Of a stretch of DNA of 64,000 bases, positions 1 through 64,000 are shown one piece after another. The DNA comes from Asterias rubens. Taxonomy: Eukaryota. The position numbers and the translations under genes are program-made. Each line of letters starts with the position of its first letter. The stretch's first letter is position 1. The notes beneath the pieces were generated by a model. That model had not been told where the DNA came from, ran no database searches, and worked only from the letters and a program-made list of their open reading frames with translations. The DNA is taken from assembly GCF_902459465.1 (NCBI RefSeq), contig NC_047069.1:17174001-17238000 (forward strand), written 5' to 3'.

Positions 1-883
1 AAACATGCCTTGCAGGCAGTTGATTTGCACCATTCTAATCTTTATTTAGGATTTACACAAATTTCATGTGCAAAATCCTAGTATTGTACATGTGGCCTTT
101 CAAACTGATTTTACTAAAACATGATCATAAATATTTCAAAGAGTCCTATGGGAGCCAAATCAAGATTTCATGAGAGCTTGGATGCACCGATTTGAAATAC
201 TTTGAAGAAGTTTTGAAATTTTACTGACTGAGTCAACCCTGTCAGTTCGATATGATTGTGGATTCAGCTGCAACATATTCTTTAATTCAGGGAATAAGTG
301 TCGTTGAATCTCGCTTAAACACCTTAATTAGAATTTATGCTTTCCCTTATGATTAGTTGGTCTCTTCTTTCATAATTCCTCTACCACATAAGTTATTTTG
401 ACAATCTGTACATCAAATGAAAGATATACTTACAAATTTCTGCATGACATCACCATGGATAAGTCTACTAACTTTCATTAAAAACCTGAACACCTAGTGT
501 TTGTAAATTAACAAACACTACATTTCAAGTTCCTCAGCGATGGTCAAGCCGGTGTCTCATTTTAGTGTGTCTACAAAGGAGAGACATCGTCTCCCTACAC
601 AATACATATACAATACACTATACTAGAAAACACGTCTTGTCCGAGTTCGTCCACTAATCACACTGATCCGCTTGTCGCTACACACTACATGTAGCCGCCT
701 GGTGCCATGCCTCTACACATGCGGTCTTAAATCCCCAACTGCGCACCTGCACCCTGCCGGTCTGGGTCAGCGTTACGCTCCGCTCACTTGCATCGCCCAG
801 TCACGCAGCAAATACCTGCATAAAACACATAGGCTAAAATAGACAGTCACATGTCCGTCACATGCATTTCTGCTATAATATGT

Positions 884-1593
884 TTAAAATATTGATATAT
901 AAAAGGCACAAAGGTCTGACATGGAGGCCAAGGCGGTGTCCATCTTTTTGGACTGAGGGGGCATGTTGCCGTTTCTGATGGCGTCATTTAGTTTGGTTAC
1001 AAGTTCTGTTTCCATGTGGGTTAACATACGTATGGCAAATTTGTCAAACTTATATGAGCTTGGCACTTTGTAAAGGTCATAAACTGCCAAAATCAAGTTG
1101 AAAAATGAAGAAACCTTCTGTGGGCTTCTTGGCGTTCAACGGGAGCAGGCCGGAAACATTGGGGAGTCAAAATAAGGAAACGGTCTAACAGCCCTTGGCC
1201 TTCATCCATTGTCACCAGCAACTTCGTGAGTGGTTGAACTTGGGTGCTTCTGAATATGGAGAAGGGGGTTCCAGCTGGTATTTTCCTATCTTTCTGGGTA
1301 CCTAGAGTTTGCAAAGCTTCCTCTCAAGAGAAGAGGTCACAGAACAGTGAGTCTGTATTATTAGGGCCGTCGTCTGTCTTGATCAGTTTGGAAATGACAT
1401 CATAAATTTCTGCCGACAACAAAAAGCTTTTTTTGTCACTTGATAATTTGTTGAACAGTCCGAAGGGAGTTGCTTTCTCAATGAGAAATGAAATTAGTTT
1501 CTTGTCATCCATCAGTTGGTCTCGAGGCACCAATCTTGATGGCTTGGGAAAGTCTGAAGCTGGTCCTGAAACTATGGGATTGTGTACTGCCAT
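884..1593 (-). pseudogene. Fragmented DUF3987/YfjI-like P-loop protein gene relic, probably mobile-element derived
   Basis: Three consecutive minus-strand ORFs (1324-1593, 1093-1314, 884-1096) read as one frameshifted protein: IEKATPFGLFNKLSSDKKSFLLSAEIYDV...LFCDLFS / GTPFSIFRSTQV...DEGQGLLDRFLILTPQCFRP / LNDAIRNGNMPPQSKKMD. From memory these match invertebrate DUF3987 proteins. The family call needs an HMM search. Confidence 0.6.
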
Positions 1594-3344
1594 GGCTTAG
1601 AACTGAAGCCGAATCTTCAATTTCCATAATTGTCAGAACAATCTTATGTTGTCCATAATCCAATGAATAACACTCAGAGAGAATTTCTCGATTTACACTA
1701 TTAGTTTATTAAATAAAACAATCCTCTATATATGCACAACACTTCCAATACAAATTACGTCTCAGGCTAAGGGTCAGTATGACTATGTACTAATAATTGC
1801 AATTCAAATAATAATTTCACCTGGTCAAAAACTGAGAACTCCTTCTTCGTATAGGAATAGTGATTCAGTAAATTGTTAAAACAACCTAACCACTTCCCGA
1901 CGAAAAAACGACAATGAATTGTTATCTGTATTTCTAGGTCCTCGGTTACACTTCAAAACCAAACAAAAATCCAATCACTCCCCTCAATATTACAATGAAC
2001 TATAAATATTCCACAACCAAATTTATATACTTTCAACTCTTGAAGATTCACCTCATACACTGTGTTTAGAGGTTTTCGCTATGCTACACTTAGCTTCTTG
2101 TTGACTGCCTTGCAGTAATAGTTCAGTTATAGTTCAATATTGTTCCGTCCAACGCTCTTTGTAACGAATTCCAGCGTGGATCCTCCTCACTCAAATCCTT
2201 TGTACAAACACATCGGTGAACCAGCGGTTCATGGAGGACCTCTTACTTTAGTACCAACTCCACACTTCAACTACGGGCCATGATTGTAGGCGTCTATTCT
2301 CCAACTTGTCTGTCTTCCTTTCCAAAGCTGGCCAAATAGGCTAAAAGCCTACAATAGCTGATAAAAGTATTGCAAAAAGCTGACACAGCAGAATTCAGGT
2401 TGGTTTTCCAATTATATATATCTTGAAAAACTGTGGTCTCAAAGGACCAACCAACCGCACAGCAAAAACAGGGTGTGTGCATCCAGCACAAATTCTCAGA
2501 AGGACCGTGTTCACATCCCACCAAACCCAATTGCTCTACCCCCTATTGCCACCCCCATTAGCATACACTATATCCCTACACACACATCACACCAGCACAA
2601 AATTTCATGTTTTTTTATCATGACAATAAAATATTTTAATCTTAATCTAATTTAATCTTAAAGTTATTGAAACTTACCTTTTGAATATGCAATGAAGTTA
2701 CTGGACCCTAAACCTGAGACCGTACAAATCAAGGCGAGTTACTACACAATAGACATGGGTTATATACAATCATGGCCACTGGGTTCTGGACAATTTACAA
2801 TACATACAAGGGGATTAGGTAAAACAGCAAATAAGAAAATGAATATTCATACTAAATCAAAATACTGGTTTTTTTGTGACAATAATCCCTGTCTATCATG
2901 TTATCCTGAAGAGAACTGCTACTGTGGCGATTCCAGTACAAAATGTTCACACTGTCAATTCACTTTGTTTTACGGTTAATAATATTTTTCAGAACAATGA
3001 CAGCAATACAAATGATGGGTTCAACTCATTGCAATTAGTATTTGAAAACCCTGTTGAGGATTCCAGTGAATGGCTGCTATAAACAGAAAGTACTTGTGTA
3101 ACACGTCTCTGATTTTCTATTTAAAAAAATCAGTATCATAATCGTGATCATCCATAGAAGTGCATTTTTATTTGTGCTGATATAGTGTTATTGTCAACAA
3201 TGAGAAGATTGAACAAAATGAATCAATATTGTTCTTTTTGGGGGAAGGGTCAGTTTATTATGAGACCAATTTTGGGCTCGCCAGAAATCTGGTTTCTTTT
3301 TGCGTGGGCCAGGCAACCTGTGATTTGAAAAAGTACTACATCAG

Positions 3345-4830
3345 GGGGAATAATCAAGTACAACTCCCTTTACACCACGGTAGTTGACATGTTGAAAAGT
3401 GAGGCCAACATGTCTTTTGTTGGATAATGTCTCATCCAGATCAATGCCATCATAACTCGGTTTCTGGCAAGATGTCGGTTTCTGGCAAGATGTCGGTGTT
3501 TCCACCCAGATCCTTCATTCTCCATGAACTACTGCAGATCCTGCCATGTGCAGTTTATGGATTCAGTCGGAAAAATTGTGGGAGATTAGGAGCGACGTCG
3601 AAGAACAGGTCTCTATAGGTGGAAGAAGTCCTTGTTTCTCAAAATGGGGAAGCAGATGGGCTTGGATTCGGTCCCAGCAGAGCAAATAAATATAAACTTA
3701 AAAACAGGACAAAAGGACTTGCCAAATGTTTCAAAAAGGATACAAAGTTAATCGTTCTAAAAAGAAGCGAAGGGAAATGGTGAAATGAGCACAAAACATA
3801 AGAATGATATTGTGATCCATCAGTACAACTCCCTTGAAACTGCGTTAGTTGACATGTTAAAAAGTGAGGCCAACATGTCATGTGTTGGATACTGTCTCAT
3901 TCAAATTAATGCCATTATAACTCTGTTTCTTGCAAGATGTCTGTGTCTCCGCCCAGCTCCTTGATTTTCCATGAACGGCTGCAGATCCTGCCATATGGAA
4001 TTAAAGGATTCAGTTGATTCTCCCATCTATAGAAAAAATTGCCGAAGTACAAGCCTCTAGATGAAAGAAAGTCTTGTTCTTCAAAATGAGGAATTAGGCG
4101 GGCGTACATGTACAGGCTTGCATTCATTCTGGTAGAGCAAACAACAATAAACTTAAAAACAGTACAAAATATGACCTGCCAAATGTTTCAAAAAGGAAAC
4201 ATAGTTCATCGTCCTCAAAATACGGTAAGGCAAAAGGAAATGATGAACCGAGCACAAAAACATAAGATTGATATTGTGGTCCATATTTTTTTAGTCCATT
4301 CCCTTGAAACCGCAGTAGTTGACACGTTGAAAAGTGGGGCCAACATGTCATGTGTTGGTAATGTCTCCGCCCAGCTCAACGATTTTCCATGAGCGGATGT
4401 AGATCCTGACATATGGAATTCATGGATTCAGGTGATTTTCCCATCAGTCAGAAAAATTGCAGGAGATCAGGAGCGGTGTCACAGTAAAGATCTCTAGGTG
4501 GAAGAAGTCCTTGTCCTTCAAAATGAGGAAGCAGACGGGCATACAGGCTTGGATTCAGTCTCAGCATAACAAATAAACATAAACTGAAAAAAAAAAACAG
4601 GACAAAAAAGACCTGCCAAATGTTTCAAAAAGGAAACAGAGTTCATCATTCTCAAAATACAGTACGGATGGTGTACTGATAAGTAAAATGAAATGGTGAA
4701 CCGAGCACAAAAGCATTTAGAATGATATTGTGGCCCATAATAGTCCAGTCCATTCCCTTGAAACTGCGGTAGTTGAAGAGTGAGGCCAACATACCATGTT
4801 GGGAAATGTCTCATCCAGAATAATGCCATG
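3345..4830. repeat. Degenerate tandem repeat, about 450-470 bp unit, about 3.3 copies
   Basis: Anchor g(a/g)ggccaacat recurs at about 3401, 3866, 4336 and 4782. Flanking sequence (caactcccttgaaac..gtagttgac; gtccttgt..tcaaaat; gagcacaaaa) is similar in each copy. Confidence 0.85.
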
Positions 4831-5749
4831 CCATCATCACTCTTTAAAAAAAATTTTTTTTAATCCATCTTTTCAAAAGGTATTGCGTAGGAGCTTTTCC
4901 CGAATCTATCGCGATGCTTTCGAACACTTGTAACCGTCTGTTTCATAATACAATATTAGTGAATGCCTACCAGCAAATCTTGTTAGTGTTATCCGACCCT
5001 GTTAGTGTAATTAGTGTTAAAAATAAGTTTGCGGTTGATTCAAACTGAGAATTGGTGGCCTGTTTGATTTGAAATACTAAGCGGCCATCTTGAAAAAAAA
5101 AATAGTAAATGGTAAGGCCCTCATCCTCCTCTTTTTGAAAAATCCGGACGATCAACTGGTATTTTTTTTATTTGGCCTAAGCAAAAGGAAAATGTGAATT
5201 GAGCACAAAATATAAGAATGATATTTGGATCCATATTTCTCGAAGGTTAGACTTTAATACTGTCTTGACAGAAATGTTCATTGTGATTGAAAACACAAGG
5301 CTCGGCTGACGAGTTGGGGATGCGGATCTTGCCAGCTACACAAGTAACGATGTCAGGGGAGGCCAAAGCTGCGATGACTGATGGGTCAGCGATGGGTCGC
5401 TATCAGAAAAACAAACTAACAGAAAAACAAACTTACAGAAAAACATTAAAAAATATTATAAATAGGTATTAAGTACAATTTCAAAATACGAAATATCAAA
5501 AGACTAAAATACCAAAAACAAAAATGAAAGAAAAAAAGCAAGACACATTAAAACAGCAAAACACATAAAACACACAAACTCTTTTTAGCAATGAATAAAA
5601 TTTGAAAAAATGATTAACAACCAAAACTTGACTAACCACAGACAACAGGCAAGAACAATACAAATACATTAAGCCATTACCATTGCAGCCAAACAAATTC
5701 GCAATCAAGCAAATGCGGGAAATTGCAAGTATTTATATGTTTATTTACA

Positions 5750-6100
5750 GGGAAGGAAAAAAAATAAAAAAAAATGCAAAGAACAAAATGAACTTGTGAA
5801 AAACCTTCCATCACAAATGAATCTACATGTAATTAACAAATAAAAGAAGCTGTATTTGTTTTCTTCGCTTCCTTGCCCCCCCCCCCCCCCCAAAAAAAAA
5901 AAAAATGCAATGAAGAAAATAAACTTGTGGAAAACCTTCCATCACAAATGAATCTACACGTACTGAAAACATCAAAGAAGCTTTTTTCCTTTTCTTTTTT
6001 CGCTTCCTTGCCCACCCCCTTCCCCAATCTGTTTTTAATAAAATAAAAACAGAATAACTAACAATAAAAAAATAAAAATGCAATGAAGAACATACACTTG
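5750..6100. repeat. Short local duplication (aacttgtggaaaaccttccatcacaaatgaatctaca) with poly-C/poly-A tracts
   Basis: Same block at about 5790 and 5922; ttcgcttccttgcc occurs at about 5865 and 6000. Confidence 0.7.
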
Positions 6101-6177
6101 TGGAAAATCATGAGAACAAAATGAGTGAAGCATGTATATATGAAAAATCATAAATCAGCAGATCAGTTTAAGTCAGT

Positions 6178-6545
6178 TTACACAGCCATGATGCAGTGCA
6201 TGCGCATGACTTCATGGGTTCTCTGACTTTGGCTGTGTTCTGTACAGCTGAACCGGTTACAGAGGCAGCAGAGACGGGATGTCCTTCGCCGTCGTCTCGC
6301 CCCGGGTTGATGGTGGCACATGTGGCAAGAACCATATTGGGGTACTCCCGGGAATGGTTGTTGTCAATGGAAGTGCACCTCATACCCAAGAGAAAACATT
6401 GCCGATGTTATGGTATGCCTCAATCCCAAAGGACGTGCCACCAGCGTTTGGATCTTTGGCCCAACCAAACTCATCATAACCTCGGAGAGGAAGGTTTGTC
6501 GACGGCTAGTCTGCTCCCCTGCTGATGCCATCCTGGGTTCAGTTG
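6178..6545 (-). mobile_element. piggyBac-like transposase C-terminal relic
   Basis: Manual translation: NPGWHQQGSR/(frameshift)SRRQTFLSEVMMSLVGPKIQTLVARPLGLRHTITSAM...H*QQPFPGVPQYGSCHMCHHQPGARRRRRTSRLCCLCNRFSCTEHS. This is the RR-FL helix followed by the C-x2-C...C-x2-C...C-x2-H Cys-rich tail typical of piggyBac/PGBD transposases. One internal stop. Confidence 0.7.
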
Positions 6546-6618
6546 AAGCCGGAGGACTAATCTTGACATATTTTTGAGGTTAAGCGTTCGACTGCTTAGC
6601 TTGGTTGGGGTTTATAAT

Positions 6619-7660
6619 ATGGCCGAGGGAAGTGTTGATCAAACTAACAAATCTAACCTTTTGTTTGAACATGCTTTTCAGTTTTCAGAAAGGGGTTATC
6701 CTGTAGGAATGAGTGGAAATCAGCAGCGAAGTGTTCGAAGATTTGCGAGTAACTTCAAAGTAGAAGGTATGATGCCATCACCTGATGCCAAATGAATTGC
6801 TAATCTTATTTTTCTCAATTATTATCAACACTTTTTTTCTCAGACACAGTTTTAGCAAGTTCTTTTTCCTGAAAGAAAATATTTTCGAAAAAATGATTCC
6901 CTTAAAAGATAAATTTAAACCCTTTACCCCATTTTTGTGGCATGTACGGATGTTCGGTAGCCAAACAGTGCTGGATCTGTACAAAAAAAATTAAATACAG
7001 GTTTTTAACACAGCCATGGCAGCTTAGACAGTCCAGGTGGTACTTAAAGGCACTGGCCACTATTTGAAATTACTCAAAATAAGTCTTTAAGTTAAATTTT
7101 GAAGTGTAATAATTACCTAAACCTTTCTCCCAATCATCCTGCTTGTCGTTTACAATAGTCTTGTTTTTGACACATGTGCTTTTTCAATCTATGGTGAAGG
7201 CTAAATCTAAATTTTTGTGATTTTTGTAGCTGCTGAGCAGAGGATGCCCAACCAGAAGTATCTACCTCTCTAAACTTTGATGCTCTGCGGGAATTTGCCA
7301 GCAATGTGACAGAGCAAGCCAAGGTTGCAAAACATCGGATAAGTTTGTTTATTTGTTATGTCAGGTTTGATTTTGTAATCTAAATATAAGATTCTCAAGA
7401 AATTATAATATGTATACTTATCTTTTTTTTAATTAAAGGTACAGGTCGGAAAACTTGGGTGTAGCTCAAGAGAAGGACAAGAAGTCATACGCAAAGAGAA
7501 AAGGGAAGAATAGGAAGGTCTTTCATTTTTAAGAGGGCATGCTTGTTTTGTAGATAAACTACCGGAAGATTTTAGGACGTCAGGGTAGCAAGCTGGAACC
7601 ATATTACTCTGTCCAACATAGGAGTAGACACAGCCAACAATGTAAGAGTATAATATGATA
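6619..7660 (+). mobile_element. Ginger/Gin-like (Gypsy-integrase-related) transposase relic, core missing
   Basis: N-terminal piece MAEGSVDQ...RGYPVGMSGNQQRSVRRFASNFKVEG ends at a GT donor (6767). Later pieces SENLGVAQEKDKKSYAKRKGKNRKVFIF/EGMLVL...GSKLEPYYS (7445-7620) resemble the integrase C-terminal GPY/F region. The reading frame is broken by frameshifts. Confidence 0.55.
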
Positions 7661-8237
7661 GTTTAGGAGTTTCCTTCCCTGCTGCACTGAAGAGGACTAT
7701 TGCTGCTTTACTTTTCACCCAAGACAGGTTCTTTGAAGTGGAGCAGGGCCCAATTTCATAGAGCTGCTATGCTAAAAAATTTGCTTAGCATGAAATTTTT
7801 GCCTTCATAAAAACAGGATTACCAACCAGATTTCCACGTGATTTTCAGGATAAGCAAACAACAGCTGACTACATGTAACAAGCAATATGCAACAGATGGA
7901 AATTTGGTTGGTAGTCCTGTTTTTACCAAGGAAGAAATTCTACGCTAAGCAAATCTTAATAATAAAAATCGGACACAAATTAAAATTTCTTTGTAAATAT
8001 CACATAAAGATGCAAGTTCAACTGATGAGTCATGAATTTGACGAAAGGTCAATTAGCAGCATTCAAGAAAACTCAAACATTGGTGGCATTCTTGTCGTAT
8101 TTAAGAAAGTAAAGATCAACCACTTAATAAAGTGTGTCTGATTTGAAGAAATTTTAGCAGTCCTCAAGAAAAAAATTGGCTAAACACGCTGCTGATTGGC
8201 CTTTTGAACAGTGTATCTGATGTTTGATTAATTTGTT

Positions 8238-8752
8238 TAAAGGAACACGTTGCCTTGGATCGGTCGAGTTGGTCTTTGAAAAGCGCTTGTAGCCGTTCGT
8301 TATAAAATTGATATGGTTAGAAAGATGTTGTAAAAGTAGAATACAATGATCTACACAAATATGCCTCGAAATTGCGTGGTTTTCTTGTTACCCGTCGACT
8401 ATGTATAATAATTATTAGCATAAACCCTTACTTGGTAATGAGTAGTGACGAGCTGTTGATAGTATAAAACATTGTGAGAAACGGCTCCCTCTGAAGTAAC
8501 GTAGTTTCCGAGAGAGAAGTAATTTTCCACGAATTTGATTTTGATGACCTCAGATTTAGAATTTGCGGTCTCGAAATCAAGCATCTGAAAACACACAACT
8601 TCGTGTGACAAGGGCGTTTTTTTACTTTTCTCGCCACTCCGACGACCAATTGACCTCAAATTTTCACAGGTGTGTTAATTTATGCAAATGTTGAGATACA
8701 GCAAGTGAGAAGACTGGGCTTTGACAATTACCAATAGTGTCCAGTGTCTTTA
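8238..8752 (+). mobile_element. Composite of two truncated MITEs (family B 5' part joined to family A 3' part)
   Basis: Starts ttaaaggaacacgttgccttggatcggtcgagttgg (family B TIR) and ends ccaatagtgtccagtgtctttaa (family A TIR). Confidence 0.75.
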
Positions 8753-8761
8753 AGTGCATGT

Positions 8762-9037
8762 AATCCCAGGTCAAAATTCCAGTTGAACCTAGTTAACTGG
8801 GGTCAACTGGTTCAACTGGATAGTGATCAAACTCGTCCATTTTCCATATTAACCAACTGGTTTGGACTAGGTTTAACTGTGTTCAACTAGGTTGAAATTA
8901 TAAACCAGTTGGTCTCTGTCCATTTTCCATATTAAACCAACTGGTTTTAAGTGTGTTTAACTAGTTTATCAACTGGTTTCAACTAGTTCCAGTTAAACCC
9001 AGTTTAACTAGGTTCAACTGGAATTTCGACCTGGGAT
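8762..9037. mobile_element. Foldback MITE with about 40-bp TIRs and internal aactgg/actagtt repeats
   Basis: atcccaggtcaaaattccagttgaacctagttaactgggg ... cccagtttaactaggttcaactggaatttcgacctgggat. Confidence 0.8.
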
Positions 9038-9230
9038 GATGTAAGCAGCAAGAGCCTGGTCAAGCATTAATATTGAAAATAGCCGTAGAAATTCAAGTGA
9101 AGAACATCAAGAGTGAGGAAAATGTAATCTTGACATTAAATAGAATGACTGAAATTGAATTAATTCTGTTGACTATTAAATGTTGATGCAACAAAACATT
9201 AATTTTCAAAATTATGAAATCATGTTTGCT

Positions 9231-9623
9231 TAAAGGGTCTAGATGTACTTTTTGTAGGACAAAAAACACAATGTCCACAGATTTACATTAAATTTACACA
9301 CATTAAATTTACACAGTTTGAAGATAATGATGGTAGAAACATTCCCTGAAAATATTACTTGCTGTGGTGCTGTAGTTTTTGAGAAATGAGGAAAACAATA
9401 TCATGAAAATAATTTTCGTCTCAGTGGTCATGAGACGAAAATTATTTTAGCATGTTAACACATAATTTATGACATTGTTTTACTCATTTCTGATAAACTA
9501 CAGCACCTCAGCAAGTAATATTTTAATGTAAGCTTTCTAGTACCATTATCTTCAAACGGTGTAAGTTTAATGTAAATCTGTGGACAATGTGTTTTTTGTT
9601 ACAAAAAGTACCCAAATCCTTTA
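9231..9623 (+). mobile_element. TTAA-flanked MITE family C (other copies at about 60668-60954 and partial at about 25960-26240)
   Basis: Termini ttaaagggtctagatgtactttttgt / acaaaaagtacccaaatcctttaa; shared internal cacaatgtccacagatttaca and ctacagcacctcagcaagtaata. Confidence 0.8.
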
Positions 9624-9901
9624 AAAAATGATACTCTATAGGTACCCCAGTTTGGTTGAATTAGGCAGAAATATGTTTAATGCATTTCAATCAGACTGAA
9701 ATAACTGTCAATGCTATTGATCGGGAAAACCTATCGTAATAATTGTATCGTATCAAATTTTATTCCCAAAACGGAACAAACCCCATACCCCGGGGAAGGG
9801 TTACAACAATAACAAAACGTAAACTTCTTATATAACAAAGAATAAATAGAACAAATAATGCATGTGGAAACAGGCCCTCAAATTGCAATTTTTGTCAGAC
9901 T

Positions 9902-10251
9902 TTAACGGCACTGGAAACTATTGGTAATTACTCAAAATAATTGTTAGTATTTAACAACTTACTTGGTAACAAGCAATGGTGAGCTATTGATAGTATTATA
10001 AAGCATTGTGAGAAACGTCTCCCTCTGAAGTAACATATATTTTAGAAATAGTAATTTTTCGTTGAAATATGCAAAGTAAAAGACTTCAGCTGAAGCCTTT
10101 TATTGTGCATCTGAAAGCACCTGAAATTGTGCAACAAGGATGTTCTTTTTTTCAACTTTGATGACCATATGAGCCCAAATTTTCACAGTTTTTTTTATTT
10201 TATGCATATGTTGGGATACACCAAGTGAGAAAACTGGTCCAGTGCCTTTAA
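9902..10251 (+). mobile_element. TTAA-flanked MITE family A (most abundant; about 350 bp)
   Basis: TIR ggc(a)ctgga(c)actattggtaatt and internal aaacattgtgagaaacggctccctctgaag. Other copies at about 18091-18462, 24966-25320, 27045-27420, 40005-40332, 44258-44456, 60317-60668 and 63158-63510. Confidence 0.85.
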
Positions 10252-10520
10252 CGGCCTTCAGGAAAGTACAAGCAAGAAGAGTTTGACAAATTAAACAAAC
10301 TGAACAAAGCACAGACAATTACAAGTACATGTTATAATATATCAAGCCAATCGCAAAAGTCCGTTAAACTTCGCACAAGTATTTACACAACAAGGAGTCC
10401 CGAGTTAGTGCTTACATTATGGAGTAGAGTTAAATTTAAATGGTACTGAACTGATATACATTATTATGTATTGATGACCTTTTTAGTACTGAACTGCAAT
10501 AACATCAATAAGGTCATTAC

Positions 10521-10892
10521 AGATGCTATGTCAGATTTTTAGCCGATTTGACCCAAACATTTTGATTTAAAATTCAATAGGTATTTTGATGGGGGTCGAG
10601 AAAGTTACAAGCTTTCATTTGAGCCATTGCTCGAAAAAGTCCGCCAATTATTAGTAGCAGTGAAATAAAGTGCTAAAAATGAGTTCTTGTCGGGATCCCG
10701 ACAATATATCACGTGACTAATTCTTATGTGTTTTATAAGAAACATTTTAAATTTTTGTCATGGTTCCTGACCATTAAAAGTAAAAGTTAAACCTTTTTTT
10801 GTTAGAGCGAGTGATACTCTTTGAAATACCTTTCACTTAAAAAAATCTATTTTGTAATGTTTGGGGCCAAAAATCTGACATAGCATCTTTAA
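10521..10892. mobile_element. MITE with TIR agatgctatgtcagatttt
   Basis: agatgctatgtcagattttt (10521) and aaaatctgacatagcatctttaa (10870-10892). Confidence 0.75.
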
Positions 10893-11264
10893 TGGTTTGT
10901 TTCTTAAAAAAATGTTACATTTTGTTCTCCACCAAAATGAAAACTTGACAAGTCTGTTCATCAGTTTACAATTTTAGTTATCATTCTGTTAGAAGGTATA
11001 AAATACTTCCTGATTACTTCATAGTTCCACATTACTATTGCACTATTTGTTTATAAATATGAATCATGTACTACAGGGCCTGTCAATTTTATTGAATTGA
11101 ATATATTGAAAATTTCACATTTAAATTATTTTAACTTTTCACCGGGGCATTTCAGCAACCGTTCCTTGGACAGAATATGGTACAAATTCAACCAACATGA
11201 TCAGGTTGCTTCCCAGGAATTTTTGAAACTCTGGGTTATTCTGGATATCTGGAAGTTATTCTGA

Positions 11265-11700
11265 AGGGAATAAAAGGGGAGTGACGAGTTCTTTAATGGC
11301 CGTTTAAAACCGGCAGGGTCGTTGGGGTCGTTGCCGAAGGAGTCACTACTCTTTTATTCCCATTCATAAATGCCTTTTTGGTTAAAAGGCCTAATAAGTA
11401 AGAAACTCTGTAAAACTTATCCGTTTCCAACGTGCTTGAGCTCTGTAGTGTATGTACGACGTCAGTGTGTTGCTTTGTTATGACTGAGACGCCCAGTTTC
11501 CGGATCATATCCATTCGTGCGCGTTGTAGTCTTGGTGAAAGGCGTTTTCCTTTCACACACAGCTCTAGAATTGCAAAGCTCAGGGGTGCGAATCCCACCA
11601 GAGTAATATGCCTGTGATTTTTTTTACAGAGCTCGCTAAAGTACTGAGTGTACAGTGGTAACACACATCGGTGTAAGGGTAAAAAAACAAACAAAAAAAC
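11265..11700. mobile_element. Dispersed repeat (inverted copy at about 53690-54100) followed by a tRNA-derived SINE
   Basis: gtgacgagttctt...ccggcagggtcg...ttttattcccattcataaatgcc matches the reverse complement of 54005-54090. SINE body ctctagaattgcaaag...gaatcccac..gagtaatatgcctgtgattttt at 11563-11680 also occurs at 43330-43450, 28140-28260 and 25660-25880. Confidence 0.7.
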
Positions 11701-12150
11701 CAAATACATTCTGTTTTTTGCATTTTTGCAAATGCGATACGAATTTTGACGTAACATAATTATTTGCAACAAATTATTCGCGAAATGGAGTTGTGACGTC
11801 ACATTCACTTTGCGTTTTCGCAGGAAGTAGTAACGAGGCTTAACAAAGGAAATCATTCACTGAACAGCCTGAACAAGGTGAAATTTCATGGCTCTGCTTA
11901 CAGTGCATTCAACACTTACAGAGCCTTAATTGAAGAGCACACAGCTCACTGAGTAGAGCCAGAAATTAGATTCTTTCCTAGACCAGGGGGTCTGAGCTGA
12001 CCCAAAATATAATTGAAATATGATAATTAATGCAAAAGGATAGCAAATTTTCACGAAGCAATTAACTGGCTTTTCAAGTCTCATGAGTAGGGAAAATTTG
12101 CTTCACTTTCCCAGTTTGTATGAGGTGTGAACTTAGCTTGAATTGGATGA

Positions 12151-14089
12151 TTATCTTGAGGATTTCCCACAGGAGTACAAACCAACAGAATATTCATTGT
12201 GTAAAGTGTAGTGTTTTTTTAGACTGACTTTCTTTTTAAAAGATTTCCCACATTCCTTGCAATTGAAGCGTTCATCATCTGTGTGGAACTTGTGGTGATC
12301 TTTCAAACTTGTCGCACGGGTGAACGCCGTGCCACAAACCTCACAAACAAATGGCTTTATCTTTGTGTGAACAGTTTGATGCTGTTTTAGATTGCCCAGT
12401 TGTACAAAGCTTCTGCCGCACATTTCACAAATGAAAGGTTTTTCATTGGTGTGGACCTTGATATGTTTTTTTAAACTGCTAGTCTCAGCGAAGGTTTTAC
12501 TGCAACTATTGCAATGGAATGGTTTTTCCTTGGTGTGTACCCTACGATGCCTTGTAAGAGTACTATTGATGGTGAATGCTTTACCGCAAACGTCACAAAC
12601 AAATGGTTTCTCGTTTGTGTGGACTACACAATGTTGTCTAAGATTGCTCAGTTGCGTGAAACATTTCCCACACAAATCACAAATAAATGGTCTCTCTTTG
12701 GTGTGAACTCTAACATGCATGACTAAACTGCTCCTGCGTGAAAAGGCCTTGCCGCAAATATCGCAGATCATAGGTTTACCCCCAAAGTGGTTCCGATGGT
12801 GTTGTCTAAGCCTGGTTTGGTTACGGAAGGATTCACCACACAAATCACACATGAACAATTTCTCCTCGGTGTGGATCTTCAGATGCTTGGCAAGGCCTGA
12901 TTTGTCCGAGAAGCTCTTACTGCAAACGTAGCAAACCAATGTTTTTTCATCGCTATGGACGGCGCGATGCTGTTTCAGATTACCATTCTGTGAGAAAGAC
13001 TTCCCGCAGGTCTCACAACTATAGGGTTTCTCCAGAGTGTGTGTTCGTATATGCCTCTTTAAACCACAACTGAATGAGAATCTCTTATAACACATGGTGC
13101 AACTATACGGCTTCTCGTTGGCGTGGACCCGCTGATGAAGTTTCAGACTACTGTTGCGTGTGAACGATCTGTTACAAATGTGACACACATTGTGCCTGCC
13201 TCTACCTTCCATTGGAAAAGTTAGCTGGAATAAAAAATAAAAGAGAATATTTTAAAACCAAAGTCTTTCATTTAATTTGTTCTGGTTGTGAAGCCAGGAC
13301 TCAGCGACGCTAAGTATGTGTGGAGAGTACCCGCCCAAATATGGAGATGGTGGTTTTGCGGCTAACTTACAAAAAGTATGTGGGCACTAGGTAGTACGTC
13401 CGATAATGACAAATTTCAGTTAAAACATGGCGAATAGAGCCCCAGTAACTGTGTCTAGCCTATAGGTAAACCTAGCCAGTAACGATGCTGGGGTGCTGCA
13501 TTTTTTTTTACATTTGCATTTTTACGGAGTACAGCGCCCATGCCAGTTATATACTTGAGGCTTAGACCCAGTGACTGTGGCGCTAGATTCCTTTTTTCGA
13601 AATTTTGACATTATCGGTCATCTACCGAGATTCCTTTTTTCAAAATTTTGACATTATATCGGTCATCTACTGATAATGTCAAAATTTCGAAAAAAGGAAT
13701 CTAGTGCCCCAGTCAATTGGTCTAACTTAGGCCTACTGGTTCTATCTCTAATCTAGTCCCTAGCTGTTTGTATAGGCACACTGTCACTTATGGGAATGAC
13801 AAGGAGCACCTTTCTTTAATAAAACAAGACACATATATGTAATAATTGCAATAGTAAACTGTCAATATCAACAACAGACAACAAAATGACACACAACTTT
13901 AATACAGTTTGTGATGTCAATTTTAGGGTCTTAGCTAGGCCTACCAGCCTACTGAATTTTTTTCATGATTAATATAATTAAAATATAAGTTTCAATTCAA
14001 TGTCCAATGTCCCAATGACCTACTCCTGGAACTACGATATGAGGTTCGTTCGGCTTTCGTCTCCCGTTGGCTCGAACCTCATTGCTCAT
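12151..14089 (-). CDS. C2H2 zinc-finger protein with 12 tandem fingers and no obvious effector domain
   Basis: ORF 12151-13212 has 12 C-x2-C...H-x3-H fingers with TxEKP linkers. Acceptor ttattccag|CTA at 13224. Probable short first coding exon 14089-14024 (MSNEVRANGRRKPNEPHIVVPG, donor GTAGGT) joins in phase 0; this exon is less certain than the finger exon. Confidence 0.9.
13561..13725. mobile_element. Hairpin MITE (same family at 32905-33095)
   Basis: Arms ttagacccagtgactgtggcgctagattccttttttcgaaattttgacattatc and gataatgtcaaaatttcgaaaaaaggaatctagtgccccagtcaattggtctaa. Confidence 0.75.
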
Positions 14090-14094
14090 AGTTC

Positions 14095-14270
14095 TAAGTT
14101 ACATCCATGGTAGTAGCATGGCGGAAGTCTTGTAGTACTACTACACTAGTACTACAGTGTAGTAGTAGTAGTAGTAGTACTACTCTACTCTACCTTGCTT
14201 ATTTTTTACCACTCACTGAAAAGGTAAAAGAAGTCCTACCGTCGTCGGCGTCACTCGTAAAAAAGGTTGA
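14095..14270. promoter_or_regulatory. Probable promoter region of the zinc-finger gene
   Basis: Immediately upstream of the first coding exon. Contains ATGGCGGAAG (YY1/ETS-like), ACTACA motifs (ZNF143-like half sites), a (gta)n microsatellite and local CpG enrichment. Confidence 0.4.
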
Positions 14271-14769
14271 AAATATCATTATAAAAACAACTACATCTGC
14301 ACATGGAGGTCTGCAGCTTCTTGCTTTTTTCTCATCAGAAGGACAGACACAACAAAGACATCACAGCATCTCCGGTCCTCATTGATTGCAAAACAAACAA
14401 CATGATGGAACAATCCTCCCCAATAACAGCTAGTGTTTTTTGACAGACTGCGGTGTTTTTCACATCATCACACATATATCTGCAAATGTTTGCCAAGAGC
14501 GCCCTCAATCGACAAAAAAGTTATTATGTGGGATATTATTATTTTTGCCCAAGAAATAAATAGGCCTAATTTTCCAAAGGCCTCTTTTTTAAAGATCAAA
14601 AAGCGGATGATTGAGCCTAGCATTTCAGAGGCAACTTTATAAAACTATACACAACACTTCTGCTGCATCTGATTTATTTCAGCAAAGTTATGATTACGAA
14701 TTTGTAGGATATTTAAATTTTGAATAATCACATTATTTCAAAAACTTGATCGACAATAAAAGGGTACGG

Positions 14770-15260
14770 GATAAGACCAGGGTTAGGGTTGTGTGTTAGT
14801 AGGGACAAGAGGAGGGTTAGGGTGCGGGCTAGGGACAAGGGTTATGGATAACACTAGGGTAATACACGTGTGTTAAGGACAAGACAAGGATTAGGGTTTA
14901 AATGGACAAGACAAAGGGTGAGGGATATGATGAGGGTTGGGAACAAAATTAAGTGTTGGAGTTATGGGTAAGGGACAAGGCGAAGACTAGGGTGAGGGAT
15001 AACATGGGTCAGGGATAAGATAAGGGTCAGGGTTGGGGTTATTGACAAGACCTGGGTTAAGCCTGGTTCATACTTCCTGCGAATGCGAATGCGATACGAA
15101 GAGTTAGGGTTATGGGTTAGGGACTGGCATGGCAAGGGACAAGGGTTAGGGATAAGACAAGGGTTAGGGTTAGGTTATAGACAAAGAGGGTTAGGAATAA
15201 GACAATGGATAGGGTTGGACGAGGGATAGAGTATTAAGGAACAAGACAAGTATTAGGGTC
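14770..15260 (+). repeat. Degenerate TTAGGG-rich satellite (interstitial telomere-like) with gacaag spacers
   Basis: Many ttaggg/gttagggtt motifs alternate with ggacaag/gataag over about 490 bp. Confidence 0.75.
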
Positions 15261-15581
15261 AATGCTACTTAACTACTTCTTATGACAAACTTACATGACA
15301 AGCACAAAAATCCTTGTGTTATCTCTGCTGCTCAACAGATGTTTATTTTCCATTCATAATAATATGCCTTGACTTTTAATGTATAAAAAGTGGTAAATTA
15401 AACTAACATTTTCAACAAATATTTCTTACAGACAGACTCCTTGTTAAAAAAAATACAGAAATTTAAAAGAAGATTACGCCTTTGCAAAAAAATCATGCAA
15501 AGGTACCACAGAAGATCCAGCATGTCATAATCCAAGATATTAGAATAAATTGATAAGTGTCAGTCATTAGAAATGAACATT

Positions 15582-15808
15582 GGGTGCATTCGTTTAGCTT
15601 CCCTTGACAAGAGCTAAACGAACGACCACTCACCGCTCTCGTATTGACGTACATCGTTTACCTGGGGCCAGCCCCCAAGTAACCCACTCCACAAGCAGGG
15701 CACTGGGGGGCTGACCTGGGTGAGCCCCTGGAATGACGGCAAAAGCTATTCGAACGCACCGGGGCAGCAGACTGGGGATGACCCAGGGAAGCTAAACGAA
15801 CGCACCCT
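15582..15808. mobile_element. GC-rich MITE (related copy at 19849-20094)
   Basis: TIR gggtgcattcgtttagcttccc / gggaagctaaacgaacgcaccc. Confidence 0.8.
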
Positions 15809-17532
15809 TTGAGAATGCTGAGCAAACTGTACACTGGTCCCCTGTCTTTATCTTCGATGTTAAAGATGGGTACTTGCCTAGTATTAACTTCATTGGATAA
15901 ACATGCAGTGACGTAAGTTTTCCATATCTGTGTTTTGATTGGTCCGAGGTGATGCGGGTGCGAGACACATTATTTTGGTCGCCTCCTGCATGCAGCGTGC
16001 ACTGTGTATGTATTATCATGGAGAAAGAAATATTTTCTATTTTCCTTCCTCCATGGTAATATACAAATACAATACATGTACTTGCATGTAATGCTGTTGT
16101 ACATACTGCTTATCTACATGTAAAAAGAATGAAATTCAAAACTGCATATGAATGAAAGTAATGATCAACAGATCTCCGACAAAGTCAAATCAAAACCTGC
16201 AGAACCAAAATCAAGACTAAATTTCAGCTCAGGACATAGTCTTGATTGGCAACGTTCATTTTGTTTCTGATATCACAACACAAATTTCTGGAGAACAGAT
16301 ATCTGTGTCACAGAAACATTTGATCCAGCTTTAAAGACTTGCTCAGTCCCTGCGAGTCAGCCCTCCACTGGTGAATAAAACAAAAACGCACATACGTTTC
16401 CCCAATTGGTATATCAATCCTAGTAATATTCCATGAACAAAATCATTTTTTTAAACTTTGTTGAACTGTTTCTTTCAATAAAGAGCCCCCCCCCCTCAAA
16501 AAAAAATGTATTAAGAGTAATAAAGGTTTTGAATATACATCGTTTGAAGAGAAAAATTTCCTGCAACTTCCCCAGGAAGTACGATGTAAAGTTTATTTAA
16601 TAGGTAAGTAGTAAATATATAGATAATAATTATAATAATAATATGGTTTTTAAATAGCGCATTATAACTTTAGACTTGAGCAAAAAACTAAAGGAAAAAC
16701 AGGTTTGGCCTCGGTTTCAAGCCTTCGTCAAGTGAGCGAGATTCAAAGCCTAAACCCAGTTCATGCTTCATAAACTCAATTTCCCTGCGTCACAATTAAT
16801 TAGAAAACAGTGCATACAAGATCGTTTGTGTCACGCAATTCGTTTTGCACTTGCTTTCACGTGAGATATGAAGCAGGCTCATCTAAATAAAACCCGGAGA
16901 ATGCTGAGCTTGATCGCCCCGTGACAACTTGACACCACAACTGTTTGGCAAAATGATCATCACCCGAGTGCACGTAGACCGTATATAAGTGTTTTTATTG
17001 GTCAATGCTCAAGATGTCTATACTGTATGGCAAACAAAAAAAGGCGTACGCGCACCGATAAAAGTTGTCACGATAAACAAAAACTCACGCATTCTCAGGT
17101 TCTATTTCCCATGAGTAGGCTTGACAGTAAACACTGTATATTATGGAGAGTACATCATAGATAATATAATGAACAAAGTAGTACAACACAATGGCAGTGA
17201 TACATGTGAATGTAAACAACAATTATATAAAACAAGGTGAAACAACAGTGTAAACAGTCTTAGAAAAGAGTAGAAAATAAATTTAAAATTAAACAAACTC
17301 ACTTCTTCAGAACAAAAGGAAAAAGTTTAAACGGGGGTTATTTAAACATGATTTAGACAGAATACCGTATGTAGAATGGAATGGTCCAAAAAGAAGAAAA
17401 ATCACCTGAACAGAACTAAGCAAGTGAAAATGTTGTGGGGTCTTACGGTCACAGTGATGGAGTCCCTGTTCATTAAACAGATTTCTTGGCTCCACAACCT
17501 CACTTAACGGGGCCCAGTTTCTTTGAGCCACC

Positions 17533-17874
17533 TTAAGGAACACGTTGCCTTGGATCGGTCGAGTTGATCTTTAAAAAGCATTTGCAACCGTTTGTTATAA
17601 AATGCATATGATTAGAAAGATATTTTAAAAGTGGAACACAATGATCCACACAAACATGTCTCGAAAATGCACGGTTTTCTTTTTACCTCGTCGACTAACA
17701 CAACCGTGTTAGTTTGCAGAGTAAAAGGAAAACCACGCAATTTCAAAGCAAATTTTTGTGGATCATTGTATTCTACTTTGAAAACATCTTTCTACCCAGA
17801 TGCATTTTATAAGAATTGGTTACAAAACACTTTTTATAGACCAACTCGTCCGATCCAAGGCAATGTGTTCCTTT
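17533..17874 (+). mobile_element. TTAA-flanked MITE family B (copies at 47899-48290 and 49636-49979)
   Basis: TIR ttaa(a)ggaacacgttgccttggatcggtcgagttg / caactcgtccgatccaaggcaatgtgttcctt. Confidence 0.85.
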
Positions 17875-20280
17875 TACACAAAAAGTAGCTAGCAAAAATT
17901 AACTTTTCTCACGTATCACCACATTAAGGTTACCAGCCAAAATACCAAACAACATCTATCGCTCTGACTGGTTTCCTGCTTATTTTCTGTGTGGCAGATG
18001 ATTGTTCAGGAAATATTTCTGCTAAGCAGCTCTTTGATATTCAGTTCTGTTTTGACTTGAACTATACTACAGCAATCCTCACACTTTTTGAAGGACACAG
18101 GACACCTGTGGTAATTGTCAAAGACCAGTCTTCTCACTTGGTGTATCTCCACATATCCACAAAATAAAAAACCTGTGAAAGTTGGTCATCAAAGTTGCAA
18201 GATAATAATGGAAGAAAAAACACCCTTGTCACACGAAGTTGTGTGCTTTCAGATACTTAATTTCAGGACCTCAAAATCTAATTCTGAGGTCTCGAAATCA
18301 AATTCAAATATTTCAGTGGAAAATTACTTCTTTCTCGAAAACTACAATGTTCAGATGGAGCCGTTTCTCATAATGTTTTATAGCATCAGCAGCACTCCAT
18401 TGCTTGTAAGTTTTTATGATACAATTATTTTGAGTAATTACCAATAGTGTCCAGTGCCTTTAGTGCGTGATCAGCTGTCATACTTATTATGCTGTTTCAC
18501 TTGGTCTGTTTTAGGTACAGTTGTTGCTAATAAAGTGGAATGCATGCAGAGGTTTTGTGACTAACAAACATATTTGACCAGGGTTCGATTTCACAAGCAA
18601 AGATTCATGTTAAGATGAGTCGTCAATATCACCATAAATGATTTGTAATGCGACACCAAACTTTGCTAAGCAATTAAGATTGTTATACCTCGGTAACAAA
18701 TTCTGAAGTTTGATTGGTCCAGAACCAATCACGTGCCGTGCAACAAAAACGCATGGTACATGGCTCGGGGTTCGGGTAACATGAAAAGTGATGTACACCG
18801 GTGTACATCACCTTGACCGTTCCCAGTGTTGTTCGATTTCCAGCGCTGTGTACGAAACACCTGCGGGTTCGAGGGAACAGTAAGGAATTGTTTCTTGTTC
18901 GTCTGTTTATTAAACAATGAGTACTCCATCGTAATAATGTTTGAAGATAACAACAGAAATTCGAGAAGAGGAACATTAATGTTACTAAGGTATAACAAAA
19001 CAATTGTTGCACTGTGTTTGGGGTCCATGGGTTTTGTACACCCTCGGGGGACCTTTTCCCCCTCGGGTGTACAAAACGGGGGAAAATGGCACCCTCGGCT
19101 TCGACTCGGGTGCCGTTTTCCCCCTCGGGTGTACAAAACGCCATGGACTCCGTCACAGCATGAAGCAATTGTATATTGATGCACAGTTGAAAACAATCTT
19201 GGTTTTTGTGAAATGGGTGCAAGGCCAGAAGCTTCATTCTTGTAATGGCAAAGCAGTTCCCCCCTAAAAACTAGGGACCATGGATGAAATTGCCTCTGTG
19301 TACAGAACCCCCCCCCTGAAAAAAAGGGGGGGGGGAGGGGAACAAAAAGGAACTGTCGGCATATACAAGAACCAACCTATTCATGATGAACGTTTTGTTT
19401 GTTTTCTTTGTCAAAGGCCATTTGTAATAATCTTTCTGACTTTCCATGGGAAACAAAGTTAGAAATCAGATTTAAAAAGGAGAAATATAATTGCATCAAT
19501 TACATGAATTGCAAGCCTGTACCATGTACGATAAGATAGCTTCTTAAAAAATGCTTCTTCGTTCTGGAAAAAAAGTTCATAAAATGGTCATCTTTGGTAG
19601 CCACCAACAGGGTGGCATCAGCTGGCAATAAGATATTGTTTTTATCCTCTAAAATACAAAGCGATATCAATTGCGTTGTTTTCCTTTTTTTTAAATTGAT
19701 AAACTCTCACTCTTAGAGCACTAGATGGTTGGAATACATGCATCCTTTCCACAAACCAATGTTGTCACTTCCATGAAACCCCCGACCCATGTTTAGGCTA
19801 GAACCATTCCTCCATTCCACACAACTCCACCACTTTATCTTCATCGTTGGGTGCGTTCGATAAGCTTCCCCAGGCCGACCCCGGTACGTTCGAATAGCTT
19901 TGACGTCATTTCAGGGGCTCACCCGGGTCAGCCTCCCGTGCCTTGCTTGTGGAAGGGTCACTTGGGTCTGGCCCGAGGTGCATGACGTCACCACGAGAGG
20001 GCAAACTGTGTGAACGTTCGATTAGCTCTTATCAGGGGCTCACCTGAATGAGCACCTCGGGGTCGAAACGGAGAAGCTTATCAAACCCACCCTATATTTG
20101 GAATCTTCAAACATTAATGGTCCTTATGCATTGATGTCATCATGACACCATATTAGAGGTCAAATGATGATGAAACAATGGAAACATAAGTCTTGTACGC
20201 GCGGTGCAGAGATTAAGCAAGTGAGCAAAATTCTTTTTACCTCTAGTCGAAGCGCCCTACCCATTGTGCATAAGGTCTCT

Positions 20281-20434
20281 ATAGACCTTATCGCAAATAC
20301 CAATGCGCAAGCGCAGACTGTTGAATGAGGTGCATTGTGGGATAGATATGGATCAAATTTGGATACCAGCTGGACCACAATGCACCTAATTCCAAGCTTT
20401 ACGCGCGCGCCCCGGTATTTGCGAAAAGGTCTAT
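20281..20434. mobile_element. Small MITE
   Basis: TIR atagaccttatcgcaaatacc / ggtatttgcgaaaaggtctat. Confidence 0.7.
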
Positions 20435-20983
20435 GCATGGAGGGAGTGGATGTAGTGCCCGTTGAACAGTAGTAAGGATTGACAAAATGCAGCACTCTAG
20501 TCTCAGGGTAGTCTCACACAATCCAAGGCAGAAACATCTCCATCGTTGATGAACACAGTGCAGCATTTATGTAACACACACCATTGCATTGAGAGACTCT
20601 CACTCATCAGAATAATGCTGCCGTTTCATCCATTCAATAAGTTTAGAAGAAGATAACCAATAAAAATGCTGAGATCTTTGGCAATTTCCATTTCACTATT
20701 GCATATTTGCTTGCTTTGACAGAAACTTGCAAGTACAACCATTTGTAGGCTGACCATCCAACTGCCGTCAAAACAGCCACAGCATGAAAAACTACTGCAA
20801 TAGTTTGGTGGATTTTAAAACAGGGCCTTCGTGTTCAAAATTACAACTTTGTCTGCAACAAGGAGTTCATGACCCTGACCACGTCCACTCTGCTCTAAAC
20901 GCAAGCTCAGTAATTTCTATAATAGTTTTTGGAATAAGTTGCAGTCTATCAAAGAAGTTCTAGAGTTAGGAGTGAATGTCCTG

Positions 20984-23900
20984 TCAAAGTCGCTGTGTAT
21001 CCACATCAAAATCAAGCACAAGCAGTTTAGTGTCCTCCGTGCCGTTACGGCTACCCACAGCACACACTAGTTTGGTCTGGTTAGCTCGAACCCGCCATAC
21101 AACACCACCACTTCCTCCACTCTCCAGGGTGACAAGATTGCGGATGAACTCCCCTGTATGCAAGTCCCACAGCTTGACTGTACCGTCGTCTGAGCTGGTG
21201 ATGACAAATTTTTTACTAAATTGAAGGCAGGTTACCGCACTCTGGTGCTTGTTTGGTCCTGGAAAAGAATAAAACATAATTTATTGAGTTTTTACAGATT
21301 GATTGGGAGAGGCATGTCACAAACCTGGAACTCTACGGTGGACTACCGAGAGTTAGCACCAAGATTAGGACAAGAAGGCTGAGATTAGCAGGACATACTG
21401 AGCTGGCAGTTAGCAGGCTGGTGCTATGGGCCTCTACTCAGGGTCACTGTTCCCCCCGTAACACACCACAAACCACCTCGATGTGGACACCTTGAGCCGG
21501 GACTCTGGCCTGAGACGGGAGGAGCCGAGTATAGCAATGGAGGACCAACGTGTTTGGAGGTACATCATCCGATGCTCCGCATCGACTGAATGAATTGTGC
21601 TCTCTCCGAGGCATGCCTTTTCATGGGCATATTAATATTTCAGTTAAAATTTATGCCAAGACAAGTACGTATTAATTTGTGATAAATCCAACAGTTTTAA
21701 AGTTTTGCTGATTTTCTTTTGATCTAATGGTGTATTGGGTATTTTGTTACAATTAGCAGTAAAACATTGTAACACGTTTCGTCCTGGGCCCCTGATCAAT
21801 GTTGACTCTCGTTGCTCGGTCTGTGCTCCAGCTGGAGTGGTTACTATTACTATGATATGATTTATTCAGCCAAGATTTCAACTAACTATACAACTATACA
21901 ATAAATTAATGTTTTTTACTTGTCCATCACTATAATGATGTGGTGGAACAGAAACAGAGAGGCGAAAACTATTTGAATCAGATGACAGGGCAAACTAATT
22001 ATAAAATGACCAGGGGTGGATTTCACAAAGAGTTAAGACTAGTCTCATCTCGAGAGACTAGTCTTATCTCGAGTGAGGATGAGTAACTTATCCAAGGACT
22101 AGCCTTAAGTTTTTAATATCTCCTAGGACTAGTCCTTACGCCTTGTGAAATCAACCCCTGGATTAATAAAAGTGAAGCAAACCACTGTGGTTAAAACACC
22201 AAATGCAAGGAAATAAATCTAAAATGATAACATCAAGCTTTACCTTGTAGCGTCTGCAGACACTGTCCGCTAGTGATGTCCCAGATCTTGACAGTAGAGT
22301 CAGCATTACCGGATACCAGGATGTTATCTTTAAGTTCCATACCGCTGGTCAATGATTGATGACCCATCAGGGTGTGTTTACACTCCCCCGTCTCCGCATC
22401 CCAGACCCTAATAGAGGTGTCCAGAGAACCACTGACGATATGAACACCATCAAACTAAAATGGAAAGGAAGTATTTAGACTGAATAAGGATACTAAAGAA
22501 ATGGAATGCTAAATATAGGATCCTGTAACTGGTTTAGCTACCCCAGTATTTTTTCAAGAATTGTGGGGCATGCTGGACCAAATTCCCCCCCCACATTTTA
22601 CTGCATAAGTCAATAAATTGTGATTCAGTAACTAGACAACAATACTTCTTCAGCAGTTAACTTTGGAGATTTGAACTTAATGTACAACCATGTAATTGCA
22701 AGTACTGGATCACGGTGACTGGTCACGAGACTTTATTAGAAATCTACCTCGCAATTGGCTTACTTTTCGATGGACTGTGCAAGTCTTGACACAATGTCAT
22801 GCACTTAACCCGGTCCCAATGTTGGAAACGCTTGGACTGATCTACAAGAATACAGCTGTGTCAATGCGTCATGAGCCATCAACCCTTACCTGTAATGAGT
22901 ACACCCTATTAGTGTGCCCCTGCAGTGTATGTAGACATTCCTCATTATCAGGATTCCATACTTTCACTGTGTAATCGTAGGCTCCACTGACTACCCGTCT
23001 ACCGTCGTACTGAACACAACGTACAGCTGCAACATGACCCATTAGTACGTGCAGACATTGACCGGTTTCAATATCCCATACTCTTAGTGTGGCATCTCGA
23101 GAGCCGCTAACCACCCTGGGTTTGGTGATAGAAAAAAATGTTTAATTAATAAATGTTCACTGTTATTTCCGCACTTCTTGTACTAGTACTATCAATTTTT
23201 ATTCAGTTTTGGGAAACACCATGTGTGTATTAGTAAACATTTACCCCGTTGTTTCCCTTGTGGTTTATTATTTGAAACCATGTGTGTATATCTACTTGTC
23301 TATTTAAAGCAAGACAGTTCTCTACTGCCAATCAGAGCAGTGCAGACTTGTCACTGAAACCTCTGAATCCCTATGGAGAGACCAGGATCTCAGACACTCA
23401 TCTGTCTCCTGATAATGACTAGAGCAGGCTTGTTGAACATTGAGACCAATTTAAAAAGTCCTCTCAATCCACTAAAGCAAAAGTAGTAGTAAATTTCTTT
23501 GCTAAGCAAAAATTGAGTGGGCACCAGTTGCAGCAATGTAAACTTTATGGAATTTCAGCTGGTACCCAGTTTTTGCCAAGCAGTGTTTTTCTGTGCTGAG
23601 CACACTTTTGTGCTTACAGGGTTGGTGAAATTGGGTCCTGCACCCCAGTCATTCTTAAGATCCTACAAAGACCAGATATCACACTTACTTGCTTCCATGT
23701 AGATGCATACATCTGACAGTTGATGTATGCCCATATAGCGTGTGTATACACTGACCAGTGTCTGCATTCCACACTTTGAGAGTACGGTCTGTTGAGCCAC
23801 TAATGATGATGTTATTGGACATCTGGGATGACCACACACCGCCTGTATGACCTACGAGTGTTCGAAGACACTGTGGAGAAACAGCAGAAAAAAAGTAGAA

Positions 23901-26900
23901 GTAAAAAAAAAAGAGCGAAAGTAACATAAATTAACATCTTTAAAAAATATTTAAAAATTAACATGAGAATTGATGATTGGTGAATTATTATTAGTGCTTC
24001 TCTCGAGGATCGAAGTTAAATATCACAAATCAAATATCAAAAGAAAATATTAAACATAAGTTTACTAAAATACAAACTTTTAACAAACTATATGTTTCAG
24101 CAGTATGACACCGTAAGCATTTCAAAACCTTTTGTTCAGCACAAAAATAACCACAAATCTAGAGAAAAAATATTAGTATTAAAAATAATTCAAAGTCCTG
24201 CTCCCCAAGCTGGTTTTCTCTCCAGAATCCTTAGTTGAAAAAATTAACCTGTTAGTTTCAAAACTTGTACAAACTACAGGTTTCAAAAGTTTGATGAAGG
24301 GATTTCATTAAATTAATCAGCGAAAATGTTCACAAACCTACCAAAAATATTGCAATGAAAATATTTTTCACTAAGTCTGGTGATCCCCCCCTCCTTGGCT
24401 GTAAAATTAATGTATTTAATCCATATTCCTTCAAAGGACCTTAAAAAGTTACATACCTTGCCAGTCGTTGCAGACCAGACCTTGAGTGTGTTGTCGTCAG
24501 AACCACTGACAATGCGCTGACCGTTGAATTGTAAGCAAGTGATCACATGATCATCATGTCCCTTCAATACCTTAAGAATTAAGGAAAACAGAGAAAACCC
24601 ATTAATACTTGATTTATGCAATACAGCTTCAAAACCAATAGTACTCTAAGTTAATTGGGAATGAACAAACAAGTGCAACAACCTTGTTCTATGAGTCAGA
24701 ACCTTAAAATTTCTAACAAAATTTAACGTTAAAACAAAATACAATCCCTCAAGTGCAAATGAGATAATTTTGCCACTTTCACCTTTAGAGAGTAGAGCAT
24801 CAACTCAGAATTCTTATGCAGGCCTTGAAATAACCTAAAGAAATTGCTGGGCATCCGGGGTTCCAATACAAATTTACACTTTCCTCAAAGAAGTGCCCCT
24901 TATAAGAGAGAAATTGCTCTGCCCCTTCAAGAATGAAATTCAAGGCCTGCTTATGAATATCTTACTTAAAGGCAGTGCACACTATTGGTAATTGTCAAAG
25001 ACTAGCCTTCACAGTTGGTGTATCTCAACATATGCATACAATAACAAACCTGTGAAAATTTGAGCTCAGTCTGTCATCGAACTTGCGAGATAATAATGAA
25101 AGAAAAAAACACCCATGTCACACGTAGTTGTGTGCGTTTAGATGGTTGATTTCGGGACCTCAAATGTGAGGTCTCGAAATCAAATTCATGGAAAATTGCT
25201 TCTTTCCGAAAACTATGGCACTTCAGATGGAGCCATTACTCTCCCCATTACTCGTCACCAAGAAAGATTTTGTGCTAAAAATTATTTTGAGTAATTACCA
25301 ACAGTGTCCACTGCCTTTAACTGGTTGGAGACTGTACTGTTTTTATTCCACAACTTACCTTTGGTTGTTTGATATCTGCAAACCTCCAGTTGTATTCAAT
25401 CTGATGCTGTCTGAGGTACATACTCTTCCACGGGCTGCGCGGCACGCCGGAATTAGAACGCCTCCTTGTCTGTTTACCATTGACTTCATCAATACCGGCC
25501 TCTCGGCACTTCTCTTTCCAGAGGAGGTTATCCTCACAGAGGATTCTCCAGTAGTGGCAAGTTTGGGCCGCGCGAAGGAGATCACGAGGCTCCAGGAAGG
25601 ACAGCACATAAAGAGCAAGCTGTTGGGAAGGAAGAGTTGGGAACCATAAGGAGTGTTGCGAATTTCGTAGGTTCGAATCCCACCCGAGTCATATGCGTTT
25701 GATTTCTTTTCACAGAACTCGGGAAAGTACTGAGTATACAGCACATATAGAGCAAGCTGTTGGGAAGGAAGAGATAGGAAACATATGGAGATGTGTTGGA
25801 AATGTGGTGGGTTTGAATCCCACCCAAGTAATATACCTGTGATTTTTCTCACAGAACTCAGGAAAGTACTGAGTATACAGCACATATAGAGCAAGCTGTT
25901 GGGAACTGAAGAGTTGGGAACCATAAGAAGGAGTGTTAAGAATTTCGTGGGTTAGGGTGCTGTAGTTTTTGAGAAATGAGTAAAACAATGTCATGAAAAT
26001 ACGTTTTTACAAGCTGAAGTAATTTTTCGTCTCATGATCACTGAGACAAAGAATATTTTCATGACATTGTTTTACTAATTTCTCAAAAACTACAGCACCT
26101 CAGCAAGTAATATTTTCCGGGAAGCTTTCTACTGTCATTATCTTAACAAACTGCGCCAGTTTAAAGTAAATCTGTGGACATTGCGTTTTTTGTCACAAAA
26201 AAAAATTACAAAAATACATAGACCCTTTAAGCACTTCTATGAGATTGGGCTCAGGTCTTATAGACGATGTGACCTCTGACGTCACACGAAAACCATAACA
26301 TGATTTGCGCGCATACCGCCGGGCAAAACCTTTGTGTTTTGGCAGCCAGCTAGAAAGTGTACGTAATCTTACTATGACTACGCAACTCAGTGCCCGGCGA
26401 AACATGACGTATATAGTGTTTTGTCAACAGAGGGCGGTTTGAATGTAAACATAGGTCACATCGTCTATACTACAAAATGGGACATGACACATTCTGTGTC
26501 TACAATCATGAAGTTGTTTTACCTCTCGAGGTAACAGCGATATGAAGTCTCTCTGGAACTGTGGTTCAATGATGGACATAACATGTCTGACCAGCGTGGG
26601 TTCACAATGGTTGATTAGCTCATCCAGGGCCAGTCTTTGCTCAGGTACATTCCAGTTCTGCTGAATAGAACACGATGGAACAAGAATTTTGTATACAGGC
26701 ACCTAAGGTATACTTCAAGGCATGGTATTAATGAGTAGGGTCGATGGCCTTAGCTTTGGTTCCAAACGGGACCTTCTTCAGAGGCATAAACAAGTACAAA
26801 CAAAACTTCAAGGCATGGTATGCTATGCTCTTTTGAGAAATAACTCATTAGAAACACCTACAATAATACTATTAAAACTTCAATGAAAAACATGCCAAGC

Positions 26901-29900
26901 CCAATTTCGTAAGCCTTTTTGAGGTATGGTGGACACTATAGGAGTGCACTGTTTTGGGGGTCTACAGAAAAATTTACCAAAACCAGATAGTGTCATGCAG
27001 TACTGTGTCCACCATTCCTCAAAATGGCTGATGGCCCTGTTTACTACACTATTGGTAATTACTCAAAACATTTATTAGCATAAAACCTTTCTTGGTAACG
27101 AATAATGGGGGAGAGGTTGATAGTATAAAAACATTGTGAGAAACGGCTCCCTCTGAAATAACGTAGTTTTCGAGAAAGAAGCAATTTTCCACGAATTTGA
27201 TTTCGAGACCTCAGATTTAGAATTTGACGTCTCAAAATCGATGAACTGAAAGCGCAAAACTCCGTGTGACAAGGGTGTTTTTTCTTTCATTAATATCTCG
27301 CAACTTCGACGACCGATTGAGCTCAAATTTTCACAGGTTTGTTATTTATGCACATGTTAAGATACACCAAGTGAGGAGATTGGTCTTTGACAATTACCAA
27401 TAGTGTCCAGTGTCTTCAAAGACCCTTAAAAAAGCATCACACTACAGGCCATAAGCACAAAATTCTGTGGTCAAATGTCTTCTTTAAGGCTTTATTAAAT
27501 CTGTCCTTCACTTATTGAATCCCTGTGAGTCCATACTCTGAGTCCTACCCGTTCATCACCAGAAAATATCTAACTACAAACAGACTACAAAAGAGAGACC
27601 TTGTAATGCATTTTTACCTGGAACGTTTTGAGCCATTCGTTGAGGTTGGGAGGTATTTGAAGCCTTGAGGACAGACGTCTTCTGGGTGTCTCGATGTTGT
27701 CTTGTTGGTATTGGGCAACTCGGGACGAGTTGAATTTCAGTGGGCTATTGCTACCCGGCAGGATTGATGTAGAGGTGGGTGATAAGTGCCTGAAAGGAAA
27801 AAAACAAAATGAGTAAATCAAGAACACATTTTACTTTATTTTTTTTTACCACATGAGGGCACAGCTTTCAACAGCAAATTTCAGCGTGTCACAATCAATG
27901 TATGTTATTGGGACTGCCTGTATGCTATTTTCAGGCATATTAGGTCCTTTGAAAATAGTAGGAAAATTGTATTTAGTAACAAGATCTGTTTTTTTAAAGA
28001 CTTTTCAATCTACTATCACAGATTTTCAGATTTTTGTCAAGGGCAAAATAATCCCCAGAATTTAGAATAAAGTAGGAGGAATATTTATCTTGGTTTTTAC
28101 CCTTACATCAATGTTTAAGGATTTATCTATCTATTAGTACTTTCCCCAAGTTCTGTGAAAAAAATCAAAGGCATATTACTGGGATGGGATTTGAATCCAT
28201 GACCTTTCTTACCAACTAGACCACTGAGATTGCCCGGTATAGCTAGAGGCAGTTCAATTCAAATCCTACATTATTTTTTAGCAGCATGTACCACAATGTT
28301 TCCAACTGCCTCTAGCTTACCGACAATCTCGGTGGTCTAGTGATACATGTTATATGAAACATATCTCTTTACACGTTCACGTATGTAATGTAATTATATC
28401 TGAAATGTAATATCTCTCTACACTTTCAACCAGTATTTAGGGCAAAACGGCTTATCTCCGCACTTGCTTTTCTCAAAATGTAATGTAACTGTTTTGCTAT
28501 GTAGGGTCCGTACAGCTCTGTGTATCAATAAATGGCTTTTCATCCTACCTAAGATTGAGACTATCATGAGGTCTGCAGAGTCTCTTGGTGGGTGAACTCC
28601 CCTTCTGGGTCCTTTCCTCCGCTGGCTCAGATGGCTTCCGCTTGATGCACTGTGAAGCGAGAGAACAACAAATTTCAGGAGTCAAATTTGCACAAAATGC
28701 AGGGCTCGAACTCTTCAATGCTCTACTGGTCTCAGGCAAGTGATTTCAGTGTTGGACTTGTAAGCTCAATACAGGACAAGTCCAGTAGACTTCAAAAACA
28801 AAAAAAATTATTAAACATTTTTTTCTGAAAGAATGATGTCCAATGAGTTTGTGTCTCACAAATACTTTCAAAGCTGCTTGGTTTCACCCATAAAACAGAA
28901 GAATTTTTATTTTTTTATTTTAGTGTTTTATTCAAATGAAACAGCTTAGATGATAAAAACGAGTTCCTATTTTGAATCTAGTCTCCTTTCATGTTGATCC
29001 TGGTCTTGTAAATAAAATCCAGGTCCAGATTCTGAGCTGAAAGTCCTCCGGTCTTTTCCCAAAAAATTTGAGCTCTGTATGCCATAATCACAACATGAGG
29101 CAGCTGATCCGCAATAAAGCCACAGAAGAATCTACAATACCTTCCTTAATATTATGGTGTGATTGGCAGCATATTGCGTCACAGCACCTTGTAAACCATT
29201 ACATGGTGCTATGTTTAAAAGGAGTAGATCTCATAATTCAAACATAGTCTAACATAGAAACAAATGTGTTTAGCGCCTAATAAATGTTGTGTATTATTAT
29301 TACTACTTACAGATTTATTTAAGGTACTTGATGACGTTGCCGACGATGACGCAGTTGATGAACTAGATGCCCTACTGCTATCACGTAACGATACTCCCGG
29401 ACCAGGGGAGCATGAGTCCTCAGTATCTATCGACACTTTGTTTCTCCTCGTTGCCCTACCACTATATGGTGGGGTTGAAAACTTATGAAGTATAGCAGCA
29501 GAACATCCTTGTCGTCTGCTGGCTTTACCATGTCTACCCTGAGATCCGATAGAGCTTGCCTTAGCTGCATTTAAGATCGACTTTCGGGCACTAGTTCTGG
29601 CCCTGACCGGGCTAGCATTTGACCGCCTGGCACTGGCACTAAAAGAAGTTGTTGGGGTTCTCGCAGTGGGTTTGATTCCACTAGGGCCAGCACTCATGCT
29701 GTGCTTTGGTCCGCTGGTGCCTGTCCTGAGGCTGCTGGAGCTCGCTTTGGATCCAATGGTTGGGCAGGAGCTGGACCCGGCAGCATGCCTGTTTGAATGT
29801 AGCGAAGGGGTAGTGGACGAAGCATGACTGGTGTACGTGCCACAAGAAAGCACATTGCTGTTTTGATCGATGACACTGTTGCCTATCCCGGGGACTGATG

Positions 29901-31184
29901 TCAGATCTTGTACACTGCTGAATCCATTAATACTCTTCAAATAAAACGAAACAAAAGAATTATGACATGCTGGTGGGTAGTAATAGTATACATAGTTTTA
30001 CAAACAACTTTTCACAAACGCCTTAAAAATACAAATTATTAGGTCTTTATGCTTCTGAATGAGGACAAAAGAAATGGATTTTACACTTTAGGAGAGGGAT
30101 ACAGCTTTTTCATGAGAAACCACTCAATCATGAGGCCACTCAATCATTCGATCAATCAATCACATAATATGTTATATCTTGACAAGATTTTACAAAAATA
30201 TTGGTTAGATTTCAAAGAGCCATTCACATTTCATACGGGTCGACGAAATCAAAATTGTTTACATGTAAGAATTGAAGAACAAAAACAATATACAAATATT
30301 GAGTGTCTCAGAGTGGAATGGGAGGAATATTATCGCAAGGTAAAATTTAGACTGTTCTATTTCAAGAGGCGAAATGGAACAGTCCAAATTTTACCGAGCG
30401 ATAATATTCCTTCCATTCCACGAATTAAAGCCACTCAATGTTTGTTTTATATAACTGACATATAGATCCATGTCATTTCATGTATTTTAAAAGTATAACA
30501 TTATGAAAAATCACACAAAAATTAATTACTGACAACCAAAAATCGGATCACAACCTTTTGCACAGGTGCTCCTTTGTTTTAGCAGTGGCGCGGCGGCGCT
30601 GTACTGCTCAAAAACATTGGGAACAAGGATGATCCAAACTGTTGAATGGGAAATGCTATTTTCGTGGGCGAATAGGTCTTTTTGATCGCCGATGCGGATG
30701 GGAGTAATAGTGAATGTCACGTGAAGTAAGTTACACCAATCAAATGACAAGGATCTGTATGTCAGTTATATAATAAAATTTATGCTATGTTCAATGCCAA
30801 CATTTGTCATCAATAAATGAATGCAAAGCTTTAGTACTCAAAATGTTCTGGGCCAAATATCATAGAGCTGCTTAATTGTGTGCTTAAAAGCACACAATTT
30901 ACTAAGCATCAAACAGTTTTGCCTACTGGAAGACAGTTTATTACCAGCTCAGTTGTATGTGCACAGTTTGTGACTGGTTACCTGCTTAACTTTGCTAAAA
31001 GCAGAAATTGTTTTAAAGCAATATTTTTTGTTTAAGTAGCTCTATGAAATTGGGCCCAATTTGGTACAATGTAGCTCACCTGACGCCTCTCCACAATGGC
31101 TTCAGCCCGGGCTTTCCCTACGCCCAATAAGGTGGCCAACTCATCCACTTTGGCCGAGTTGATGTCCACCCTTCGGCCAGACAT
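20984..31184 (-). CDS. FBXW7: F-box/WD40 repeat protein 7 with a predicted N-terminal HhH domain, 801 aa as joined
   Basis: Exons (minus strand): 31184-31080, 29934-29311, 28649-28549, 27789-27618, 26657-26523, 25619-25359, 24570-24457, 23870-23689, 23115-22890, 22454-22244, 21258-20984. All junctions are GT-AG with matching phases; total 2406 nt. Near-identical to FBXW7 in the D-domain (EWLKTFQNW...LALDELI), F-box ([18 protein letters not shown]) and WD40 repeats ([15 protein letters not shown] ... [13 protein letters not shown]). The core is certain; attachment of the first two exons is inferred. Confidence 0.95.
22014..22160. mobile_element. MITE with taggactag-rich interior (related copies at 40700-40817, 41030-41190 and 46830-47005)
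   Basis: TIR ggggtggatttcacaaagag / cttgtgaaatcaacccc. Confidence 0.7.
26259..26469. mobile_element. Small MITE next to an FBXW7 exon
   Basis: TIR tatagacgatgtgacct / aggtcacatcgtctata. Confidence 0.75.
30445..30778. mobile_element. MITE in FBXW7 intron
   Basis: TIR ttttatataactgacatatagatccatgtcattt / aaatgacaaggatctgtatgtcagttatataataaaa. Confidence 0.75.
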
Positions 31185-33639
31185 CTTACACACAACACGT
31201 TATGTCAATCCTGAACTGTTGTACATACTGCCTGATGGGTTTACACTGTGAAGTGGTTACACAAGCTCACACATGGATGGTCTAGTGAACTGTACAATGG
31301 GTTCAGACATCCTCATCTGTAAAAGAAGTGAAAAAATATACATATAAAATACAATTCAAATTTGTCTCTTTTTCCTTGTAGCCTGAAATCTTCCCATGTT
31401 CTGGTAAAGGGGTTTTCCCACCAAACTCCTACAATCTACTCTGGCACAGAATGACAATAGTGAAACTCAACCTCTAGGCCTTGCCAAATACCCATTGGAA
31501 ATTGTTACATGTAAATGTTATCTTTTTAAAAACTTATTTACAATCACATACATTTCTAGTAGATGTAAAGTTGTACACTTCCTGGTTGTTATTCATTGGT
31601 TAGAACATGAATACAGAAAACGACCAGAATACTACCCAATTCAATTGATAACCATTTTTTGCATTTATTCCATAAGTTATTTTGGTTGGCCCACAGTTTG
31701 CAACAGCTCATTATATTTTCTCAATTGGTAAAGGCTTATGTTTTGGAACATGGTATAAACAGGGACTGAATAGCCTGAAGTGTTCGCCTTTGAGCATGTA
31801 GGGAATCCCAAAGTCAATCTTACTTGACTTTGGCAACAGTTATGCAGTAACTTTGTTCTGATAGTTAGTTATTATAAATAATAGGTTGTCACACATATAA
31901 AACAGCAAATACATGTAATATTAATACATGTTATAATACAATCTTGAAAATTGATTAAATTGAAGGATATGTAGTGTGAAGGAAACAGAATATGTACTTT
32001 CCGGCTCAGACATTGTCCAGTGTATGCAAAACCATTTCCTGGTTTTTGTTTAATTAACCATAATGGCCCTTTCTAAAAAAAAAAAAAACACTTCACAAAG
32101 GAAACAGTCACAGGATTGTGTGAAAATCTAAACATGTCAACTTGTTTTATCCAGTAGGATTTGAAACTTTGCATGGTGGAAATACGATCTAAAAAGGTTT
32201 GCGGTAACACCATGTAATGACTATCCCCTAGGCCTACTCATTAGAGATAGTTATTACATGGTGTTACCGCAAACCTTTCTATATTGTTTTATCCACCCAC
32301 AAAATATAATCAATTTACTTTTAACTATAACAAAATCAACAAAATATTTGTGACAATTATGTTGATAGCCCCCCCCCCCCTTTAAAAGTTTAGGTCATTT
32401 GTAATTGTGCCATAGACCTCTGACTATTTGACTTAATGGGTCATTTAGTGACTTGATATCCAATCAAAATACAATTCTCTTGAAGAATTGTACATTTGTT
32501 GAGACCATTGAGTTAAGATGAAGGGTACAATTTGAAACAAACCTTCGTTTTTTTGACCAAAGTTGGGGATTCATTTTTTAGGAGAGTTAAAAAAAAAAAA
32601 AAAATAATAGTAATTTACAGAAGAAAAGCTCATGTAAAATAATCTAATGCGCGCCATTCTCCGTCGTACAAGTCAAAAATGAAGCCCATGGCTCCATGAG
32701 TTTTGACGCGATTTTCTCATGGATTAATAATCTTCACTTTGACTCAAAGGGAAGAACATTAATTCACCGATAATATTAATAATAACTGGACATTTTCTTT
32801 ACAAAGGTTAGTGAGGAACATTTAATTACCGTGAAATATAATCAGTGTCGACAAGATCGACAACAAGGATTAAAAAAAAGGAACTAAGCTAGCCGCTAGC
32901 CACTAGATTAGACCCAGTAACTGGGGCGCTGTATTCCTTTCTCAAAATTTTGACATTTTCTGTCACAGTAAAATGACAGAAAATGTCAAAATTTCGAATA
33001 TGCCTTTTTCGAAATATTGACATTTTCTGTCATAGTAAAATAACAGAATATTTCGAAAAAGGAATGCAGCGCCCAAGTTACTGGGTCTACCACTAGATAG
33101 GATTATTGTAATTTTTACTAAAAATTGTCATGATTGTTGTAGGAAAACACAAACCCCCAAAAAACCAAACCAAACAAAAGTTATTTAAAATAAAAAAAAC
33201 GTAGGCCTAATATAATTAATTATTAATCAAATGGAACAAGGAAATGGGGAACACAAATTCACATGCAAGAATCCAGCCCGTACAGGATCCACGGCACAGA
33301 CAGGTGTGAAAATATGATACAATACAATTTGTCATATAAAACGGGACAATTCACGACCGGTGGTGACTGCGCGTACACACGGATGTTGTGAATGGATGTT
33401 GAATCGTCGTTGAATCCACGGTCACGAAGCAGCAGAGTAACTGAACACGCTGAAAATCACTTTATTTGTACCGCAAAAACATAATATTCAGATTAATTGT
33501 AAGAATTACTTGAATACTGATATTCCCGTTTTGTTAACAAATACAAATCACGATCATACAGTATTTAAGAAAGACATAATACGAATAAAAGAATGAGTAG
33601 CTACCGTACCAACTGAGAAGTTAAAGCTCGTTTCTCCGT

Positions 33640-33700
33640 CCATCAGACAAGCAGGTCGCCATTTTTAATGGGGAGTCACGTCACGTCTTAACCTCGTTCA
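33640..33700 (-). promoter_or_regulatory. Probable FBXW7 promoter core
   Basis: YY1-type AAAATGGCG (cgccatttt at about 33657) next to GTCACGTCACGT (CRE/E-box-like), upstream of the 5' exons and oriented toward FBXW7. Confidence 0.45.
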
Positions 33701-33925
33701 AACTCTTTTTTCTATTGATAAATTATACATTCGTAAAGACATAATATTGCAAAATTTAAGTTAATTTATTATAATTATAGTAAACAAGTATATTTAATTT
33801 GATTAGATATGCAAACATATTTTAACTTATAATAACTATAGCTTCAAGCTAGTTTGAAGTTTTATGAAAATACACTTAATATATTTAGGTATATATACAA
33901 CAATTTTCCACTTACATACATCGAA

Positions 33926-33997
33926 GGGGTTGTAGCTCAGTGGTAGAGCGCGCGCTTTGCATGCGCGAGGCCCCGGGTTCAATCCCCGGCAGCTCCA
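33926..33997 (+). tRNA. tRNA-Ala (anticodon TGC)
   Basis: 72-nt cloverleaf GGGGTTG...CAGCTCCA with the G3:U70 alanine identity pair, D-arm GCTC/GAGC, anticodon stem CGCGC/GCGCG with loop TT-TGC-AT, and T-loop TTCAATC. A T-run terminator lies at about 34017. Confidence 0.95.
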
Positions 33998-34461
33998 GTG
34001 ATAGTTTATAATCTATTTTTTTTTTTTACATGAAAACATACACAGACAGTAAATTTCAAAGTTTTTTTGGGGTCAATAGTACAACTCAAAATGTTATCTT
34101 GGTCTTTTTATTATAAAAGCATTTTGTCTTCCCCACAGCAGAATTGTAGTTGATGTGATTTGTTGTCATTTTAGCCTTATATTACTGCTACAGTCAAGAG
34201 GTCAGTTGATATATACATGTACCGGTATAAAGCTATTCAGTAGTACAATTCACTGAATTTGTTAATAATTAATAATGCTGAAAGAGCGGAACACCTGCCA
34301 AAAGTAGTATAATTGTAACCGGTTTGTGCTATTAATAAGCAATACATTCTTTCTGGCTGCACAAAGCAAATTTATGTGGTCAACAGCTTTTTGAGATTGG
34401 AAAGCAGCGGTTTGCAACAATAGTCACAAACCTTATGTGCTCATTCATGTACCCAACTCTA

Positions 34462-34613
34462 AAGGCCGAGTTATAGTCGGTCGCGCGATGGTCGGGCGTC
34501 GGAAACCTTGACGCGCGATCATAACAAGACATGGTTTTTAGGCCTCAGTCTTAGGATTGCGCGCAAGTCTTCCGTCGCGCGACCATCGCGCGACCGACTA
34601 TAAACCGGCCTTA
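34462..34613. mobile_element. CpG-rich hairpin MITE
   Basis: TIR aaggccgagttatagtcggtcgcgcgatggtcg / cgaccatcgcgcgaccgactataaaccggcctt. Confidence 0.8.
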
Positions 34614-37600
34614 ACAAGAATTTGCAATACTTTACTTTTAAATAACTGGTTAAGTCTGCAAATAACCAAAATAAGAAGAAATTCAGAGCACAATAAAACT
34701 TTGTCTGAATCCAATATTTTGCTCTTTCTTTATTAGGCATCATTTTATTTAAAGGTCCACAACCTAATCACCTTGTATAATATTACATACAAAATGTAAG
34801 AATTAACCAGAATATTACACAATAATTGATTAAAAAAAAAAACTTCCTACAGTTTACATGTTTTTCCCCAAACAAAATTTGTTTGTTGTAACAATCGCAA
34901 TCAGCTGATGTGTTTTTACAGGTTTTCAGTTCAGATCAATTTCTCATTGATGACTTTAAGTTCCAGTCTGAAATATTACTGATTCTTAATTTCATACTAG
35001 AAACATTTTTGTCTGTAAAGTATTTTCCCTCTGAAATGAACAATGCTTTTTATCCTATAATCCTGCTAACACATTTTACACAAACAAAACATTTAATTAG
35101 CACACCCTGTCTCCAAGTGTCCATTAAAAAAGAAAACCAACTTAAAATCTTATCACATACAGAAGGGATCCCCACATTCTTTTTATAAATTTCAAGTTCA
35201 AAATCACATATTAGGCCAAGTAAAAAAAAAAACATGTTTCGCGTCCCGCCCGCTTCCTTTTTACAGGCCGCCTCCTTTTTTTTATTTTTTATTTATTTTA
35301 TTTTATTTTTTTTAAATAGGGTTTTTTTAAATGATCTCAGCAAAAACAATCTGAATGTCTTGTCTGAATGCCTCGACTAAATTGTTTCATTTATATTTTG
35401 TGTATTTCAGCAGTAGAAAAAACAATGGATATTTGACATTTTAACAAAGAATGGCGGCCGTCTTGAAATAAAAAAATAAAAAGCCCCTCTTCCTTCTTTT
35501 TTGGAAAACCCGGACGTGAAACATGTTGTTTTTTACTCGGCCTTATAGCCAAATGTTAAAACCATGCAGCTTCCACCAATGCCAGGGGTGTTAGCTAAAG
35601 ATTGTCTTCAATTCTAAGCCATAAGCCTTTTTGAAGTACGGCGGACGTGATAGTGTACTGTTAGGTTTGGGTGTATCCACACAAATTTACCTAAATCTGT
35701 ATAGTGTTGTAGCATTGTGTCCGCTTTATCTCAAAAAGGCTTATAGCCATACTATGTACATCAGACGATAGCGAAAAATACCTATAAAGTCCACACTGGA
35801 TTAATCGTCAACAATCCCTCATAGATTCCAAATACCACCATACTTTAAAAAACACTTACAAAAACAACAAAACGAATTAGCTTGTCAAGTTCCCCGAAAG
35901 AAGTTTTACGAGGATAACTTCCAAGTACCAATTACCATAGAGTAAGGACAGAGATGCAATAACCAAGTCATAGTTGAGTTCTTGGATTTGGAGTACCTAA
36001 GCCAATAGCCACCAATCTGGACACAGCTTTTAGAGTAACCCAAACCCATACTCCGATGCATTTCTTCAGCCATATAAAATTTTGGGAAGTACATTGTACA
36101 TCCCCCCAATTTATCAGAATGATTACAGGAATGATTTAGGTACCCCTGACCTCAGGGGTAATATTGTTGGATGCACTTTGAGATGCTTAGATAAAGCGCT
36201 ATACATGTATAAACAAAGTTGATTGTTAAAAATAAAACTACTGTACATAATAAACTAAAAGTTAATTTACAGAAATGTACCCTTGTTGGTTTACACTTGT
36301 TCAAATTAGTTCTAGTGAGTGAGATACCTGTTGAAATTTGACTGATGGTGGTTAGTAGAGGTAAACTTTTGAAGCAAAAAAAACCACACCAACTCCATTG
36401 ACCTTATTGCCAATCTACCTGGCTGGTTACATGTAATTGTTGAATTGCCAATAGGCATTGTGGGATGGAAAGGGGCCATTGAGGGATGGAAAAAGCCTCC
36501 CACCCATCTTTTTTTCCCCACACCACAGTGCCTTTCGGCAAATCAGTATCACTCAGGCGGGAATAGTGACAAGGTTTATTGCAATTTCTGTCACAGTGGA
36601 AAATATTGTAGCTAAAAAATACTCCAAAGCGTCATCATATAATCAGTGTACTGTAAATTGTGTTTCTCAATTGTACATGAAATTGAAAACATAATATTTC
36701 ACACTGGACCGCAGGCCCGAGGCCAGTGATTTTAGCTTCGGTCCAGTAAACTTTATGCCGAACAAGTCCGGCGGTCTTGTGGTTTTTTTTATGCATTAAG
36801 ATGGCCAAAGAGAGTAGTTGTTACAAAAATGATCTTACGCATCTCATTACCTGACAACTCTGAGCAGGACGAAAAACAAGTCCATCACTGCAGATGTACA
36901 TGTACCTTTTCAGCACACACTAACAGAGTTTGGAGCAAAAGTCCTTGAACTGAAGATAGGGGGTAACGTTTGTTGTAGATGTTGGGGGATGGGGGCGGGT
37001 GTCCAGTGGAAAACTTGTTGTTTTACCCGGCAACACTGTCATACTTCATCAAGTAAAATATCAAGTCCATCATGGCAAAGGGACACATTATCACCATGAT
37101 AGGGTTTGGAGGTCCTTAAAGAGAGGGGGTGTAGTTTTGCAGAAGAGACGGATATGGTGGTGGTGGGGGGTGGGGGGGATGGCTATCAAACTGTTCAACG
37201 CGTACTTCAATACTTCAACAAATAAAATGTAAACATCAAGTCAGATCAATCAAGTCCATCATGGGATACGTACCCATTAGCACGCATTAAAGGAGTTTGG
37301 AGATTGGAGCAAAAGTTCTTGAAGAGTAATTTAAAATTAACAATTTGCAAAAAGATGATAAACAAATTATTGGCCTATCATCAATAAATATTGCACTGGA
37401 ATGATTAGGACACATTAGAATTTTTTTTTTTCTCTTTGCGAAAGATTACTAATTAGAAAAACCACTGTTGCTGATGTAGCCAGTGTAGGTTCTAAGAATT
37501 CTTAGATCTTAGAATCTTGCAGTCCATCTGAGGAGATCGAATATGTAGGTAATGATTTAAGGCACTAGTATTGTAAGACATTTCGTTAACTCAAAGTGTT

Positions 37601-37649
37601 GACAAAAGGGGAGGGGCCCATTCTTCTGCGGTGATCTGCTGAACTCAAT

Positions 37650-39089
37650 TTAGAACTCCATACTTCTGGTGACCTCAATCAGTTTTTTGACCCACTCGAT
37701 ATCTTCCTCATAATATTCTAGTTGTACTTCATCTGACCTATCTTGAAGAAAGGTTACAGATTGAGGGTCCACAGCACTTGAGCATGAAGCTCCCTCCGAA
37801 CCACCCTGATCTGTTTGTTCGGCGGATGTGATCTTCGAGCTTTCTTTCTGTCTTTTTAGAGCTTCAATTAGATTGAGAGTAGCATGCAGACCTTTGGCGA
37901 CACCAAAACCATTCAAACACTGCAGGAGGCTTACCCCACAATGATATTGTCGTCTGAGCTGTACCGAAACACAGCCCTGGATGAAAGAGTACATGTTTGG
38001 CTTATGAGAAAATAAAATGACGGACAGCATAAATCCCAAGCGCCTGTCTAGAATAACTTTGGCCTGTTTAGCAGACAAACATTTTTGTCCGAGAAGTTTC
38101 TCCTTGTGGCAAGTAGTTCTCTTCCATTTAGCAGGGTTCGGAAGTGCTGCCTTCAAAACATGAACGAGAAACGGCATGGATGATGAAGCCTCGTCAACGA
38201 TATCACTCCAGGGTATCAATTTAAGGTAGTCAAACATTGGAGTTTTAGAAAGTATGCTAAGCTTTGGATACGCTTTGATTTCTTTAGTGATATATTGACT
38301 GGCACATTTATAAAACACTTTTCTTGCTCGGTTGCTATTTCCGAGAAGTGTTTCAAATGCTCGATTATAGTTGCCCTCATTGATTTCTCGTATGGCCTTC
38401 TTTTTAAAATGCTTATTCGTAGATTTCTTAATCTTAGGCCTCGACTTGGATTCCAAGTTGGAACGGTGCATGTTTTTTGGGACACTTATAACTTTATAAT
38501 GTTTATTCCTGGTCTTCATAGAAAAATACTCGGCCGGCAAAGTACATGTACTTGGCGGGGATGTTTTTTTAACATTCAGTTGTAGTTGCTTTTTAACTAC
38601 ATAGATGCATTTGTAGCACAGATATCCGTCTTTGCCATCGAATGCTTCAGGGGGAACACCGCAGGCCTGCTTGCTTTTTCTCCTGTACCCCTTTGATCTA
38701 CCAGTAGGTCCAGGTTTACACTTCACAAATAAAGTTGGGCAATTTAAACATCTTTCTGCATTGGCCAATTCAGCAGCACGGCCACACTTAAGACACAGCA
38801 GGTCCATCTCGGGAAGTTTCTTATTTTTATCACGTTTCACAAATGCAGCTTGGCAATTCGAACATATCTCGTGCGGTCGCGGTGGTCTCTGAGACATGTT
38901 GCTTGTCGTTACCTTTCCCTTGGCCTTCTTTTTGTCAACATCATGGTAGCACTTGGAGCATAGATACCCCGTCTTCACAGGAACATCACCGACTTCCGCA
39001 CTTTGAAATTCCCATTTCTTGTCCCCCTTCTCCAGTGAAACATTGCACTTTGAGCATGACTTCATTTTTCCACACCTTCTCACAGTCAC
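37650..39089 (-). CDS. Uncharacterised single-exon protein (471 aa from ATG 39065) with three Cys-x2-Cys paired Zn-binding modules and a helical C-terminal region
   Basis: Uninterrupted 1440-bp ORF in AT-rich DNA. Contains CSKC..YLCSKC, CSNC..LLCLKC and CLNC..YLCYKC, a basic middle section and an acidic tail. A CpG-rich promoter-like region lies at 39140-39310. Confidence 0.75.
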   Translation of the reverse strand: MTVRRCGKMKSCSKCNVSLEKGDKKWEFQSAEVGDVPVKTGYLCSKCYHDVDKKKAKGKVTTSNMSQRPPRPHEICSNCQAAFVKRDKNKKLPEMDLLCLKCGRAAELANAERCLNCPTLFVKCKPGPTGRSKGYRRKSKQACGVPPEAFDGKDGYLCYKCIYVVKKQLQLNVKKTSPPSTCTLPAEYFSMKTRNKHYKVISVPKNMHRSNLESKSRPKIKKSTNKHFKKKAIREINEGNYNRAFETLLGNSNRARKVFYKCASQYITKEIKAYPKLSILSKTPMFDYLKLIPWSDIVDEASSSMPFLVHVLKAALPNPAKWKRTTCHKEKLLGQKCLSAKQAKVILDRRLGFMLSVILFSHKPNMYSFIQGCVSVQLRRQYHCGVSLLQCLNGFGVAKGLHATLNLIEALKRQKESSKITSAEQTDQGGSEGASCSSAVDPQSVTFLQDRSDEVQLEYYEEDIEWVKKLIEVTRSMEF

Positions 39090-42000
39090 AAGGGAAACAC
39101 ATGTAAAAATTATTTGTACTTTATGAAGTGAAGTAGAAACACCAGCTCAGATTCGCACTGAAACTTCCAGGTCGCACTTCGAGGATCGAGAGTCGGGTTG
39201 TTTTTTTAGGATTTCGCGGCCAGCCTGAAAAACGCCCTCTTGTGGTGATAGCCGACAGCCACCTTTCGCAAGCTATTATTTTTCACTTGCGCGCTTTTAT
39301 AGTGCGTGAAAGCATAATGTTAGAGGTAGATATGCGGGTGAAAGCAAAGCAGATATAAAGAGGTAACCTCACTTGAAAGTCTCTTTCGATTGCAGGACAA
39401 TAAGAACAAAATACATTTTAAGAGAAAAAGATGAAGACAAAAATCATTCCTGAGGTCAAACAATGAAAATAAGCTTTTCAAGTTTTTTTGTGTGTTAATT
39501 TCGAAACAATCTGTCTCAGAGATACATCTGAAGTGGAGTTGTGGAGCCATCAGCGACCTAATTCTGCCCCCTGCCCCCCCCACCCACTTGAGTATCTGTC
39601 CCACAGTCATTCATCTAAAACTGCCAAACTTGGTGACTTCTTTCATGATCAAAATCATCACTTTATATGAGCTAAAAATATTACCTACCCCATTGTTTTT
39701 TAACAAGCTAGGGTTTTTAACGGGTTTGAAGTAAATCCTGTATATCTAAGTAGCGGCTCGATGTCCCCGTGGCACACAAGTTTACTAGTTAATCGTTTCT
39801 GCCTGGGAATTAATTGGTTCTCAAGAACTGAGTTAGAAGATAATTATTATGTACAAGAATGACAATCATATTCATTTTCCATTTATTTAACCAATCATGA
39901 GCAATGTCTCTATTGCGGAACGACTCCATATTATTTATACATTTTGTCCAGAGAGAAGCTGCTATTCAATTTTGACAACACACTTTTTTTTTATCAATAC
40001 AGTAGCACTGGACACTATTGGGAATTACTCAAAATAATTGTTAGCATAAAAACTTACTTGGTTAAATGTAATGGAGAGCTGTTGATAGTAAAAAAAAAAA
40101 AAACATTGTGAGAAACGGCTCCCACTGAAGTTACATAGTTTTTGAGAAAGAGGTAATTTCTCACTCAAATAATAAAAGACTTCCGGACCCGAAACCTTTT
40201 GTTAGGCATCTGAAAGCACACAAATTTGTGCACCAAGAGTGTTTTTTCCTTTATTATTTTCTTTGGACTATGACCAATTGAGCGCAAATTTTATAAACAT
40301 GTCGGGATACACCAAGTATGATTACTGGTCTTAAACTACCAAATCAAAGAAAATAACCAGTACAGTTTGAAACAACCTTTTTAACAACCGGAACAGCACT
40401 TGTGTAATAGTAAATGAAGACATCTGAATGCATATAATATATGCATCTTTATGGTTATTAATTAGCCTATATTCGAAAAAGTTTTTAATGACCTTTGACC
40501 TTTGTGTATTGAATCTCACAACTTTTTTCATTACTCTACAGTCTTCTGTGGATTTTCAACCACCTCACAATTTGTTCAAATGTTAGATTTATTGAATACA
40601 AATGATTAAAACCAAATGCATACTTTGCCTTTAAGCATGAATCATTGGAAGGTTGTCACTGATTCTAAGGCTAAACAGTGACAGCCAGATTTACTTTCCT
40701 GGGGTCGATTTCACAAAGAGTTTAGACTAGTCTTATCTTGAGTTAGGACGAGTTACTCTTCCTAACTTAGGACTAGCTACACGTTTTTGATAACTCCTAG
40801 GACTAGTCCTATTTAACTCTTTGTGAGATCCACCCCGTATTATATAAATAAGTACTTGAATTATCTCTGAAATTAAGTAATTCACATTCTAGGTCAGCAT
40901 CACCAAGTGGTAATAATAATAATAATATTAATAATAATAATATTATAAAAAAAACGTTTTTAAATAGCACTTTTCACACCCTAAGGGCATGTCAAAGCGC
41001 TTCCAACATTATCACCCTAGCCATTGATTTCACCAAAGTCTGCCTAACTAAGGATTAATCTTAGGACTTAGGACGGGTTCAGTTCCGTATCCAAATACGT
41101 AGGATGCATTGAACCCATCCTAAGTTAGGACGGGTGACTGGTCCTAACTCGAGATAGGATTGATCCTAGTGTTTCCTGAAATCGGCTGCTGGTCACTGGG
41201 GTCATTCATTCATTCCTTAACCATCTCAGCTCCCTGGGGAGTATACAGCCTGTGCAACAAATATAAGCTACTCGACTAAACCAATCACAAGAACCATCTC
41301 TGCCCTCACAGGTACCCATTTACTTCTGGGTGGAGAGAAGTGTCTCGCTCAGGGACCGGTACTCGAACACAAATTCTGCTGAACAAAAGCACTAGAGCTT
41401 GAGTTTGGTGCTCTCATCCGCCAGGCCAAAACACCCTACAATAAAGCTTTTTTTCTACTTATTTACTTACAAATAGTGCCTTTTTTATTCCAGGTCATTT
41501 CATGGCAGGCAAGATAATACAATAGTCTTATGACAATTACCTTTCAATCATATCATAAAATCTATGGTTTCTGCACATTATTGACGAGATATACAAATTT
41601 AAGACAAACATAGCTTCAAGGCAAATGCATACAGGTAACCTCTTAAAAAGCCTTCTCCAAAATCCATTTCCATGGTTGTTGCATACAGCATAGTGAGGCA
41701 GCATTAAGAGTGGTTCTCCAACCAAACACTAAGTAAAACACATGAGGATCGAGGAAGAAAAAGCTGATTTACTAGTTGAATGAAAAGCTTACTAATCCTG
41801 CTGGCTACTAGTCGCTGAAAACAAAAGTAGAACGACCCTTGATGGAAGCATTCCATTAGCTTGCCCAGGTCAACCTTAGTGTTGTAACGCTATATATGAA
41901 GTATGGACTTGTGACCCGCTCTGTGAAAATGAGTCAGATGTAGGCAATTTCAGGAATTGAGTCGTATGCATGGCTGGGAAGAACACATCAGCAGCAGTAA

Positions 42001-42893
42001 TTTGGTATGTGTCTAAGCTTTGGGGTGTATCGCGTTGCTGAGTTACTCCCGTTTGAAATTAGCCACTACATCATTTTTTTTGAAAAACGAATTACAAGTA
42101 AAATGATATTTTAAACTACCATTGTGTGCAAAAGGATACAAATAAGAAATAAGAATGATCACAAAATTGTTGTATTCATAGCTTTATTGCCTAAAAGTAA
42201 GTGTTCTAAAGGTTAATTTTTTTAATATACATTTTCCACATTAAACTGTCCATAACTTAGTATTGCATTGGGGGACATGTGACTCATTTTCACAGATAGG
42301 GTCACATATTATGTAGTGACTTGAAACACTAGGTGGTCTTACACACATCCACACAGTGTTATTTACAGTGTGATCAGGGAGAGCCACTTCCATGCTGTCA
42401 AAGATACTTGATTGTACTGGGTCAGACATGGGTTGATCAAGGGAAGCTAATCCAATGTACCCAATTTTTATGTAACATTAATTGGCAAAGATCTTTGTTT
42501 AAGCTGATGAATCATGTATGGTGGTTGCGTTGGTGTAGTGTCATCTCTCCTCGTCTTCCACCTCTAGGACCCTGATTCCAATCACGCCAGGGGCACTTAG
42601 TGGATAGGGTTTTCAGTCCCTACTGACTGCGTGGGTTTTTTCTTGGCTAAATCTTTGGGGTTTTCCTCCCAAACCTTGAACAGAAACTCCCTCCTGGACT
42701 TCTCTCCATAAGTTTTTTGATTAGCACAGTGATTTGGGGTTTTCCTCCCAAACCTAAAACTGAAACTTCTTTCATTGTCTTCTCTCGTTCTTTGCTGTAC
42801 AGTAATTAAGTTCACTTTTCTGAGAGTCCTTGGCTTCACAATCGGAATAGATGAAATGAAATGTAGACTTAAAGCTTCAGTGTCAATGACGAA

Positions 42894-45800
42894 TCATACA
42901 AGCTCTGGTGACGAGATGGCAAGGATACCCGTAGGCCGTATACATTCAATCCCACCATGCATCACACACACCTTAGGGAATCCTAGACGAACCAGCTGGG
43001 TGGCAAACTGCAAGAGAAACAGACAAAGCAAACAATCCATGATTAATAATGAACGAGACAGTTGAGTGACAGAACTATAATAGCAGGCTTTGATAAAGTA
43101 TGATTTTGATTAATTTTCACAGGTTGATTGACTGCTGTGTTGGTTGAGGAGAGTCTAAAAAGTTGAGCTCATTCTCGACTGTCTAGAATGAGCTCAACTT
43201 TTAAGACACAAAAAGCTTTCTTGTGGGCACTAGCCTCCAATTCAGTACACTGCCAGAATGTTCCGCGAGACCCTATCCTTGTGCCACGAACAATCCTACA
43301 TGATTCGGTAGTCTAGTTGGTATTACACTGCTCTAGAATTGCAAGGGTCGTGGGTTCTAATCCCACTCGAAACATATGCCTTTAATACTTTTTCACAGAA
43401 CTCGGTAAAGTAATGAGTATACAGTGCTAACACACATCGGTGTACGGGTAGAAAACAAAACTAACATTCGTGTCCCCGATGCAAACTTAACATCTATTAA
43501 TCCTATGTGAGTGAAAAACGCCAATTCATTTGAATGTTCCAATGCAGCATTCCGGCAGACCTGAATAGTTATCCGATCCACTAAGAACATTCCTATCTTT
43601 TCAAATTGAATGAACTCAAAAACTTACAATCCTGCACTCTGTTCTAGTCAGTCCATGCAAGGTGTAGTCTTTTAAACATTGAAAGTATTGCTAATAATAG
43701 GAGTAAGAAGGACAGGGTGACAAATGAGGACCTTAGAAAGAAATCAAGAGTGCAGGATATCATTAAAAGACCAATAAATCAAAGAAGTGGAGATGGACAG
43801 GTCACCTAGCAAGGAGGTGTGACAACAGGTGGGCATGCAAAACAGCAAACTGGACTCCAAGAAACCAGACAAGAAAAAGAGGGAGACAAAACAGAAGATG
43901 GAAAGATGAACTAAGTACATATAGGGGCATTGCTTGGCAAAGCAATGATCAAGTGGAACGTTGATTCCTTCGTGCAATAAAACAGAGATCGTCATGGGTT
44001 TTAACTTTTTTAAATAGTAGATTTTCTGTATTATTTTTGTGAAATCAATCTTTTGTAATTCAGCTTTTCATGTAATATATATATATTTTTTATAGACTTT
44101 TGTGGCTTGAAGTGTTTTTTTTTTTTTTTTATGGAAATTCTGTAAATTTGTTGTAGAAAAGGCCGAAATATATTTCCAAACGTGGATAATAAAGTGAATT
44201 GAACAGACAGAGCAGGATAGAGTGAAATGGTGTTAAATGGCTAAACAGACAGTATTGTTAAAGGTAGTGGACACTATTGGTAATTACTCAAACATTGTGA
44301 GTTTTTTTTTTTCTCTCATAGTTATCTCGCAACTTTGACGACCAAATGAGCTCAAGTTTTCACAGGTTTGTTATTTTTATGCATATGCAAATGTTTAGAT
44401 ACACCAAGTGAGAAGACTGGTCTTCGACAATTATCAATAGTGTCCAGGGTCTTTAACCTAATCCTGTACTCACATTAGCAGCATTTTTCCCTCTGTTGCC
44501 AACAACGACCACAACCCTTCCCTTGTGGTTGAAGATTAGAGTGACTGCCTTGCAAGGTACCAAGTCTCCCTCAGGGGAGAATGCCTGGTTGAAGGGAATA
44601 TTCAGACTGCCTGGAATGTTGCCACGCACAAACCTGTTAGTTTTTTTTGTTAAGGAACTGCAAAAATAATTAGTCAGCTGGCATTTAATTGAGGTTTTGT
44701 TTCCAGTAAGCAGCACTTTGCAAGTCTTGTGCTTATAAAAAAGGAAAATCCAGCAAAGAGTAAGTATTATGCACAAGTATAACTCAATATGGTTTGGACC
44801 AACAAGGGGATACCAAACTGTTAACAGCCAATTTCTCTCATACAAACATTAGTTTAACGCCTATGATTAAAAAGTGCACAAATTTTTCTCTGAAATGGAT
44901 TGCATATATTGTTCCTTCCTGTGCATATATTGTTCCTTTACTAATTTATTTGGGTTTACTGTCTTAATGTTTTGCAATTTTTACTCTACGGATTGTTCTG
45001 TAAGGTCCTTGTATTTTCATTTGTTTGGATTGATGTATATTTTCCTATTGTAAAATTTTTAATATTTTTATGATTATTTTGTTATGCGCTTGTGTACATT
45101 TTATGGTATGGGCGCAAAATAAATGAATAAATTATTATCATAATTATTATTAAATCAATAAATTGTGATTCAGTAACTAGACGATAATATTTTGTATAGT
45201 CATTGTGAAGTCAGCGGTTAGGATTTGAACCTAGAACCTTGTGATTGCAAGTCCTGTGATCCAACCACATGGTCACAGTGACAGCATCAATTTCTAAAGA
45301 AAATTTTATTTGTAAAGCTAGCCATAAGAAAAGGATACTCTTCGGAGCTTCGTACATCAACACACATTATGACTGGACGGCTGCTTTTTGTCTTCTTGGT
45401 TGGAGAGCGAGAACCAGGAACTGCTCCAGGCTTCAAGTCACAAAGTTCCAGGAGATCTTCTGCCGAGATTCTTGGACTCACTTCGGACTTGAGTTCCTCC
45501 AGACTCAGTGGCTCTCTAGACTGCAAGACATCAAATAAAATTCATTTAACAAAAAATCTCATATCACTGCTTAGCACACAAATTTGCTAAGCACTGTAAA
45601 ATTCTGCTTACACAGGATTTTATATTAAGTAGAATTTGAGGAGAAGTCTTATTAGGTGAGGTTTGCGGTAACACCAGTTGAAAATCTCTTTTGAGTAGTG
45701 TTGGGTATAAAAAGAACCAGTGGGTGACGACTCAACGTTTCAATCAGTATATTCTAGACTTTATATTGTTTGCAACTGATTTCATGCTAATTTTTTGCTC

Positions 45801-48800
45801 AACATTGTTATTGGTTAAGGAACTTTGTTAAAAAGTTAAGCATCCAAAAGCAGCACCCTTATTTCAAAACCACTGCTTACCAGAAGCAAAGCAAAAGGCA
45901 TATGCTAACTTGCAAGCTAATTTGTAAGTGGCGGAGTGAATACCAAATACCAATCTGCTTGAACCAGAAACCAATAAACCACTTGAACAAGATGTCTCGT
46001 GTTTAAACAGCGCCCACAATGAGGTCCAAAGAAGACCTCCATTAATTAACTGAGTGTCATTCGGGCGCATACACAAATTAATGATCCCATTATTTGGCCC
46101 CAGCGCTAGCTGCCTGTGTAAGGGACCTAGACTCGCCAGCTCTGATAATGGGACGTCATGGTAGTCAGTACTGTAATATGAGACAGGCTTGACTGTTTGC
46201 ATTGTTTGGCCCCAGCGCTAGCTGCCTGTGTAAGGGACCTAGACTCACCAGCTCTGATAATGGGACGTCATGGTAGTCAGTACTGTAATATGAGACAGGC
46301 TTGACTGTTTGCATTGTTTGGCCCCAGCGCTAGCTGCCTGTGTAAGGGACCTAGACTCACCAGCTCTGATAATGGGACGTCATGGTAGTCAGTACTGTAA
46401 TATGACACAGGCTTGACCTGAGATGCAGCTGTGTTCCCTTGGTCTGGCCTACGGGGTGGTCTAGCGTGCTGCCTGTACGTTGCACTCTTTGGTGTGTTGC
46501 AGAAGATGCGGATAGACTCTCGCACACACTTCTCTATGTCGATTTCTGTTCATGAAAATGATACGTCAGAATTTTATTGCAGGAGAATCTAGGCGTATCA
46601 GTTTCATCAAGCTTCTTGACCACAAAAATTTGAAAATCACTAAACAATAGGAGACTTTGGAAAACTAGGTGGCAGCAGACTTACCGATACCTTTGTTTAT
46701 GTTCTTCTGAGCATACGCACATATCCAAGAACAATGGGTTTACCTGGTAAGTCTGGTGTCACCATGCTTCCCAAAAAGTCCCTGTGTGCTTACAGAAGTA
46801 TGTTACAAGCATAGGGTTAAGAGCACCGCCGTCGATTTCACAAAACTCTTCCTAACTTACTTATGATTAATCTTAGGACTTATAGGACGAGTCCCAGTCT
46901 TGCACTGTGACATGTAAACCTTAAGATTAATCCTAAGTTAGGACGAGTTATAGTTGTCCTAACTCGAGTTAGGATTAATCCCAGCGTTTCATGAAATCGG
47001 CTGCTGGACACATAGCTCTGGTGTTTCTTGATCAGCAGAGGGGGGGGGGTTCTAGTCTCGGTCGTGGCACTTGTGTCCTTGAACAAAAATACTTTATCTG
47101 ATAATTCCTTCAGATGGGACATAAAGCCACTGGTCTTGTGTACTAAGAGTGGTAGTGCATGTAAATGAACCTAGAACACTTATTGTAAACGAGTAGGGGT
47201 TAACCCTAGTGTTGCTGGTTCACATAGCAAGCATCCTTGTTGACAGGTTTCCTCAGGCTTGTGAGCTACAGTGATTACTATACTTATTAGGGGCCTTTCT
47301 CAAACCACGGCCTGGGCTCCGGCTCAGGCTTGGGCTCCGCGTGCTGTGTATGCAGCTTGCATTGTAACCTGCATTTTGGAGCAGCGCGTATTTGCACAGA
47401 TATCAGCACACGGAGCCTGAGCCGGAGCCCAAGCCGTGGTTTGAGAAAGGCCCCAGGTATCCTAAGTTTCATAACCATAAAAATAATCATGACAACTTAC
47501 CAGGCATATCAGAGAACAGCAAGATGCATTCATTGAAACCAAAGTTCAACAAACCGAACCTCAGCTGCTGTAAGATTGCAACCCCGATGCATATTGGGAA
47601 GGAGGAGTTGCCTAGCAACAGCGTATCCCATAGATGAAAGATCTTGTGCAGCGGAAAGACATCTAAAGGTACAAAAGCGAATGGCAAAAATATATTAATT
47701 TCAAGACAAAGAAATTTACAAAGTGCTGGTATTTTTGTTTACCCAAATACATTTATATCCATCTTCTTTTCTGGGATATAATAATTGCAGCAGGAATTCA
47801 ATTTGTTATTTTGGTTTTACTTTTACACCAATATGGGCATGTATGCACATTCAAACCAGGACCCTAAAGCAAAAGAGGACAATAGGGTCCTAGTTAGGTT
47901 AAAGGAACATGTTGCCTTGGATCGGTCGAGTTGGTCTTTGAAAAGCATTTGTAACCGTTTGTTATGAAATGCATCTGGGAAGAAAAAAGAAGTAGAATAG
48001 AATGATCCACACAAGTATTACTTGAAATTGCGTGTTTTTCCTTCGTCGACTAACACGGTCGGCCATTTATGGGAGTCAAACTTATGGGAGTCAAATTTTT
48101 GACTCCCATAAATTGTAGACCGTATTTGTTCGCAAAGTAAACAGAAAACCACGCAATTTCGAGCAAATTTGTGTGGATCATTGTATTCTACTCTTAAATC
48201 ATCTTTCTAACCATATGCATTTTATAACAAACGGTTACAAACGCTTTTCAAAGACCAACTCGACCGATCCAAGGCAACGTGTTCCTTTAAATAATTGAAA
48301 GGCTGAAGATAAAACGAGACAGTATGAGGTCCAACATTGCAGGCTGTATTTTACACTTGGGTCTTTTAATTAGAGTTGTGCAGAATAAATTTGTTAATAT
48401 AGTACTCATGTACTTGCTATGTAATTTGACCTTTGGGTCACCATTTTAATCAAATGCATTTAATTTTTTTATAACATTTGAAAATGAACAATTGCTATGT
48501 TACAACAAGTAAAATTTCTCATATGACCAGCCTGCAAGGAAATGCCACATTTACAAGATTTAAAAAAACAAACAAATATTACATGAGCTCTAGGAAGGAT
48601 TTTCATATTTTTATTTAGCTAAGGATTATGAAATTATATTGCAGGAATTAATGGGGCACATCTCAGAACATGTTCATCAGCTGTTTCTTTTGCCTGCCAG
48701 GAAACACCCTGGAATGTATTACAAGCTCACTATTTTTGAGACCAAAGACTAAGTTCTCTAGGACAAGGCTAGAGTAGTATCGTGCCTGCCCCACAAAACC

Positions 48801-51800
48801 CTTGTATGTACAACATCACTCTTGTAAACCATGAGGGTTAATGACTGCACTTACGTGAGAACATTGTGAGGAACCATGGTATAGCATAGAGCTCTGGAAT
48901 GAACCCAATGCTATTCATGTGATTACTCAACTCAGGATCATGAAATGCTATCAGATGGGAAAATACTGCAAGATACTCTGAAAATAGAAAAATAATCAAA
49001 TGTGTGATTATTTGTGTTACAAATTTATTAAAATCATTATTGATGGCCTTGCATTTTCGACTGCAGTAGTGTCTTTTTTGAAATACTTATTACCATTACA
49101 ACATACACATACTAGACCAACAAACACATACTGTGTGTACATGTACCCAACTAAAATGGGTGTGAAATGGGCCGTGTAATAGAGGTTATCACACTCTACA
49201 TGTAGTTGCCATGTACAGACCTGTGAGAATCAAAGATTCAAGTTTGCTTCAAGATAATGATGATAGACCTTATATGACATAATTTCAGAAGGGCCCCACT
49301 CAACTAGCTAGAGATAAAAAAGAGGTTGTTCATTGGGTAATCCTGTTTACTGTGTGTACAAATCTACACATTTCCACCATTTTATCATTGGATTAATGTA
49401 CCTCTAAGATGGCGTTTAGCCACAGCCACTTCTAATGCTGTTGAGTCAAACACAGCCATCAATCAGCCAGGCTCACTTCACAAAGAGCAAGCTTGGTCTT
49501 AAGCTGTGTACCAATCTTCATTGCAAAGCAATGTGCGATGTCACAATACAAACCACTATTGTGATATAGACAGCTCAAAAGATGAATCTTAGTGCTTTGT
49601 GAAATTGAGCCTAGGGTCCAATTTCATAGAAATGCTTAAAGGGACATGTTGCCTTGGATCGGACGAGTTGGTCTATAAAAGGTGTTTGTTACCGTTTGTT
49701 ACAAAACGCATATGGTTAGAAAGATGTTTTCAAAGTAGAATACAATGATCCACACAAATTTGCTTCAAATTTGCGTGGTTTTCCTATTACTTTGCTGACT
49801 TCCATAAATTGCTGACCGTGTTAGTTGACGAGGTAAACCGTGCAATTTCGAGGCATGTTTGTGTGGATCATTGTATTCTACTTTTAAAACATCTTTCCAA
49901 CAGTATACATTTTATAACAAACGGTTCAAACGCTTTTCAACGACCAACTCGCCCGATCCAAGGCAACGTGTTCCTTTAACAGCCGATTTTGTGTGCTTAC
50001 TGTGCGAGTTTCCATTTCAAAGCGCTGTTAATCGTAAGCACATGGAAAGGCATGCTAACCTTCCAGTGCTTACTGTATCAAAAATGAATGACTTAACAAT
50101 GCAAAACCATGGTGAATGCGCAACCTGTGAAATACGCTTACACCTAAGCAAATTTTTCTGCTATTAAAGCCATTATACACTTTCGGAACAGAAAAAAAAA
50201 AAAAATTCACAGATTTACAAATTACTTACAGGGTTTACAGAAGGTAATGGTGAAAGACTTCTCTTGAAATATTATTCCATGAAATGCTTTACTTTTCGAG
50301 AAAACATTAAAACAATTATCAATTCTCGTTGTCGAGAATTACAGATTTATTTTAAACACATGTCATGACACAGCGAAACGTGCGGAAACAAGGGTGGGTT
50401 TTCGCCGTTATTTTCTCCCCCGAATCCGATGACCGATTGAGCCTAAATTTTCACATTTTGCTATTTTATATATAAGTTGTGATACACGAAGTGTGGGCCT
50501 TTGGACAATACTGTTTACTGAAAGTGTCCAATGGCTTTAAGCAGGTCTAAGTAGTAGAGTGGAGGACATTCGTTACTACGATACTAACCTTGTATGATGG
50601 CTGAGTTGTCCTTCAAGAAGAATTTGTAAAGATACTTTGGAATGAAAGCTGACAGACAAGAGTAGGCTAGGGCTAAATGGGGCAAGAAAACACAACATAC
50701 AGACCATCCGTTATAAACATTTGGCATTTCAATAATGCAATAGCACACTATTAACAAATTTTAAGTGCTTTACAAATGCTTTAAGCTATACAAATGAGGA
50801 AGGTTTTGAGAAGTTTTTGAAAATCTACATTTCAAAAACATGGAACGTGGAATTATTACATACAAAATAATAGAGGTCTAGTTAATTTATCCATGGAGGT
50901 ATGGTTAAAGAAATGGATACAAATTCCCCAAATGAGAGCCTTACTTTGGTAGTTAGTACTACACAATAAAATATAACAGTACACAAAGTAAACATTGAAC
51001 CAGAGAGAATTCAAACAATTACTCTAAAGACAGACAGCACCCATGTTTTTTACCTTCATTGTTGAAATTGAGATAAAGAAATGGGGCACACAGCGAGTCC
51101 AAACCTGAAAAAAACATATAAAGAAGAGGACATTTTTATTCATCGTTTCTTACCCAGTAAACTCAATCCAAAACTCAAAATTTTAAAGGGATGACAAATA
51201 TAACTGGTAAGGCATTTCTTTACATCCTAGAACAAGTGCCTTTATACAGTAGAAGATCTTAAATGTTGACTTTTATGAAGGCATTGTGGTTTGTCGTGCC
51301 CGAGTTTGTCGTGGTTTGGCGTGGGTTCGAATCCCGGTTATGACACTTGTGGTTTGTCGTGGCCGAGTTTGTCGTGGTTTGGCGTGCGTTCGAATCCCGG
51401 TTATGACACTTGTGGTTTGTCGTGGCCGAGTTTGTCGTGGGTTCGAATCCAGGTTATGACACTTGTGGTTTGTCGTGGCCGAGTTTGTCGTGGGTTCGAA
51501 TCCAGGTTATGACACTTGTGGTTTGTCGTGGCCGAGTTTTTCGTGGTTTGGCGTGGGTTCGAATCCCGGTTTTGACACTTGTGGTTTGTCGTGGCCGAGT
51601 TTGTCGTGGTTTGGCGTGGGTTCGAATCCCTGTTATGACACTTGTGGTTTGTCGTGGCCGAGTTTGTCGTGGTTTGGCGTGGGTTCGAATCCCGGTTATG
51701 ACACTTGTGGTTTGTCGTGGCCGAGTTTGTCGTGGTTTTGGCGTGGGTTCGAATCCCGGTTATGACACTTGTGGTTTGTCGTGGCCGAGTTTGTCGTGGT

Positions 51801-54800
51801 TTGGCGTGGGTTCGAATCCCGGTTATGACACTTGTGGTTTGTCGTGGCCGAGTTTGTCGTGGTTTGGCGTGGGTTCGAATCCCGGTTATGACACTTGTGG
51901 TTTGTCGTGGCCGAGTTTGTCGTGGTTTGGCGTGGGTTCGAATCCCGGTTATGACACCTGTAGGCACTTAAACATAATTGCTTTGTAAACAATTGTACAG
52001 GTAGTGCATTTTCCTGATAAAAAAGTCTGAAACTGAGATCCAGATATTAGGAAGTACATTGAAATGAAGGCAGACCACCAAAAACACGTAAAAATGGACT
52101 TTAATAAACAGTAAAAACTTTAAAACTACACCCATATATACCGCCCTCATTCGGTTGATATTGGTTGATGTTAAACAGGGGGCGCTATTGAAAAACTCTG
52201 AGAAAAAACGGTTGAACACTTTTTTTATTTATTTAAAAAAAATTAATATGTGCTTCGAATGGTTAAATATGAAGACAAATTTCACATTTTTGTTCAATTT
52301 GATAAAAGTCTGAATTAGTTAAAAACTGACATTTCTCATCCCTGAAATGAGCACTTTTGATGTAGTATTGTCATTACTATTTTCCCACAGCCTTGCCAGC
52401 CTTGCCTACCTTGCCAGTAAGTCAGATGAGGATGAGATACAACCCATGCCTTGAGAATGCGCTTGAATTTATTATGCGCCTCAGGGGAGGAGAGAAGTTC
52501 ACTGTACTGATGGCACCTTGGGATGTCCACCTCGATCTGTCTGTCCGTCGTTGTGGGTGTCTCTTTGTCTATGCCGTCGTACACGGCCTTGAAGTCACCC
52601 TGTGTGTTATTGGAAGACAAGAATTGACAAATTAACAACTCACTCCGAGGTGGTGAAGCTAAAAACGAAGTGAAACGTAGTAGTCTTGGTCGATTTTATA
52701 TCTTATGCCCAGATAGTAGTTTATAAGCATGGCAATTCTTTTCGGAAGTGAGAAGTCTCCCGATTTTAAAAATCTACTATTCTCCAGTAGTAGCGAAGTC
52801 TCCAGAGTTCCAAAAAATCTACTCTGTGGTAGTAGAATACAAGCGAGACAAAAGTTCTCAAGAGATGTTATCTACCCAGCAAGACACATGATGGTACTGC
52901 AACGCAACCCCCCCCCCCCTCTATTGGGATTGAGACACCAAGATTGAAAGCACCAATGGGAGACTTTGAGGCGCTAGGTGGCAGCAGACTTACCATGTAA
53001 ATTTCCATTGTTTACGTAGTTCTGAGCATGCGCACTTTACCGAGAACAATGGATTTTACCTGGTAAGTCTGCTGCCACCAAGCATCCTGAAAGTCTCCAA
53101 TTGGAATTGAAACGTCAATCAGGATTGGAACACCAATTGGGATATATGCAGGGGAAGTTTTCATTTTGTTTTAGCAGCGTTACGTTAGTGAGGCTCTGAC
53201 CTCAACAGTGAGCAGTGCTGCCCATATCTCTGGCCTGTACAATGGTGGCGTATCAATCCTAGCCTCCCTGAAGACACGTCCAATGGTGTATGGATAGCCT
53301 CGTAGTATTCTGTCAAATAACACCACACGATGAAACTGCAAATGGAAAGCAACATTAGAGATTGAACCTGATTTGAATCTACTTATTGGGCCTTAAGCTT
53401 TCCTAAATCCATCTCAACTCTTAGAAGTAAACAGCAGAGGCAACCAAATAAGCTCAGAGGTTAAATCATTCACATCAGCAATCTCTGCCCTCACAGGTAC
53501 CCATTTACTCCTGAGTGATTTGAGAAGCATTTATTATTATAATAATGAGGCATTCATGATGTCTTGCCAAAAAACAATATGTGTCACTAACAGGATTCAA
53601 ACCCACAGTATGATGACTAAATCACAAAATACCACAAAGAATCTTAGGGCCATGTGATATGAGGAAGTTTACAGGCAACTAGTTCAAGGCTATCTCCATT
53701 AAAAAAAAAACATTCATAAATACCCCAGACAGTTTCTCTACTCCTATTGGTGGAGAGCGCGTCACGTGGGTGTTCATAAACCTTTTGTTAATGCACACTG
53801 GAGCTCTGTTTATGCACACTGAGCCGGCTTCCGCGTGTCGGGCGCGCAAGATTATCACGTGGAACGCGCAAATCATAGCTATCAGCGCATAATCTAAGCG
53901 GGCACGCGTACCACAACCTACGCGCCTCGAACAGATTCTTCACAAAGTTTTTGAATTTTTTTTTTCAAAGTGTCTGTAACTGTATTTGTTTATGTTTTTA
54001 AACAAAAGGGCATTTATGAATGGGAATAAAAGAGAGGGCCGCCGACCCTGCCGGCTTTAAACGTACAATGAAGAACTCGTCACTACCCTTTTATTCTCTT
54101 ATTTACATTTCCATGTTCACATATTTTGCTACCAAAGTGGTCCCGTAGCATTGTCTGCAGTTGGTTGCCTCAAGGTGCCTGAACATACCTGGTATTCAAT
54201 GTCCTTCTCTCTGATAATGAGTGGCAAGGTGGCCGTCTCCGATAGATCGTTGCTACTTGGAGAAGTGGGTAGATTCACCTTATTCTTCCTGGTAAATTTA
54301 CAGAAAATACACATTTTAATATGGCCTGACAAAAAATAACATCTTATGCAATACATGAACAAACTTAAACAATTGGAGCACTGCTAGATAATTATAACCT
54401 TGTCAACCGTGGCGGTCTCTGATAGATCATTGCTACTTGGAGAGGTGGGTAGATTCACCTTATTCTTCCTGGTAGATTTACAGAAAACACACATTTTAAT
54501 ATGGTTTCACACAAAAAAATCTTGATTTTGGGTTGAACAAAGAATAATTGACTAGAGCGGGATTTGAACCAACGACCTCCGGTTTAACGTGCCGGCGCTC
54601 TACCAACTGAGCTATCTAGCCCTATGTTGGTGGTCTCCCCCAGTCCCAATTTTGTCAATATCTTATGACAGAAACACAGACAAATACGAACTTATGTAAA
54701 CCATGAACAAACTAAAACAATCGGGGCAATGCCAGATAAGTATAACCTTGTCGTCTTCTCATGATGCACTTTGAAAATGGCCGCTAATGAACAAACTATA

Positions 54801-57800
54801 GAGGGCACACTGTATTCAGATGGAAAAACAGCCTAACTTGAAAAAATAACTTTTGAGAAAAGCAAGTAAAAAGATAAGCTGTTTGTGCATGAAAACAGGA
54901 AAACTGTAAAAGGAGGCTGAAAAATGACATGTTATATTCACATCCATACTTAGAATGTCTTTTAAACTTTGAAATTTGCCAAGAAATGATCTTAAATAGA
55001 AAAACACATTTTTTTGTCATGGAAAGCTGCATTACTCATGAGGAAACTCACTGCTCCAGCCATCATCAGGAAAACTGCATGATATCAAAAGTAAAAAAAA
55101 AATAAATACTAAAACCCAAACTTAATAAGAACTTACTCATCTTCAAGAAGAGGGTAGAAGGCTGTGTCGTCGATGTTCTCCATCCGCGTCTTAAGCTGCG
55201 TCATTGACAGCGTGACCACAGTGTCATCATAGAGGGAGCTACTGTCTCGCTCTAGGCCCACAACGTCTCCATACTGCGTCACCAGACTAGAGAAGAAGTT
55301 TCAAAGCAACAGTAGGTAATTAAGACCTGGGAGAACAGGGCTAAGTTACATAGAGATCCTTGAGCAAAAAGTTATGTTGAACAATTAACTGCTCAGCAAA
55401 ATTTAGCCAGAATCCAGTCACAAAATGTTATGTAAGCAAAATGGTATTTTGTATAGTTACTTTATTCCAGTAAGTAAAAATGTTTTGTGATGAACTACTT
55501 TTGTAAGTGGCCTGATGTTTTGACCCTAGCAGAATCTTTCTCAAAATCTAAATGACAACAGCACAACATACACAAATAAGTAAACTAGTGTAACGAGTTC
55601 AAATCATTGTGGTACTTGCTGCTAAAATATTGGATTCAAACTGCCTCTAGCTACCAGAAACTCGGTGGTCTAGTGGTAAATCATATGTTCTAGAATGGCA
55701 TAGGTCATGGGTTTAAACCCAACTTGAGTATTACTTTATTTAAAAGTGCCTAAACAACCTTATGCACATGACACCATTTGATGAGTAATTAAGCACCTTT
55801 AGCTAGAGGTAAAAAGAAGTTTGTTCATTGGCTCATCCTTGCGCCGTGCACACTTAGTTGTGAATCTTCCATTGTTTCATTATCCTCTTACCTCTAAGAT
55901 GGAGGTGCACACTTAGCTGTGAATCTTCCATTGTTTCATTATCCTCTTACCTCTAAGATGGAGGTGCACACTTAGCTGTGAATCTTCCATTGTTTCATTA
56001 TCCTCTTACCTCTAAGATGGAGGTGCACACTTAGCTGTGAATCTTCCATTGTTTCATTATCCTCTTACCTCTAAGATGGAGGTGCACACTTAGCTGTGAA
56101 TCTTCCATTGTTTCATTATCCTCTTACCTCTAAGATGGAGGTGCAAACTTAGCTGTGAATCTTCCATTGTTTCATTATCCTCTTACCTCTATAATGGAGG
56201 TGCACACTTAGCTGTGAATCTTCCATTGTTTCATTATCCTCTTACCTCTCAGATGGAGGTGCACACTTAGCTGTAAATCTTCCATTGTTTCATTATCCTC
56301 TTACCTCTAAGATGGAGGTGCACACTTAGCTGTGAATCTTCCATTGTTTCATTATCCTCTTACCTCTCAGATGGAGGTGCACACTTAGCTGTAAATCTTC
56401 CATTGTTTCATTATCCTCTTACCTCTAAGATGGAGGTGCACACTTAGCTGTGAATCTTCCATTGTTTCATTATCCTCTTACCTCTAAGATGGAGGTGCAA
56501 ACTTAGCTGTGAATCTTCCATTGTTTCATTACTCCTTACCTCTATAATGGAGGTGCACACTAGCTGTGAATCTTCCATTGTTTCATTATCCTCTTACCTC
56601 TCAGATGGAGGTGCACACTTAGCTGTAAATCTTCCATTGTTTCATTATCCTCTTACCTCTAAGATGGAGGTGCACACTTAGCTGTGAATCTTCCATTGTT
56701 TCATTATCCTCTTACCTCTCAGATGGAGGTGCACACTTAGCTGTAAATCTTCCATTGTTTCATTATCCTCTTACCTCTAAGATGGAGGTGCACACTTAGC
56801 TGTAAATCTTCCATTGTTTCATTATCCTCTTACCTCTAAGATGGAGGTGCACACTTAGCTGTGAATCTTCCATTGTTTCATTATACTCTTACCTCTAAGA
56901 TGGAGGCGTGATAACAAAAGAACACATTTTGGTAGTTTTTGCTAAAAGCTGATGTGGTTCGGCAATTCAAACAATAATACTCTGCTCATCTTTTTCTTTG
57001 TTTTCTTTTTTTTCTCCCTAGGACGAGCTGAGTCAACTGTTGGAAACATCGTTCCCACAAGTTTACGTTTGATTACGTTACATTTTATTCAATTCAAATG
57101 ATGTTTAAGACACTCACTCAGCTAAGTTACAGATCGGTGGACTACTTCTTAAGAGACCTTTCTTTCGGAGTTCAGCTTCAAGATCTCCCCCTGCCAGACC
57201 CCAAAGGTAGTAAACCTCCGCTATGGATCGCAACTCAAGATGGTCATCGCTGGATTCTGTTTGGAAACCAAAATAAAGGTTTGTTTGCATTGAGATAAAC
57301 CCAGTCTGCAAACCAAGGGTTCACTTCATAGGCTTTGTGCGAAATACGTCCCGATACGTGCAAATTCTACAGATACACGGAAAAAACAAACCTTTTCACG
57401 AGAAAACCATTAAGAATTCTCCAGATCTCTCTGTGGTGCTTTTAAAACCAAGATAAACGCGAAGAAGACAAAAATCCGAAGAAGATGTTTCTATTTAGTG
57501 CTTTGGCCAAACATAATATACAAACTCGGGTCCAGAATGCTCCCACAGTTTAAAACAAAACTGAACACGAACCCAGTGTCAATTAGCTTATAAATACTGT
57601 GCAGACAAGATATTTTTCACGCTAAAACAAATAGACTAAGAGCGACTCTAGATCGTTTCAGACAGGCGAACAACTGAAACAGTTGATCCTTTAAATTCTA
57701 TAGTGTCCAGTCGCAGCACGAAAATTCAAGAATTAAACTTTTTGTTTGTCTCTGGAGTGCCTATCTGAAGTGGGTGTTACTCACCTAGTCTGACGCTCTC

Positions 57801-60800
57801 AATGTATTCATCAAGGTTTAAATCCTCACATCTCAGACCAGGGTACTGGAACATTGTCATATTGTTCTTAGGTAGTAGTTTACAGGATTCATAATTTTTG
57901 AACAGATCACTAGCAAGTATATCAGCTGGACTTGGCCTAAAGACATGAAAAGATCAAAAGAAAAATCAGTTAACCAACCAATCTCTAAAAATATAAATAA
58001 TAATAATAATAACTCGTTTTGAAAAATGAACTTTATCTAAGGGTGTCTCAAAGTACTTCTTATTATAAAAATAAAAAGAAAGGTTTTTGAATAATGACAC
58101 CCATTTATGTAGCATCTTATATTATTGGCATACCACCCTATTCAGAGTCCACAGTTTGGGTGTTGAGTTACTGTATGGTGTTAGACTGAGGACTGCACTA
58201 GTAAACTGATCATGCTTTACATGGGATCAGGCTTACTGTGTTTTGCATTTTTAAGAACGAAAGGATGTAACCGTTCCAACTTACCGTTTATCTTGAGATA
58301 TGGTTAAGCACTGTCTTAAGAAGCTCTTTAAGGAGTCTGACAATTCCTATAAGGAAAATAAATCAATTTGAAATTTGAAACTTTTCTTGGCAACATTAAA
58401 AAACATGTTACAACTACTTTTAAATGTAAGCACTTAAGAGCATTTTTTTGTAATGGACTTGGCACTGTATTAATGGTAGTCATTATTATTCTTGATTTGG
58501 GGTTGAATAAAGAAGAAAATAACTTGAGCAGGATTTGAACCAAGACCTTTGGATTAACACGCCAATGCTCTACTAACTAATCTAGCTAACCCTATGTTGA
58601 CAGACTTCCTATCTTGTAAAAGCCTTTGTTCCGGGGTGCCAGCCAGAAGCCATACAGACATTTACTGCCAGGTAGCCAGGGATAACCCCAAAGTTTACGA
58701 TACAACATATGAAGTAGCAGCCAGGGGATCACCTAAAGGGAATGCAGGGGTATCAAATATAAACCACAAGGGAAATTGACTGGGTATTAATTTTAAATGA
58801 TTTGGGGTTGAATGAAGAGAAATTAACTAGTGGGATTTGAAGCAATGACCGCTGGATTAGTGGCTGGAGCTAATAAGCTCAGTCGGTAGAGTGCTCATTT
58901 ACAAGAAGCTGAATCTTCACTAATGAAGTCAACACTCTTTCATATGGCTGAGAACCCAAAACACACTTTAGCAACCGAGCTCAATTAAACAGCTCCAGTT
59001 ACAAACCTCTTTAATAACGAACCTACAAGCGCCCATCCTGTTTTCCATTATGGGAGTCAATTTGGAAGTCAGATGTGCACAAAGGCGGAAATTGTTCAGA
59101 GGTGTGTTCCGTGTTGTGTAGGGGTCTACAATGCTATTTAATACTCATATGCATGCAATATTTGTACACCAGTTTCTTCAATGTCGGCTCTCAGTCTTTT
59201 ACCTGATATTTATTTTGTAAGCCGTGTTCTTTTAGGATGGTTTCCAAGGGGTGTCCACCATTGCCGTGCTTCCCAAGTAACATCACCTTAGAGATGAGTT
59301 GAGGTAATGTACAGGAAACCCACAGCTCCATCCCAAGGCAGATCTCCATGATGATGATCCCCAGTGACCAGACGTCAACCTTAGGGCCCGAGGGAGTTAT
59401 CTTCTCCGTGGACTCCCTACCCTGGATAGGACCTTGCGCTAGAACTTCTGGGGACATGTAACGAGGATGGCTGAGAAAAAAAGTGAGAAAGCATTTTGAT
59501 TAATTCTGTTTTCAAGTAAACTTTCAATAGATAAACACAGAAGCGTTGCCACCATTTGCATCTGGCAACCAGGGGCATTTTAAGAATTGCTTTCAACATA
59601 TTTAATTGTTTGTGAATTTGTTGCATAAAAGGCCGAAATGAGTTTCCCATCGTGGATAATAAAGTGAGTTTAATTGAATTGAAGATGAAAAGTTTTCCAT
59701 AAAACTGCTTCTCTGTCAAATGTTTATAATATGTTCTTGGCATGTCCCCTTCATTGCATCTGATGAAGTGGTTGTTGCTGCGAATAATTAGAGTAATTAG
59801 AACTTCTTTACGTGTTACCACTATTTTCCTTTTCTTAGCCTTTGAGTAAAACCATTATAAATTGTGTTGCGAAGTACATAGTCTCTGCTTTTAGGTTAAA
59901 GAAAACCCAAACATAATTTAATACTTCGTTCTTGCTTACGTCTCCTTCTTTGTTTGTATTATAAGTTGGATTTGTTTATTGTTGTAACCCTTCCCAAGGG
60001 TATTGGGATTGTTCCGCTTTTTTTTAAATTTTTTTATTTTGGGGGTTAAACAAAGACAAATTGACTAGAGTGGGATTCGAACCAACGACCTCAATACTTT
60101 ATTTTGGAATAAACGTTGATCCAATACAACACAATGAAGCTGTTTCAAAATTTTGCAAGATTGTAACTTACCCAACAGGAAAAGAGACACAAGCTCCATG
60201 CTCTGTTATGTGATACAACCCGTGATTAGCAAGCTTAGCATGACCCTGTCAAATGAGGAAAAAATGGGAGGGGAGAAATTTCATTCAAATTTATTCTTAC
60301 CTTTGAACAAAGTTTTTTAAAGGCAGTGGACACTACTGGTAATTACTCAAAATAAGTATTAGCATAAAACCTTACTGAATTACGGGCAATGGGGAGAGGT
60401 TGATAGTATAAAACATTGTGAGAAACGGCTCCCTCTGAAGTAATTGAGTGATTTTGATTTTGAGACCTCAGATTTAGAATTCAAGGTCTCAAAATCAAGC
60501 ATATGAAAGCACAGCACTTCGTGTGACAACGGTGTTTTTTCTTTCATTATTACCTCGCAACTTCAACGACCGATTGAGTTCAAATTTTGACAGGTTTGTT
60601 ATTTAATGCATATGTTGATATACGCCAACTGTTTAGTCTTTGACAATTACCAATAGTGTCCACTGTCTAGGGTCTGGGTACTTTTTGTTGGACACAAAAC
60701 ACAATGTCCATAGATTTACATCAAACTCACACAATTTGAAAATAATGATGGTAGAAAGCGTCCCTTAAAATAGTACTTGCTGAGGTGCTGCAGGTTTTTT

Positions 60801-62594
60801 TTTAAAGAGTAAAACAAGTTATGAGAATTTCTTAAAAACTACAGCACCTCAGCAAGTAATATTTAAGGGTAAGCTACTATCATTATCTTTAAACGGTGTA
60901 AGTTTAATCTGTGGACATTGTGTTTTGTGTTGCAAAAAGTACCCGAATCCTTTAAGGTAGAAGCATAATACTACTATTTCTTTGAGTATGGGCCGTCATT
61001 CTTGCGTAATGGCCCGATTTTGTGCAGGCAGAGAACCCTGAAGGAGAAGAGGACAGGAATCCCAAAATACATACCTCTCCATCAAGCAGTACATTTGTAG
61101 GTGATAAGGCTCGATGCACCAACCCATGTTGATTCATGAAGGTCAGGCCTTCTAAAACCTCATGGATAAGCTGAAGCACTTTGTCTGAGCTGTGTTTAGG
61201 GGAAAAGCAAATTAGGACCTTTTATTAATGGGATGATGGAGGAGAAGGTAGTTCGCGTCCTGCCACAGTGAATTCAGGAGAAACAAAGATTGCAAAATGT
61301 TATCTCATAAAACATGTCATGCCAGTATAGAATGTTGTCTTATTTTCATAGGATCAAAAGAGGGAGTAAGCATTTTCAAGACAATAAAAAGCTGTACCGG
61401 GCAAGTTTTAAAATTGCTCATGTAACTTTTTCACTTAGACAGTTTTTCTCTTTGCCCTGAACACATATTAAGTCAGACAAACTACACTCCTGGCTGTAAT
61501 TTCTTGTACATGTATCATATCAACTTACTTTGAAAATGTTCCTTTCTTGGCCTCCAAACGCAAATTGTTATCCGCTCATTAGAAGAAAGGCCTAAGAAAT
61601 GCCAGCAATGACTACACATTTTATTTGTGAATACAAAATCTCTCACAAAACAAACACAGGAATCAAAGGAATGCACACATAAACATGTTTAAATACAAAG
61701 TTCCAACAAATGTTGCGTTTTTTTCCAATTCATTTCAGATGGCATCTTGAGCTAAAAAGTATCAGATGATAGATGGGGAAAACTGGCTCTATGATAACTA
61801 TTTTAACAAGTGCAAAAAATAGTTAATGGCCTGACGTTTCGACCCTAGCAGAGTCTTTCTCGAAGGCTAAATGACAACACAACAAACATGAACAGGTAAC
61901 TAAGTGAAACATAAGCAGTGAAGTGGAAATACATGAATGGGGTTAGAAAGCATACATAAAAAAGTAATAATAATAAGTATTCACACATCATTCTTGTTCC
62001 AAGTTAGAACCTATAAAACCTTAAATGTTCATTATTTGCAGTTATAAGGATTTGTTTTCTTGGTGTGTCATGGCTGAGCAGTCTAGTAGGACACTGTACT
62101 CTACAGAATCAAGGCCTTGTCAGTCAAAACACTTGTGTCCTTCAGCAAGGCACTTTATCATAATTGCTTCTCTCCACCCATGAGTACAATGGATACTGTC
62201 TGCGAGAGGTGGGAAAAGACTTCGATGGACTGGCATCCTGTCTAGTTAATAGAACAGAAATATTCTCAGCCGTTTAATGCCAAGGAAACCGGATGAAGCA
62301 CCGGCCTGCTGATGAACAACATTGGCTCGGGACAGACTTCACCATGTTTACATTGTTTTATATCATGCAAAAGAAATTGCTATGTATTTTTTTTTCCTCA
62401 CCATGTTTGCCTCTAACAATGTCCACATACTGACAAAGTCTTGGGTGCGAGGACAACTTCAGTTTCTGCAGACGTCCCAGGATTTTGATGGAGTTTGGTG
62501 TGAGTGGCAGACCATCTGTACCACACTGATCGTGTGCGTGGGCTGCAGCGTAGAACGTTGACACACCTAGATCTGCCTTACCCAAAGGCTGCAT
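42894..62594 (-). CDS. TBCK: TBC1 domain-containing kinase (pseudokinase-TBC-rhodanese), about 894 aa
   Basis: Exons: 62594-62402, [61574-61529 tentative], 61189-61075, 60245-60172, 59470-59203, 58346-58285, 57936-57785, 57256-57118, 55286-55137, 54288-54189, 53335-53201, 52599-52410, 51104-51054, 50672-50589, 48977-48855, 47662-47501, 46545-46361, 45520-45339, 44633-44474, 43007-42894. Phases are consistent. Signature peptides: [68 protein letters not shown]. Confidence 0.95.
46093..46420. repeat. 112-bp tandem repeat, 3 copies, spanning a TBCK exon end and splice donor
   Basis: tttggccccagcgctagc begins at 46093, 46205 and 46317. Confidence 0.9.
50165..50540. mobile_element. TTAA-flanked MITE family D
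   Basis: TIR ttaaagccattatacactttcgg / ctgaaagtgtccaatggctttaa. Confidence 0.8.
51286..51957 (+). repeat. 63-bp (two 53-bp) tandem repeat, 11 copies, derived from a tRNA/SINE head
   Basis: gacac anchors at 51342, 51405, 51458, 51511, 51574, 51637, 51700, 51764, 51827, 51890 and 51953. Confidence 0.95.
54510..54660 (-). mobile_element. tRNA-derived SINE (related fragments at 58500-58600, 58800-58900 and 60050-60090)
   Basis: Reverse complement has A-box TAGCTCAGTTGGTAGAGC and B-box GGTTCAAATCC but no valid acceptor stem. Confidence 0.75.
55846..56906. repeat. 59-bp minisatellite, 18 copies, in a TBCK intron
   Basis: Unit gtgcacacttagctgtgaatcttccattgtttcattatcctcttacctctaagatggag; anchors every 58-59 bp from 55846 to 56847. 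Confidence 0.95.
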
Positions 62595-63611
62595 GGTTAG
62601 ATTGCAGTGTTTGACTCCAGTATTGAATCTTTGGTCATTTGGTTTGCAGTTTGGTCTGATGGTAAAAACAAATAACATTTGATTTAAAATGGACAAAATA
62701 ACAATTTGGTTTGTAGTTTGTCTGATTATAAAAACAAATAACATGATTTAAAATGGACAAAATAATAAATGGCTTGACATTTCGTCCCTTAGCACTTTGA
62801 AGTTGGGATTATAATTATAGTTCTTGATCATAACAACAGTCAAAAGCAGGAGAGTTTAATATGATGAACCATTGGAATATTTATTGTAATTTTGTTTGCA
62901 CCTTTTTTCGTTATTGTAAAAAAATATACCCACTTGTTTTAATGGCTTTTTGGCAAATTAATTATTAATAAAACAATAAAAACAGTAGTGAGAAAGTGTT
63001 TTCAAAGCAGAGGTAAACCACGTACACTGGAAAACTGAATGAAAATTGAAATGTTAAAATGAGATAGTCACTTTGTTCATTAAAGATAATTGATATTGGC
63101 AGACTGGGTTGCTCATAATCATATATGGTCCATATGGTAAAAACCTCTTACTTCTTGCAGTGGACACTATTGGTAATTACTCAAAATATTTATTAGCATA
63201 AAACCTTTCTTGATTACGAGTAATGGGGAGAGGTTGATAGTACAAAACATTGTGAGAAACAGCTCCCTCTGAAGTGACGTAGTTTTCAAGAAAGAAGTAA
63301 ATTTTCACAAATTTGATTTCGAGACCTCAGATTTAGAATTTGAGGTCTCGTAATCAAGAATCTGAAGGCACACAACTTTTTGTATCTCGCAACTTCGACG
63401 ACCCATAGAGCTCAAATTTTTACAGGTTTGTTATTTTATGCATATATGTTGAGATACACCAACTGGGAAGACTAGTCTTTGACAATTACCAATAGTGTCC
63501 AGTGTCTTAAAGTTCTTGTCTTCTTAATTAATCATTCTTAATCTTAGTTGGTTAGTGCCACATGTATGTTCTAAGTTTTAGAACCTATAGAGTAAGTAAG
63601 AAGGGGAACCG

Positions 63612-63675
63612 GTCAACTCGGTCCCAAGTCAACTCGGTCCCAAGTCAACTCGGTCCCAAGTCAACTCGGACCCAA
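63612..63675. repeat. 16-bp tandem repeat (tcaactcggtcccaag) x4
   Basis: Read directly from the sequence. Confidence 0.85.
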
Positions 63676-64000
63676 GACAGGGAAGCTTGCACGGGCGGGA
63701 GGGAGGGAGTGGGAGGGACCGCAACCCATGTTATTGTTGTTCTTTATTATCGACCACTGTCTCAAGTCTGTTTAATGGCGGACTGTCTCTCGCAACGTAA
63801 AAACCAAAACTTTAAAAATTTCAACACACCATAAAGTGCAAGTGTTATTGTTAAAAAATTGGATAGATGATTTGAAAAAAAAAACCATTTAGTTGTTGAT
63901 TGTGAACAATTTTACCATTATCCTACTGAAAACACACGACACCAGGATAGGTTGCTCTATGGATAATCAGATAATGGTGAGAGGATGGATGTGTGTGACG

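Follow-up and report, generated by a model that had tools for sequence, protein, structure and literature searches.

A ComEA-type helix-hairpin-helix domain as the probable N terminus of FBXW7 in the starfish Asterias rubens

The FBXW7 gene and the exons upstream of it

The window analyzed here is a stretch of 64,000 nucleotides from Asterias rubens (contig NC_047069.1, positions 17,174,001 to 17,238,000). Its minus strand carries a gene for FBXW7, the SCF substrate receptor also known as Cdc4, Archipelago, or SEL-10, preceded by two exons that encode a helix-hairpin-helix (HhH) domain and a Ser-rich linker. The upstream neighbor is TBCK, which lies on the same strand and ends at ∼42.9 kb. For comparison we used L001 (JACSEG010010016.1), an orthologous contig from a related starfish; it is a single short contig from one species, filed in a metagenome collection, and shows synteny with the window in its upstream flank. 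The features are as follows, in window coordinates.

31185..31392 (−): 5′ leader or promoter-proximal region, 87–91% identical to L001, with upstream ATGs and a possible acceptor near 31318
31080..31184 (−): coding exon 1, 35 codons, with the ATG and the first HhH hairpin (LLGVGKARA); donor CAG/GTGAGC, phase 0
29935..31079 (−): intron 1, 1145 nt, inside the HhH domain, with three inverted-repeat (MITE-like) elements; missing from L001
29311..29934 (−): coding exon 2, second HhH hairpin (VPGIGNSVI) and the 180-residue linker; donor TCT/GTAAGT, phase 0
28650..29310 (−): intron 2, 661 nt here and 111 nt in L001
28549..28649 (−): exon 3, first FBXW7 common exon (CIKRKPSE...KRLCRP...), without an ATG; strong acceptor; 100% amino acid identity in L001
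27618..27789 (−): exon 4, without an ATG; similarity to insect FBXW7 is detectable from here on
26523..26657 (−): exon 5, dimerization (D) domain; may begin at 26660 or 26657, owing to a NAGNAG acceptor
25359..25619 (−): exon 6, F-box and linker helix; Pfam F-box-like, E 1.6e-13
24570–24457, 23870–23689, 23115–22890, 22454–22244, and 21258–20984 (−): exons 7–11, WD40 propeller, stop included

The 11 exons join into one open reading frame of 801 amino acids (31184–20984, minus strand), and all introns are of the GT-AG type. The donors of exons 1 and 2 lie at 31079 and 29310, the exon 2 acceptor (...tttatttgaag/AGT) at 29934, and the exon 3 acceptor (...ctcgcttcacag/TGC) at 28649. The first three junctions are in phases 0, 0, and 2, with 28549 joined to 27789 as AG+G. 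An earlier, sequence-only reading had translated the exons at 31184–31080, 29934–29311, and 28649–28549 and had joined them in phase 0 (31080/29934 and 29311/28649) and on into the FBXW7 exons; our re-translation is identical, and at the sequence level the frames and GT-AG sites agree with these joins.

By sequence, the downstream part of the gene is a complete FBXW7 orthologue, comprising a KRK/RRR basic region, the D domain, the F-box, and an eight-blade WD40 propeller. Retrieval yielded one FBXW7 protein, that of a damselfly (P0003). This protein was picked up through a contrived alignment of the F-box exon with an unrelated 498-residue open reading frame of the window, for which the E values are meaningless, and was then confirmed independently by BLASTP, which aligns residues 307–799 of the spliced starfish product at 75% identity. 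Residues 334–378, which we take to be the D domain, align without gaps directly upstream of the F-box, and residues 467–799 align up to the C terminus. Two WD40 motifs, one of them AAVRCVQY, are identical in the starfish and the insect protein and presumably hold the Arg triad that binds the degron. The F-box exon aligns over its full length with human FBXW7 chains in the PDB (2OVP, 5V4B, and 7T1Y; 117 bits), which identifies it as the F-box of FBXW7, and among natural PDB entries the blade exon likewise matches FBXW7 best. Modeled alone, the F-box exon gave a poor AlphaFold structure (pLDDT 54) with uninformative structural matches. No FBXW7 chain found in the PDB search reaches the N-terminal common exons.

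A ComEA-type domain encoded by exons 1 and 2

Exons 1 and 2 had been read as encoding the tandem HhH (ComEA/HHH_3) fold, and profile searches bear this out. The joint peptide matches Pfam HHH_3 with an E value of 8.5e-18 (64.7 bits, cut-off 27) over profile positions 4–62 of 65, and NCBIfam TIGR00426, the model of the ComEA HhH repeat region, with 58.4 bits (cut-off 53.1); both matches are far above chance. The whole-protein ComEA model TIGR01259 scores 51.3 bits, below its cut-off of 152, the match being confined to the HhH part. An AlphaFold model of the domain (pLDDT 87.3) places helices at residues 13–16, 23–36, 43–48, and 54–60, and its top match in the PDB is ComEA from Geobacillus (8DSS, chain 8dss_B), with a TM score of 0.81, an rmsd of 1.4 Å, and 41% sequence identity. 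Both GhG hairpins are intact. By profile and by structural model, a complete ComEA-type tandem HhH domain (residues ∼4–62) is confirmed as the predicted product of the two exons.

The remainder of exon 2 encodes a basic, disordered linker of ∼180 residues that is rich in Ser, Thr, and Ala (27% Ser), with 25 Lys and Arg against 4 Asp and Glu (net +21). The sole match to exon 2 in an exhaustive search of representative proteins was P0001, a bacterial multi-ComEA protein. Feature-based and shape-based Atlas searches turned up only HhH proteins from bacteria, archaea, and viruses or small F-box proteins, and a search of BFVD matched ComEA-like proteins of giant viruses and no retroelement.

DNA binding by the starfish domain is not assured, because the HhH core has a net charge of 0 (7 Lys and Arg, 7 Asp and Glu) and because some (HhH)2 domains bind proteins. 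After ComEA, the model matches the HhH domains of Tex, TEFM, and KIF22, and its fold matches also include PsbU and XPF/ERCC1-type pairs, in which such folds serve as protein-binding units. The fusion transcript might thus be real while its HhH part is a protein–protein or RNA-binding module. This reading is unlikely in our judgment, given that both GhG hairpins are preserved, that the ComEA-type profile matches exceed curated cut-offs, and that, among solved structures, the DNA-binding domain of ComEA is nearest.

Probable joining of the HhH exons to the FBXW7 body

Because neither exon 3 nor exon 4 of FBXW7 has an ATG, the gene needs a coding exon further upstream. A strict scan of the 14-kb interval between TBCK and exon 3, which could miss short or weak first exons, identified HhH exon 1 as the only ATG-started open reading frame with a strong phase-0 donor. 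Within the same 14 kb, neither an acidic, alpha-like exon nor similarity to the acidic insect exon was found. On its exon side (TCT), the donor of exon 2 is weak.

Comparison with L001 supports the join. There a single exon, without intron 1, encodes both the HhH and the Ser-rich part; this contiguity is independent proof of the junction between exons 1 and 2. The HhH/Ser-rich coding part measures 729 nt (243 codons) in both species, has no indels, and is 93% identical, with 94% amino acid identity in exon 1. Between the window and L001, dS is 0.20 and dN is 0.034, which corresponds to a dN/dS of 0.17 (0.14 for the HhH domain and 0.18 for the linker). On these aligned codons, the N-terminal HhH/Ser-rich exon is under purifying selection across the two starfish species. 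The variant in which the domain is a recent capture, for example from a mobile element, and a passenger with little function is disfavored by the ratio of 0.14 on the HhH domain. The GTAAGT donor of exon 2 is kept in L001, and similarity ends 8 nt beyond it. In L001, the IKRK exon (dN of 0) has a conserved acceptor that lies 111 nt from this donor, too close to accommodate a terminator followed by a new promoter. L001 is ruled out as a processed copy by its syntenic upstream flank and by the intron sequence it retains, namely intron 2 and the first part of intron 3.

The HhH/Ser-rich exons could alternatively constitute a separate small gene encoding ∼274 amino acids, with FBXW7 using another first exon and skipping them. 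Past the exon 2 donor, another 31 codons are open, up to a stop near 29218, so that a short stand-alone HhH protein could in principle be made from unspliced RNA, and an AATAAA lies ∼290 nt further on. An annotated fusion protein was not found in the protein collections; word-indexed searches of these with exon 2 and with region 1–66 of the L001 N terminus gave no match, under a length filter that keeps exon-sized queries from proteins of ∼800 residues. However, the small HhH protein is likewise absent from the protein records searched, and exact look-ups gave no record for neighboring single-exon open reading frames or for the read-through frame of L001. In L001, read-through ends after only 7 codons in a dissimilar tail, whereas the exon itself is highly conserved and similarity stops at the GTAAGT. 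The short distance from the donor to the FBXW7 acceptor in L001, the ATG-less exons 3 and 4, and the lack of another strong first exon within the 14 kb to TBCK also speak against two genes, and we regard this arrangement as very unlikely.

Phase-0 splicing of the HhH exons onto the FBXW7 body, by contrast with separate genes, is highly probable from the aligned sequences. It had been proposed as splicing onto the common exon that opens with x-KRK, and the 111-nt spacing in L001, the dN/dS of the exon, and the ATG-less exons 3 and 4 uphold it. Vertebrate FBXW7 isoforms have their own first exons on a common exon, with N termini that are nuclear (alpha), membrane-anchored (beta), or nucleolar (gamma). 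The proposed layout of variable first exons on a common exon is corroborated by the damselfly gene, whose first coding exon, of 216 codons, joins in phase 0 to an exon with RKRK at its start. Starfish and damselfly share a variable first coding region, the phase-0 boundary, and a common exon opening with x-KRK. The N termini themselves differ, however. The predicted starfish protein begins with a folded (HhH)2 domain and a basic Ser-rich linker, whereas the damselfly N terminus is acidic and alpha-like; the ComEA-type domain with its basic linker is also unlike the alpha, beta, and gamma N termini of vertebrates. In the one damselfly FBXW7 locus inspected, no HhH exon was present, which indicates that the HhH module is not general. 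The literature on FBXW7 with helix-hairpin-helix describes no HhH-FBXW7 fusion, in agreement with the earlier reading, which knew of no such fusion.

A putative DNA-tethered form of SCF-FBXW7

We favor the reading, at a probability of roughly 0.78, in which FBXW7 has the HhH and Ser-rich exons as its 5′ coding exons; the HhH domain would act as a DNA or chromatin tether. In vertebrates, the isoform-specific N termini of FBXW7 set its site of action, and by analogy with their first exons the starfish HhH module may be a localization device. The (HhH)2 domain together with the linker of net charge +21 is predicted to contact the DNA backbone independently of sequence. Dimerization of FBXW7 through the D domain would bring two HhH domains into each dimer and add avidity. 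SCF-FBXW7 could in this way be held on chromatin or DNA by the dimeric HhH, where phosphorylated substrates would bind to the unchanged WD40 pocket. From its relationship to ComEA, the starfish domain could support such binding and tethering.

FBXW7 targets the phosphorylated forms of cyclin E, Myc, Notch, and Jun for destruction and ranks among the human tumor suppressors that are mutated most often. A natural isoform with a putative DNA-binding head would offer a test of whether placing SCF-FBXW7 on DNA alters its choice of substrates, such as chromatin-bound transcription factors or repair factors. Because starfish oocytes and embryos permit mRNA injection and imaging, the DNA-tethering idea is directly testable.

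The starfish domain resembles the C-terminal (HhH)2 part of bacterial ComEA in its full-length profile match and its fold, and it shares 42–45% identity with the repeats in a multi-HhH protein of bacterial origin. In contrast to ComEA, the starfish protein has no N-terminal anchor or SLBB part, the remainder being FBXW7, and the HhH domain is encoded in an animal gene, split by an intron in this species, and joined to an E3-ligase receptor. A prokaryote-type ComEA domain would appear to have been recruited into an animal E3 ligase. Tex/SRBD1, the N-terminal domain of TEFM, and the C-terminal domain of KIF22 (PDB codes 2oce, 5ol9, and 2edu) likewise present a small (HhH)2 fold on a larger protein, but they are only 24–29% identical to the starfish domain, compared with 41% for ComEA. 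To our knowledge, none of them is a ubiquitin-ligase subunit.

The HhH model finds its two best AlphaFold-DB cluster matches in proteins of 846 and 971 residues (UniProt A0A0B6ZF77 and A0A6A0GW92) that carry the domain at the extreme N terminus with 50% identity, and their accession blocks point to a gastropod and the amphipod Hyalella azteca. These two long proteins are a lead to the tentative and rather doubtful idea that HhH-FBXW7 is an old bilaterian isoform, which echinoderms, molluscs, and crustaceans would have kept and which vertebrates and insects would have lost. If so, SCF-FBXW7 would originally have had a DNA-tethered form.

The HhH exons and their predicted fold

The FBXW7 gene of Asterias rubens is preceded by two coding exons that encode a ComEA-type helix-hairpin-helix (HhH) domain. 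Re-translation of the window sequence exactly reproduced the three exon translations of the sequence-only reading, and its description of the HhH exons is confirmed. The following exons and splice sites were read from the window sequence.

31184-31080, minus strand: exon 1 (HhH); donor CAG/GTGAGC after 31080
29934-29311, minus strand: exon 2 (HhH and Ser-rich linker); acceptor ...tttatttgaag before 29934, donor TCT/GTAAGT after 29311
28649-28549, minus strand: exon 3 (IKRK, first common FBXW7 exon); acceptor ...ttgttctctcgcttcacag before 28649, donor TAG/GTAGGA after 28549
27789-27618, minus strand: exon 4; acceptor ...tttcctttcag before 27789

The proposed HhH domain was upheld by a Pfam scan, in which the joined exon 1 and exon 2 peptide matched HHH_3 over profile positions 4-62/65 (E 8.5e-18; 64.7 bits, cut-off 27). 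The same peptide scores 58.4 bits against the NCBIfam ComEA HhH repeat region TIGR00426, above the cut-off of 53.1. Because exon 2 alone gives just 14 bits with HHH_3, the domain truly spans intron 1. An AlphaFold model, computed from the orthologous sequence of a related starfish and four repeats of a bacterial relative, has a mean pLDDT of 87. Its top match among solved structures is Geobacillus ComEA (8dss_B; TM 0.81, rmsd 1.4 Å, 41% identity), whose fold the starfish domain is predicted to share, followed by the HhH domains of Tex, TEFM, and KIF22.

Probable continuity of the HhH exons with FBXW7

When searched with the HhH exon sequence, the protein collections held no model containing exon 2. 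Scanning metagenome contigs with exon 2 retrieved JACSEG010010016.1 (L001, 2082 nt), which by its sequence is the orthologous locus from a related starfish; over the first ∼790 nt, the contig runs collinear with window 31392-31800 (78-92% identity), and exon identity is 91-94%. In L001, which lacks intron 1, the HhH and Ser-rich parts form one unbroken exon (ATG at 792, end at 1520), and this contiguity proves the exon junction 31080/29934 that had been proposed. Although of low complexity, the coding stretch measures 729 nt in both starfish and reads as a constrained coding exon, with dS 0.20, dN 0.034, and dN/dS 0.17 (HhH 0.14, linker 0.18). Similarity between the window and L001 breaks 8 nt beyond the end of exon 2 (GTAAGTAG donor), and the read-through tails past this donor (31 codons in the window versus 7 in L001) are unlike in sequence. 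Intron 2 comprises 661 nt in the window versus 111 nt in L001; the same pyrimidine tract and CAG close it in both, and the IKRK exon comes next (dN 0, dS 0.21).

Intron 1 (29935-31079, 1145 nt), which splits the HhH domain in the window, is exactly missing at L001 896/897, a presence/absence difference in a spliceosomal intron between two starfish at dS ∼0.2. Three MITE-like elements with inverted repeats (30313-30421, 30442-30778, and 30849-31058) account for at least 650 nt of this intron. The stretch 5′ of the start codon (31185-31392; L001 589-791) is 87-91% identical, above the flanks further upstream, and contains several upstream ATGs as well as a pyrimidine tract and CAG near 31318, which suggests a 5′ leader with uORFs, perhaps plus a non-coding exon further upstream.

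Exons for the D domain, F-box, and WD40 blades follow downstream of the HhH exons on the same strand. The F-box exon matches Pfam F-box-like (1.6e-13) and the human FBXW7 chains 2OVP/5V4B/7T1Y (117 bits), and among natural proteins in the PDB, FBXW7 matches the WD40 blade exon best. With all boundaries set by GT-AG and reading frame, eleven exons join into a single 801-codon ORF, the product of which is 75% identical (BLASTP) to FBXW7 of the damselfly Ischnura elegans (P0003) from residue 307 to the C terminus, bearing out the assignment of the downstream gene. The query that retrieved P0003 was a contrived alignment of two rows (A2; an unrelated 498-aa window ORF and the F-box exon) whose search statistics carry no weight, and the identity of P0003 is taken from the source name and BLASTP. 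At the acceptor of the D-domain exon (26660-26655), a tandem CAG/CAG (NAGNAG) would place one Gln in or out (...KTFQ(Q)NWNVPE...).

Since exons 3 and 4 encode no methionine, translation of this FBXW7 must begin in a coding exon further upstream that has a phase-0 donor. The neighboring gene upstream has the same orientation:

about 42900-62750, minus strand: TBCK exons (kinase, TBC, and rhodanese parts)

As its last coding exon ends near 42897, the 5′ exons of FBXW7 must fall in the ∼14 kb that separate exon 3 from TBCK. In this interval, a scan for ATG-started ORFs ending in a strong phase-0 donor found HhH exon 1 only, and no stretch is similar to the acidic first exon of the insect protein. 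The damselfly locus has the same layout as the starfish, a variable first coding exon (216 codons) that is spliced in phase 0 onto a common exon, there starting with RKRK; the human common exon begins with MKRK. Together with the conserved donor and acceptor in L001, this layout supports the earlier claim that an upstream coding exon joins the x-KRK exon in phase 0. The 111-nt intron 2 of L001 is too short to accommodate both polyadenylation and a second promoter that has a separate first exon. These data are most simply read as a single transcript of the HhH exons and the FBXW7 body, and the HhH-FBXW7 fusion architecture, strongly supported by comparative genomics, has in our estimate a probability of about 0.8.

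Proposed role of the N-terminal module

ComEA-type (HhH)2 domains touch the DNA backbone via two GhG hairpins, both of which are intact in the starfish domain. The folded domain is followed by a linker of 180 residues (27% Ser, 25 K+R, 4 D+E). FBXW7 dimerizes via its D domain; a dimer would therefore present two putative DNA-binding heads, each on a long basic linker. Those WD40 motifs taken to contain the phosphate-binding arginines do not differ from the ones in P0003, and substrate recognition should thus be unchanged. Most likely, the N-terminal module would act as a localization device that tethers SCF-FBXW7 to chromatin or DNA, analogous to the localizing N termini of vertebrate FBXW7 isoforms. 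We infer this DNA tethering by reasoning from the domain, and a non-DNA role remains a rival, since the HhH core is neutral overall (net charge 0) and certain (HhH)2 domains have proteins rather than DNA as their ligands.

Within the basic linker, residues 189-193 (window 29475-29461) fit the TPPxS core of the Cdc4/FBXW7 phosphodegron (TPPSS in L001) and could form a self-degron or pseudosubstrate; the match was noted post hoc, and a TPPxS-type motif appears in 2.5% of linker shuffles.

Neighboring ORFs and distribution of the HhH domain

Two further ORFs were found in the window.

39065-37653, minus strand: intact single-exon ORF, 471 codons, repeated CxxC pairs in the N-terminal half
13212-12154, minus strand: ORF, 353 codons, 12 C2H2 zinc fingers (Pfam zf-C2H2 3.6e-64)

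The first has no match in the Pfam scan. The Atlas clusters closest to it consist of unnamed eukaryotic and DUF6589 proteins, which makes a mobile-element origin probable. Its C-terminal 273 aa, with one change, occur on an ENA marine metagenome scaffold (P0002/L003, sample ERZ23498661). The zinc-finger ORF lies 7.8 kb downstream of the FBXW7 stop, and an exact-product look-up found none on record.

No paper in the open literature joins FBXW7 and helix-hairpin-helix in the sense of a fusion. The damselfly FBXW7 gene has no HhH exon in its introns or the 10 kb upstream, and the module is therefore not general. Among AlphaFold-DB clusters, the HhH model is best matched by two long proteins that carry the domain at their extreme N terminus (50% identity).

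A0A0B6ZF77: 846 aa, HhH at residues 1-70
A0A6A0GW92: 971 aa, HhH at residues 16-85

Papers using neighboring accessions place the former block in a gastropod proteome and the latter in Hyalella azteca. A mobile-element source of the HhH domain, or a mobile-element identity of these two proteins, is a live alternative; should the mollusc and crustacean proteins turn out to be FBXW7, the starfish fusion would gain interest. Other, probably eukaryotic AlphaFold-DB entries contain the domain at ∼31-39% identity, e.g. A0A267E6X8 (360 aa) and S9WJI7 (293 aa), and animal proteomes may contain ComEA-type HhH domains more often than is generally supposed.
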